Shown one piece after another: positions 1 through 64,000 of a stretch of 64,000 nt of DNA. The DNA lies in the NCBI RefSeq assembly GCF_000143415.4, contig NW_003314288.1:882642-946641 (forward strand), written 5' to 3'. The notes under the pieces are model-generated. The model was given only the letters and a program-made list of their open reading frames with translations, did no database searches and was not told the origin of the DNA. Position numbers and translations under genes: made by a program. How positions within the stretch are numbered: the first letter of the stretch is position 1; each line of letters begins with the position of its first letter. The stretch is from Selaginella moellendorffii (lineage: Eukaryota; Plantae; Lycopodiophyta).

Positions 1-99
1 GCTCTCCATCCATGGGGGATGGGGCGGCTCACGGAATGGCTGGATATCAACGATCGATGTTTGGGTCAACACATCAAAACAGTGAAGAATCAAGTCTGA

Positions 100-1099
100 A
101 CTGCTCTGAAGATGTTCTCCAGCATCACATAAGGCAATGCATCACTCACAAGGCTGGACTGGCACGTAAATTCCGCAGCATGCATCCCTCAATTCATCTC
201 CCCGTGGTTTTTGCACGCAGTAACAAACGTTGCCCATGCAACTCCATCTGCTGGCAAAGGCATATTCTCCAGGACATCCTCGGCCTCTTTCAATCGCCCT
301 AGTCGTCCGAGAGCATCAACAATGCAGGTGTAGTGGTCTTGCGAAGGATCCAATCCATTGTCAAAGCTCATTGCCGTGAAGTAGCTTACTGCTTCCTTGA
401 CGAGCCCCAGATGGCTACACGCCGTCAAAACGATGGCAAACGCTGCCTTGTCGGGGTCAAAGCCGAAAAGTGCTGGAACGCAGAATACGCATGCCCGGTC
501 TGGGCATATGCTGCAAGAATCGTGTTCCAGGAGACCAAGTTCCAAGTTCGCATCTCATCGAACGATTTCTTAGCATCACGAATATTTGCATCTAGAGCAT
601 ATACCACTAGAATTGTGTTCCATGAATAGGAATCCCAGCAGCAAACCAAAGAAAACGCCCGGATCGCCTCTTTGAAACGACCTCTCTGGGCATAAACAGC
701 GATTGTCGCGTTCCATGAAACAAGATCTCTGTGTGGCATTTCTTCAAACAATTGTTTTCCTTGATCAACATCACCTTTTTGGGCGTATGACTTGATCATA
801 ATCTCCACAAAAGTACGCTGTGCTGAGGCATCCTATCAAACAAACTCTTGGCTTGAATCAAATCCCCATTTTGGGCATAGCAGCAGTGCATCGCCCCCCA
901 GAGGATCGCGTTTCGGTGGACAATCTCCTGGAAGACATCCTCCGCCTCCTCCACGAATCCATTCTCCGCAAACATGACGAGCATCACCGCGCGAGTGATC
1001 GGGCATGGAATCAAACGCGGCCTTCGCATCGCCCACTCGCCCGCGCTGCGCGAAACCCTGCACGAGGATCGTCCACGCTACCTTGTTTCTAGTTACCAC
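100..1099 (-). pseudogene. PLS-class PPR-E gene, frameshifted
   Basis: Overlapping ORFs 836-1099, 796-1029, 425-808 and 189-545 carry consecutive PPR motifs (VAWTILVQGFAQRG, LVSWNATIAVYAQRG) and the C-terminal ACSHLGLV..HYTCIVDALGRLG..WATFVTAC (L2-S2-E1) in different frames, with a stop inside the E region. Confidence 0.85.
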
Positions 1100-1778
1100 C
1101 CTGTCTAGGCAAGATCTTCTGCAGTTGAGCTCTGAAGAGGAGGTGCCAACTCAGGTTTCGTGGATATAAACCTGACACAAGCACTTTGAAGAGAAGAGCT
1201 TTGGATTGAATTCCTGGGTGTGGCACATTCTAAATAACTGAATTCCACTCTACTTTTGCCCGGACTTTGCACCCGCTGGAGTTTCTAAAGTTTCTACATA
1301 TGTCGTTGGTGATCAAGTGTTGGTGAGTTATCAGGTGTTGCGGATCCAAGGTTTTTGCTGCGTAGGTCCTTATCACATCGTCCAACAAGTTGGTCCACAA
1401 ATCTATGTGGGGCACTCAATGCACAACGTCAAGAGAAGATCCATGTGAAGCAATTAGCTCGATATTGTGTGTGAACAGATTGATGTAAGGAACCTACCAT
1501 ATATTCTATGGTAGATATAGATAAACTCAACAAGATTAGAATACACTAACTTTTTAATATTAATAAATTAACAATTTTTAATGTGTATTTATGGAGCCCA
1601 CAAGAGTAGGAGTGAGGTGTTATCATATTATGAATCCCAGAAGATCAAGAGTGAGAGGTGTTAATCACATTATTTATATGCTCCATATGATCCTGAGGTT
1701 TAGGGGGCCCAGGTAAGTAAGAGGAAGGAAAAAAAAGAATTAATTAGAGTGAAAATGCGAGTTATTGTGAAATTAGAG

Positions 1779-3451
1779 TATAAATGTGAGTTAAGAGTTA
1801 ACACGAGCTAAGAGTAAAAACGTGATGTAGCAGCTTAAAAGAGGGAAGTAGGAATGCTCGGATGGAGTTCCACCAGGTAGAAAAGACAAGTCATACCTCA
1901 AGCCTCGGATTGCTCCCAACCCCCTGCCTCCACCGGTTGCCTACTTTAACCAAGCCCCGAACCACCCAGCAGTTCTGGCGCACAGGGATGACATCAGCCC
2001 CAACCTCTTGCTCCACTGCTCCTACTTCTAAGCTGCTAGCAGCTTCTCCCCCCCTTAAGAAAAAAGGTCTGTTGTTCTCTTGGAGTTCAAGAGGCATCCT
2101 CTTCACCGTCTCCTCTGTTTTTGCTAGCTAGTTAGCTCTTACAAGGAGGAGCACAAGCCAAGTTCAGCTCCATGCTCAGCTCTATCATCTCCTCTTTAAG
2201 ACACCTCACCTCTTTGAAGCCATTCAGGAGAGCTAGCACGCTTCACGTCTAGACGTCCCCCCCCTTTTTTTTTTTGCGATTGTCTCTTCAAACTCACAAA
2301 CCTTACCAAGCCGAGTGAAGGTTTTGAAACCCCATGAGCCTTTTTCCATCTTCCAGTTGAGCTCTCCAACAATCTTGACGTGCAGATGCGTGCAAACTGC
2401 TCCTTGAGTCAGGACCATTTCTCCAGGAGATAACTTATGCTACAACACTCTCCGTTCGACGATCTCAATGTGGAAAGATCCACAAAGCTGTCCCACTCAT
2501 CATAGTTGTAGAAGAAATCATCCTCATACTGCATCTGCAACCTTGCTCGAGCCCAAGCCTCCGCCATCGCAAGCTTCTCCCTCATCTTGATCACCTGAGG
2601 CGGCAAAACAAGTAAAGTCCAGGTCCTGACGAACAACAATGGAATACACCTTTCCTGGGTACCTGTCTCGAAACCTGTGACAAGTACAGTGGACGATGTG
2701 GTGTTTCAGATCGCACGGAATGATAACTTGATGAAAGCAACAAAACCATCGAGCTCGCTCTTTGGGGATCAATTATCATCTCCTCCTTTGAAGCAATGAG
2801 CAGCAGGCCTTGATCGCATCCAGAAGTGCTAGAGATAGTCCGCAAAAGCAAGTTTGACACCAGTTATTTTGGCAACACAGAAGAAAAAGAAGAAAAATAA
2901 ACTCAAGTTTCAAAATTTATAGAGATCCATACAATCCAAATCAAGATCAATCCTCCACGAACTTAATGCCGCTTTCAGCACCTCCAATCTCTGCCGAAAA
3001 ACGTAGCCACGGTATGCCACAATCGTTCGCTTGAAAATCTGAAGATGTCAATCGAAGCATGCAAGCAAAAACATGAAGTAAAGAAGCGCAGGTGGACAAC
3101 AAAGGAGATGAACCGAGTGAGGCCAAGAACACATATAAGGACTGAATGTAAGCACGTGAGGCCTCGCGCGGTTTTATCCTCCGTGCGTGGCTTCATGTGC
3201 GAAGAGTTTGGTGTGGTAAGGTATGTTGCGGAGCAGCCAGAAGCCCAGGGTGAATATAAGTACATGAGGCCTTGTGAGGTTTTACCACCGCCCAAGGACT
3301 CCTGTGCATGGGCCCGGGCAAGAGTCATTTGTGAAAGTGTTCTGCATGAAACTGGTGCCCTGAGGCTTCTGGCCCCATGAAGAGCATTTTTTATTTAATT
3401 TGTGTAGAGTGTGGTTTATTTTTGCATATTGAGTGTATCGATATCTTTTAG
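1779..3451. repeat. 1.67-kb unclassified block, inverted copy of 36163-37810
   Basis: Reverse-complement match at both ends (tataaatgtgagttaagag... and ...gatatcttttag). Near-identical ORFs occur in both copies (3045-3380 vs 36265-36570; 2591-2860 vs 36755-37114). Confidence 0.9.
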
Positions 3452-4100
3452 TTAGCAGATTCTTTCCACTGCGGATGAAAAGCGTGATCATCACATTCCA
3501 AGAGATCTCGTTCTTCTCTGGATCCAATTTGAAAATCTCTCGCGCTTTATCAAGATGCCCGTTGTCGGCATATGCCGTTCCACGATCGAATTCCACGTCG
3601 AGGCATCTCGCCGGAGCATCCCATCGAACGTTCTGCGCGCTCGATTTAGATCTTTCACCTGTGCGTAGGCCTGGATCATGATGCTGGAGGAGAAGAGCTT
3701 AGGATTCTCTATGGATTCGAAGATTGCACGGGTGTCATCGACACTGCCGCGTTTGCCATACATCTCGACGAGCAGATTCGCGAGGTATTTGTTGCGGCGG
3801 TGCTCGCTCTGCGCAATGCGGGCGTGGATTTGCCTCCCCTGTGACAGATCCCGGCAGTTCTTGAGCAGTGCTCCGCAGGAGAGCAAGCAATCCTCTGAGG
3901 TGACTGTGGAAATCACGAAATTGGGGAAGAGCAATGCCATAAACTTTGCTGGATCTCACACGCATTCGCGATTCGCGAGGTATTCCTTGCGAGAATCCGG
4001 GCGCGACCTCCACAGCTCTTGAGAATCCTGGACGGAGAAAGAACATTCCAATCTAGCTTGGAGATCACGGCTAAGAAGAAGAAGATAATCCATCTTGCCT
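3452..4100 (-). pseudogene. Truncated PLS-class PPR gene fragment
   Basis: ORFs 3491-3940 and 3282-3596: LSQGRQIHARI..YLANLLVEMYGKRGSVDD, then a frameshift to AYADNGHLDKAREIF..ISWNVMITLF. The fragment is cut off by the 1779-3451 block. Confidence 0.8.
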
Positions 4101-5084
4101 TGCAAGAACAAGGACACCCTGGAAGAAGCAAAGATTTTACTCTCTGGTGACAATTCCTCTACTCCACTGGGCTTATAAGATTGGCTCTCTCCTCCATTCT
4201 CTATAGCTATGAATTTCCATCTCTCTTTCTTGCTCCTCGAGATACTAGTGTTCTAGGGAGCTGTCGCTCTAAATTCGCCCCCATCGCTCCCTCTCCGCCC
4301 AATTCCCTCATGGCGCCAGCTCCAGTTCCACTCGCGCCGCCTCTCGATGTTCTTCCACTTCGGCGTCAACACACTCACGGACTCGGAGCGTGGATCCGGC
4401 CACGAATCGCCCTCCATCTTCAACCCGGAGCGATTGAATGCGTCGCAGTGGATGGACGCGGCCCAATCCACGGGCGCGCAGCTCATGATCCTCACGGTCA
4501 AGCACCACGACGGGTTCTGCCTGTGGCCCTCGGCCTACACCAATTTCTCCGTGGCTAGCAGCTCTTGGCGAGGAGGGAAGGGGGATGTGGTGGCCGAGTT
4601 CGTGGCCACCGCCAGGGAGCATGGATTGGACGTGAGCTTTTACCTCTCGCCATGGGATTTGCACGAGAGCTGCTATGGCGACACTCTTCTCTACAACGAG
4701 TTCTACTTGGCTCAGCTCCGAGAGCTTCTTACTGGGTGAGTGAGACATTCTTTGCTTCTTCTCCACGCATTTTTCTTGGTGGCATGATCACTGTGTGATA
4801 TGTTTGCATTTCCTCCAGCCCATCAAACGGTTTTAGCATTAGGAGCTCGCGAGCTTGTGGGCTTTTGTAGTTTTCATCTCTAGCAGCAGATGCCTTGACG
4901 CGGCATTTTGTTTTGGCGTGCAGATATGGGCCAATCTCCAAGGTGTGGCTGGATGGTGTGAAATCATCCACTGCAGTGAACATGAGCTACGATTTTGAGC
5001 TCTGGTTTGACACGATTCATCAGCTGCAACCCGGTGCCAACATCTTTTCTGATGTTGGCCCCGACATCCAATGGGTTGGGAACG

Positions 5085-8000
5085 TGTTGGGGGAAGGAGG
5101 GGCACCTCCCCCAACGTTTGTTCAAACATGAGAAATGCTTTAATGCTCTCTGCAAATGCCTTGCAAGGGTTTTATACAAAGAAAATGGGGAATATTCTAA
5201 GGACTAAAATATTTTTTCTCTCTCTCACTCTCTCAATGGCCACGCTTTAACATGCAACCACTGTGGATTGTGTTGGCTCCAGACATGTGAGAACCCTCCA
5301 AAAAGTGTAGAATGTACCTTTGCTACTAATGCTAAAAAGTGTAGAATGTACCTTTGCTACTAATGCTAAGTGTTGGTAACTGCGTGAAATAATAAAAACT
5401 TTAGAAAACAAAGTGGAAAAAGAAAGAAAAGAGGTAGATGTAAAGTTTGGAGACAGGGAAGAAAACCTAGTGGGAAACCTTGTAGTCAAACTAGACTTTG
5501 AAGTTAAAGAAAAAGTGTAGAAAAAATGTGAAAAGAAGAGAAAAATAGAGGAAAAAAAGTGAGTACTTAAAGAAGTTAACCTATACCTGGATTTTGGCTC
5601 AGGAAAGTGTAATATGCAAATGCAACCTTTTGATGACTTCCAATATGCTCCAAGGATTGGCCGAAATTGAGAAAGAAAGAGAGGTAGAAGAGGGGATGCA
5701 TTGCCCAAGAGTGGTAATTGTAGAAATGATAAAAGATATAGTGGAGTGATATGGTGGAGTGTTGAGATGGTGTTGGCACTCTGAGAAGGTGGCCATCTCT
5801 GAAAGTGTCAGGCCTATGGTTTAATGTGTCGGATTGAAGAAGACAGCAGCTGAAAAAGACAACGTAGTCGCTAGGTTGTTGGTAAAGAGAGGTGGCATGT
5901 GTCCACTGAGTGTTGGAGCAAAAGAAAGTGGCTTCAGCTTCTGTAACCTCGCCTAAAGATCCACCTAGGTGCCTTGAGTGAACAGGTTCACCCAGTTGGA
6001 AGAAAGTTGCTCCAAAAAAGCTAGTGCATTGTCGGTAAATGGTCGTAAGGATATCTTGGAAATTGCACGTCCAAATGAGGTGGTGTCTTCTATTGCTATT
6101 ACATGTATGTATATCCATGGTATGGTGTAAATGTGACCTCAAACGGAGAAGTGCACGATGGTGAAAGAATGAAAGATGCAAAACGGGCATTTAGAGGTAA
6201 GTGCGGGCAATGCTGCTGGAAGTTATTGGTGATGGAACTGTGAGTGTAGATGATATGGAATGGGTGTGGGAAATGTGTGGGTATAGTAATGGTAAAGGAA
6301 GGGCCAAAGAACCTAAAACATAGACCAAGCTAAGCAAGGAACCTCCATACAAATAGCAATGCAGCCTGAGCACGAAATCCAAGGCATGGGCCATGGTCCA
6401 ATGGAGAAACACCCCCTGAAAGTAAGAAAAAGGAGCCATGAAAGTAAAGTGAAAGAAAGGAAGAAAAAGAAAAAGAAGAGAAGAAGAATGCCTCACCGGA
6501 TGAAGCGTTTAAGGTGAGAGTGGTTGTGAGCGTGTGAGAGCACACATCCCTCAGCATCAATTAACACATATGCTCTGCCTCTAATGTGTCACTGGACAAA
6601 GTAGGGGCCAGTCCAGCGAGGGGAGAACTTCAAAGGTGGTGTGAACTGCTTGAGTAGAACAAGATTGCCATTCCCGAATGGTTCAATAGACTGTTGGTGA
6701 TCAATGACAGACTTGATCTTCTGCTTGCCTCGAAGGAGATGTTCAGTTGTGGATCGTCATTGTTCTTCCAAGGCAAGAACATCCAAGTCACATGCATGAA
6801 GCTTGTCCTCATCGCTAAGTTGCATTGCTGCTATGTATCGAAGTGAAAGTGAGAGTGATGGCACTTGGATCTCCACTGGAAGCACAGCCTCTGTCCCATA
6901 GATAAGGGAGAATGGGGTTGTGGAGATGGATGTCTTGAAGGATGTCCAAAAGGCCCACAACGCCATAACCAAGTGCTCGTGCCAATGCCTTGGGTGATCC
7001 TCCACAAGCTTTGAGATGACTGTCTTCAATATCTTGTTGCTGGACTCCACCTGGCCATTGCACTCAGGATAATAGCTGCTGCTCTCACATGCTTGACCTG
7101 CAGCCATTGGAAAAGATGCTGCATCACCTGTCCAGGGAAGCTGTTGCCACGATTGGAAATCAAAATGGCAGGAACTCCGAATTGACAAATAATGTACTCG
7201 TAGACAAACTTTGCTATAGACTGTTGATCTGCCTATCACAGAGGGGTGGCCTCAACCCATTTTGTGAAATAGTCCATCGCCACGATGATGTATCACTGTT
7301 CTTTTGAGCTTAGTGGGTTGATCGGGCTGACGAAGTCAAGTCCCCACTAGAAAAAGGGACCCAGAGAAGTGATGAGCTGGAAAGGGAGACATGGAAAATG
7401 GCTCCAGGGGTTGAAACGTTGGCACTACTCACATGTCTTTGCATAGGCCAAGCTATCCTAGTGAATCCGAGGCCAAAAGTAGCCATGGCACAAGAGGAGT
7501 GTTGCTGTGACCCATCCTGAGAAATGCCCCGCACAAGAGTGGAAAGCACGAAGGATCTCAAGGACCTCATATTCACCCACACACCACAACAAAACTGCCT
7601 AAGAAGTTCTCCTGTAAAGGTGTCTGTCGAGAAGGCAAAACACCTGTGCTCAGATCTCCAATGCCTTTTGTTGCACTGATGAGGAATCTGCTGGGAATCT
7701 GCTGGGAACTGACCTGAATCTAGGTACACTACAATGTTCTGTAATGCTGCTGGGACCACAAAGGAAGTAGCTTTAGCAACCAGGAACTCGCTCAAATCCA
7801 TCACACGCTTCCACTGCATGTGAAAAGTTGGCTGGAACTCTTGGATGGTCACAATCCAAGATAAAGTACTTGGACTGTGAACTGGTCACTATAAAAGAAA
7901 GGTCAGTGCATTAAAACAGACATGGAAATGAATACAAGCTCCAGCAAGAAAGTGATGAAATCACTCCAAGGTGTAAACAACAGTCATTGCTTCTTTTTCC

Positions 8001-11000
8001 ACATCCACGTACTTCTTCTTAGTCTCCTTAAATGAATGTGAGGCATAGTATGTTGCATGTGGTGGCTTTCCAGGTTGTAAACATTGGCAAAGGCATACTC
8101 CAAAAGCCTTTGTACCTGTCATGATGTAAATGTCAAAAGGAAGTTATTGTTCTGGTGGTTGGAGTACCAGGGCCATGTAGAGTGACTGCTTTAGTGATTC
8201 AAAGGCTTGTTGCTGGGACTCACCCCAGACAAATGGAACATTGTGTTGTAGTAGAGCTACCAGAGGCCGTGAACATGCAGCATAGTTGTGGAGGAAACAG
8301 CAAAAGAAACTCATTTGCCCGAGGAAGTTGCGAAGCTGCTTCATATTGGTTGGTGGGTTCTGATTCAAAATCTCCTAAGCCTTGGCTACCTGGGGCTTGA
8401 TCCCCTCCTGTGAGACATCAAAGCCTAGCAACTGGCCTTCAGGCACCCCAAATTTACACTTTGTTGGGTTCAATGAAAACTTGTGTTGTCGGCAGTGAGT
8501 GAAGATCTGCTCCAAGTGCACAAGGTGGTCCTTGAAGGAGTCAGAGGTCATGCATAGATCATCCATATACACCCTCAAGGTGCCTCCAATCAAGTCGTGA
8601 AAGGTGTGGGTCATAAAGCACTGAAAAGTAGCTCTAGCGTTACACAAGCCAAACGGGAGGACGTTGAAAGCGAAGATGCCCCAAGGTGTCTAGAAGGTCA
8701 TAAGATCTCGATGATCGGGATGAATGAAGATCTGGTTTTACCCTGAAAAACCATCTATGAAAGAGTAGTAACAGTGTCCAGCCATCTCATCCACAATCGC
8801 ATCAATAAATTGAGTTGGAAAGTGATCTTTCACAGTTGCCTTGTTCAAGTCTCAAAAGTCAATGCAGAGGCAGATTTTTCCATTTGCCTTGCGTGCAGGG
8901 ACAAGATTGGTCACCCACTCTAAGCTCTCCAAAGGGTAAATAAAGCCGGCTGCCAGAAGTCGCTCGATCTCCAACTTCATCTCTAAGTGAGCTACCGGGC
9001 TGAAACGCCACATCTTTTGACGGACTGGTTTGGTTGACTCTGAAAGCACAATACTTGGAGTCTTTGTCTGTTGTTCTCTTTGCTTCTGATGCTTTGAGCA
9101 CTCAATGTCCAATGCAAGAACTGTAGCCAAGTACTCTGCAAGTGAAGGAAGATCCTTCACCGAAGTCAAGTCCAACTCTGGTGCTAAAGTTTTAGTGTAA
9201 TACACTTGGATCTGTACCGAGAGCTCCACAGTAGGAAATTCTGAACTCAAAGAGTCATAACTCACATGCAGCACATCCAATTGGCTTGATTCTTTTTGAA
9301 AGTTGTGTCTCTTGATGTCATCCTTTGTCTCCAAAAAACGGCATAACAAAATACACTTAGAGTTGTCTGCTACCATGATTTTAATAGGAAGATGCTGGCT
9401 GTGTGACACCTCAAATAGTTGCTAAGGAGGATTGAGTTTGGCTATGTCCTGTGAGAGATGGACCTGGTCTAGAGTGACTGTGTCATCAAGCTCCATAAGA
9501 GAGAGTTGGACCCATGCAAGGAACAAATTGAAAAGCTTTTCCTCTATCAAGAAACACTCCGAAAAGCTGGATATGGGAGCCTGTACCCTATGAACCCTGC
9601 CATCAAATAAAGAGGGCGTGGCTAGAGGCTTGGCCTTACTCTCAAATAAAGAGAGTGAAGCTGAGAGATGTCTCGAGCTATCTGACTCACCTCCAACAAT
9701 GTCGATCACATTGCATGAGAAAGCATCCGTCATATAGATGGTTGACTCCACCTCCAACTCAGGAAAAACCTTTATGAGCTTAACAGGAAAGTGTGGTGTG
9801 GAGGCCATCTTAGTCTGAGCCTGTTGGGCTTGCTGAGAAAAAGCTCTACTATGGTTGTTGAGAAAGGTGGCGTTATGGGTTCCATCACTAATTTCCATCT
9901 TGCCTTGTGTGCTGTCAATGGTGCAATAGACTATGACTTGCCGTGAGTGGCCAAGGATGATAGAGTCCTTCAATGAGGATTTTCCAAGATGTTGGTAGTC
10001 AACCATGAGGAAATCTACCTTAGAAATAAAACCCTGCACTGAGACCTTGACACCACAGTAAATGCCCGCTGGAGGAATGGTGTGGTTGGCGAAGGTCTTG
10101 AGCACGATGGAAGAGCTCTTAGTGATCTATAGCTGTGCCGAAAGGGCAGTTTCGAGAAAGATAATGTTGCTTCCAGAACCAAAGTCAACCAAAGCATCCA
10201 CTCTACAATAGGAAGTACCAATCTGCACTGGGATGAAGAATGGACCAAGATCTCCACCATATCTTGTCATGTCGACAATGTGCATCTCTTGAGGAGTCCT
10301 CTTGAAAGTGCTCTTTGGTGTTCCTAACCGTGCAAACTCCTCTAAACACTGGCTGAATCCCAAGACAAGACACAACATGTCTCAGAGCGAAAAGGTGACG
10401 GGAGTGTCAACCAGCTGTTGAAGAACTGGCTCCAAAACAGGAATAGCTATTGGTGAGATCTTAGGAGGAGAAAAGAGTTGTGACTTGAAGGGAAGCTTAC
10501 AAGCCACCCTCTATGTCACTAGATTTGGTGCCGACAGAGATTCACTCTCAACCAATACTGGGGGATTGATGCCAGGCTGAGCGGTTGCCTTCTTCTTCAC
10601 TTGGGCTCGAGTGGTTGCTGTTTGCTATTGTTGTCTATAGAGTTCCTCAGCTACCAAAATTGTGTTGACTGATTAGTCTGGTGCCTTGCCTTTGCTTGAT
10701 GAAGGGGCTGCCTCCATTGCTAGTTGCTCCAATTGCTCCTGATATGTCTCTGGACCCCCAGACAATGTGGAATTGTCGGCAAAGGGACATTGTTGGACAC
10801 ATTGAGAAGGTGGAGGCTGAAGCTTTGGGAGAAGCTTGTAGCTGCACTGTGTGTTGTGTGTGTTCGTCTCGCAGTGAGTGCACCAACAGGACTTAAATCT
10901 GCGTTCCTAAGCTGTAGCAGCCTCTTTCCTGGACTCCACCAGCTCCTGAAGTAGTTTTTCATGGTGTGATTGTTGCTGAAGAATGATCTCCTTCAGCTGC

Positions 11001-12843
11001 CACATCTCATTGCCAAAGTTCTCAATAGCCGAAGGTGTATGCTCAATAGCGACAGGCTTTGGTGTGGACAGTGAACAGCTGCATAAGGTGACTCTGATGG
11101 GGTGATGGCTTGGTCGAAATCAACTTTAGCAATCCCCCTTTTTCCAGCTTCATGGCAAACAAAAATGCCTCGTGGCAAGATCTGAATGTCTTCTTAAGAA
11201 GTTTCCGCTGCAGTTCCCACGCAGACCTGCTGTGAATGCCACGATCCCCTGTTGCTCATCTTGGACCACTCTGCAATCCCAACACTGCTTCCAGTATGCT
11301 TGAAACCGGGTGATGTAGTCAGGAACATTCTCGTGAACACCCTGCCAAAACAAAAAGAAGTTGACATGTAGCCAATTTGTGGGTTTTTCTTCAACGAAAC
11401 GTTCTCTGAAAGAAATAAGTAGTCTCTAGAAGTCTATCTGGTCCTCTGGGAGGAGAGAATCTGCCCAAGTTGCTACTTTGCCTTCCAGAGACTGCAAGAA
11501 GTCACGGCTATATGATCATCGTCGATGATCATGTTTGTGGTGTAGTAGTAATCAAAGCAACTGATATATGATGTTGGAGAGATTGTTCCAACACCTAAGA
11601 AGGTCTATAGATCACTCCCCTTCTGCAGCACATGGAGCTGAGGTCGAGCTAAAGGTGGCTGTGCCATAACTCGTAGATCAAAGTCACTAGAATCTGCCAA
11701 AGATGAAGAGGACTTGGCACGAGAAGGTGCTGTGTCATACCTAAGTTGCCTTTGGATGTTAAAAAGTTTACTCTATAAGTTAGGGCCTTGAGGTATAGTA
11801 AAAGGGTGCCAATTTGTCGCACGTCTAGTTTGTACTAGCATCAAATACCCTAAATGCCCAGTCAAGGCAACTGGGTTGACAGGAGCAAGAAGATTGTAGG
11901 CTAGTGCTCAAGTTGCTCAAAGTTGCCCAAAATGCCTGTGACGAAGAGAAATAAGGGTGAAAATGGAAGGAGATGTAGGCCTCAAACACACATAGCCATT
12001 AACCCATAGAGTAACCGCTAACCTCTTGTAGTAGCCGATAACCGGTAACCAGTAACTAGTAATCAGTAACTAGGGACCTGTAACCTGTAACTAGTAACCC
12101 CCTACTCTCGCTCCTACTCCTACACCAACTTCTGTTCCTACTCTTGTCCCTGTTCCTACACCTACTCCTGCTCCTTGAAAATTCCTTCGTTCCCAAGGAA
12201 TTCCTAACAAAGTTTAGCCCAAAAGAGAAAAATGAATCCTTTAGTCTTGATCCTTCCCTATTTTGACTATCGTTGGAAAGGGCTCAGCCCCGTCTACCCT
12301 CTATCACAGGAATTTGGGAAAAAGCCGCCTCAATATTCCCCAAAATCCAAGAAGAGGTAGCCTAGAACACTAATATTGTGGAAAAACATGTGCATGTCAC
12401 TGATGTAGATCGATAATAAGGTGCCATTGGTATTTATGGAAAGCCTAGGACTAGGAGCACCTCTAGAAACAAACGGCATCCAAAACAAGGTATGGAGAAG
12501 CACAAATTCCTACTATAAAGATGACCCAATTTAGCCAGAGAAGAAAATTCTTTTGCATGCTGTTAATTTGCCTAAATTTAGCCACAAGAATCACCACTAC
12601 TCATAGATCTAGGCCAGATATACAAGCCCAAATGCACTACTTTGAGAAATTGGGCCAAGGATCTAGGCAAAAAAGTGAAAACTCCAAAATGTTCATCAAA
12701 CTGAGCCAAGAAATGTTGTATTTCTGTAATTACTGCACGGATTGATTAGCGTCATACCTTGCTGGAAAGAGGAGCTCCAGACCTATCCAACACACCTAAG
12801 ATAAAACAAAACCACCACAAGATGAACAAGAAATTCCTTCCCA
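5085..12843 (-). mobile_element. Degenerate Ty3/Gypsy retrotransposon (non-chromovirus type) inserted in fucosidase exon 2
   Basis: Minus-strand order: gag (~11150-11600), protease (ALVDFGSGSNII, ~10200), RT (GKICLCIDF, PFGLCNA, VYMDDL; 8375-9000), RNase H (~7900-8140), integrase (NGQVESSNKILK, TPFSLIYGTEAVLP) and KFSPRWTGPY (~6600). Ends are TG...CA and removing the element rejoins the fucosidase codons. Many stops and frameshifts. Confidence 0.88.
5301..5368 (+). repeat. 34-bp tandem duplication
   Basis: aaaagtgtagaatgtacctttgctactaatgcta occurs twice. Confidence 0.85.
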
Positions 12844-14349
12844 AGTATGGCGAGGCTAAACAACCATGCTGGGCAATGGCAAACAGATCTTCCATTACGA
12901 TCAGCAGGAGTGATGGCCAATACGTAAAATCCATCCTTCCATGAAACCTTCCTTCTCATGAAACTTGATCCAATTCGCAACATCAATAGGTACTTGATGT
13001 CTGGAGAGAGTGCTGGAACCAATTGGCTCCCTTCGGAGTGCGATATCTCCATCAGGCCCGGTTGGTTTTGGCACAGGAACGAGGCTCCAAAATCCCTGGA
13101 GCAGCTGTTCGACGTTTTCTACAAATCATCCGCCAGGAACTGCTTGCTCCTCCTCAACGTCCCTCCAAACTCGTTGGGACTGATCGACAAATCTGACTTC
13201 CAGACACTGGAGCGGTTTAGCTCTGCCACAGATTCCATCTTCAGAGTCAATTAGCAGCAAATCCCTTGTCCGTGACAGCAAGCAGTGTTCTCAGCTCTTT
13301 GTTCGGGCCGAAGCAAATCCTTGACGAGCGTATAGAAACTTTCTGGGCTCCAATGCAAGGGGAGTCGACCAGCTGGATCGAGCTTGATCTTGGCAAGGTC
13401 TCAAAGTTCAACGCACTGGACATCTGAGAGCCAGTAAACATGGAACAAAGGGTCATGGAATATCTCGTTGAGGCATGGGACAGCGAGCTGGGCTGGTACC
13501 TGGTGAGCAACAGTAGCACCATTGGTTACAGGAAAGTGGATCAACAGGAAGAGGATCAAGTATGCGCTGCTTGCCTCATTCGACTGCTGATTGATGCGTT
13601 GCGGGGAGATCCATTGATCTGCTTCTTTGGGTTGTACTTCAATATGTACAACCTCATGCACTTGTCTTCTATTTAGAAGAGAAACTACAAGAGGATATGT
13701 ATATTTCATGGATACACTTTTTAGGTATGAGAAACATAGCTTTGGGTTGGAAATCCTTGGCCTGATCAATAACAGTCTCTTTGCATCACTCCTAACAGAT
13801 TGGAGCCTAGAGAACAACCAAAAAAAATCAAGAGCCAGCCCTCTACCCTTTGAGCTCATAGAAAGTACCCTTGCATGGAGGTGGCAGCTGGTTAAACTTG
13901 AGAAGTTAGCTTGTCTGGAGGACCTTTTGTTGCTCCTGCTTCCTCACCACAAAATCACACTTGCAAACATGAATAACTATAAAGTGGTGAAGGATTAGTT
14001 TTATGATATGGAAGATTACTTTTGAGTGCTGTTATTATTGAGCTTGAAGAAAGTCCCATCTGTTAAACCATACTTGATAGATAATGTTAAGCATTGGAGA
14101 ACAATAGAGGCTAATAAAGTGTGAGACACAAAATCCCTAGGCCCCAAAGTGGAGCTGGAAAGGGTGCCACGTGGTAGTGGCTGAAGTGAAAGCCAAACGA
14201 GCGTAACATGTTTAGACTAAAAGCTCCGACTTGAAAGGTCGAGAGCGGGAGTGGAACTCCCAACAAAGTGCTCGAGGAACAAGCACGAAGCGAGCAATAA
14301 GCGAGGCTCCAAAAAGGGACCCAAAAAGGACCAACACATGACACATGGA

Positions 14350-14690
14350 AGTGTCTGAGATGGAGTCCGAAGTGGAGTCCGAGATGGAGTCCGAGATGGA
14401 CCGAGATGGAGTCCAAGATGGAGTCCGAAATGGATTGAGACGGAGTCTGAGATGGAGTCCAAGATGGACCCGAGATGGAATCTGAGATGGAGTCCGAGAA
14501 GGACCCGAGATGAAGTCCGAGGTCGAGACCGAGACCGGGACCAAGACCAAGACCGAGACCAAGACCGGGACCGAGACCGAGACCAGGACTGAGACCGAGA
14601 CCAAGACCGGGACCGAGCCCGAGTCCGAGGTGGAGGCCGAGACCGAGCCCAAGTCCGAGTCCGAGTCCGAGTCCGAGTTCGAGTCTGAGA
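14350..14690 (+). repeat. 6/12-bp minisatellite (GAGTCC/GAGACC/GAGTCCGAGATG) inside the LTR
   Basis: Directly visible. Related arrays of different length lie at ~20025-20158, ~46285-46800, ~52080-52330 and ~55920-56470. Confidence 0.9.
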
Positions 14691-14769
14691 GGGTGAAAGC
14701 CCAAAGCATTCGTCTCCCAAACCTTGGGGGGTTTGGTGAGCTCCAAAAGTATAGTAAGGGGGAGGACTG

Positions 14770-14846
14770 CAGTGGAGCCAGTTTGGCCAGTGGAGCCAGT
14801 TTGGCCAGTGGAGCCAGTTTGGCCAGTGGAGCCAGTTTGGCCAGTG
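14770..14846 (+). repeat. 18-bp tandem repeat (agtggagccagtttggcc, about 4 copies) unique to this LTR copy
   Basis: Reads as (SGASLA)n. The other LTR copies that retain this segment carry one unit. Confidence 0.85.
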
Positions 14847-17800
14847 AAGGCCAGTTTGGCCCAGGAAGGCCAGACCCAGTGTTGCGTGATGAACTAACCA
14901 CTGGGAAGTCCAAGACTAGAGTGAACACGGACCAACAAGCGAGGTAGCTTGGTGAAGTGTTCAAGAGCCGGCTCTAGTTCCCCCGGGAGATCGATTGGTT
15001 GATGCTCCCAGTCCAAGTGTGGGTGGCACTACCTACTTGGATACCAGGCATGACTCAATGGAACCTCGCTCTAAGCCCATGGCTAGAGCACCCAAGGGCG
15101 GAAGGCGGGGAAAGTACCTAGGTGGCTCGCGTAAGGCCACGGTGTTCCGAAATGTCGTCCCAAAGGCCCAGACTGTGGAAAGGAAGAGGAGCAGTCCTCT
15201 AGGGTAGTCACCAAGGACACAGTCGTGTGGTGAGGAAGTCCTAGAGGACCGTGGGACTTAGTGGTCGGGCCTGTGGGCCTCGATCCAGTGGCAGTGTTGG
15301 CAAACACGGCCAGGGGTAGAAAGGGACTTGGTAGGAACTGACAAAGGGACTTTGGGGAAGGCAATTCCCCAGGTCTGTGGGCATCCCAAGGATGCTAAGG
15401 AGTGGATCTAGGATGACCCCTCGTGGACAGATGGCCCAGTCTTGGAGAGACGGGATGGTGAAGCAAGTGGTATTGGACCACTAGTGCAGCAAAGGTGAAT
15501 GGGCATGGCCTTAGTGTAACGGGCTGAGATGTCAGTGGTACCTTTGGGTGTCGGTCTTGGGACCGAACATGTGGAGCACTTGGACCAGGTGCAAGTGTTG
15601 AGCAGCATGGATGCCATTTTTGGGGACTAGCAAGTCCCAAGTCCTGAATTGGACTGATGGAGGTTGTGAATGAGACTCCTCCAAGTGGTCGGAGGTGTGG
15701 TTAAATGACTAAAGTAGAATGGAAAATTTAGTCGCTTACAACTTGGTATCGGAGCTATTCCTTAGTCCAACTTTTATTGGTGCTCAAGTATATCACCATT
15801 GATGTTGGCATCGGAAGGTCCTAGAAGTGGGCTTATCCTTGAGGAGTAGCATGTCGAGAGGACATGGGTCTCCACTCAAGTTCATGCATGAACTTCGGCA
15901 CAATGTGGTGGATAGAAAAGGGCCAATAATGGAACGACTTTGGGATCTTGGGAACAGTATAAGGTTTCCTCAGAGAGCTGAGGATGTGATCCAAATGAGT
16001 GTTTGACGCAACAAACGGGCTAACGTAGTTGTGATAAACAACTATAGTTGGGATCACGGGAAAGATAAAGACTCCAAAGCAATAAAGGAGTCACAAGATT
16101 ATCCTCATATAGTTGAGGTTGGTGCTCATGAATGTGAGACCAGAAGTAATGACTGTGGGAGGTCAAATACGGAAGAGGGCTCAAGTCCTTGAAATGGTAG
16201 CCGGGGCTACCTTTAATAAATGCTGGAACAACCCAAGAAGTTGGGGGTGTACTTAGAGATGAGTTGGTATTCTCATCACATGGACAAGTAGTCCTAAGGG
16301 GCAAAGGTTGCCCCAGAGAACAAAATCAAGTGTCAGAGTAACACTTGTGAAAATAGCCCTTGTGAGTGAGGACATGAATGCAAGAAGTGTATTCCAGTGA
16401 GCTAGTGCCCGGCAAGTAGGACCTTACGGGTCTGTGGATTAACCAAGTCCAAAACTGCTGGATGACTCAAGTAGAGTCAAGGAATGGTCCTAAAGGACTG
16501 ATGGAAGCATTTGGACTGAAGTGTGTGGTACCCCACGAAGGATGGGGGGGATCATAGGATCTAAGGATGAGAATAGAAGGTATCTCATCGATGGCAAAAT
16601 GTGCCATGCTAAAGTCGTGGGAAGGGTGTTCCCAAAAAGAAAACAACTTTGAAACAAAGTTGTGTGTGACCTCTATGGTGCAGTGCTAATAGATGGTTGG
16701 CATGAGAAAGAGTGGTATTGGTCTTGGCAAAGACTTAGACACAAAGAAGAAGTGTCATAGAGGTAGGCTCATGGAGCCAATGGTGTGGAGATACCAAATG
16801 TGCCAAGGTGTGATACCTTGAGGCTATGTTAGTGGGTTCATGAGAACCCCTTGCCAAAGGAATCCCAATGGAAATGGAAATGGCATAGCCTAACCTGCAG
16901 AGCATGTAGATGGAGTGTGGTGACCCAAATAATGATGGAGGTGTGGAAGCACCAGCAATGAGTTGTAGGACCTGACAACTATGAGGCAATTAAGCAAGAG
17001 GTGCAAAATAATTGGTTAAACGGGTAGAAGGTAACTACCCAAGCCTTCTTAATGGCATAAGGAAATTGGATATACCCTTACAGGGGATAAGTTGCTTATG
17101 TTGCGATATAGTAAGTCAATGTCATGAAAGGAAATACTCATTATCAAGGAAGCCGTCATTGGGACACCCGAACACTCTAGAACATCAGAAGATGATGTTT
17201 GATGTTGTGAAGGCAATAGATAAGGCCCAAGGGACTAAGTCCCTAGCGAATTATGGATAGAAGGTGCTATCCAAATGTCCAAGGTGGCGGAGACAAGAGA
17301 AAACTGTCTACTTGAATTGGACAAAGCCAAAAATGGAATTTTGGCAAGGCTAGCGATGGGCATGTAAAGGCCCATAAGCAACAACGTAATCTCGGTATGT
17401 GGGATTATAGGGTGAGCATACCTGGATTGAGGAACCACTCCCTAGGCTATCGGGTAGGTTCATCCCTAAGAATACTTGCTAAGGCATGATAGAAAGTGCA
17501 AAGCTATCCTCCTGGTCTGGAGGAGAATGACCGAAGGAAAGGTGTGAAGCCAAAAGCAAGAAGTATGGGGGTAGAACCAAACCATAGGAATCGAAAGGCA
17601 TAACCAAGGTTGGTTATGCCAGCTGGGAGTGGAGAATCAAGTGGGGGCTCGAGGGTGTTGCCGCTAGCAACCGTGATGCCATGGAGAGTCTAAAATATAG
17701 AATTGTCCATGTTAAACTATATGGTAATTGGAAAGCTTGCAAAAAGGGAGGCCTTAGCAAGCTAAGGGACAGAGTTCCTTCAAGGTTCCCAAAGATGATT

Positions 17801-20800
17801 CTAGGTAGCTTAGTACCTAGAAAGGCCAAGCGTAAATGGTTCAAAGAACGCGCGAAATCAGAGTGGCGCAGCAGAAGCATGGTCTTGAAGCTTGCCATGA
17901 GGCAAGGCTATCAAGGTTAGGGAAGTAGTTCCCGAGTGTTCAAAGAGAGGGTTTTGAACGAAAGTCAATGATCAAGGGCTTTCACACTTGTGCAGGAACC
18001 ATGTTACAGTGGTCGGAGGACTTGCCAAAGCGAGATTGGCAAGTCAGGGGAACAAATACCCTAGTTGAAGGTGATAACTTCAAAAAGGGTGGGCCATGGG
18101 GCCAAGCATGGAGGAGTCCATGCATCACAGACTTGTCAAGTGAGAGGAATTGGCAGTGTGGAGGAACTAGGTTCCTAAGCTGTGATCTATAACGCGCTTT
18201 GAGTATAAGTTGGTGCACCGGTGTGGGGAGTCACACCAGGCATCCTGGGTGATGCCGTCCGTAGATGCATATACGGAGGTTGGGTTCGAGTCCCGACCCT
18301 CTAGTGCTTGGGTTCGAGTCCCAACTCACTAGGGCGTGGTGATGGTTTGGAATATGAGGACACTCATTTTTCAGTGGTCATGGACTCTTAGTGTGGAGAC
18401 TGGTTTGGGCACACCACCAAGCGAGGGATGCCTCGGAGTCGTGATACACAGTTAGATTGCTTAGTGTGGCTCAGCATATCTAACTTGAACACTTTGGTGC
18501 CAGTGGCACCAAGGATGTGGTGAATGAGATGGGGACACCCAGTCTCAGTTGCTATAGACCCTTGGCCGGAAGGGCTGGCTTGGGCGCACTGCCAAGTGTG
18601 GGGGATGCCCCCGGGGTCGTAGTTAACAAGTTAAAGGTTTGGAAGACCTAATACCTATTGGCAAACCTATTAAGGTGTCGAGGTGAGATCACTAGGTGAT
18701 CTTGTGGCTAAATAAGGACAAGGTCCTTGTTTGGGCTAAGAAATAAGCTTCCTAGTTCAAAGTGTTGATTTGAACTATTGATGATGGTGTGGCTTGGTCA
18801 AGGTGACCAAGTGGGAAAAGCACATTAGGGAAATGAGCTATGTCATTGCGATGGCATAGTGTGTCCAAGGAAAATAGTGTCTAAAGAGACCTATGGGAGG
18901 GTCACAAAGTTGGGCCGTGGATAGAGCCCACAGCAAAAGATGCTAAAGAAACTTATTAGGGGTGAACTCCCTAGTCTTGGCAAAGCAGAGCCTTTGCTAT
19001 GGAATCAAAAGAATACCTCAAGGAGGGAGGCAGAGATTCAGTGTTGCTTGGTGCAACAATTAACGGATAGGAGCAAAAGATGAGTGGCCAAGATAGGGCC
19101 GTGGAATCCCTTGGAAGGAATCCAAGTGACAAAGTTAGGCGAGAAACAATAATGTGTTGGACGCTAACAAATTGCGGGAAAGGAAGTGTGTTTCCAAGGA
19201 TGGATTCCGAATTGCTCCGATTTGGCGAAAGTGGAAGCTCCAAGGGAGGGAGCAGTAAGGTAGCCAAATGATAGGGCCATGGACAACCCTAGCACAAAGT
19301 ATGATAAATGAAACTTAGTGCCCAAGGTGGCACGAAATAGAAGAGAGGATGATGGTGCCCTCAAGTAAAGAACTTCCTAGGATGGGAAGTGGAGTTGCAC
19401 AATATGTGCAATGCAAGGTGTTGGAGACACCTAAGAAAATTGACTTCAAGAAGTCAAAAGTAAACATTCCAAAGTGCAAAGGTTATATCGATGAAAATTA
19501 AGACTACTCAAGATGGAGTAGTGGGATTGAGATAGAGACGGTGTCTCTAACAAGTTTAGTGAGAACTAAATTAATAAACGGAAAGAACCACCACAAGTGG
19601 TCCAATCAATCTCTAAGTTAGAGAGACTATCCTCCTTAGAGGATGGACAAGGCATGGTGAGCCTTCGGGGTCAAACCATATTGGCCGGGTGCCAAGAATG
19701 GGAATGGTAATATCTGCGAGTGTTACTTTATAAAAGGGTTTACCGTTCGATGAGGACATCGAACTTCGTCTATGGGTGGTGGAGTTGTGAGACACAAAAT
19801 CCCTAGGCCCCAAAGTGAAGCTAGAAAGGGTGCCACGTGGTAGTGGCCGAAGTGAAAGCCAAACGAGTGTAACACGTTTGGACTAAAAGCTCCGACTTGA
19901 AAGGTCGAGAGCGGGAGTGGAACTCCCAACAAAGTGCTCGAGGAACAAGCACGAAGTGAGCAATAAGCGAGGCTCCAAAAAGGGACCCAAAAAGGACCAA
20001 CACATGACACATGGAAGTGTCCAAGGTGGAGTCTGAGGTGGAGTCCGAGATGGAGTCCGAGATGGAGTCTGAAGTGGAGTCCGAGATGGAGTCCGAGATG
20101 GACTGAGACGGAGTCCGAGATGGACTGAGACGGAGTCCGAGATGGACTAAGACGGAGTCGTGTGGTGAGAAAGTCCCAGAGGACCGTGGGACTTAGTGGT
20201 CGGGCCTGTGGGCCTCGATCCAATGGCAGTGTTGGCAAACACGGCCAGGGGTAGAAAGGGACTTGGTAGGAATTGACAAAGGGACTTTGGGGAAGGCGAT
20301 TCCCCAGGTCTGTGGGCATCCTAAGGATGCTAAAGAGTGGATCTAGGATGACCCCTCGTGGACAGATGGCCTAGTCTTGGAGAGACGGGATGGTGATGCA
20401 AGTGGTATTGGACCACTAGTGCAGCAAAGGTGAATGGGCTTGGCCTTAGCGTAACGGGCCGAGATGTCAATGGTACCTTTGGGTGTCGGTCTTGGGACCG
20501 GACACGTAGAGCACTTGGACCAGGTGCAAGTGTTGAGCGGCATGGATGCCATTCTTGGGGCTAGCAAGTCCCAAGTCCTGAATTGGACTGATGGAGGTTG
20601 TGAATGAGACTCCTCCAAGTGGTTGAAGGTGTGGTTAAGTGACTAAAGTAGAATGGAAAATTTAATCGCTTACATAAAGGACCAATGGCCACTTAGGAAA
20701 TGATAAAAGTGAGGATCCATGCAACTTATATGTCCAAACATTGAACTGGTAGTTCTCATATTTAAAAGCTTTGAAAATAAATTAGAACATCTTTTTGCTG

Positions 20801-22071
20801 AAACTGTCAGTCAACATGGAGGTGGCAGCTGGTTAAACTTGAGAAGTTAGCTTGTCTAGAGGACCTCCTGTTGCTCCTGCTTCCTTGCCACAAAATCACA
20901 CCTACAAACATACGTCCAAACATTGAATTAGTAGTTCTCAGATTTAAAAGCTTTGAAAATAAATTAGAATATCTTTTTGCTGAAACCATTGATCAGTCAA
21001 TGTGATGACCATTATTAAAATGTTTTTAATTTTTAAACGCAAAATTATTCTAAATAAATATCAACAATTAAATTATAGAATACAAGGTGTATGACCTGTT
21101 TAGTATTTGCACACATATCAATTTTGTTATATTTATATTCTCTATTTTTCCACAATACCTATCTTTTAAGGCTTCAGTTAAGTTATAGTCATTTACACCT
21201 TTGAGTATTTCTTCAATTTAGGCACTATATTTTTTGTTTGCTTAAGCAAACCAACTGTAGCGCATGTGATCATGGGATGAGATTTGGATATACTGTCACC
21301 GTGGATCCTTGGAACCTTAGGAGATAAATGGGGATAAAATAGCCACTAAGGGCTCTCTCATCAAGCAATTGCCCTTTTTCCAATTTGCTTAAGGGGAGAG
21401 AGATAAGGTGCACTACACCAACATAGGATATACTTGGGTATTCTTGGGTGTTCTTTTGCAAATAGCTTGCAGAAGAAAAGCTATTAAAATAAATATTTGA
21501 TTTGTAAAGAATACTTGATGAATTAAAAATATGAGCTTATATAACACTTTTTCTCCATCTAGCATGTCATAGAGGACAAAGTAGCAATCTATTTAAATTA
21601 TAACTCAATGTAGATTAAAATCACTAAAGGATGATCCTAATGATTCAAAACAACTATTATACTTGTCTCAAAAGGCTAGCAATATTCTAATCTGAATACC
21701 AATCCTGGATTTGGAATGATTCTAGACTGGAAGATTAAAGGGAACTGAAGTATATCTCTAGTTGAGTCTAGTATTCCTAAGAGTTTAAGAATGATTAAGA
21801 ATGTACTCCAATATGTTAGTTTTGAAATTTTTCATATACTTATATTCCATGATATTGGAAGAGAAGGGAATAGATTGGTCATGAAAAATTGAACAAGTGC
21901 TTATTGTCATTGAAGAAGCAATATTGCCCTATACAACAACATTATATATAAAACTTACCTACAAAATAGAAAGAAAGTTTTCAAAGGGACTGGATGAGTA
22001 GGAAATAGCACTTGTGATATTTCTTATTTCCAATTGGGAGAATTGTTTGGGATGTTGAGCATCCCTGATTG

Positions 22072-23880
22072 CTATGCTAGATAATATATTTGATAACATA
22101 TGTCATGAATAAATAGTAAGTAACTTGAAAATGTTTTTCCATTATGACAAGCCCACTTCAAAGATGTAGCAGAAAGCATAACAACTGAAGGTTGAACTCC
22201 CTCTCCAAACCACACATTTTTAATGTTACCGTACTTTAACAAGACACGCTTAATACTCCACTTTATCTCCGAATTCACCTTCACCAAACATGGCATCCCA
22301 AGAATAAGATCCACATGATGAAGATCTGTGAGATAAAAAGTCTCCACAAGTGTGGTTTTGCCAACCAACACTTCTAGCCTTTCTACACAAATATTGAAAT
22401 GTTGAGTAAAGGTAGTTGCACCTTCCACCGTGTATGAATGAACTCCTCGTGTCACCAGGACATGCTCCTCAACAAACTTTGTGGGAACAAAGTTCTTATT
22501 GCTCCCACTGTCCAATAAAATCCATATTGGACCGCCACAGAACATGTCTTTCAACATTAAAGCTGATGCATGAGTGTCTTTAACCTTCATCTTGTTCCAC
22601 ACACAGTTAAGTTGACGAGCAACAATCAAAAGTCTCTTCCTCCAACCGGAATGGTCATCCTTGTCATCCTTGCACTGCAAAGTTTGCAACTTCTTAATAT
22701 CTGATTTTTTATTCCCATCCTTGTGTCCACAATGATCATCACGACGATTCTCAATAAAAGGACTCCTCAAACACTTGTGAGACTTATACTTGTCATTGTC
22801 AAGTCGACAAGCAGCATCAAAGAGTTCTTCCAAACTCTTTATAGGCTAAGAATGACACAAGTGTTGCCGCATGCTCTCACTATGAAGGCCATCAATGAAG
22901 TAAGACTTGTTCTGATCTAGATCCTTCGTTAGAACACGGATAATCAAGCGAGTCAACTTCTCAATATAGTCCCCAAGCTTCATTTTCCCTTGCTGAAAAT
23001 GTCAAAGTCCGGTGTAAACATTCTCCATGTCATAGTGAAGGACGTAAATGGAAAGTAGCCTCAAACTCATCCATCATAGACATTAATGGTTTTTTATCTG
23101 CAGCACAAGACTCCTCAAGCCAATTCCACTACCAAAAACCCGCATCACACAAAACTATTGGAATAGCCACTAAAGCCTTTGCATTTGGAGTTCTTCTAAC
23201 AGCTAAGAACTTCTTCACATTAACTAGCCAAGCTAGACACTCATCCATACCACCATCACTGAAAAACATTGGAATCTTGAATTGATCCACCAAGGAAGGT
23301 TTACTTGGAGTGCCACCACAACTAGCCCCGAGTGCCTCAACACGCTCATGCAAAGTACTCATCATGCTATACATTTTGTTTTGCATCTCTTGCTGATTTT
23401 TATTAAGGGCTTGTAGCTCATGAACAACATCTTCCATGGTCCAAACCTTCACAGCTCCATCGGCACCATCATCGGCACTATCATCAGCACCACCATTGAC
23501 AATAGGATTTTAGCATTCAACTTGGTCGGCCATCACAACCAACACCTTTGATACCAATGTTATGACCTGGCACAAAAAATCAACAATCTAGTCTTTCTAG
23601 ACTAAACTATGCCTCCTCTTAAACCCAACCACCCCTGAACTACCTCAAAAACTCCTCTACACCATCACTCTTAAGTTCCTTACCCTTGAGCCTCCCTTTG
23701 ACCAATGTTGACCATGTGGTCAAAGCTGGCGCCTAACAAATTGCCACACTTTGCTGTAATATATCCCCAACATTAACACTCAAAACATTGAGGTCTTCTA
23801 CCATACCCTTGATCTCCATCCCCAAACACAAGCATGCTTACTATAGTAGTTTCATTATAACCACCTAAAGTAATTGCCAT
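22072..23880 (-). mobile_element. Degenerate Ty3/Gypsy 5' part (LTR end, PBS, gag, protease)
   Basis: LTR end at 23558. PBS as reverse complement cctttgatacca at 23545-23556. Gag-like ORF 23129-23452 and aspartic protease ILLDSGSNKNFV..DLILGMP in ORF 22072-22833. The outer LTR boundary is uncertain. Confidence 0.8.
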
Positions 23881-23884
23881 TTGC

Positions 23885-26400
23885 TCTTCAAATGCTTCTC
23901 TAGGTTGAGATAAGCCATCCATATGTTCATCTTTTCCATTTCTTCTCGATAAATTATCTTCTCCAATGCCCTATAAAAAAGAGCTTGGATTGTAACACCT
24001 AAAGAAAAATAGAATCAAATGCGAGTAGAGTGTTACCTTTCAGCTACTGCTCGCACCTTGTCCAGGTCCGCAAGACACAACCAATAAGCCATGCATTTGA
24101 TTCACATGTAGCTACTATTTGGTGACGCTGCTACAAGCCTTTCAAAGTCGTCCTTGGTCTCTGGAGGCTGGTCCTTCTGTAATAACTTCTCTTTTGCTGC
24201 AGCCTCCCTGTTGAGAAGCAGGACATGAGAAGACTAAATATAAACAAGAAGTAACTCTGCTCTTTCAAGTCAATTGGCACTGTATCCTCAACGTCTTTGT
24301 TGAGAGTGGATCGACATGCATAGCTGTGGGAATCGTTTTGATGCCAGATCCAAGTAGTCCTCCTCCTCCCTCTCATCATTATCCATGAGCACATTTGTGT
24401 TCGAAGGCTCTTCATTTATAGCTTCTTCCTCCATCGGCTCGATGTCCTCAGGGGTCAGATATGACACTTTCATTCCAAGAGATATACGTTTGGTTTCCGC
24501 ATCAACCTGTAGAGGGAAATCATAACCCTGTGGTTTTACTAAAGCTTTCGTTCTCACCTTTAGAATCTTTACTTGAACCCATTGGCCGACTTTGTAAAGT
24601 GTTGGCAAGTCTTGAATAAAATCGTAAGACACTTCAGAGACATGACACAAGCAACCTGGAGCACAGACTAAGAACTTAAAACCAAGATAGAGAGAGAGCT
24701 TGCCACATCACTCTCGGCAAGGCTGATGGAAATCCCAAATGCTTCAATGTTGTGTATGCGGCCACTAACGATCTCTCCAGCACCAAACTTCTTCCAGCCA
24801 CTTGAATCTTGTGATGTTGTTGCCGTCAAAGACATTTCAATGTGCCCAGACAATGGCTCGATGCTTAAAATTCTGACAAAGAAGAAGATATCAGCAAACA
24901 CTTCCATACGGAGAAAAGTTCATACCTTCCCGATATCACCTTGCCTGATGGAAACATTTCTGCAGGGTTTTGTACAAACGAGTTCGATAGGTTCTTCAGT
25001 TGAATTCTAGCTTCAAGTGAAGGTGCCAGGACCACAAAACAACCTTTCTCCGTCACATTCCTGACAAAACCCTGCAACACAAAAACAAGTCACGTCCACA
25101 GCATGCAAGGTTTCTGCTTACTTGCACTTCATATCTTGCTTAAGTTCCAACACGGAATTGACAATACGAGCATTGGATGCAGAGTCAAAAAAATTTAATG
25201 CAAATCTCGGAAGTTACCTTTCAAGTGTTTGATAGCTCGGAAGGGACTCAAAACCACCACGTCCACCAACTTACTGAAAGTTCCAAGCCCATCTTTCCCC
25301 TCCCTGGCAAGACCTTACGAACTGTCCCTCTGTAAATAAACTGGCTCGGTCATCAATCCATGTATCGTTACATGAACTTTTCCGAAACTTTCCCATCTGC
25401 CTTGCACAGTATGTCCGCCTACACCAGCAAAAACTCGTGTGATTCGTCAGCCTAACAGGTCGCCTTTCTTGAATTGTTTGTCACTTGTTTTCGGGTGTAG
25501 AGACAAATCCACTTGCTTCCTTTCGTGGTTAACACTTCTTATATGGCACTGGAACGGGTCACCGACTTTGAAGCGCTCTTTAAAACGTTCAAGCTCCGAG
25601 GGATCGTCAGACGTGTCCAGTATAAAAAGGCAGCCTTTAAGATGGGGTGAGAGGACTAGCCATGTCCAGTTGTCCTTTACTTCTTGAACGTATCTGATAA
25701 CCGACTGTTCAATGGTTACGGTCTCGAAAGTAATCACTGAGCATGCAGCATCGTTTCCTGCAAGTCACGATAAGTGAGCTAATTCAAAGGGACACCATAC
25801 AGACCTGCAAGCTCAGATGGACGTAGAGATAAATCCAAAGTGGCAGCATTTCTGTGCTTTCTGCTGGTTTTGCGTTTTGAAAGGATTTTAGCTCGAACAG
25901 TCTGCCCAACACTGTATTTTCTCAATGGGTTCCCTTCTTCATAATGATCAAGACATTTGAGGAGTTAAAAGACAGACTGGAAAACAGAAACGAACCTCTG
26001 TAATGTGCACATTCCCACGTAAGGAGCAGTGGCTGTCCATGGGACAGGGCTTGTCTGCCAGTCCTAGAACTATTGAGTGTTGCAGCCTCCATGAGGTGAT
26101 TTCTTGGGTGATTTGTGACCTGTGCAGTATGAGAAAGAAGTGACGATTCACAGAAGAATTCTAGAAACATGGAGCTCAATCTTCGAAATGTGATCATGAG
26201 CACAGCAGGAAGTTTTGAGAAAGAGGACCTTGGTCTCTTGGAATGCAATGATCACTGCAAATGCCTAGAATGGGTGTCTTCTGAAAGTGCTTAAGCTGTT
26301 GGATTTCATTCCGGCACCTTTTGTGAATGCATTGATCACCACCCATGGCAGATCAAGGATCCTAGCTCAAGCAAGAAACATGTTTGATCAAATCTTGTGC
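23885..26400 (-). pseudogene. RRP5: rRNA biogenesis protein RRP5 fragment (S1 repeats plus start of HAT/TPR region), intron-containing and disrupted
   Basis: S1-type exons QGFVRNVTEKGCFV, GEIVSGRIHNIEAFG, CHVSEVS..YKVGQWVQVKILKVD and ERFKVGDPFQCHI. PETKDDFERLV.ASPNSS and RALEKIIYREEMEKMNIWMAYLNLE follow. The gene is truncated by the Gypsy LTR. The upstream limit is approximate. Confidence 0.8.
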
Positions 26401-27629
26401 AAAACTGTGAGCTCCTGATCACCCATGATTTAACTGTAAGCCCCAGCAAAACCTTATTAAATCTTTGCAGAACTTACCTTTATCAGTGTCTTAGCCACGC
26501 CAGCCTAACAAGCAAGATCCAGGAGAACTTTTGTATCAATCACTACAGCCACTTGATTATATTGTTGCCCATTGCATGGAGAAGAAGCTCAAACTTCTTC
26601 TATCACTGTGATACTCTACTATGAGGAGCAAGTAAAAAGTTCCTTGTTTTCTGTTTATGGACATGCTATTAAGACAAACACATCAGACTACTCAAAAAAA
26701 GTGAACTTTTTGACTAGTAATAATGTTCTTAAAGGAAAGTTTGCAAGATTTTAGTATTGCAAGAGTGTAGGACTTCTTCCTTATATTCTTCACTATTTGC
26801 TTTAAGCTTGCTATAGGAAGAATAAAATTGATAAAAAGAACATTAGTTGAACTCTTTGAGAGATAAACAAGAAGTACATATGAATAAAAAAATGTATTAA
26901 AATGAGTACATCATATAAATTTTTTATTTATGTAAAAATTAACAATATCAAAGCAAACCAAACGTTGTTGCATAGTGTAATGATATCTATCTGAGTTCGG
27001 TTAGGGTTGGTTATGGTCAGTTAGTGTAGATGGTATTGTGTATAATGCTCAACTCTCCACCTAGTAACTCTTATTTTCCTCTAGTGAGTGGCTCTTACTT
27101 CCTCCAATGCAACATATCTCCTCCCTCCACACTCTTCCTGTAGCAACTCTCCTCCATGTCCTCTAGTGCTCCTCCTGCACCAACTCTCTTCCACATTGTA
27201 CTTTTGCCAGTCCTACTCTTGGATTTTTCAGTTTTTTTTTAATTTTCATCAAATCATTCTTTCTCACCCTCTAGCTCCTCCAAAACCCGTTGTGCATTGA
27301 GTCTCCTCCAGCTCCTCCAGCACTCCTCCTATAGCAGCTCTCCAGCTCCTCCAGCACTTCTCCTGCAACAGCTCCCTCTAGCACTACAACAGCTCTCCTC
27401 TAGCTCCTCTAGTAGATGGCTATGCCACGGCTAAGGCCAGCCAAGGTAGTGCTAGCCATGGCCGAGACCTTGTGCCACCATGGCTGTGCTTGCTATGGGC
27501 CATTGGTGATGTAACTTTGGCCCTAGCTGTATGGTTATAGATACCACAGCCAAGGACAACATCATTGGCAATCAAGGTTGCCAGTGGTTGTGGTAAGCTT
27601 GGCAAAACATTATCTTTAACGTTGAGAAA

Positions 27630-30356
27630 GGACCAATTCGCACATTTATTTAGTGAAAAAAAACTTAAGCGACCCACTTTAAAAATTAAGAAAGTTGGGT
27701 TCGCACATTGAAAAAATTTGTGTTGCAAAGTAAACTTATAAGGACTTTTGCATTCGCACATGTCTTAGATTTAAGTGGAAAAACACCCTCGGATTCGCAC
27801 TTTAAAACAATGCATTCCAACACTTAAAATTCACTTAATTCAAATTTTGAAATTTCAAATTCAAATTCAAATGTTTAGAATTATATCCCGGCAAATTTCA
27901 AAGCAAACACGAACGCCACTGGCAAAGACACAGGGAAAACGTGAGGTTCTCTCTAACCTCTTTCGCATCCTCTGGACTGTGCAACTCCTCACAAGGTTCC
28001 CCTTCCGCTTGCTCGGGATCACCATAATCGACAAAGAGGTCCTGGTCCTTGAGCCTTTTCACCTCTTTCCTCCAAGCTTGGATCTCCACCCGAAGATCAG
28101 TCTCCCCAACATCAATCAAGAAATTGTGCAAGATGCAACAACTCTTGATGATGTTGGGAAGGTACTTTTTGTTTCTGATCCAAGAATCTGAACTTCATTT
28201 TAAGAAGTCCAAATGCTTGCTCAATAACAATCCGAGCAAGGTGGATGAAGGTTGAAAGCTGCCTTGGATGGTGTCAGGTTCGACAACCAAAACAAGTGAA
28301 CAAAAGAAAGTAGAATGAAGAAGACTTGTGTGGAATCTGGAGTTGGTACCCTTTGTCCCCCACTAGGTATGGCTTGATCCTATCGTCATATGCTAACACC
28401 ACGGGCGATGTCAGCAGCTCCCTTGCTACAATCTTGTTCCTGAGGGTTGAATTACGAAAAACCCTCATGTCGTGGACGCGTCCTGAAAGCAAAAAAAAAC
28501 ATTTTAGAACCATCCACAACACACAAAGAAACATACCTGGCCACCCAGCGTAGACACTGAGGAACCTCTTCTGGGCATCACAAACCCCTTGCAAGATGAC
28601 CGAGTACCACTGCTTCCGATCGTAGTAGCTCTCGCCATCCAGTCTAGTAGGTCGGATGATCTCGGAGTACAGTCGATCGCTCCAGCAACATTAGGCAGTC
28701 GGGTTCCTATTGCTCATCAAAACTTATAACAATCATAAGAAAATGAACCTGTCACTTGTCGAAAGCCAGCAGCAACAGCTCGAACCACCTTGGCAGTTGA
28801 AGGAAAATGAATCTTGTACCTGAGACACTTGACAATCGCCGCAGTAGTGTCCATGACAATCTCATGAGCTGTGGACTCCCCGATGCTGAACTTGTCCACC
28901 AGATCCAAGTAATCTGTGTTCTTGAAAAGCTTGTACAAAGTCACCCCCAGTCGAACATCCACCGGCAACACACTCCTCCAACCGGTATCTTGCTTCCGGA
29001 TCTCGCTCTCCAGCATGCCACAAATGGTGAAGAAGGTCCTCTTCTCCATCTGAAGTTTCCTCTTCCACCTCCCCACATCATAATACTCCAAAGAAAACTT
29101 ACTCCAGGTGGTGACATTTCGAGGCTTCACCCACCACAGGCCGATGCAAAACCTCCTCCCAATCACAGGCAGCGGGGCTCTTGTCATCCGCAATGTGCAT
29201 TTAAACCCTAAAGCAAAACGGTGAAAGCTGAGATTCCAGCGCTGTGTCTTCGTCATGAGAACATGCTGGCTGCTCCTCCCTCCCCCGCAATCTTCGCGAG
29301 ATGTTTTTCCCGAACGAGATCAATCAGGAGCATGGTCTCAGCATGGTTCCAGTTCTTTCCCCGGGTTCTCTTCGCAGCAGCAGGTGCAGCAAAACCCAAG
29401 GTATTCACAAACTGGACAGCCTCGTCGTCGAGCTCCTCCATGTGAGCATCCGGGTCTTGTTCCAGATCGGGGACGCTGTCATCTCCCTCTTCTTCATGAC
29501 CCCGCCGGGAGCTCTCAATCACTCATGCATGCATGCAACCTAAGAAATGTAAACTCAAAGCCATCTCTGGTTCTCAAAGCAGTTGGAGCTCCCGGCACGC
29601 TGTGCTCCAGGGGAACGCCTCCGGACGTGGCTTGGGCTCCTCCGGGCGCGGCTTGGACTCCTCCCGCTGTGGCTTCGGCTCCTCCCACCCAGGCTTGGCC
29701 TCCTCCTGGCGATGATCCATGGCCTCCTCCTCCCGGAGAAGAACCGCGGCGTCCTCCTCCTAGAGTAGAACCATGGCCTCCTCCTCCCGGGGCACCCCCT
29801 CCTCGAGCCGCCTCAGAACCATGGCCTAATCCTCCCGGAGCCAGATTCAGAGATCCGCGGCCAACCCCGGCCACCCGCGCCCTCCTCCCACTCCATGGCC
29901 ACCTCTCCCTCCATGGGCACCTCTTCCTCCTCCTGTTGGTGAAGATAGAGCACGAGCAGGCCCAGATCCAGCTCGATCGGCCCCATTTCCCAGAGCTCTG
30001 TTTCCTAAAATCGGATTACCTGCTTCCTCCACCTCCTCAGGCCTCTCCTCATAAATCTCCGCGGCTGCTGCCCTGTTTTAATTCTCGGGCCCTGCCGCGA
30101 GATCAGATCTTCTTAGGCACGCGAAAGCCTTACCTAAGATCTTCTCGAATATTTCCGGAATAATTTTTAACAACTTCCCTTAAAATAAAATGACCCTAAC
30201 ACTTTAGGTTTTGAAAATTACTTAAGTTCGCCTTTTTTTTCGTACTAGTAATTTTCCCATAAAAAATAAGGGTAAGTACATTACTTTAGCTTAAGTTATT
30301 GTGCAAATAGGGAACACGTAAATTTTGAACTGTAATTTTCGGGTAACTCTTGGTCC
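27630..30356 (-). mobile_element. PIF/Harbinger-type DNA transposon relic (DDE nuclease plus Myb/SANT-like fragment)
   Basis: HARBI1-like segments VDVRLGVTLYKL..FSIGESTAHEIV, LPNVAGAIDC, LQGVCD..F..VYAGWPG/RVHDMRVFRNS, YLVGDKGY and CCILHNFLI. Trihelix/Myb-like RGKNWNHAETMLLIDL. Subterminal ttcgcac repeats at 27638-27800. Only a 7-bp candidate TIR (ggaccaa/ttggtcc) was seen, so the boundaries are tentative. Confidence 0.75.
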
Positions 30357-30831
30357 AGAGCTAAACTCTTATAAACATCTCTAAACATGCTCATTTAATT
30401 AACCACCAATGAACGGCCAAGATATCTTTACCAGCACTCCCCCACTAATGTCTTTCGAAAATAAAAAAACTATAAGCAAAGAAGATATTATCAAACACTA
30501 TTTTTCCAATGTTTGTTTTTTTCTTATTTTCTACTATTAATTAACTTCCAACTCAATCACACAATATTTGGAGCTGGAAGAATTGAATCCAACTTAATTT
30601 CAGCAAACTGATGAGGATGGACAATTTTTATTTTCATTTCTTTTGCACTTCTTAATTTACATTTCTTAATTTGTTTCTACTCTTCTTATACACACTTTTT
30701 TCGGTGTATTTGGCCCATTATATTTAGCTGAAACACATGTACATGTACACTAGTACACTACTTGTTCAACTTCTTCCAGCCTCTGGTGCCCAACCTCAAG
30801 GCTCTCTTGTGGATGGAGCTAGCCCTACACA

Positions 30832-30857
30832 GTGTGTGTGTGTGTGTGTGTGTGTGT
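30832..30857 (+). repeat. (GT)n microsatellite
   Basis: Directly visible. A shorter copy lies at ~41797-41812. Confidence 0.9.
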
Positions 30858-31393
30858 ATCAACCAGCAGATGCACAAATCGTTGAGAATTAGCTCACAGG
30901 AGAGAGCAAGCAGGTCACCACTCACGACAAGCTCAAAAAATCTGGAAGACGTTGCCGAGGAACTGGTGAGTACGTCGCAAGAAACAAATGCCGTCGTCAC
31001 CAGCTTCCACACGTCTTCAACGTGCTCTAGGAGCACAAACCCAAAGTTGGTCATGCCACAAGCCGCCATCACCTTGCTCCTGGAACATGAGGCAATATTT
31101 GCTATCAGCAAAGAGTTTCGGTACTGGCAAGTCTTCATACTAAGGCTTATTATCTGAATCTGGGCGCTCTGTTTTGGGGCACCTGTTGGCAGGTTTAGTC
31201 AGCATTCCCGGATTCTATCAAAATGAAATTTAAATTTAAGACAAATCCTCCTTTTGCATAGTTTTAACTTTTAAATGTTAATTTTTTCTCCGTGAAGTTC
31301 AGGTTGGCGGCTCACTCAGCGGCCCATGTCTCTGCTTGACTCATGGAGGGTTTAAAACCAATGATAACTGCAAGAAAGAGCACTGACATGTTT

Positions 31394-34300
31394 TCAAAAG
31401 TACTTGTCACAGGAACATCTGCCATCCTGGAACACATGAACCCGACTGGCATCTTTGCAGATGATTAGCCTTTTTTCTAGCTTAGAGATGAGAGCAGTGG
31501 CCGCATGGCAATCGTCACAAACTCGGAGATTTTTCACAATTCTGATGGTCTCCTTCTGGTGCGAGTTCACCAGAGCACACCCCAGCGCAAGCTTCTCACT
31601 GTGGCCGCACAGGTGATCCTCTTTCTCTTCCTCGGGTATGTATTTTAGAACGTTGATCACATCGCTCGCGTACCCCTCCTCTTTCATTCTCAGCAACAAT
31701 TGCTTGAGCTTGGCCGCAATCTCGTCGCTCTGTGAGTGACTCCTATCCCCGACAGAAAAAGAATGCACTTTTCCTGAGCTAACATCCGTCCACCAGCTTC
31801 TCCCGGGCTCCCTGAAGCTGCTTTCACCTCTCATTTTCTCCACAACAGCGGCCCTTTCACTGAGCATCCCCAGGTTTCCAAATATATTGGCCATCAATGC
31901 GTAGGGCGTGCCGCTCTTGGGATCCATCTCCACAAGACGCTCAAACGCGAGAATGCCGATCGTGTAATTCTTCCACTTCCGGCAGGCTCCGAGCAGGGAC
32001 GTCCAAACCACTGCATCCGGTTCAAAAGGCATGGCTCTGAGAACTCTCACAGCTTCGTCGAGGAGGTTAGCTCGCCCGAGCATATCGATCAGGCACACAT
32101 AATGCTCCAGACGTGGCTTAACTCCAAACTGCTTGGGCATTTCATCCAGAAGCTGCCTTCCTTTCCCCACCAGACCACCATGGCTGCAAGCGTTCAACAC
32201 CAAGACAAAACTCACATCGTCAGCTTTACAGCCCTCCTCCTGAGTCATGGAATAGAAACGCTCCAAGGCCTCAATCGATCGGCCCTGGAGAGTGTAAGCC
32301 TGTATGAGAGAGTTCCAGAGACCCGTGTCGTCCCGAGCTCGGCACTCGTCAAACGCTTCCTGAGCAGAATCAACATCGCCGCATTTGCCGTAGAAGCTCA
32401 CCAGGCTGGAGCCCAGAACTGGATCGTTTTTCAGCAGCCCTTTATGCTTCGCCAGTTGGTGAATCTCCCTCCCGAGCTTGATCGCCATCACACTCCCGCA
32501 AGCAACAAGGACGCAGGTGTAGGTGCAAGCATTAGCTTGAATGGTGTTATCAGCTCTCAGGGCAGAGTAGTACTCCAGAGCAAGTTCAGCTCGCCCGTTC
32601 GTGTTGCAGCCCTGGATGATCGCGGTGTAGGACACAACACTCCGACTTCCCATGGCGTGGAAAATCTTGCGAGCCTTCTCAAGCTCGCCACACTTGCAGT
32701 ACATGTCTACCAGGCAATTCGCCACGAACAGATCTAGCTGTTTCTTCTCCTTGCTCAGCATTGAATGGATCTCCATCCCAATGCGTAGAGCTCTCTCCCT
32801 CTTCTCGCTGGATTCGGTAGCAAGTGTGGAGCAGGCGCTGATCACCACGACATGAGTCCGATCATCGGGTTGAATGGTGTTATCAGCTCTCAGGGCAGAG
32901 TAGTACTCCAGAGCAAGTTCAGCTCGCCCGTTCGTGTTGCAGCCCTGGATGATCACGGTGTAGGACACAACACTCCGAGTTCCCATGGAGTGGAAAATCT
33001 TGCGAGCCTCCTCAAGTTCGCCACACTTGCAGTACATGTCTACCAGGCAATTCGCCACGAACAGATCTAGCTGTTTCTTCTCCTTGCTCAGCATTGAATG
33101 GACTTCCATCCCGATGCGTAGAGCTCTCTCCCTCTTCTCGCTGGATTCGGTAGCAAGTGTGGAGCAGGCGCTGATCACCACGACGTGAGTCCGATCGTCG
33201 GGTTGAATGGTGTTATCAGCTCTAAGGGCAGAGTAGTACTCCAGAGCAAGTTCAGCTCGCCCGTTCGTGTTGCAGCCCTGGATGATCGCGGTGTAGGACA
33301 CAACACTCCGAGTTCCCATGGAGTGGAAAATCTTGCGAGCCTCCTCAAGCTCGCCACACTTGCAGTACATGTCTACCAGGCAAGTCGCCATGTACAGACC
33401 TAGATGTTTCTTCTCCTTGCTCAGTACTGAATGGACTTCCATCCCGATGCGTAGAACTCTCTCCCTCTTCTCGCTGGATTCGGTAGCAAGTGTGGAGCAG
33501 GCGCTGATCACCGCGACATGAGTCCGATCGTTGGGTTGAATGGTGGTACAAGCTCTCAGGGCAGAGTAGTACTCCAGAGCAAGTTCAGCTCGCCCGTTCG
33601 TGTTGCAGCCCTGGATGATCGCGGTGTAGGACACAACACTCCGAGTTCCCATGGAGTGGAAAATCTTGCGAGCCTCCTCAAGCTCGCGACACTTGCAGTA
33701 CATGTCTACCAGGCAATTCGCCACGAACAGATCTAGCTGTTTCTTCTCCTTGCTCAGCATTGAATGGATCTCCATCCCAATGCGTAGAGCTCTCTCCCTC
33801 TTCTCGCTGGATTCGGTAGCAAGTGTGGAGCAGGCGCTGATCACCACGACATGAGTCCGATCATCGGGTTGAATGGTGTTATCAGCTCTCAGGGCAGAGT
33901 AGTACTCCAGAGCAAGTTCAGCTCGCCCGTTCGTGTTGCAGCCCTGGATGATCACGGTGTAGGACACAACACTCCGAGTTCCCATGGAGTGGAAAATCTT
34001 GCGAGCCTCCTCAAGTTCGCCACACTTGCAGTACATGTCTACCAGGCAATTCGCCACGAACAGATCTAGCTGTTTCTTCTCCTTGCTCAGCATTGAATGG
34101 ACTTCCATCCCGATGCGTAGAGCTCTCTCCCTCTTCTCGCTGGATTCGGTAGCAAGTGTGGAGCAGGCGCTGATCACCACGACGTGAGTCCGATCGTCGG
34201 GTTGAATGGTGTTATCAGCTCTAAGGGCAGAGTAGTACTCCAGAGCAAGTTCAGCTCGCCCGTTCGTGTTGCAGCCCTGGATGATCGCGGTGTAGGACAC

Positions 34301-35812
34301 AACACTCCGAGTTCCCATGGAGTGGAAAATCTTGCGAGCCTCCTCAAGCTCGCCACACTTGCAGTACATGTCTACCAGGCAAGTCGCCATGTACAGACCT
34401 AGATGTTTCTTCTCCTTGCTCAGTACTGAATGGACTTCCATCCCGATGCGTAGAACTCTCTCCCTCTTCTCGCTGGATTCGGTAGCAAGTGTGGAGCAGG
34501 CGCTGATCACCGCGACATGAGTCCGATCGTTGGGTTGAATGGTGGTACAAGCTCTCAGGGCAGAGTAGTACTCCAGAGCAAGTTCAGCTCGCCCGTTCGT
34601 GTTGCAGCCCTGGATGATCGCGGTGTAGGACACAACACTCCGAGTTCCCATGGAGTGGAAAATCTTGCGAGCCTCCTCAAGCTCGCGACACTTGCAGTAC
34701 ATGTCTACCAGGCAATTCGCCACGAACAGATCTAGCTGTTTCTTCTCCTTGCTCAGCATTGAATGGATCTCCATCCCAATGCGTAGAGCTCTCTCCCTCT
34801 TCTCGCTGGATTCGGTAGCAAGTGTGGAGCAGGCGCTGATCACCGCGACATGTGTCCAATCGTCGGGTTGAATGGTGTTATCAGCTCTCAGGGCAGAGTA
34901 GTACTCCAGAGCAAGTTCAGCTTGCCCATTCGAGCCGCAGCCCTGGATGATCGCGTTGTAGGACACAACACTCCGAGTTCCCATGGAGTGGAAAATCTTG
35001 CGAGCCTCCTCAAGTTCGCCACACTTGCAGTACATGTCTACCAGGCAATTCGCCACGAACAGATCTACCTGTTTCTTCTCCTTGCTCAGCATTGAATGGA
35101 CTTCCATCCCGATGCGTAGAGCTCTCTCCCTCTTCTCGCTGGATTCGGTAGCAAGTGTGGAGCAGGCGCTGATCACCGCGACATGTGTCCGACCGTTGGG
35201 TTGAATGGTGGTACAAGCTCTCAGGGCAGAGTAGTACTCCAGAGCAAGTTCAGCTTGCCCGTTCGAGCCGCAGCCCTGGATGATCGCGTTGTAGGACACA
35301 ACACTCCGGGTTCCCATGGAGTCGAAAATCTTGCGAGCCTCCTCAAGCTCGCCACACTTGCAGTACATATCGATCAATCCCGTCAACAAGTAGATGTTGC
35401 TTTTGTGCTCATCACTCTTGAGCACAGCTTCATGGGCTTGTTTTCCCAAAGAAAGGGATCTGCTCTCAGCTGAGTCTCTCACGCGGTGTATCAGCCTCCC
35501 TAAACTCACCGGTTCATCACCAGCTACAGGTGGGGTATGTGGAGATTTGTAGCGGGCCGTGGTGGCCTTACCTACAGATGGGTCAGCGAGCGACTCGAGT
35601 TTTGCAGAGACTGTTTTCCTGTTGGCGATCCACAGGCTCTCTCCGGTAGAAACATGTTTGAAATCCGGGTAGGACTCTGAGAAGAACTTGTTTTTCTTCT
35701 TGAACCTATTGTCCCACCAGAAAGTGGGATCCCTGAACTCCATGAGATTGTTGAGAAATGACACACACACCACACAAACCCTAGCGCTGCACGCATACCC
35801 TAGAAATCCCAT
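31394..35812 (-). CDS. PLS-class PPR protein with E1/E2 and DYW-type (WW-subtype-like) cytidine deaminase domain; putative organellar C-to-U editing factor
   Basis: Uninterrupted 1472-aa ORF with about 32 PPR motifs, P2-L2-S2-E1-E2, PGRSWW box, HSEK and CDDCH zinc ligands, and C-terminus CSCDKYF. The true start codon and targeting peptide are uncertain. Confidence 0.93.
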   Translation of the reverse strand: MGFLGYACSARVCVVCVSFLNNLMEFRDPTFWWDNRFKKKNKFFSESYPDFKHVSTGESLWIANRKTVSAKLESLADPSVGKATTARYKSPHTPPVAGDEPVSLGRLIHRVRDSAESRSLSLGKQAHEAVLKSDEHKSNIYLLTGLIDMYCKCGELEEARKIFDSMGTRSVVSYNAIIQGCGSNGQAELALEYYSALRACTTIQPNGRTHVAVISACSTLATESSEKRERALRIGMEVHSMLSKEKKQVDLFVANCLVDMYCKCGELEEARKIFHSMGTRSVVSYNAIIQGCGSNGQAELALEYYSALRADNTIQPDDWTHVAVISACSTLATESSEKRERALRIGMEIHSMLSKEKKQLDLFVANCLVDMYCKCRELEEARKIFHSMGTRSVVSYTAIIQGCNTNGRAELALEYYSALRACTTIQPNDRTHVAVISACSTLATESSEKRERVLRIGMEVHSVLSKEKKHLGLYMATCLVDMYCKCGELEEARKIFHSMGTRSVVSYTAIIQGCNTNGRAELALEYYSALRADNTIQPDDRTHVVVISACSTLATESSEKRERALRIGMEVHSMLSKEKKQLDLFVANCLVDMYCKCGELEEARKIFHSMGTRSVVSYTVIIQGCNTNGRAELALEYYSALRADNTIQPDDRTHVVVISACSTLATESSEKRERALRIGMEIHSMLSKEKKQLDLFVANCLVDMYCKCRELEEARKIFHSMGTRSVVSYTAIIQGCNTNGRAELALEYYSALRACTTIQPNDRTHVAVISACSTLATESSEKRERVLRIGMEVHSVLSKEKKHLGLYMATCLVDMYCKCGELEEARKIFHSMGTRSVVSYTAIIQGCNTNGRAELALEYYSALRADNTIQPDDRTHVVVISACSTLATESSEKRERALRIGMEVHSMLSKEKKQLDLFVANCLVDMYCKCGELEEARKIFHSMGTRSVVSYTVIIQGCNTNGRAELALEYYSALRADNTIQPDDRTHVVVISACSTLATESSEKRERALRIGMEIHSMLSKEKKQLDLFVANCLVDMYCKCGELEKARKIFHAMGSRSVVSYTAIIQGCNTNGRAELALEYYSALRADNTIQANACTYTCVLVACGSVMAIKLGREIHQLAKHKGLLKNDPVLGSSLVSFYGKCGDVDSAQEAFDECRARDDTGLWNSLIQAYTLQGRSIEALERFYSMTQEEGCKADDVSFVLVLNACSHGGLVGKGRQLLDEMPKQFGVKPRLEHYVCLIDMLGRANLLDEAVRVLRAMPFEPDAVVWTSLLGACRKWKNYTIGILAFERLVEMDPKSGTPYALMANIFGNLGMLSERAAVVEKMRGESSFREPGRSWWTDVSSGKVHSFSVGDRSHSQSDEIAAKLKQLLLRMKEEGYASDVINVLKYIPEEEKEDHLCGHSEKLALGCALVNSHQKETIRIVKNLRVCDDCHAATALISKLEKRLIICKDASRVHVFQDGRCSCDKYF
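32531..35302 (-). repeat. In-frame 333-bp tandem array: 8 P-L-S triplets plus a ninth P motif; units 3-5 duplicated as 6-8 (999 bp)
   Basis: VVSY motif recurs every 111 aa. Identical antisense ORFs recur at a 999-bp offset (e.g. 33185/34184, 33518/34517). Confidence 0.95.
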
Positions 35813-36162
35813 TAAACTGTGGTCCTGTTTTCTGTTTTTTCTTTTTCCAATTCTTTTCCTTTTTAAACTTTACAATGTCACAGCTTAACTGCAGCATTAT
35901 TGTTAAAAAAAAATCTCTTTGATATATATAGAAAGTGAGCCAGCAGCAATCAGTTGCTCAAGAGCTGAAGAATCAGTACATGCATAATTTTCAGACAATC
36001 TTCTAACTGGCTGAACATCAGGTTTTTATGATTATTATTATTATTACTAACAACACGCACGAACTTCCTAGAAATCCCGATTTATTATTCTCTGCATTCA
36101 TTTTTTATATGATCTGTTACTGCATGCACTTAACTGTAGGTAGTCTTCAGTTCTTCAATAGG

Positions 36163-37810
36163 CTAAAAGATATCAATACACTCAATATGCAAAAATAAAC
36201 CACACTCTACACAAATTGAATAAAAAATGCTCTTCATAGGGCCAGAAGCCCCAGGGCACCATTTTCATGCAGAACAGCTTCGCAAATGACTCTTGCCCGG
36301 GGCCCATGCACAGGAGTCCTCGGGCAGTGGTAAAACCTCACAAGGCCTCACGTACTTATATTCACCCTGGGCTTCTGGCTGCTCCGCAACATACCTTACC
36401 ACACCAAACTCTTCACACATGAAGCCACACACGGAGGAAAAAACCACACGAGGCCTCATGTGCTTACATTCAGTCCTTATATCTGTTCTTGGCCTTGCTC
36501 GGTTCATCTCCTTTGTTGTCCACCTGCGCTTCTTTACTTCATGTTTTTGCTTACATGCTTCGATTGACATCTTCAGATTTTCAAGCGAACGATTGTGGCA
36601 TACCGTGGCTACGTTTTTCGGCAGAGCTTGGAGGTGCTGAAAGCGGCATTAAGTTCATGGAGGATTGATCTTGATTTGGATTGTATGGATCTCTATAAAT
36701 TTTGAAACTTAAGTTTATTTTTCTCCTTTTTCTTCTGTGTTGCCAAAATAACTGGTGTCAAACTTGCTTTTGCAGACTATCTCTACTACTTCTGGATGCG
36801 ATCAAGGCCTGCTGCTCATTGCTTCAAAGGAGGAGATGATAATTGATCCCCAAAGAGCGAGCTCGATGGTTTTGTTGCTTTCATCAAGTTATCATTCTGT
36901 GCGATCTGAAACACCACATCGTCCACTGTACTTTCACAGGTTTCGAGACAGGTACCCGGGAAAGCTGTATTCCATTGTTGTTCCTCAGGACCTGGAGTTG
37001 TTTTGCCGCCTCAAGTGTGAGCTGATCAAGATGAGGGAGAAGCTTGCAATGGTGGAGGCTTGGGCTCGAGCAAGGTTGCAGATGCAGTATGAGGATGATT
37101 TCTTCTACAACTAGCTTTGTGGATCTTTCCACATTGAGATCGTCGAACGGAGAGTGTTGTAGCATAAGTTATCTCCTGGAGAAATGGTCCTGGCTCAAGG
37201 AGCAGTTTGCACGCATCCGCACGTCAAGATTGTTGGAGAGCTCAACTGGAAGATGGAAAAAGGCCAAGGTGACTCATGGGGTTTCAAAACCTGCACTCGG
37301 CTTGGTAAGGTTTGGTGAGTTGAATAAGTATGATGAGTTTGAAGAGACAATCGCACAAAAAAAGGACGGGGGGGGGGGGACGTCTAGACGTGAAGCGTGC
37401 TAGCTCTCCTGAATGGCTTCAAAGAGGTGAGGTCTGAATCTTGGCTTGTGCTCCTTGTAAGAGCTAACTAGCTAGCAAAAACAGAGGAGACGGTGAAGAG
37501 GATGCCTCTTGAACTCCAAGAGAACAACAGACCTTTTTTTTTAAGGAGGGGAGAAGCTGCTAGCAGCTCAGAAGTAGGAGCAGTGGAGCAAGAGGAGGGC
37601 TGATGTCATCCCTGTGCGCCAAAACTGCTGGGTGGTTCGGGGCTTGGTTAAAGTAGGCAACCGGGTGGAGGCAGGGGGTTGGGAGCAATCCAGAGGCTTG
37701 AGGTATGACTTGTCTTTTCTACCTGGTGGAACTCCATCCGAGCATTCCTACTTCCCTCTTTTAAGCCGTTTTTACTATTAGCTCGTGTTAACTCTTAACT
37801 CACATTTATA
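36163..37810. repeat. Inverted copy of the 1779-3451 block, forming most of the spacer between the two PPR-DYW genes
   Basis: Reverse-complement similarity along its length. Confidence 0.9.
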
Positions 37811-37917
37811 CATTGTGAAGTTTAAAAAGGAAAAGAATTAGAAAAAGAAAAAACAGAAAACACGAGCTTTTTACTACTACAGTTAAGTGCAGAATAACAA
37901 ATCGGGATTTCTAGGGT

Positions 37918-40900
37918 ATGCGTGCGGCGTTTGTGTGGTGTGTCTGTCATTTCTCAACAATCTCATGCAGTGGAAAACGTTTTTCAGGGATCCCACTTTC
38001 TGGGGACAACAGGTTCAAGAAGAAAAACAAGTTCTTCTCAGAGTCCTACCCGGATTTCAAACATGTTTCTACCGGAGAGAGCCTGTGGATCGCCAACAGG
38101 AAAACACCAACCTGGGTCTCTGCAAAACTCGAGTCGCTCGCTGACCCAGCTGTAGGTAAGGCCACCACGGCCCGCTACAAATCTCCACATACCCCACCTG
38201 TAGCTGGTGATGAACCGGTGAGTTTAGGGAGGCTGATACACCGCGTGAGAGACTCAGCTGAGAGCAGATCCCTTTCTTTGGGAAAACAAGCCCATGAAGC
38301 TGTGCTCAAGAGTGATGAGCACAAAAGCAACATCTACTTGTTGACGGGATTGATCGATATGTACTGCAAGTGTGGCGAGCTTGAGGAGGCTCGCAAGATT
38401 TTCGACTCCATGGGAACCCGGAGTGTTGTGTCCTACAACGCGATCATCCAGGGCTGCGGCTCGAACGGGCAAGCTGAACTTGCTCTGGAGTACTACTCTG
38501 CCCTGAGAGCTTGTACCACCATTCAACCCAACGATTGGACATATGTCGCGGTGATCAGCGCCTGCTCCAGACTTGCTACCGAATCCAGCGAGAAGAGGGA
38601 GAAAGCTCTACGCATCGGGATGGAGATCCATTCAATGCTGAGCAAGGAGAAGAAACAGGTAGATCTGTTCGTGGCGACTTGCCTGGTAGACATGTACTGC
38701 AAGTGTGGCGAGCTTGAGGAGGCTTGCAAGATTTTCCACTCCATGGGAACTCGGAGTGTTGTGTCCTACAACGCGATCATCCAGGGCTGCGGCTCGAACG
38801 GGCAAGCTGAACTTGCTCTGGAGTACTACTCTGCCCTGAGAGCTTGTACCACCATTCAACCCAACGATCGGACTCATCTCGCGGTGATCAGCGCCTGCTC
38901 CACACTTGCTACCGAATCCAGCGAGAAGAGGGAGAGAGCTCTACGCATCGGGATGGGGATCCATTCAATGCTGAGCAAGGAGAAGAAACAGCTAGATCTG
39001 TTCGTGGCGACTTGCCTGGTAGACATGTACTGCAAGTGTGGCGAGCTTGAGGAGGCTCGCAAGATTTTCCACTCCATGGGAACTCGGAGTGTTGTGTCCT
39101 ACAACGCGATCATCCAGGGCTGCGGCTCGAACGGGCAAGCTGAACTTGCTCTGGAGTACTACTCTGCCCTGAGAGCTTGTACCACCATTCAACCCAACGA
39201 TCGGACTCATCTCGCGGTGATCAGCGCCTGCTCCACACTTGCTACCGAATCCAGCGAGAAGAGGGAGAGAGCTCTACGCATCGGGATGGGGATCCATTCA
39301 ATGCTGAGCAAGGAGAAGAAACAGGTAGATCTGTTCGTGGCGACTTGCCTGGTAGACATGTACTGCAAGTGTGGCGAGCTTGAGGAGGCTCGCAAGATTT
39401 TCGACTCCATGGGAACTCGGAGTGTTGTGTCCTACAACGCGATCATCCAGGGCTGCGGCTCGAACGGGCAAGCTGAACTTGCTCTGGAGTACTACTCTGC
39501 CCTGAGAGCTGATAACACTATTCAACCCGACAATCGGACACATGTCGCGGTGATCAGCGCCTGCTCCACACTTGCTACCGAATCCAGCGAGAAGAGGGAG
39601 AGAGCTCTACGCATCGGGATGGAAGTCCATTCAGTACTGAGCAAGGAGAAGAAACATCTAGGTCTGTACATGGCGACTTGCCTGGTAGACATGTACGGCA
39701 AGTGTGGCGAGCTTGAGGAGGCTCGCAAGATTTTCCACTCCATGGGAACTTGGAGTGTTGTGTCCTACACCGCGATCATCCAGGGCTGCCACACGAACGG
39801 GCGAGCTGAACTTGCTCTGGAGTACTACTCTGCCCTGAGAGCTTGTACCACCATTCAACCCAACGATCGGACTCATGTCGCGGTGATCAGCGCCTGCTCC
39901 AGAGTTTCTACCGAATCCAGCGAGAAGAGGGAGAGAGCTCTACGCATCGGGATGGACATCCATTCAATGCTGAGCAAGGAGAAGAAACATCTAGGTCTGT
40001 ACATGGCGACTTGCCTGGTAGACATGTACTGCAAGTGTGGCGAGCTTGAGGAGGCTCGCAAGATTTTCCACTCCATGGGAACTCGGAGTGTTGTGTCCTA
40101 CACCGCGATCATCCAGGGCTGCAACACGAACGGGCGAGCTGAACTTGCTCTGGGGTACTACTCTGCCCTGAGAGCTGATAACACCATTCAAGCTAATGCT
40201 TGCACCTACACCGGCGTCCTTGTTGCTTGCGGGAGTGTGATGGCGATCAAGCTCGGGAGGGAGATTCACCAGCTGGCGAAGCATAAAGGGCTGCTGAAAA
40301 ACAATCCAGTTCTGGGCTCCAGCCTGGTGAGCTTCTATGGCAAATGCGGCGATGTTGATTCTGCTCAGGAAGCGTTTGACGAGTGCCGATCTCGGGACAA
40401 CACGGGTCTCTGGAACTCTCTCATACAGGCTTACACTCTCCAGGGCCGATCAATCGAGGCCTTGGAGCGTTTCTATTCCATGACTCAGGAGGAGGGCTGT
40501 AAAGCTGACGATGTGAGTTTTGTCTCGGTGTTGAACGCTTGCAGCCATGGTGGTCTGGTGGGGAAAGGAAGGCAGCTTCTGGATGAAATGCCCAAGCAGT
40601 ATGGAGTCAAGCCACGTCTGGAGCATTATGTGTGCCCGATCGATATGCTCGGGCGAGCTAACCTCCTCGACGAAGCTGTGAGAGTTCTCAGAGCCATGCC
40701 TTTTGAACCGGATGCAGTGGTTTGGACGTCCCTGCTCGGAGCCTGCCGGAAGTGGAAGAATTACACGATCGGCAAACTCGCGTTTGAGCGTCTTGTGGAG
40801 ATGGATCCCAAGAGCGGCACGCCCTATGCATTGATGGCCAATATATTTGGAAACCTGGGGATGCTCAGTGAAATGGCCGCTGTTGTGGAGAGAATGAGGG

Positions 40901-41333
40901 TGAAGACAGCTTCAGGGAGCCCGGGAGAAGCTGGTGGACGGATGTTAGCTCTCTTTCTCTTCCTCGGGTATGTCTTTTAGAACGTTGATCACATAGCTCA
41001 CGTAGCCCTCCTCTTTCATTCTCAGCAACAATTGCTTGAGCTTGGCCGCAATCTCGTCGCTCTGTGAGTGACTCCTATCCCCGACAGAAAAAGAATGCAC
41101 TTTTCCTGGATCACCTGTGCGGCCACAGTGAGAAGCTTGCGCTGGGGTGTGCTCTGGTGAACTCACACCAGAAGGAGACCATCAGAATTGTGAAAAATTT
41201 CCGAGTTTGTGACGATTGCCATGCGGCCACTGCTCTCATCTCTAAGCTGGAAAAAAGGCTAATCATCTACAAAGATGCCAGTCGGGTTCATGTGTTCCAG
41301 GATGGCAGATGTTCCTGTGACAACTACTTTTGA
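37918..41333 (+). pseudogene. Paralogous PPR-E-DYW gene with disrupted DYW domain (could still give a 1020-aa PPR-E protein)
   Basis: ORF 37918-40980 has 5 triplets plus a sixth P (38425-40197). There is a 1-bp deletion near 40899 relative to the paralogue and an inversion at 40952-41107. The catalytic tail HSEK..CDDCH..DNYF is stranded in ORF 41064-41333. Confidence 0.88.
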
Positions 41334-42874
41334 AAACATGTCAGTGCTCTTTCTTGCAGTTATCCCTGGTTTTAAACCCTCCGTGAGTCAAGCAGAAACA
41401 TGGGCCGCTGAGTGAGCATGCCTCGTCAAAGTACCGCCGCCAACCTGAACTTCACGGAGAAAAAAGTAACATTTAAAAGTTAAAACTATGCAAAAGGAGG
41501 ATGACAAGAATCGGGGAATACTGACTAAACTTGCCAACAGGTGCCCCAAAACGGAGCGCCCAGATTCAGATAATAAGCTTTAGTATGAAGACTTGCTGAT
41601 AGGAAGTACTGCCTCATGTTCCGGGAGCAAGGTGATGGTGGCTTGTGGCATGACCAACTTTGGGTTTGTGCTCCTAGAGCACGTTGAAGACGTGTGGAAG
41701 CTGGTGACAATGGCATTTGTTTCTTGCGACATACTCACCAGTTCCCTCTGGTGCCCAACCTCAAGGCTCTCTTGTGGATGGAGCTAGCCCTACACAGTGT
41801 GTGTGTGTGTGTATCAACCAGCAGATGCACAAATTGTTGAGAATTAGCAACAAGTGTGTATTATAGGCTTAGTACGTAGTGTACTAGTGTACATGTACAT
41901 GTGTTTCAGCTAAATATAATGGGCCAAATACACTGAAAAAGTGTGTATAAGAAGAGTAGAAACAAATTAAGAAATGTAAATTAAGAAGTGCAAAAGAAAT
42001 GAAAATAAAAATTGTCCATCCTCATCAGTTTGCTGAAATTAAGTTGGATTCAATTCTTCCAGCTCCAAATATTGTGATTGAGTTGTAAGTTAATTAATAG
42101 TAGAAAATAAGAAAAAAAACAAACATTGGAAAAATAGTGTTTGATAATATCTTCTTTGCTTTTAGTTTTTTATTTTCGAAAGAAAATTACTGGGGAAGTG
42201 CTGGTAAAGATATCTTTGCCGTTCGTTGGTGGTTAATTAAATGAGCATGTTTAGAGATGTTTATAAGAGTTTAGCTCTGGACGAAAATTAAAGTTCAAAA
42301 TTTACGTTTTCCCTATTTGCACAATAACTTAAGCTAAAGTAATGTACTTACCCTTATTTTTTATGGGAAAATTATTAGTATTTTGGATTCGCACGAAAAA
42401 AAAGGCGAATTTAGAGGATTCTAAAGTAAAAACCCCGACCAAATCTAAAGTGTTGGGTCATTTTAAGTTGTTAAAAATTATTCCGGAAATATTCGAGAAG
42501 ATTCTTAGGTTAGGCTTTGGCGTGCCTGCGAAGAAGATCTGATCTCGCGGCACGGCCCGAGAATTAAAACATGGAGAGGCCTGAGGAGGTGGAGGAAGCA
42601 GGTAATCCGATTTTAGGGTTGGAAGAGGAGGAAGTCGCCATAGGGAAATGGGGATCTGGGCCTGTTCGTGCTCTATCTTCACCAACAGGAGGAGGAAGAG
42701 GTGCCCATGGACGGAGAGGTGGCCATGGAGTGGGAGGAGGGCGCGGGGTGGCCGGGGTTGGCCGCGGATCTCTGAATCTGGCCCCGGGAGGATTAGGCCA
42801 TGGTTCTGAGGCGGCTCGAGGAGGGGTTGCCCCGGGAGGAGGAGGCCATGGTTCTACTCTAGGAGCAGGACCTC

Positions 42875-43900
42875 TTCGTCAGAAGTTTAAGCATCGAGCC
42901 ATTGTCTGGGCACATTGAAATGTCTTTGGCGGCAACAACATCACAAGATTCAAATGGCTGGAAGAAGTTTGGTGCTGGAGAGATCGTTAGTGGCTGCATA
43001 CACAACATTGAAGCATTTGGGATCTTCATCAGCCTTGCCAAGAGCAATGTGGTAAGCTCTCTCTCTATCTTGGTTTCAAGTTCTTAGTCTGTGCTCCAAG
43101 GTTGCTTGTGTCATGTCTCTGAAGTGTCTTACGATTTTATTCAAGACTTGTCAACACTTTGCAAAGTCGGCCAATGGGTTCAAGTAAAGATTCTAAAGGT
43201 GAGAACGAAAGCTTGAGTAAAACCACAGGGTTATGATTTCCCTCTACAGGTTGATGCGGAAACCAAACGTATATCTCTTGGAATGAAAGCGTCATATCTG
43301 ACCCCTGAGGATGGCATCGAGCCGATGGAGGAAGAAGCTATAAATAAAGAGCCTTCGAACACAAATGTGCTCATGGATAATGATGAGAGGGAGGAGGAGG
43401 ACTACTTGGATCTGGCATCAAAACGATTCCCACAGCTATGCATGTTGATCCACTCTCAACAAAGACGTTGAGGATACAGTGCCAATTGACTTGAAAGAGC
43501 AGAGTTACTTCTTGTTTATATTTAGTCTTCTCATGTCCTGCTTCTCGACAGGGAGGCTGCAGCAAAAGAGCAGTTATTACAGAAGGACCAGCCTCCAGAG
43601 ACCAAGGACGACTTTGAAAGGCTTGTAGCAGCGTCACCAAATAGTAGCTCCATGTGAATCAAATGCATGGCTTATTGGTTGTGTCTTGCGGACCTGGACA
43701 AGGTGCGAGCAGTGGCTGAAAGGTAACACTCTACTCACATTTGATTCTATTTTTCTTTAGGTGTTACAATCCAAGCTCTTTTTTATAGGGCATTGGAGAA
43801 GATAATTTATTGAGAAGAAATGGAAAAGATGAACAAATGTATGGCTTGCACTCACAATGTAATGTTTTTGATTTTCCTACAACCTAGAGAAGCATTTGAA
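42875..43900 (+). pseudogene. RRP5: Second RRP5 fragment
   Basis: Inverted copy of ~23885-24880 (ORFs 42902-43087 and 43283-43471). Confidence 0.8.
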
Positions 43901-45269
43901 GAGCAAATGGCAATTACTTTAGGTGGATATAATGACCATGGAAACTACTATAGTAAGCATGCTTGTGTTTGGGGATAGAGATCAAGGGTATGGTAGAAGA
44001 CCTCAATGTTTTGAGTGTTAATTTGGGGATATATTACAGGCGCTAGCTTTGACCACATGGTCAACATTGGTCAAAGGGAGGCTCAAGGGTTTATGAAAGC
44101 ATGTTAGAGTAAGGAACTTAAGAGTGACAGTGTAGAGGAGCTTTAGAGGTAGCTTGGGGGTGGTTGAGTTCAAGAGGAGGTGTAGTTTAGTCTAGGCAAA
44201 TTAAATTGTTGAATTTTTGTGCCGGGGTCATAACATTGGTATCAGAGGTGTTAGTTGTGATGGCCGACTAAGTTGAACACTGGAATCCTATTATCGATGG
44301 TAGTGCCAATGATGGTGCCAATGGAGCTGTAGAGTTTTGGACCATGGAAGATGTTATTCACGAGCTGCGAACCCTTAATAAAAATCAGCAAGAGATGCAA
44401 GACAAGATGCATAGCATGATGGGTACCTTGCATGAGCGTGTTGAGGCACTTGGGGCTAGTTGTGGTGGCACTCCAAGTAAGCCTTCTTTGGTGGATTAAC
44501 TTAAGATTCTAACTTTTTCTAGTGATGGTTATGTGGATGAATATCTAGCTTAGCTAGCTAATGTGAAGAAGTTCTTGGCTGGTAAAAAAACTCCAAATGC
44601 AAAGGCTTTAGTGGCTATTCCAATGGTTTTGTGTGATGCAGGTCTTTAGTGGTGGAATTGGCTAAAATAGTTTTGTGTTGCAGATAAAAAACCATTAGTG
44701 TTTATGATGGATGAGTTTGAGGTTGCTTTCCATTTACGTTTTGCCCTTCACTATGACATGAAAAATGCTTACACTGGACTTTGACATTTTCAGCAAGGGA
44801 AAATGAAGCTTAGGGATTATATTGAGAAGTTGACTCATTTAATTAGCTGTGTTCCAATGAAGGATCCAAATTAGAACAAGTCCTACTTCATTAATGGCCT
44901 TCATAGTGAGAGCATGTGGCAACACTTACATCATTCTTAGCTTACAAAAAGCTTGGAAGAGCTCTTTAATGCTGCTCGTTGACTAGACAATAACAAGTAT
45001 AAATCTCACAAGCGTTTGAGGAGTCCTTCTGTTGAGAATCATCATGATGATCATTATGGACATAAGGATGGGAATAAACATCACAAGCTAAAGTCTATGG
45101 TGGCTACTTTGGGTACACAGGTGTCAAAGAAGCAGAGTGTTTACTAAAATTGATCTGAGGAGTGGACATTGTCAGATTGCTACGGATGATGCATCTATCT
45201 CCAATATGGCATGCAACACGAGTTTTGGGCATTTTGAGTTTAAGGTTATGCCATTTGGTTTGACGAATG
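43900..45269 (+). mobile_element. Degenerate Gypsy 5' part (LTR end 44235, PBS 44237, gag, RT fragment)
   Basis: PBS tggtatcagagg. Gag matches the 22700-23450 copy. RT motifs VFTKIDLRSG and GHFEFKVMPFGLTN end exactly at the copy-B LTR. Confidence 0.8.
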
Positions 45270-48200
45270 TGTAAGCGACTAATTTTTCCATTCTACTTTA
45301 GTCACTTAACCACACCTTCAACCGCTTGGAGGAGTCTCATTCACAACCTCCTTAAGTCCAATTCAGGACTTGGGGCTTGCTAGCCCAAGAATGGCATCCA
45401 TGCCACTCATCGCTTGCACTTAGTCCAAGTGCTCCACGTGTCCGGTCCCAAGACCGACACCCAAAGGCACCACTAACATATCGGCCCGTTATGCTAAGGC
45501 CATGCCCATTCACCTTTGCCGCACTAGTGGTCCAATACCACTTGTATCACAATCCCGTCTCTCCAAGACTGGGCCATTTGTCCACGAGTGGTCAACCCAG
45601 ATCCACTCTTTAGCATCCTTAGGATGCCCACAGATATGGGAAATAACCTTCCCCAATATCCCTTTGTCAGTTCCTACCAAGTCCCTTTTCTGTCCATGGC
45701 CATGTTCGCCAACACTGCCACTCGATCAACGCCCACAGGCCCGACCACTAAGTCCCATGGTCCTATGGGACTTCCTCACCACACAACTGTGTCCTTGGTC
45801 ACTACCCCAGAGGACTGCTCCTCTTCCTTTCCACAGTCTGGGCCTTTGGGACAACATTTCGGAACACCGTGGCCTTACGCGAGCCACCTGGGTACTCTCC
45901 CCGCCTTTCGCCTTTAGGTGCTCTAGCCATGGGCTTAGAGCGAAGTTCCGTTGAGCCACACCTAGTATCCAAGTAGGTGCCACCCACACTTGGACTGGGA
46001 GCATCGGCCAGTCGATCTCCCGGGGGAACTAGAGCCGGCTCTTGAACACTTCACCAAGCCACCCCGCTTGTCGGTCCGTATTCACTCTAGTCTTGGACTT
46101 CCCAGTGGTCAGTTCATCACCCAACACTGGGTCTGGCCTTCCTGGGCCAAACTGGCCTTTCCTGGCCAAACTGGCCTTTCTTGGCCAAACTGGCTCCACT
46201 GCAGTCCTCCCCCTTACTATACTTTTGGAGCTCACCAAACCCCCCAGGGTTTGGGAGACGAACGCTTTGGGATTTCACCCTCTCAGACTCGAACTCGGAC
46301 TCGGACTCGGACTTGGACTCGGGCTCAGGCTCGGGCTCGGTCTCAGCCTTAGCCTCAGTCTCGTTCCTGGTCCCGGTCCCGGTCCCGGTCTCGGTCTCGG
46401 TCTCGGTCTTGGTCTCGGTCTCGGTCCCGGTCCCGGTCTCGGTCTCGACCTCGGACTCCATCTCGGGTCCTTCTCGGATTCCATCTCAGACTCCATCTCG
46501 GACTCTGTCTCGGTCCATCTCGGACTCCATCTCGGACTCCATCTCGGGTCCATCTCGGACTCCATCTCGGGTCCATCTCGGACTCCGTCTCGGTCCACCT
46601 CGGACTCCACTTCGGGTCCATCTCGGACTCCATCTCGGACTCCATTTTGGGTCCATCTCGGACTCCACTTCGGACTCCAGCTCGGACTCCATCTCGGTCC
46701 ATCTCGGACTCCATCTCGGACTCCATCTCGGTCCATCTCGGACTCCATCTCGGACTCCATCTCGGACTCCGTCTTGGTCCATCTCGGACCCCATCTCGGA
46801 CACTTCCACGTGTCATGTGTTGGTCCTTTTGGGTCCCTTTTTGGAGCCTCGCTTTTTGCTCGCTTTGTGCTTGTTCCTCAAGCACTTTGTTGGGAGTTCC
46901 ACTCCCGCTCTCGACCTTCCAAGTCGGAGCTTTTAGTCCAAACGGGTCACGCTCGTTTGGCTTTCGCTTCAGCCACTACCACGTGGCACCCTTTCCAGCT
47001 CCACTTTGGGGCCTAGGGATTTTGTGTCTCACAACTCCACCACCCATAGACGAAGTTCGATGTCCTCATCGAACGGTAAACCCTTTTATAAAGTAACACC
47101 CATAAGTATTACCATTCCCATCCTTGGCACCTGGCCAATATTTGTCTATGGTTTGACCCCGAAGGCTCACCATGCCTTGTCCATCCTCTAAGGAGGATAG
47201 TCTCTCCAACTTAGAGACTGATTGGACCACTTGTGGTGGTTCTTTCCGTTTATTGGTTTAGTTCTCGCTAAACCCGTTAGAGACACCTCTCTAACTCAAT
47301 TCCACTACTCATTCTTGAGTAGTCACAAATTCCATTGATCTACCTTTGCACTTTGGAACATTTACTTTTGACTTCTTGAAGTCAATTTCCTAGGTGTCTC
47401 CGACACCTTGCCTTGCACCTTTTGTGCAACTCCACTTCCCCTCCTAGGAAGTTCTCTACTCGAGGGCACCCTCATCCTCTTTTCTATTTTTGTGCCCCCA
47501 TTGGCATTATGTTCCATTTATCATTATTTGTGCTAGGGCTGTCCACGGCCCTATCTTTTGGCTACTTAGTTGCTCCCTCACTTGGAGCCTTTCCTTTGCC
47601 AAATTGGAGCACTTGGGAATCCATCCTTGGAAGTCCACTTCTTTTTCCGCAATCCGTTAGCATCAACCACATTAGTGTTCCTTGGCTAACTTTGCCACTT
47701 GGATTCTTTCCAATGGATTCCACGGCCCTATCTTGGGCACTCGTCTTTTGCTCCTATCCTTGGATTGTTGCACCAAGCAACATAGGATCATTACCTCCCT
47801 CCTTGAGGTATTCTTTTGGTTCCATAGCAAAGGATCTGCTTTGCCTAGACTAGGGTGTTCACCCCTAGTAAGTCTCCCCAATTGTTCTAGGCTCTCTTCC
47901 TAGCCCAACCTTGTGACCCACCCATGGGCCTGTCTCTGGAGACTATTTTCTTGAACTCATAATACCATTGTATTGTAGTAGTTCATTTCCCTTAGGTGTC
48001 CTTCCCACTTAGTCACCTTGACCAAGCCACACCTTTATCAATAGTTCAAATCAACACTTTGAACTAGGAATCATATTCCTTAACCCAAACAAAGACCTTG
48101 TCCTTGTTTAGCCATAAGATCACCTAGTAATCTCATTTTGACCCCTTAATAGGTCTACCAATAGGAATTAGGTCTTCCAGACCTTACTAAGTTGTTGACT

Positions 48201-51200
48201 AAGTTGTGGGGGCATCCCCCACACTTGGCGGTGCGCCCAAGCTAGCCCTTCCGGCCAAGGATCCATAGCAACTGAGACTGGGTGTCCCTATCTCATTCAC
48301 CACGTCCTTGGTGCTTTTTGCACCAAAGTGTTCAAGTTAGATATGCCGAGCTTTCACTCTAAGCAATCTAACCGTGCATCACGACTTCGGGGCATCCCCC
48401 GCTTGGCGGTGTGCCCAAACCAATCTCCTCATTGAGAGTCCATGACCACTGAAATATGAGTGTCCTCATATTCCAAACCATCACCACGCCCTAGCGATTT
48501 GGGACTCGAACCCAAGCACTAGAGGGTCGGGACTTGAACCCAACCTCCGTATATGCATCTACGGACGGCATCACCCAGGATGCCTGGCGTGACTCCCCAC
48601 GCCGATGCACCAATTTATACTCAAAGCGCGCTACAGATCACAGCTTAGGAACCTAGTTCCTCCACACTGCCAAGTCCTCTCACTTGACAAGTCTGTGATC
48701 ATGCATGGACTCCTCCATGCTTGGCCCCATGGCCCACCCCTTTTGAAGTTATCACCTTCAACTAGGGTATTTGTTCCCCTGACTTGACAATCTCGCTTTG
48801 GCAAGCCCTCCGACCACTGTAACATGGTTCCTGCACAAGCGTGAAAGCCCTTGATCATCGACTTTCATTCAAAGCCCTCTCTTTGAACACTCGGGAACTA
48901 CTTCCCTAACCTTGATAGCCTTGCCTCATGGCAAGCTTCAAGACCACGCTTCTGCTGCGCCACTCTAATTTTGCGCGTTCCTTGAACCATTTACGCTTGG
49001 CCTTTCTAGGTACTAAGCTACCTAGAATCATCTTTGGGAACCTTGAAGGAACTCTGTCCTTTAGCTTGCTAAGGCCTCCCTTTTTGCAAGCTTGCCAATT
49101 ACCATATAGTCTAACATGGACATTTCCATATTTTAGACTCTCCATGGCATCACGGTTGCTAGCGGCAACACCCTCGAGCCCCCACTTGATTCTCCACTCC
49201 CAGCTGGCATAACCAACCTTGGTTATGCCTTTCGATTCCTATGGTTTGGTTCTACCCCCATACTTCTTGCTTTTGGCTTCACACCTTTCCTTCGGTCATT
49301 CTCCTCCAGACCAGGAGGATAGCTTTGCACTTTCTATCATGCCTTAGCAAGTATTCTTAGGGATGAACCTACCCGATAGCCTAGGGAGTGGTTCCTCAAT
49401 CTAGGTATGCTCACCCTATAATCCCACACCCCGAGATTATGTTGTTGCTTAAGGGCCTTTACATGCCCATTGCTAGTTTTGCCAAAATTCCATTTTTGGC
49501 TTTGTCCAATTCGAGTAGACAGTCTTCTCCTGTCTCCGCCACCTTGGACATTTGGGATAGCACCTTCTATCCATCATTCGCCAGGGACTTAGTCCCTTGG
49601 GCCTTATCTATTGCCCTCGCGACATCAAACACCACCTCCTGGTGTTCTAGAGTGTTCGGGTGTCCTAATGACGGCTTCCTTGACAATGAGTATTTCCTTT
49701 CATGACATTGACTTACTATATCGCAACATAAGCAACTTATCCCCCGTAAGGGTATATCCAACTTCCTTATGCCATTAAGAAGGCTTGGGTAGCTACCTTC
49801 TACCCGTTTAACCAATTATTTTGCACCTCTTACTTAGTTGCCTCATAGTTGTCAAGTCCTACAACTCATTACTGGTGCTTCCACACCTCCATCATTATCT
49901 GGGTCACCACACTCCAACTGCATGCTCTGCAACTTAGGTTATGCCATTCCCATTTCCATTGGGATTCCTTTGGCAAGGGGTTCTCATGAACCCACCAACA
50001 TAGCCTCAAGGTATCACATCTTGGCACATTTGGTGTCTCCACACCATCGGCTCTACGAGCCTACCTCTATGACACTTTTTTTTTGTGTCTAAGTCTTTGC
50101 CAAGACCAATACCACTCTTTCTCATGCCAACCATCCGTTAGCACTGCACCATAGAGGTCACACACAACTTTGTTTCAAAGTTGTTTTCTTTTGGGAACAC
50201 CCTTCCCACGACTTTAGCATGGCACCTTTTGCCATCGATGAGATACCCTTTATTCTTATCCTTGGATCCTATGATCCCCCCCATCCTTCGTGGGGTACCA
50301 CTCAGTCCAAATGCTTCCATCAATCCTTTAGGATTATTCCTTGACTCTATTGGAGTCATCCAGCTTTTTGGACTTTGTCATCCGACGACCCATGAGGTCC
50401 TACCTTTGAGGTGCCAGCTCACTGGAATACAACTTCTTGTATTCAGGTCCTACTCACAAGGACCATCTTTGCAAGTGTTACTCCGACACTTGATTTGTTC
50501 TCTTGGGGCAACCTTTGGCCTCTTAGGACCACTTGTCCATGTGATGAGAATACCAACTCATCCTCTAAGTACATTCCCAACTCCTTGGGTTGTTCCAGCA
50601 TTTATCAAGGGGAACCTCAGCTACCATTTCGAGGACTTGTGTCCTCTCCTATACTTGACCTCCCATGGTCATCAATTCCGGTCTCAAAGTTATGAGCACC
50701 GGCCTCAACTATATGAGGGTAATCTTGTGACTCCTTTATTATTTTGGAGTCTACATCTTTCCCGTGATCCCAATTATAGTTGTTTACCACAACTACGTTA
50801 GCCCGTTTGCTGCGTCAAACACTCATCTGGATCACATCCTCAGCTCTCTGAGGAAACCTTATACTATTCCCAAGATCCCAAAGTCGTTCTATTATTGGCC
50901 CTTTTCTATCCACCACATCGTGCCCAAGTTCACGTATGAAATTGAGTGGAGAGCCATGTCCTCTCGACGTGCTACTCCTCAAGGATAGGCCCCCTCCTAG
51001 GACCTTCCAATGCCAACATCAATGGTGATATACTTGAGCACAATTAAAAGTCGGACTAAGGAACAGCTCTGATACCAAGTTGTAAGCGACTAATTTTTCC
51101 ATTCTACTTTAGTCACTTAACCACACCTTCAACCGCTTGGAGGAGTCTCATTCACAACCTCCTTAAGTCCAATTCAGGACTTGGGGCTTGCTAGCCCAAG

Positions 51201-52330
51201 AATGGCATCCATGCCACTCATCGCTTGCACTTAGTCCAAGTGCTCCACGTGTCCGGTCCCAAGACCGACACCCAAAGGCACCACTAACATATCAGCCCGT
51301 TATGCTAAGGCCATGCCCATTCACCTTTGCTGCACTAGTGGTCCAATACCACTTGCATCACAATCCCATCTCTCCAAGACTGGGCCATCCGTCCACGAGT
51401 GGTCAACCCAGATCCACTCTTTAGCATCCTTAGGATGCCCACAGATATGGGGAATAGCCTTCCCCAATATCCCTTTGTCAGTTCCTACCAAGTCCCTTTT
51501 CTGTACATGGCCATGTTCGCCAACACTACCACTCGATCAAGGCCCACAGGCCCGACCACTAAGTCCCATGGTCCTCTGGGACTTCCTCACCACACAACTA
51601 TGCCCTTGGTCACTACCCCAGAGGACTGCTCCTCTTCCTTTCCACAGTCTGGGCCTTTGGGACAACATTTCCGAACACCGTGGCCTTACGCGAGCCACCT
51701 GGGTACTCTCCCCGCCTTTCGCCTTTAGGTGCTCTAGCCATGGGCTTAGAGCGAGGTTCCATTGAGCCACGCCTGGTATCCAAGTAAGTAGTGCCACCCA
51801 CACTTGGACTGGGAGCATCGGCCAATCGATCTCCCGGGGGAACTAGAGTCGGCTCTTGAACACTTCACCAAACCACCCCGCTTGTCAGTCCGTATTCACT
51901 CTAGTCTTGGACTTCCCAGTGGTCAGTTCATCACCCAACACTGGGTCTGGCCTTCCTAGGCCAAACTGGCCTTTCCTGGCCAAACTGGCTCCACTGCAGT
52001 CCTCCCCCTTACTATACTTTTGGAGCTCACCAAACCCCCCAGGGTCTGGGAGACGAACGCTTTGGGCTTTCACCCTCTCAGACTCGAACTCGGACTCGGA
52101 CTCGGACTCGGACTCGGGCTCGGGCTCGGTCTCAGCCTTGGCCTCAGTCTCGGTCCTGGTCCCGGTCCCGGTCTCGGTCTTGGTCTCGGTCTCGGTCTCG
52201 GTCTCGGTCCCGGTCCCGGTCTCGGTCTCGACCTCGGACTCCATCTCGGGTCCTTCTCGGACTCCATCTTGGACTCCATCTTGGACTCCGTCTCGGTCCA
52301 TCTCGGACTCTATCTCGGACTCCATCTCGG
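45270..52330 (-). mobile_element. Non-autonomous LTR element copy B (5' LTR truncated)
   Basis: 3' LTR 45270-47033, internal region 47034-51080, PBS as reverse complement gctctgatacca near 51066-51077, 5' LTR 51081-~52330 broken within its minisatellite. Confidence 0.92.
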
Positions 52331-52332
52331 GC

Positions 52333-55300
52333 TCCAAAAAGCTGGATGACTCCAATAGAGTCAAGGAATAATCCTAAAGGATTGATGGAAGCATTTGGAT
52401 TGAGTGGTACCCCACGAAGGATGGGGGGGATCATAGGATCCAAGGATAAGAATAAAGGGTATCTCATCGATGGCAAAAGGTGCCATGCTAAAGTCGTGGG
52501 AAGGGTGTTCCCAAAAGAAAACAACTTTGAAACAAAGTTGTGTGTGACCTCTATGGTGCAGTGCTAATGGATGGTTGGCATGAGAAAGAGTGGTATTGGT
52601 CTTGGCAAAGACTTAGACACAAAAAAAAAAGTGTCATAGAGGTAGGCTCGTGGAGCCGATGGTGTAGAGACACCAAATGTGCCAAGGTGTGATACTTTGA
52701 GGCTATGTTGGTGGGTTCATGAGAACCCCCTGCCAAAGGAATCCCAATGGAAATGGGAATGGCATAACCTAAGTTGCAAAGTATGCAGTTGGAGTGTGGT
52801 GACCCAGATAATGATGGAGGTGTGGAAGCACCAACAATGAGTTGTAGGACTTGACAACTATGAGGCAACTAAGCAAGAGGTGCAAAATAGTTGGTTAAAC
52901 GGGTAGAAGGTAGCTACCCAAGCCTTCTTAATGGCATAAGGAAGTTGGATATACCCTTACGGGGGATAAGTTGCTTATGTTGCGATATAGTAAGTCAATG
53001 TCATGAAAGGAAATACTCATTGTCAAGGAAGCCGTCATTAGGACACCCGAACACTCTAGAACACCAGGAGGTGGTGTTTGATGTCGCGAGGGCAATAGAT
53101 AAGGCCCAAGGGACTAAGTCCCTGGCGAATGATGGATAGAAGGTGCTATCCCAAATGTCCAAGGTGGCGGAGACAGGAGAAGACTGTCTACTCGAATTGG
53201 ACAAAGCCAAAAATGGAATTTTGGCAAAACTAGCGATGGGCATGTAAAGGCCCTTAAGCAACAACATAATCTCGGTGTGTGGGATTATAGGGTGAGCATA
53301 CCTGGATTGAGGAACCACTCCCTAGGCTATCGGGTAGGTTCATCCCTAAGAATACTTGCTAAGGCATAATAGAAAGTGCAAAGCTATCCTCCTAGTCGAG
53401 AGGAGAATGACCGAAGGAAAGGTGTGAAGCCAAAAGCAAGAAGTATGGGGGTAGAACCAAACCATAGGAATCGAAGGGCATAACCAAGGGTAGTTATGCC
53501 AGCTGGGAGTGGAGAATCAAGTGGGGGCTCGAGAGTGTTGCCGCTAGCAACCGTGATGCCATGGAGAGTCTAAAATATGGAAATGTCCATGTTAGACTAT
53601 ATGGTAATTGGAAAGCTTGCAAAAAGGGAGGCCTTAGCAAGCTAAGGGACAGAGTTCCTTCAAGGTTCCCAAAGATGATTCTAGGTAGCTTAGTACCTAG
53701 AAAGGCCAAGCGTAAATAGTTCAATGTACGCGCGAAATCAGAGTGGCGCAGCAGAAGCGTGGCTTGAAGCTTGCCATGAGGCAAGGCTATCAAGGTTATG
53801 GAAGTAGTTCCCGAGTGTTCAAAGAGAGGGCTTTGAACGAAAGTCGATGATCAAGGGCTTTCACGCTTGTGCAGGAACCATGTTACAGTGGTCGGAGGAC
53901 TTGCCAAAGCGAGATTGGCAAGTCAGGGGAACAAATACCCTAGTTGAAGGTGATAACTTCAAAAAGGGTGGGCTATGGGGCCAAGCATGGAGGAGTCCAT
54001 GCATGATCACAGACTTGTCAAGTGAGAGGACTTGGCAATGTGGAGGAACTAGGTTCCTAAGCTGTGATCTATAGCGCGCTTTGAGTATAAGTTGGTGCAC
54101 CGGCGTGGGGAGTCACGCCAGGCATCCTGGGTGATGCCGTCCGTAGATGCATATACGGAGGTTGGGTTCGAGTCCCGACCCTCTAGTGCTTGGGTTCGAG
54201 TCCCAAATCACTAAGGCGTGGTGATGGTTTGGAATATGAGGACACTCATATTTCGGTGGTCATGGACTCTCAGTGAGGAGACTGGTTTGGGCACACCGCT
54301 AAGCGAGGGATGCCTCGGAGTCGTGATGCACGGTTAGATTGCTTAGAGTGAAAGCTCGGCATATCTAACTTGAACACTTTGGTGCAAAAGGCATCAAGGA
54401 CGTGGTGAATGAGATGGGGACACCCAGTCTCAGTTGCTATGGATCCTTGGCCGGAAGGGCTAGCTTGGGCGCACCGCCAAGTGTGGGGGATGCCCCCGGG
54501 GTCATAGTCAACAACTTAGTAAGGTCTGGAAGACCTAGTCCCTATTGGTAGACCTATTAAGGGGTCAAGACGAGATCACTAGGTGATCTTGTGGCTAAAC
54601 AAGGACAAGGTCTTTGTTTGGGTTAAAGGATATGATTCCTAGTTCAAAGTGTTGATTTGAACTACTGATAATGGTGTGGCTTGGTCAAGGTGACCAAGTG
54701 GGAAGAGCACCTATGGGAAATGAGCTATGTCACGGCTATGGCATAGTAAGTCCGAGGAAAGTGGCCTTTATGAAAGATCCAAGGGAGGGTCTCAAAAGTT
54801 GGGCCATAGATAAAGCCCACAGCAGGAAATGCTAAAGTGACATACTAGGGGTGAGCACCCTTTGGACTTGGCAAAGTAAAGTCTTTGCTATGGAATCAAG
54901 AGAATACCTCAAGGAGGGAGGTAATGATCCTATGTTGCTTGGTGCAACAATCCAAGGATAGGAGCAAAAGACGAGTGCCCAAGATAGGGCCGTGGAATCC
55001 ATTGGAAAGAATCCAAGTGGCAAAGTTAACCAAGGAACACTAATGTGTTTGATGCTAATGGATTGCGGAAAAAGAAGTGGACTTCCAAGGATGGATTCCC
55101 AAGTGCTCCAGTTTGGCAAAGGAAAGGCTCCAAGTGAGGGAGCAACTAAGTAGCCAAAAGATAGGGCCGTGGACAGCCCTAGCACAAATAATGATAAATG
55201 GAACGTAATGCCAATGGTGGCACAAAAATAGAAAAGAGAATGAGGGTGCCCTCGAGTAGAGAACTTCCTAGGAGGGGAAGTGGGGTTGCACAAAATGTGC

Positions 55301-57466
55301 AAGGCAAGGTGTCGGAGACACCTAGGAAATTGACTCCAAAAAGTCAAAAATAAACGTTCCAAAGTGCAAAGGTAGATCAATGGAATTTGTGACTACTCAA
55401 AAATGAGTAGTGGAATTGAGTTAGAGAGGGTGCCTCTAACGGGTTTAGCGAGAGCTGAACCAATAAAAAGGAGCAACCCACCCCAGGTGGTCAAGTGAGT
55501 CTCTAAGTTGGAGAGACTATCCTCCTTAGAGGATGGGCAAGGCATGGTGAGCCTTCAATGTCAAACTATTGACAAATATTGGCTAGGTGCCAAGGATGGA
55601 AATGGTAACACATGCGAGTGTTACTTTATAAAATGGTTTACCGTTCGATGAAGACATCGAACTTCGTCTATGGGTGGTGGAGTTGTGAGACACAAAATCC
55701 CTAGGCCCCAAAGTGGAGCCGGAAAGGGTGCCACGTGGTAGTGGCCGAAGCGAAAGCCCAAACGAGCGTAACACGTTTGGACTAAAAGCTCTAACTTAGA
55801 AGGTCGAGAACGGGAGTGGAACTCCCAACAAAGTGCTCAAGGAGCGAGCACGAAGCGAGCAATAAGCAAGGCTCCAAAAAGGGACCCAAAAAGAACCAAC
55901 ACATGACACGTGGAAGTGTCCGAGATGGAGTCTGAGACGGACCCTAGTTGGAGTCCGAGATGGACTCGAAGTGGAGTCCGATATGGAGTCCGAAGTGGAG
56001 TCCGAGGTGGACCGAGACGGAGTCCGAGATGGAGTCCGAGGTGGACCGAGACGGAGTCCGAGATAGACCCGAGATGGAGTCCGAGATGGAGTCCGAGATG
56101 GACCCGAGATGGAGTCCGAGATGGAGTCCGAGGTGGACCGAGACGGAGTCCGAGATGGACCCGAGATGGAGTCCGAGATGGACCGAGACGGAGTCTGAGA
56201 TGGAGTCCGAGATGGAGTCCGAGATGGACCGAGATGGAGTCCGAGAAGGACCCGAGATGGAGTCCGAGGTCGAGACCGAGACCGGGACCAAGACCGAGAC
56301 CGAGACTGGGACCAAGACCGAGACCGAGACTGAGACCGGGACCGAGACCGAGACCCGGACCGGGACCGAGACCGAGACCGAGGCCAAGGCTGAGAATGAG
56401 CCCAAGCCCGAGTCTGAGTCCGAGTCCGAGTCCGATTCCGAGTCCGAGTCCGAGTCCGAGTTCGAGTCTGAGAGGGTGAAAGCCCAAAGCGTTCGTCTCC
56501 TAGACCCTGGGGGGTTTGGTGAGCTCCAAAAGTATAGTAAGGGGGAGGACTGCAGTGGAGCCAGTTTGGCCAGGAAAGGTCAGTTTGGCCCAGGAAGGCC
56601 AGACCCAGTGTTGGGTGATGAACTGACCACTGGGAAGTCCAAGACTAGAGTGAATATGGACCGACAAGCGGGGTGGCTTGGTGAAGTGTTCAAGAGCCGG
56701 CTCTAGTTCCCCCGGGAGATCGACTGGCCGATGCTCCCAGTCCAAGTGTGGGTGGCACTACCTACTTGGATACCAGGCGTGGCTCAACGGAACCTCGCTC
56801 TAAGCCCATGGCTAGAGCACCTAAAGGCGAAAGGCGGGGAGAGTACCCAGGTGGCTCGCGTAAGGCCACGGTGTTCGGAAATGTTGTCCCAAAGGCCTAG
56901 ACTGTGGAAAGGAAGAGGAGCAGTCCTCTGGGGTAGTGACCAAGGACACAGTCGTGTGGTGAGGATGTCCCAGAGGACCATGGACTTAGGGGTCGGGCCT
57001 GTGGGCCTCGATCCAGTGGCAGTGTTGGTAAACACGGCCAAGGGCAGAAAGGGACTTGGTAGGAACTGACAAGGGGACTTTGGGGAAGGCAATTCCCCAG
57101 GTCTGTGGGCATCCTAAGGATGCTAAGGAGTGGATCTAGGATGACCACTTGTGGACAGATGGCCCAGTCTTGGAGAGACGGGATTGTGATGCAAGTGGTA
57201 TTGGACCACTAGTGCAGCAAAGGTGAATGGGCATGGCCTTAGCGTAACGGGCCGAGATGCCAGTGGTACCTTTGGGTGTTGGTCTTGGAACCGGACACGT
57301 GGAGCACTTGGACCAGGTGCAAGTGTTGAGTGGCATGGATGCCATTCTTGGGGCTAGCAAGTCCCAAGTCCTGAATTGGACTAATGGAGGTTGTGAATGA
57401 GACTCCTCCAAGTGGTCGGAGGTGTGGTTAAGTGACTAAGTAGAATGGAAAATTTAGTCGTTTACA
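52333..57466 (+). mobile_element. Non-autonomous LTR element copy C (5'-truncated)
   Basis: Internal region starts at the position equivalent to ~16448 of copy A. PPT, then a complete 3' LTR at 55684-57466 (tgtgagacac...tttaca). Confidence 0.92.
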
Positions 57467-60400
57467 AGACAACAACAACAAAACCAGGAAAGCAAATTCA
57501 AGAAAATGATAATTCAAGAAAACTCTAGCACAACATCAAATGTACAAACACAATCTTGATCCACTCAAGAAATAAGTGTAAGATTACATACAAGAAATAC
57601 GAGAAGAGAAGAAACACTTGTAGAAAAAATTAGAAGTAAACAAGCAATAAAAGACTCAAGCTTAAATCGAAATCCTTGAGACTATATTCAAGACATTCGA
57701 CAAAATGACCTAAGCCACACAAGTTGGCAAATCAAGCAACATCAACACAACCAATGTCAAGGAAGACACAATCAACCAAAATTTAGACTTAGATCAAGAT
57801 TTACCACCACTCGAAATTCCTGATTACAAAGATTACAACACCGACAACTTTCAACCTTATCTAGCTTCTCTAGAAACTAAACCATCACCAACAGTAGAAA
57901 GATGGCACTCATCAACCCAACAACACCCTATGGCATCATGATTACATATCCAATCTTCACCAGTAGCAAAACTAAAGATGCAGAAAGACATTTCCAGCAA
58001 TTCAACTAAATTATATAAGTCAATCAGTAAGAAGACAACAAAGAACTTCTATTCCCTTTCACACTTAAAAGAAAAAGATTAGAATGGTATTATAATCTTG
58101 ATGAAAAACTTAAGTTTCAGAAAAAGTTAAGCGATTCAAAGAGAAGTACCAACCCGGTGGCACAACAGCTAAATACTTAGAACATCTCAAAAGCATCAAA
58201 CAAGGCAATAAAGAAGATATCAAAAACTATACCCAAAGATTCAAATATCAAGCAAAGTGCTACAAAAATTTACTCACTGAACAAGGTAAGTATATTTGGT
58301 ATGTACAGGGATTGAAGAAGATATACCAGCAAATGGTTACTCTCACAAGTACAAAAGAAGATCTAGATGCTGAGACCTTTATTGACAATATTTCCAAGAA
58401 AATCAAGAACCTCAAGAAATAGCTTTGAAAATTTTTAAGAGTAGAAACAACAAGAACAAACGACTCTTCTGATGATAAGGAAGAATACAAACTCAAAGTC
58501 ATGAAGAAAGACAAGAATCAAGACTTACCAAAATACTTAAAAAAGTTACAATCAAGAATGAACTTAAAGGAGTATAGTGTACAAAATGTAAGAACAAAAG
58601 GCATATCCTAATAAAGTGTAAACTATTAATTCCTAAGTGTTAGATCTGTGAAAAATAAGGATATATAACAAAGATCTGTTGATACAAAAGAGCAACTAAA
58701 GTCACACGAGTCAAGAACATACCTTGAACTCCTACACCAACTAAAAGACATTACAATAAACCCAGACAAGAATCATAACAGTGGTAATTGAACTACCAAA
58801 ATCAAGGTACATATAATCATAACCCTAGATACCATCGACAATACAACAATGGCAACCAAAACAATCAATATCAGCAACTATACCAATAGGCTTATCAGCA
58901 GCCTTATCGAGACAACCAACAATGGAGACCACCACCCCAGCAAAACAACTATTAATAACAATACCACAACAATCGACAATGGAAACCACCTCTGCAATAA
59001 CTAAACTATCAACAACAAAATCAACAATATGATCCACCACCTAGAATATTTCCTTGCAACAACTATCAATAGCAACCTCAAACTCAAGAAATCCAACCTC
59101 AATACCAACAACAAAACCAAGGAAATCGACCTCAGCAACATTGAAGACCTCCTCCAACAACAAGAAATGTCAACATCGACTAAATCGAAGATGAACACTT
59201 TGAAGATGAACCTAAGGTAAGAGCTCTAACTTGAAGTCAGAAAAAACACTACACTCCTGAAGATGACCTTGAGGAAAAGTCAAAGAAAAAAAACTCCAAG
59301 ATGAAGTGCAAAAAATCTCAAGGCACGAATGATAACAAAACAAGAAGCTAGTCAACACAATTCAGCAAACCCTTCAACAACAACAACCTGAAATTGAAGA
59401 CGATCAGGAAATTGTGACTAAAACTTTGTTAAGAAAAGAGAAACAACCAAAACCCATCACCAACATTTTTCAACAAGGTATCACACTCACCCTTTTATAG
59501 GTAGCTTTATACTTGAGAAAACAACTTCTCAAGATATGTCAAACTTCTCCACCAAAACACTTCAGCTTAAGTCAAGAAAAAAACCAACAACTCATCCCAT
59601 AAGGCAAACATTCAACCTAGCGACTATGATGAAGATGTATCATGCATCCCAATCACGATAGGAAAAAACAAAGTTATATAAGTAATCATCAATAGTAGAG
59701 CAAATATCAACATTATCGAGTATTCAAGTTGCAAAACAATGAGACTTGGACTAATCCACTCTACACTCTTCAACATCAAGATGGTTGACAATCGGAGTGT
59801 ACAACCATCAGGAATCATGCATAATATTCCTATCAAGATTAAAGATCAAGAATTTAAGATAGCTTTCATCGTACTCATGGCGAAAGACCAAAGCTACTAT
59901 GAAGTACTCCTCAAATGAACTTGGCTCAAGACAATAGACATTATCACATACTGGAGGAACAATACCATCACCATTTTAGTTGCAATAGACTACATGACAA
60001 AATGGGCTGAAGCTTAACCATTAAAGATTATTACAACAAAGAACACAATAAAGTTCATCTATGAAAACATCATCACAAGATATGGCTTACCTTGAGAACT
60101 TGTCATTTATCAAAGAACACACTTCATCAATAAAACCATCAAGATTCTAACTCATGAATTCACTATTCAGCACAAGGCTTCAACACCGTACTACCCTCAA
60201 GGCAATGGTCAAGCAGAGTCTACAAACAAGACACTCAAAAACATTCTCATGAAAATCGTGAAAATAAATTAGAAAGACTAGGACGATCACATCTACAATG
60301 CCCTATAGGCATATTAAACCACATATAAAGTTTCAACAAATTTGACACCATTCAAGCTCACCTATGGCCTTGAAGTTTTGACACCACTCAAGTATATAGT

Positions 60401-60485
60401 TCCATCACTACGAATGGCAATATAATATGAAATCAACCAAGAAGAATTGATCAAAAGAAGACTAACCATGCTAGAATAACTTATT
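57467..60485 (+). mobile_element. A-rich, heavily degenerate Ty3/Gypsy relic (gag, protease, integrase; RT/RNase H missing)
   Basis: Decayed zinc-knuckle-like segments ~58580-58680, protease-like VIINSRANINII ~59680, and integrase ILVAIDYMTKWAEA and TPYYPQGNGQAESTNKTLKNIL at ~59975-60250. Confidence 0.75.
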
Positions 60486-60525
60486 GCTAGCTAGGATCCT
60501 TTGACTATCTCATTTTGAAGCTTTG

Positions 60526-63280
60526 GAATGCTCAAGGAGTCTTTTCAAACTCAGCAAAGTTGCTGCTTCATATGATGGCCGAGGCTAACTATTATCAAGC
60601 AGTTCTTTTGATAGAGTTATGCAATCTCATGTGCAAGGCACTACTTTGATAATGTCCTATGACTAAGGAGGAACATGAGATGCATATGAGGCAAATGCTG
60701 CCACTATTGAGGGAGAACAAGCTGTATTCTAAACTGTCAAAGTGTGAGTTCTTCTTGGAGGAGATCAACTATCTTGGGCCACAAGATGGTGTGCAGGAAG
60801 ATCCTCAAAAGACTCAGATAGTCGTTGACTAGCTTGTTCCCCCTACTGTGCATGGGTTTCCTTGGTATGGTGGGAGTCTTTTGCCGGTTTGTGAAGGACT
60901 TCTCCTTGATTGCTGCTCCTTTGATGGATATGCTTCGAAACACCACCAAGCATGCTAAGTTGGTGTGGGGTGAAAGTGTCAAGAAGCATTTGAGCGGTTA
61001 AAGCAATCATGTATATTCTACAGAGATTTGCTTGTGATAAGCCACTTGTGGTAGAAGGCTAAGGCTCACACTATGGAGTCTATGTATTCAGAGGGTATGG
61101 CTCATGAGTCCTTTTCTCTTTCTGATCCTAGTGAGGCCATGGGTGTCAGTGTGGACCAAGGAGAGAATGTATCTACTCGTGTTCTAGTTGACACTACTGT
61201 CACTAAGCTTTCTGAAGGAGTGAAGAAGAATTGTATCAACTCATCTGAGCTGTACGGTTGTTTGTGCAATGAGTTGTGCATAGCCAAGTGCTCAGTGTCC
61301 TCTTTGACTTTGGTGCTACACATACTTTCATTAACAAGGCTAGTGATGAGGGTATAGGAGCTGTCTTGGTGCAAGACTGCTGTCCTATTGCCTACATAAG
61401 CCACAAGTTTGACGCAACTTAGTTGAACTGCCAACTCGGGTTGTAGTTGTTGCAGTCAAAGAGTGGAGGCATTATCTATATGGTTTGGATTTTTCATGTG
61501 GATAACTTTACCACTTGTCACTCTTTTCACTCGCTAGATAGAGCTTCGAAGCTAGCTAGCTCATTGACTGGAGTTTTTGCAGGAAATGGATGTGCAGATT
61601 CCAAACCACCAGAGGAGTTTAGCTCTGGGGTTTAAGGTGACAAAAACCGATTTCCCGAGGATTCCCGAGTAAAAGTCAAAGGGTAATTTTGACTGCAGAT
61701 TACTCGTGAATACGGAAGATTGATGTTTAAAGCAAAGTTGCTAGGTTTTCCAAGATCTACAACTTTTCTTTAAGACAATTTTCCTGTTTCTGAAAGGAGT
61801 AGACAGTAAAGGTGGTTGTTTCTCCATTGTCTAGGATGGTGAACTCTATCTCATTTGGGAAGCTCTCCAGTGGTTTGCTGGATGAAATTAAGGAGCTTGC
61901 TGACTTTGACTCTTTGTAGTGAAGGCACGTGCAGTTGTTTTGAAGGCCTCTTCCAATGCGATTGTGCTTCCTTCGATGTACAAGATGGTTTCCTAGTCAA
62001 GATAAATCGGGCTATGGTTCCTAGAGATGATGTTCTTTTACAGTGGATTCTGTAAGAGTGTCCGTTGCACCAAGTGCAGGACATCGAGGATGTGTGTTCT
62101 GGTAGAGACGCATTTATTTTGGCCTGGAATGAAATCAGGTGTTGATAAGTATGTGCACAGTTGTTAGACTGGCCTGACGGTCACAATGGATTGTCAGAAG
62201 CATGAAGGTCTCTACCATAGTTAACCTCAATGGAAGTGGGATAGCATTTTCTATGAGTTTCATAGTAGGCACTTCAAGGCAATGATGCTATCTGGGTTGT
62301 TGTGGATTGTGTGATGATGTTGGCTCACTTCTTCCTTGTGAAGATGAATGCTAAGGCTTTTGACCTTGCTCAGCTGTATTTCTCTATGGGCTGCCTAAGG
62401 ATGCTGTAAGTGATCGGGATCCCACGTTCACTTTGGAGTTTTGGCAGACGGTGTTCCAGAAGCTTGAGACAAAGCTGAGCATGAACATCCACAGTCAGAT
62501 GGACAAACAAAACAAGTTAATTAGGTGCTGGAAGACATGCTGAGATCGATTGTTGGTCATCCGAAGAGGCAAGGTATTTGGGAGAAGTACCTGCCTTTGT
62601 TAGAGTTTGCCCATAACTGTGCCTTCCATTTGGCTATTGAGATGGCTCCGTTTATGGAAATGTATGGCTTTCAACCTCGGTCCCCTGTTGGTATGAACTT
62701 GGCTACTCTTAAGGTGCACCAGGCAAAGGAGTTGGCTGATGAGCATCGTCAGCACAAGCAGTTTCAGGTTGGAGACAAGGTTTTCCTTCGGTTGTCTGAA
62801 GCTTCTCTTCAAGGTGGAGGTAGTTCTAAGTTGTCGCCATAGTACTGTGGGCCTTGGATTATTCTCAAACGAGTTGAAGACCTTGCCTATCAACTAGACT
62901 TGCCTAGTGGTGTGAAGATTTCTATGTAGGAAGTTGAAGGCGTGTTTGCATTCTGGTAATATCTTGGACCAGTCTGCGATCAAGATTCCAGAGATAGATG
63001 TTTGAAGGTTGGCCCTACTTGTGTGTTATAGCAACGGCTAGCACACACACATCATAAGACTTGGAGAGAGTTACTTGTTCAGTGGAATGGTTATTCTCCA
63101 TATGATGCTACATGGGAAGCTGAGGATGATGTTGTTTCCTAATTTTGAGTATGACTTCGATGACATTCCAGAGGAAGAGGAGAAGTAGTCGCTTGCTCCT
63201 ATCCTTTCTTTTCTGACCCCGTTGATGGCTGGAGGTGTTGTGTCACATGAGACAGTTAGTGGTTTTGTTAGCGGGATGCT
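60526..63280 (+). mobile_element. Degenerate chromovirus-type Gypsy pol 3' part (RT, RNase H, integrase, chromodomain)
   Basis: LRENKLYSKLSKCEFFLEEINYLGH, HPQSDGQT-like/LEDMLR..WEKYLPLLEFAHN, KLSP*YCGP, chromodomain LVQWNGYSPYDATWE (~63070-63125) and a PPT-like tract near 63225. Confidence 0.82.
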
Positions 63281-63284
63281 TTGC

Positions 63285-64000
63285 TAGCTTCTCTCTCCTC
63301 AGCTACTGTTCATCATAGTTGGAGCAGAGGGAAAAATGTCACCGTATTTCGTGATGAACCAGCTGATTCTGGACCTAGGTCTCTGATCAAAGAGCCAAAT
63401 ACCAACTGCAAATTTGCATGTGAAGAGGTGTTCAAGCATCTCCACGGGGTTTTCATTGCATAGAATACACAGAGTTTTGTGAACTGTGAGCCAATCACCA
63501 ACAGGGATGCTGTCTTGCACAAGAAGCCAGCTTACCTTAGCTTCCACCAGTGTCTTCCACATGTTCACAATGTACTTCCGATTCTTCAATTTTCGCATAA
63601 GCTTGGTGTCAATTTTATCCATCAAAAGCTCTCTGCCATGCTTAGACCTGTACATAAAAAAAGACACACTGAACTCATTACCTTCCCAGGATAACTGAGC
63701 CGGATCCTATATAAGATCAGATATAGGTACTCCCAAAACTAGTGTATTGCAGAGCATTCTCCCAGTTGAACCTTAGGATCCAGTTCAGTGTATTTCCCTC
63801 TCTGATGTATCTTCCTGATCCTTTTACCGAAGGCCATCCTGGGAACTGGGACCTCCTCGGGAACTATACATGGAAACAGTGCACCACTGTTATGGGGATA
63901 AAAAACAATACCTTGAGGTGATGGGGTTGTTTCCATAACAAAGATGATTTGAGTCTCAGCACCATCAAGCATTATCCAATCACGAACCTCGATAACTTCA
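63285..64000 (-). mobile_element. LINE ORF2 C-terminal relic (zf-RVT-like), continuing beyond the window
   Basis: ORF 63299-63667: W..V..KVSWLL..CILCNENPVEMLEHLFTCKFAVGIW, the CxxC..EHLF.C pattern of plant L1 ORF2. Confidence 0.65.

What the first reader, a model, noticed from the sequence alone, without database searches (positions are those of the whole stretch)
32531..35302. Modular, TALE-like PPR array: two half-motif alleles are shuffled to give all four RNA-recognition code pairs
Seen: the 111-aa units are near-identical, yet each P motif combines one of two 5' halves (VVSY-N..CGSNGQ or VVSY-T..CNTNGR) with one of two 3' halves (RACTTIQP-N or RADNTIQP-D). All four combinations occur. 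The 5th/last pairs of P1-P9 read NN, ND, TN, TD, TD, TN, TD, TD, TN; P9 ends in a third form, RADNTIQAN. The L/S junction also swaps as a block (QLD-LFVAN vs HLG-LYMAT), changing S position 5. Known: in the PPR code these two positions specify the base (NN C/U, ND U, TN A, TD G), and natural PPR motifs are normally highly degenerate. Inference: unequal crossover or gene conversion within a homogenised array acts as a combinatorial generator of new editing specificities, fused to an intact deaminase.
Basis: partly seen in the sequence, partly recalled or inferred. Interest (0 to 1): 0.9.

Follow-up and report, generated by a model that had tools for sequence, protein, structure and literature searches.

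The report
Shuffled near-identical PPR editing-factor repeats
A spikemoss gene for an RNA-editing-type enzyme is built from eight almost identical RNA-reading blocks whose base-choosing residues have been reshuffled by DNA exchange across a family of about 14 copies, so copies are predicted to read different RNAs, but no target, location or activity has been shown.

Summary
Observation confirmed. The window is Selaginella moellendorffii v1.0 scaffold GL377592.1. Gene A (35812-31394, minus) encodes a PDF-like motif, eight 333-bp PLS units (95.6% identical), a fixed PLS/P2L2S2-E-E+ tail and a DYW domain. The code pairs are as stated, but units 3-4 equal 6-7 (a 999-bp duplication). Fourteen copies were found; 13 carry 1-8 units. 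Across 54 units all four pairs are common (NN 17, TD 15, ND 11, TN 11). Exchange is not special to the code pair: 153 of 159 distant site pairs show four gametes. Shared variants do concentrate at RNA-contact positions (7/12 vs 10/99; matched-null p about 2e-4) and are mostly amino-acid-changing (22:2), while rare variants and the C-terminus show purifying selection. Best reading: RFL-like recombinational diversification of a PLS-DYW family, probably under selection. Limits: positions -4 to -8 are essentially fixed, no transit peptide is recognisable, gene A's DYW lacks several conserved residues (ends KYF), gene A's own transcription was not shown, and no target could be tested. Precedent exists for P-class RFL genes; I found no paper on this family. 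The scan noted the same family earlier on other copies.

The parts
31394..35812 (-). Gene A open frame, 1472 aa, PLS-class PPR-E-E+-DYW; the likelier start is the Met at 35743, which is in frame in the undamaged copies
35621..35743 (-). PDF-like motif (WWDNR...PDFKH...LW) at the N-terminus; gene A lacks 4 residues at its start and 3 just after it relative to paralogues
   Evidence: matches N-terminal motifs of other lycophyte PPR proteins; no Pfam model hit
35303..35395 (-). Leading S motif; its last 69 bp match the repeat unit
32639..35302 (-). Eight 333-bp P(36)-L(44)-S(31) units; P codes NN, ND, TN, TD, TD, TN, TD, TD; S codes NS, NS, TS, NS, NS, TS, NS, NS
32690..34844 (-). Recent 999-bp (three-unit) duplication: 1156 bp identical at period 999
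32531..32638 (-). Terminal P9 (TN; most paralogues TD), predicted position -9
31793..32530 (-). Unique L-S-P2-L2-S2-E1-E2 tail; P2 (32326-32219, ND) at -6; about 98% identical among copies
31394..31768 (-). E+ and DYW domain: HSE, CxxC and second-zinc ligands kept; ends KYF (family NYF, consensus DYW)
37918..41333 (+). Gene B, inverted paralogue with five units (38425-40089; NN, NN, NN, ND, TN); broken by a 1-bp deletion near 40900 and a 158-bp inversion (40951-41108) in E+/DYW

Best explanation
Gene A is one copy of a young, segmentally duplicated S. moellendorffii family of PDF-PLS-DYW genes. One PLS triplet was tandemly amplified. A few founder variants diverged by point mutation, preferentially at RNA-contact residues: an NN type that sits first in most genes and a TD type like the terminal P. 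Unequal crossing-over and short conversion tracts, within and between copies, now mix these patches and change unit number (shown from sequence). By the PPR code each copy has a different predicted sequence from -9 upstream on a shared tail reading G-U at -7/-6 (inferred). Diversifying or balancing selection on specificity probably keeps the alternatives, as for RFL genes (inferred from statistics). The protein most likely binds single-stranded RNA and deaminates, or helps deaminate, a C; organelle RNA is the default substrate (not shown).
For: Unit number 1-8 in 13 copies on 7 scaffolds. Code pairs NN 17, TD 15, ND 11, TN 11 with r2 = 0.04 between position 5 and last; mean r2 falls from 0.50 (under 20 bp) to 0.04 (over 120 bp); at least 3 recombination events within gene A and 17 in the family. 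Units differ as much within genes (15.2 nt) as between genes (16.0), and nearest neighbours are often in another gene. Polarity: first unit NN in 10/12, last full unit TD in 7/11, terminal P TD in 9/12. Common variation hits 4/6 fifth/last positions vs 13/105 others (Fisher p = 0.005) and 7/12 positions 2/5/13/last vs 10/99; both survive a null matched for natural tolerance from 1349 triplets (p about 0.002 and 0.0002) and rank 1 of 111 circular shifts; the result holds without genes A and B. Variants in 7 or more of 54 units are 22 replacement to 2 silent (p = 0.02 against a mutation-class-corrected neutral expectation), whereas rare unit variants (omega 0.49, p = 0.0004) and the C-terminus (omega 0.55-0.61, p = 0.01-0.02) show purifying selection. 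AlphaFold model pLDDT 94, best match synthetic PPR-DYW 9KFX, TM 0.80. Family-consensus contigs cover the coding part but not the distal 3' flank in a probable RNA run.
Against: The statistics rest on about 17 codons that each probably arose once and are partly linked. Position 13 was added after seeing the data, and the 22:2 result depends on the frequency cut-off (24:6, p = 0.16 with a looser one). No recognisable transit peptide; the frame starts at the PDF-like motif. Relative to the solved PPR-DYW structure the family lacks K578, F596, H598, D608 and W610, and Ala changes at D and W reduce editing (PMC13324415). No contig with gene-A-private bases was seen, in RNA-like or DNA runs. At least two copies are broken and two have a damaged PDF. 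No organelle sequence was available to test targets.
Confidence: 0.6

Rival explanations
1. Neutral tandem-array turnover: an internal duplication in a repeat-rich, segmentally duplicated region expands and mixes without benefit. Selection only preserves fold and frame, and the distal motifs do not matter for function.
For: Four gametes in 153/159 distant site pairs, so shuffling is indiscriminate. Exact recent block duplications in A and L010. Enzyme-proximal motifs fixed, and distal motifs generally matter less (PMC10482289; PMC13324415). Broken copies exist. Flanks of all loci are shared repeat modules.
Against: Common variants are enriched at contact positions beyond a tolerance-matched null. 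The changes at P5, P-last and S5 are all to canonical code residues (N/T, N/D, N/T), which are 2 of 8 possible single-base replacements each (my hand count). Common variants are richer in replacements than rare ones (Fisher p = 0.028).
Confidence: 0.25
2. Homogenisation with selective retention: two older, different triplets were made alike by gene conversion, and only the residues needed to match one fixed ancestral target escaped, leaving islands of difference around code positions. Shuffling is a by-product rather than a source of novelty.
For: Differences cluster in patches around P5-P16, P30-P36 and L31-S5, some with adjacent double changes; the first and terminal motifs carry opposite types.
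Against: Inside the patches the alternative codons share their third bases, and only 1 of the 14 commonest variants is silent, which old islands would not show. Predicted distal targets differ among copies with open frames.
Confidence: 0.1
3. Assembly artefact: the mosaics and the 999-bp duplication come from mis-joined reads of paralogues or haplotypes.
For: All loci come from one assembly (GCA_000143415.2); L004 is the window itself. Units 3-4 are identical to 6-7. One array has a gap (L002). Long reads were not available.
Against: Gene A has no gaps and an unbroken 4.4-kb frame. Many recombinant units carry private changes and recur in other genes. Position 5 and last are 92 bp apart, within one read. 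Independent runs hold the unit sequence with alternative letters.
Confidence: 0.05

Closest known systems
Restorer-of-fertility-like (RFL) P-class PPR genes: rice clusters (PMC5075784), radish Rfo (PMC2848758), barley (PMC7380019)
   Same: Clustered young paralogues; unequal crossing-over and conversion duplicate, delete and move motifs; high variation at positions 5 and last changes the predicted target; Rfo has a duplicated five-repeat block.
   Different: RFLs are P-class without a deaminase and act on mitochondrial sterility transcripts. Here a single PLS triplet is amplified to about 95% DNA identity within one gene, is shuffled below the motif level, and is fused to E/DYW and a PDF-like motif.
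PLS-class PPR-DYW C-to-U editing factors (PPR56, OTP86; synthetic consPPR-DYW, PDB 9KFX)
   Same: P-L-S triplets, P2-L2-S2-E1-E2-DYW tail, HxE/CxxC signature, same predicted fold (TM 0.80).
   Different: Natural arrays are degenerate (median 51% best internal identity in my sample). This one has about 32 motifs, a 44-aa L motif, no recognisable transit peptide and a diverged DYW end (KYF/NYF).
TALE repeat arrays of Xanthomonas (from my own knowledge, not tested)
   Same: Near-identical repeats with variable specificity residues, reshuffled by recombination.
   Different: Unrelated fold and DNA target. In TALEs variation is nearly confined to two adjacent residues; here 10 non-contact codons vary as much, the two code residues are 92 bp apart, and the unit is a triplet. 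An analogy, not membership.
OSB proteins (PDF motif; PMC6963530)
   Same: A roughly 45-residue motif with the Pro-Asp-Phe signature.
   Different: No OB fold; fused to PPR-DYW; ssDNA binding untested; I could not align it to a named OSB protein with these tools.

Membership tests
PLS-class PPR-DYW protein | P-L-S triplets followed by P2-L2-S2-E1-E2-DYW | tested here: met
   Pfam PPR, E_motif, Eplus, DYW_deaminase above cut-off; alignment and fold match to 9KFX
PLS-class PPR-DYW protein | HxE...CxxC catalytic signature and second zinc site | tested here: met
   HSE, CDDCH, H and CSC present
PLS-class PPR-DYW protein | Conserved D-Y-W end, salt-bridge Lys and PPR-interface residues | tested here: not met
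   K578 to A, F596 to V, H598 to V, D608 to K (family N), W610 to F against consPPR-DYW
Organellar C-to-U editing factor | N-terminal organelle targeting peptide | tested here: inconclusive
   Shared in-frame Met opens directly on the PDF-like motif; upstream ATG is in different frames among copies; no predictor run; an upstream exon is not excluded
Organellar C-to-U editing factor | Code-matching organelle editing site | not testable with these tools
   No organelle sequence or editome available; no match above chance in the nuclear loci held
Organellar C-to-U editing factor | Expressed | tested here: inconclusive
   Family-consensus contigs in probable RNA runs; gene-A-private bases not seen
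RFL-type fast-evolving PPR family | Intra- and intergenic recombination changing motif number and order | tested here: met
RFL-type fast-evolving PPR family | Excess variation at RNA-contact residues | tested here: met
   (modest number of independent sites)
RFL-type fast-evolving PPR family | P-class only, no C-terminal enzyme domain | tested here: not met
   PLS class with E/E+/DYW
TALE | TAL repeat sequence and fold | tested here: not met
   Only PPR/TPR-type families and folds matched
OSB-type PDF motif | About 50-aa motif with PDF signature, homologous to OSB1-4 | tested here: inconclusive
   Signature present and shared with other lycophyte PPR N-termini; no OSB protein retrieved

The most novel reading that the evidence does not exclude
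The family is a naturally reprogrammable deaminase system in an arms race outside the organelles: with no transit peptide and an ssDNA-binding-type PDF motif, copies generate new specificities by repeat shuffling to edit or mutate transposon, viral or other foreign nucleic acid.
Probability: 0.08. Interest if true: 0.9.

Novelty: new variant of a known kind. Interest (0 to 1): 0.56.

Why it matters
S. moellendorffii has the most PPR genes among 364 plant genomes surveyed (3,861; PMC13386178), and how new editing specificities arise is open. This family is a natural experiment: about 14 nearly isogenic proteins that differ mainly in unit number and code residues, so the code, the role of distal motifs and the birth of specificity can be tested directly. 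It would extend RFL-style recombinational diversification to deaminase-bearing PLS proteins. The arrays are also hidden in public protein sets, because the RefSeq models splice them out.

Tried and rejected
Full-length homologue search found nothing above 37% because annotated relatives are short, array-less models; a 702-aa query found them. L004 is the window's own source, so it is not independent support. No clear allelic partner of gene A was found; L011 shares one N-terminal deletion but has other flanks and 4 units. 'Position 5/last is a privileged recombination interval' rejected. 'The array is an intron', as in RefSeq models, is unsupported: probable RNA contigs run from the terminal P into the array and no joints were listed, though only the best loose ends were shown. 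A scan of held loci with gene A's predicted target gave a best 14/18 match, about chance by a hand binomial estimate. PDF could not be tied to named OSB proteins. Ten literature searches found no description of this family; subscription papers such as the 2020 Molecular Plant PPR survey were not held. Read laying was given only 30900-32860, leaving out the long repeat as its rule requires, so unit order was not checked by reads.
Full report
Identity. The window holds two PPR frames, gene A (35812-31394, minus, 1472 aa) and gene B (37918 onward, plus). Relatives at 78-95% are all Selaginella moellendorffii, and locus L004 from assembly GCA_000143415.2, scaffold GL377592.1, is the same DNA as the window. 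An earlier scan note had suggested the organism.

Observation. TRF gives period 333 with 8.5 copies in A and 5.5 in B. Each unit is P(36)-L(44)-S(31). The register is right too: after P9 comes a unique L-S-P2-L2-S2-E1-E2-DYW tail, confirmed against the synthetic PPR-DYW 9KFX. The AlphaFold model of the last unit plus tail is confident (pLDDT 94) and matches 9KFX best (TM 0.80); the 9-residue L insertion lies within a confidently modelled helical pair. Two corrections: units 3-4 equal 6-7 within a 1156-bp exact match at period 999, so gene A has six distinct units; and S position 5 is tied to the L/S junction block only in A.

How unusual. Among 316 fetched proteins of 600 aa or more, the best internal 100-aa identity has median 51%, and three besides gene A reach 90%. 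One is an amoeba protein with near-identical PLS units that differ at code residues, and clubmoss PDF-PPR proteins have 67-71% identical triplets. Homogenised arrays are rare but not unique.

The family. Twelve look-ups yielded 14 copies on seven scaffolds; 13 carry 1 to 8 units and one is truncated. This assembly holds both haplotypes (my own knowledge), so some copies may be alleles; I resolved no pair. Flanks are a patchwork of shared modules at 85-96% identity, and A and B lie in an inverted duplication. B and L007b are broken; most others keep an open frame. RefSeq models remove or fragment the arrays, which hides them from protein databases.

Shuffling. In 54 complete units from 12 copies the P code pairs are NN 17, TD 15, ND 11, TN 11. 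Linkage between position 5 and last is 0.04, but 153 of 159 common-site pairs more than 60 bp apart also show four gametes, and linkage decays with distance. So exchange is real and general, not aimed at the code. The P30-P36 patch is perfectly linked internally yet unlinked from both sides, while P5 and L3 on either side keep r2 = 0.43, which suggests short conversion tracts. Units are as different within genes as between them. First units are mostly NN and last and terminal ones mostly TD, so I infer two founder types at the array ends with recombinants between.

Are code positions special? Seventeen of 111 codons are commonly variable; they include 4 of 6 fifth/last positions (p = 0.005). 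With the published contact set 2, 5, 13 and last (PMC13324415) it is 7 of 12 against 10 of 99. A null matched for tolerance in 1349 natural triplets gives p about 0.002 and 0.0002, and both sets rank first of 111 circular shifts, the fifth/last set only narrowly. The signal remains without genes A and B. Rare variants and the tail show purifying selection after correcting for mutation class (omega 0.49 and 0.55-0.61), while the commonest variants are 22 replacement to 2 silent. Cautions: few independent mutations, linkage, a cut-off-dependent replacement test, and position 13 added after inspection.

Function. By the code (PMC10482289) the copies have different predicted strings from -9 upstream on a constant G-U at -7/-6; five of twelve share the same -12 to -6 core. 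Proximal motifs matter most in tested factors, so shuffling would tune rather than freely reprogram. The catalytic HSE and CxxC and the second zinc ligands are present, but five conserved fold or interface residues differ, and gene A has a private Lys at the D of D-Y-W, so activity is uncertain. The protein starts with a PDF-like motif shared with other lycophyte PPR proteins, shortened in A, with no recognisable transit peptide. In probable RNA run X5, long contigs equal the family consensus over the tail and leave the distal flank uncovered; X2 and X13 cover only the array end; none showed gene-A-private bases, and at most of those places neither did the DNA run. The family is probably transcribed; gene A is undecided.

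Comparison. Recombination-driven change of motif number and code residues is published for P-class RFL genes (PMC5075784; PMC2848758). What differs here is a PLS-DYW protein with one triplet amplified to about 95% identity and shuffled below motif level. TALE is an analogy only. Ten searches found no paper on this family, with the library's limits. Earlier notes of this scan describe the same family on other copies; these are not independent evidence.

Verdict. A real feature and a new variant of a known kind. Shuffling is shown, selection on contact residues is moderately supported, and new editing specificities are inferred but untested. Interest 0.56.

Noticed in passing
window 40900-41108: Gene B is broken by a 1-bp deletion and a clean 158-bp inversion covering E+ and the start of DYW; RefSeq model P0131 splices around it.
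   Followed up: partly
RefSeq models P0121, P0123, P0125, P0131, P0205 (L001, L003, L004, L005, L009): Annotation treats the repeat array as intron or chops it, although the genomic frame is open; such arrays may be systematically missing from protein databases.
   Followed up: partly
window 22708-35878 against 37810-45078; L001-L012 flanks: A and B sit in an inverted duplication, and all loci share flanking modules (S1-domain and F5/8-type gene fragments among them) in shuffled order; the family seems to spread inside large segmental duplications.
   Followed up: partly
L010 7475-10138: Independent exact block duplication in another copy (units 2=5, 3=6), again a three-unit step as in gene A.
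   Followed up: no
protein P0231 (Balamuthia mandrillaris) and P0213/P0216 (Diphasiastrum complanatum): Other PLS arrays with high internal identity; the amoeba protein's units show ND, TN and SD code pairs, and the clubmoss proteins also start with PDF-like motifs.
   Followed up: partly
protein P0215 (Ancistrocladus): Perfectly repeated 97-aa PPR block, possibly an annotation or assembly artefact.
   Followed up: no
window 35760-35812 and paralogues: A short GT-rich tract upstream of the shared Met varies in length, putting an upstream ATG in or out of frame among copies.
   Followed up: partly
window 14357-20159, 46294-52336, 55918-56460: Several copies of a repeat element with 6/12-bp tandem arrays and strong strand skew, in both orientations, 86-92% alike.
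   Followed up: no
Read-laying runs X2 and X13, window 30900-32530: These probable RNA runs show contigs over the array end but none over the E/DYW tail at 97% likeness; may be filtering or low depth, unexplained.
   Followed up: no
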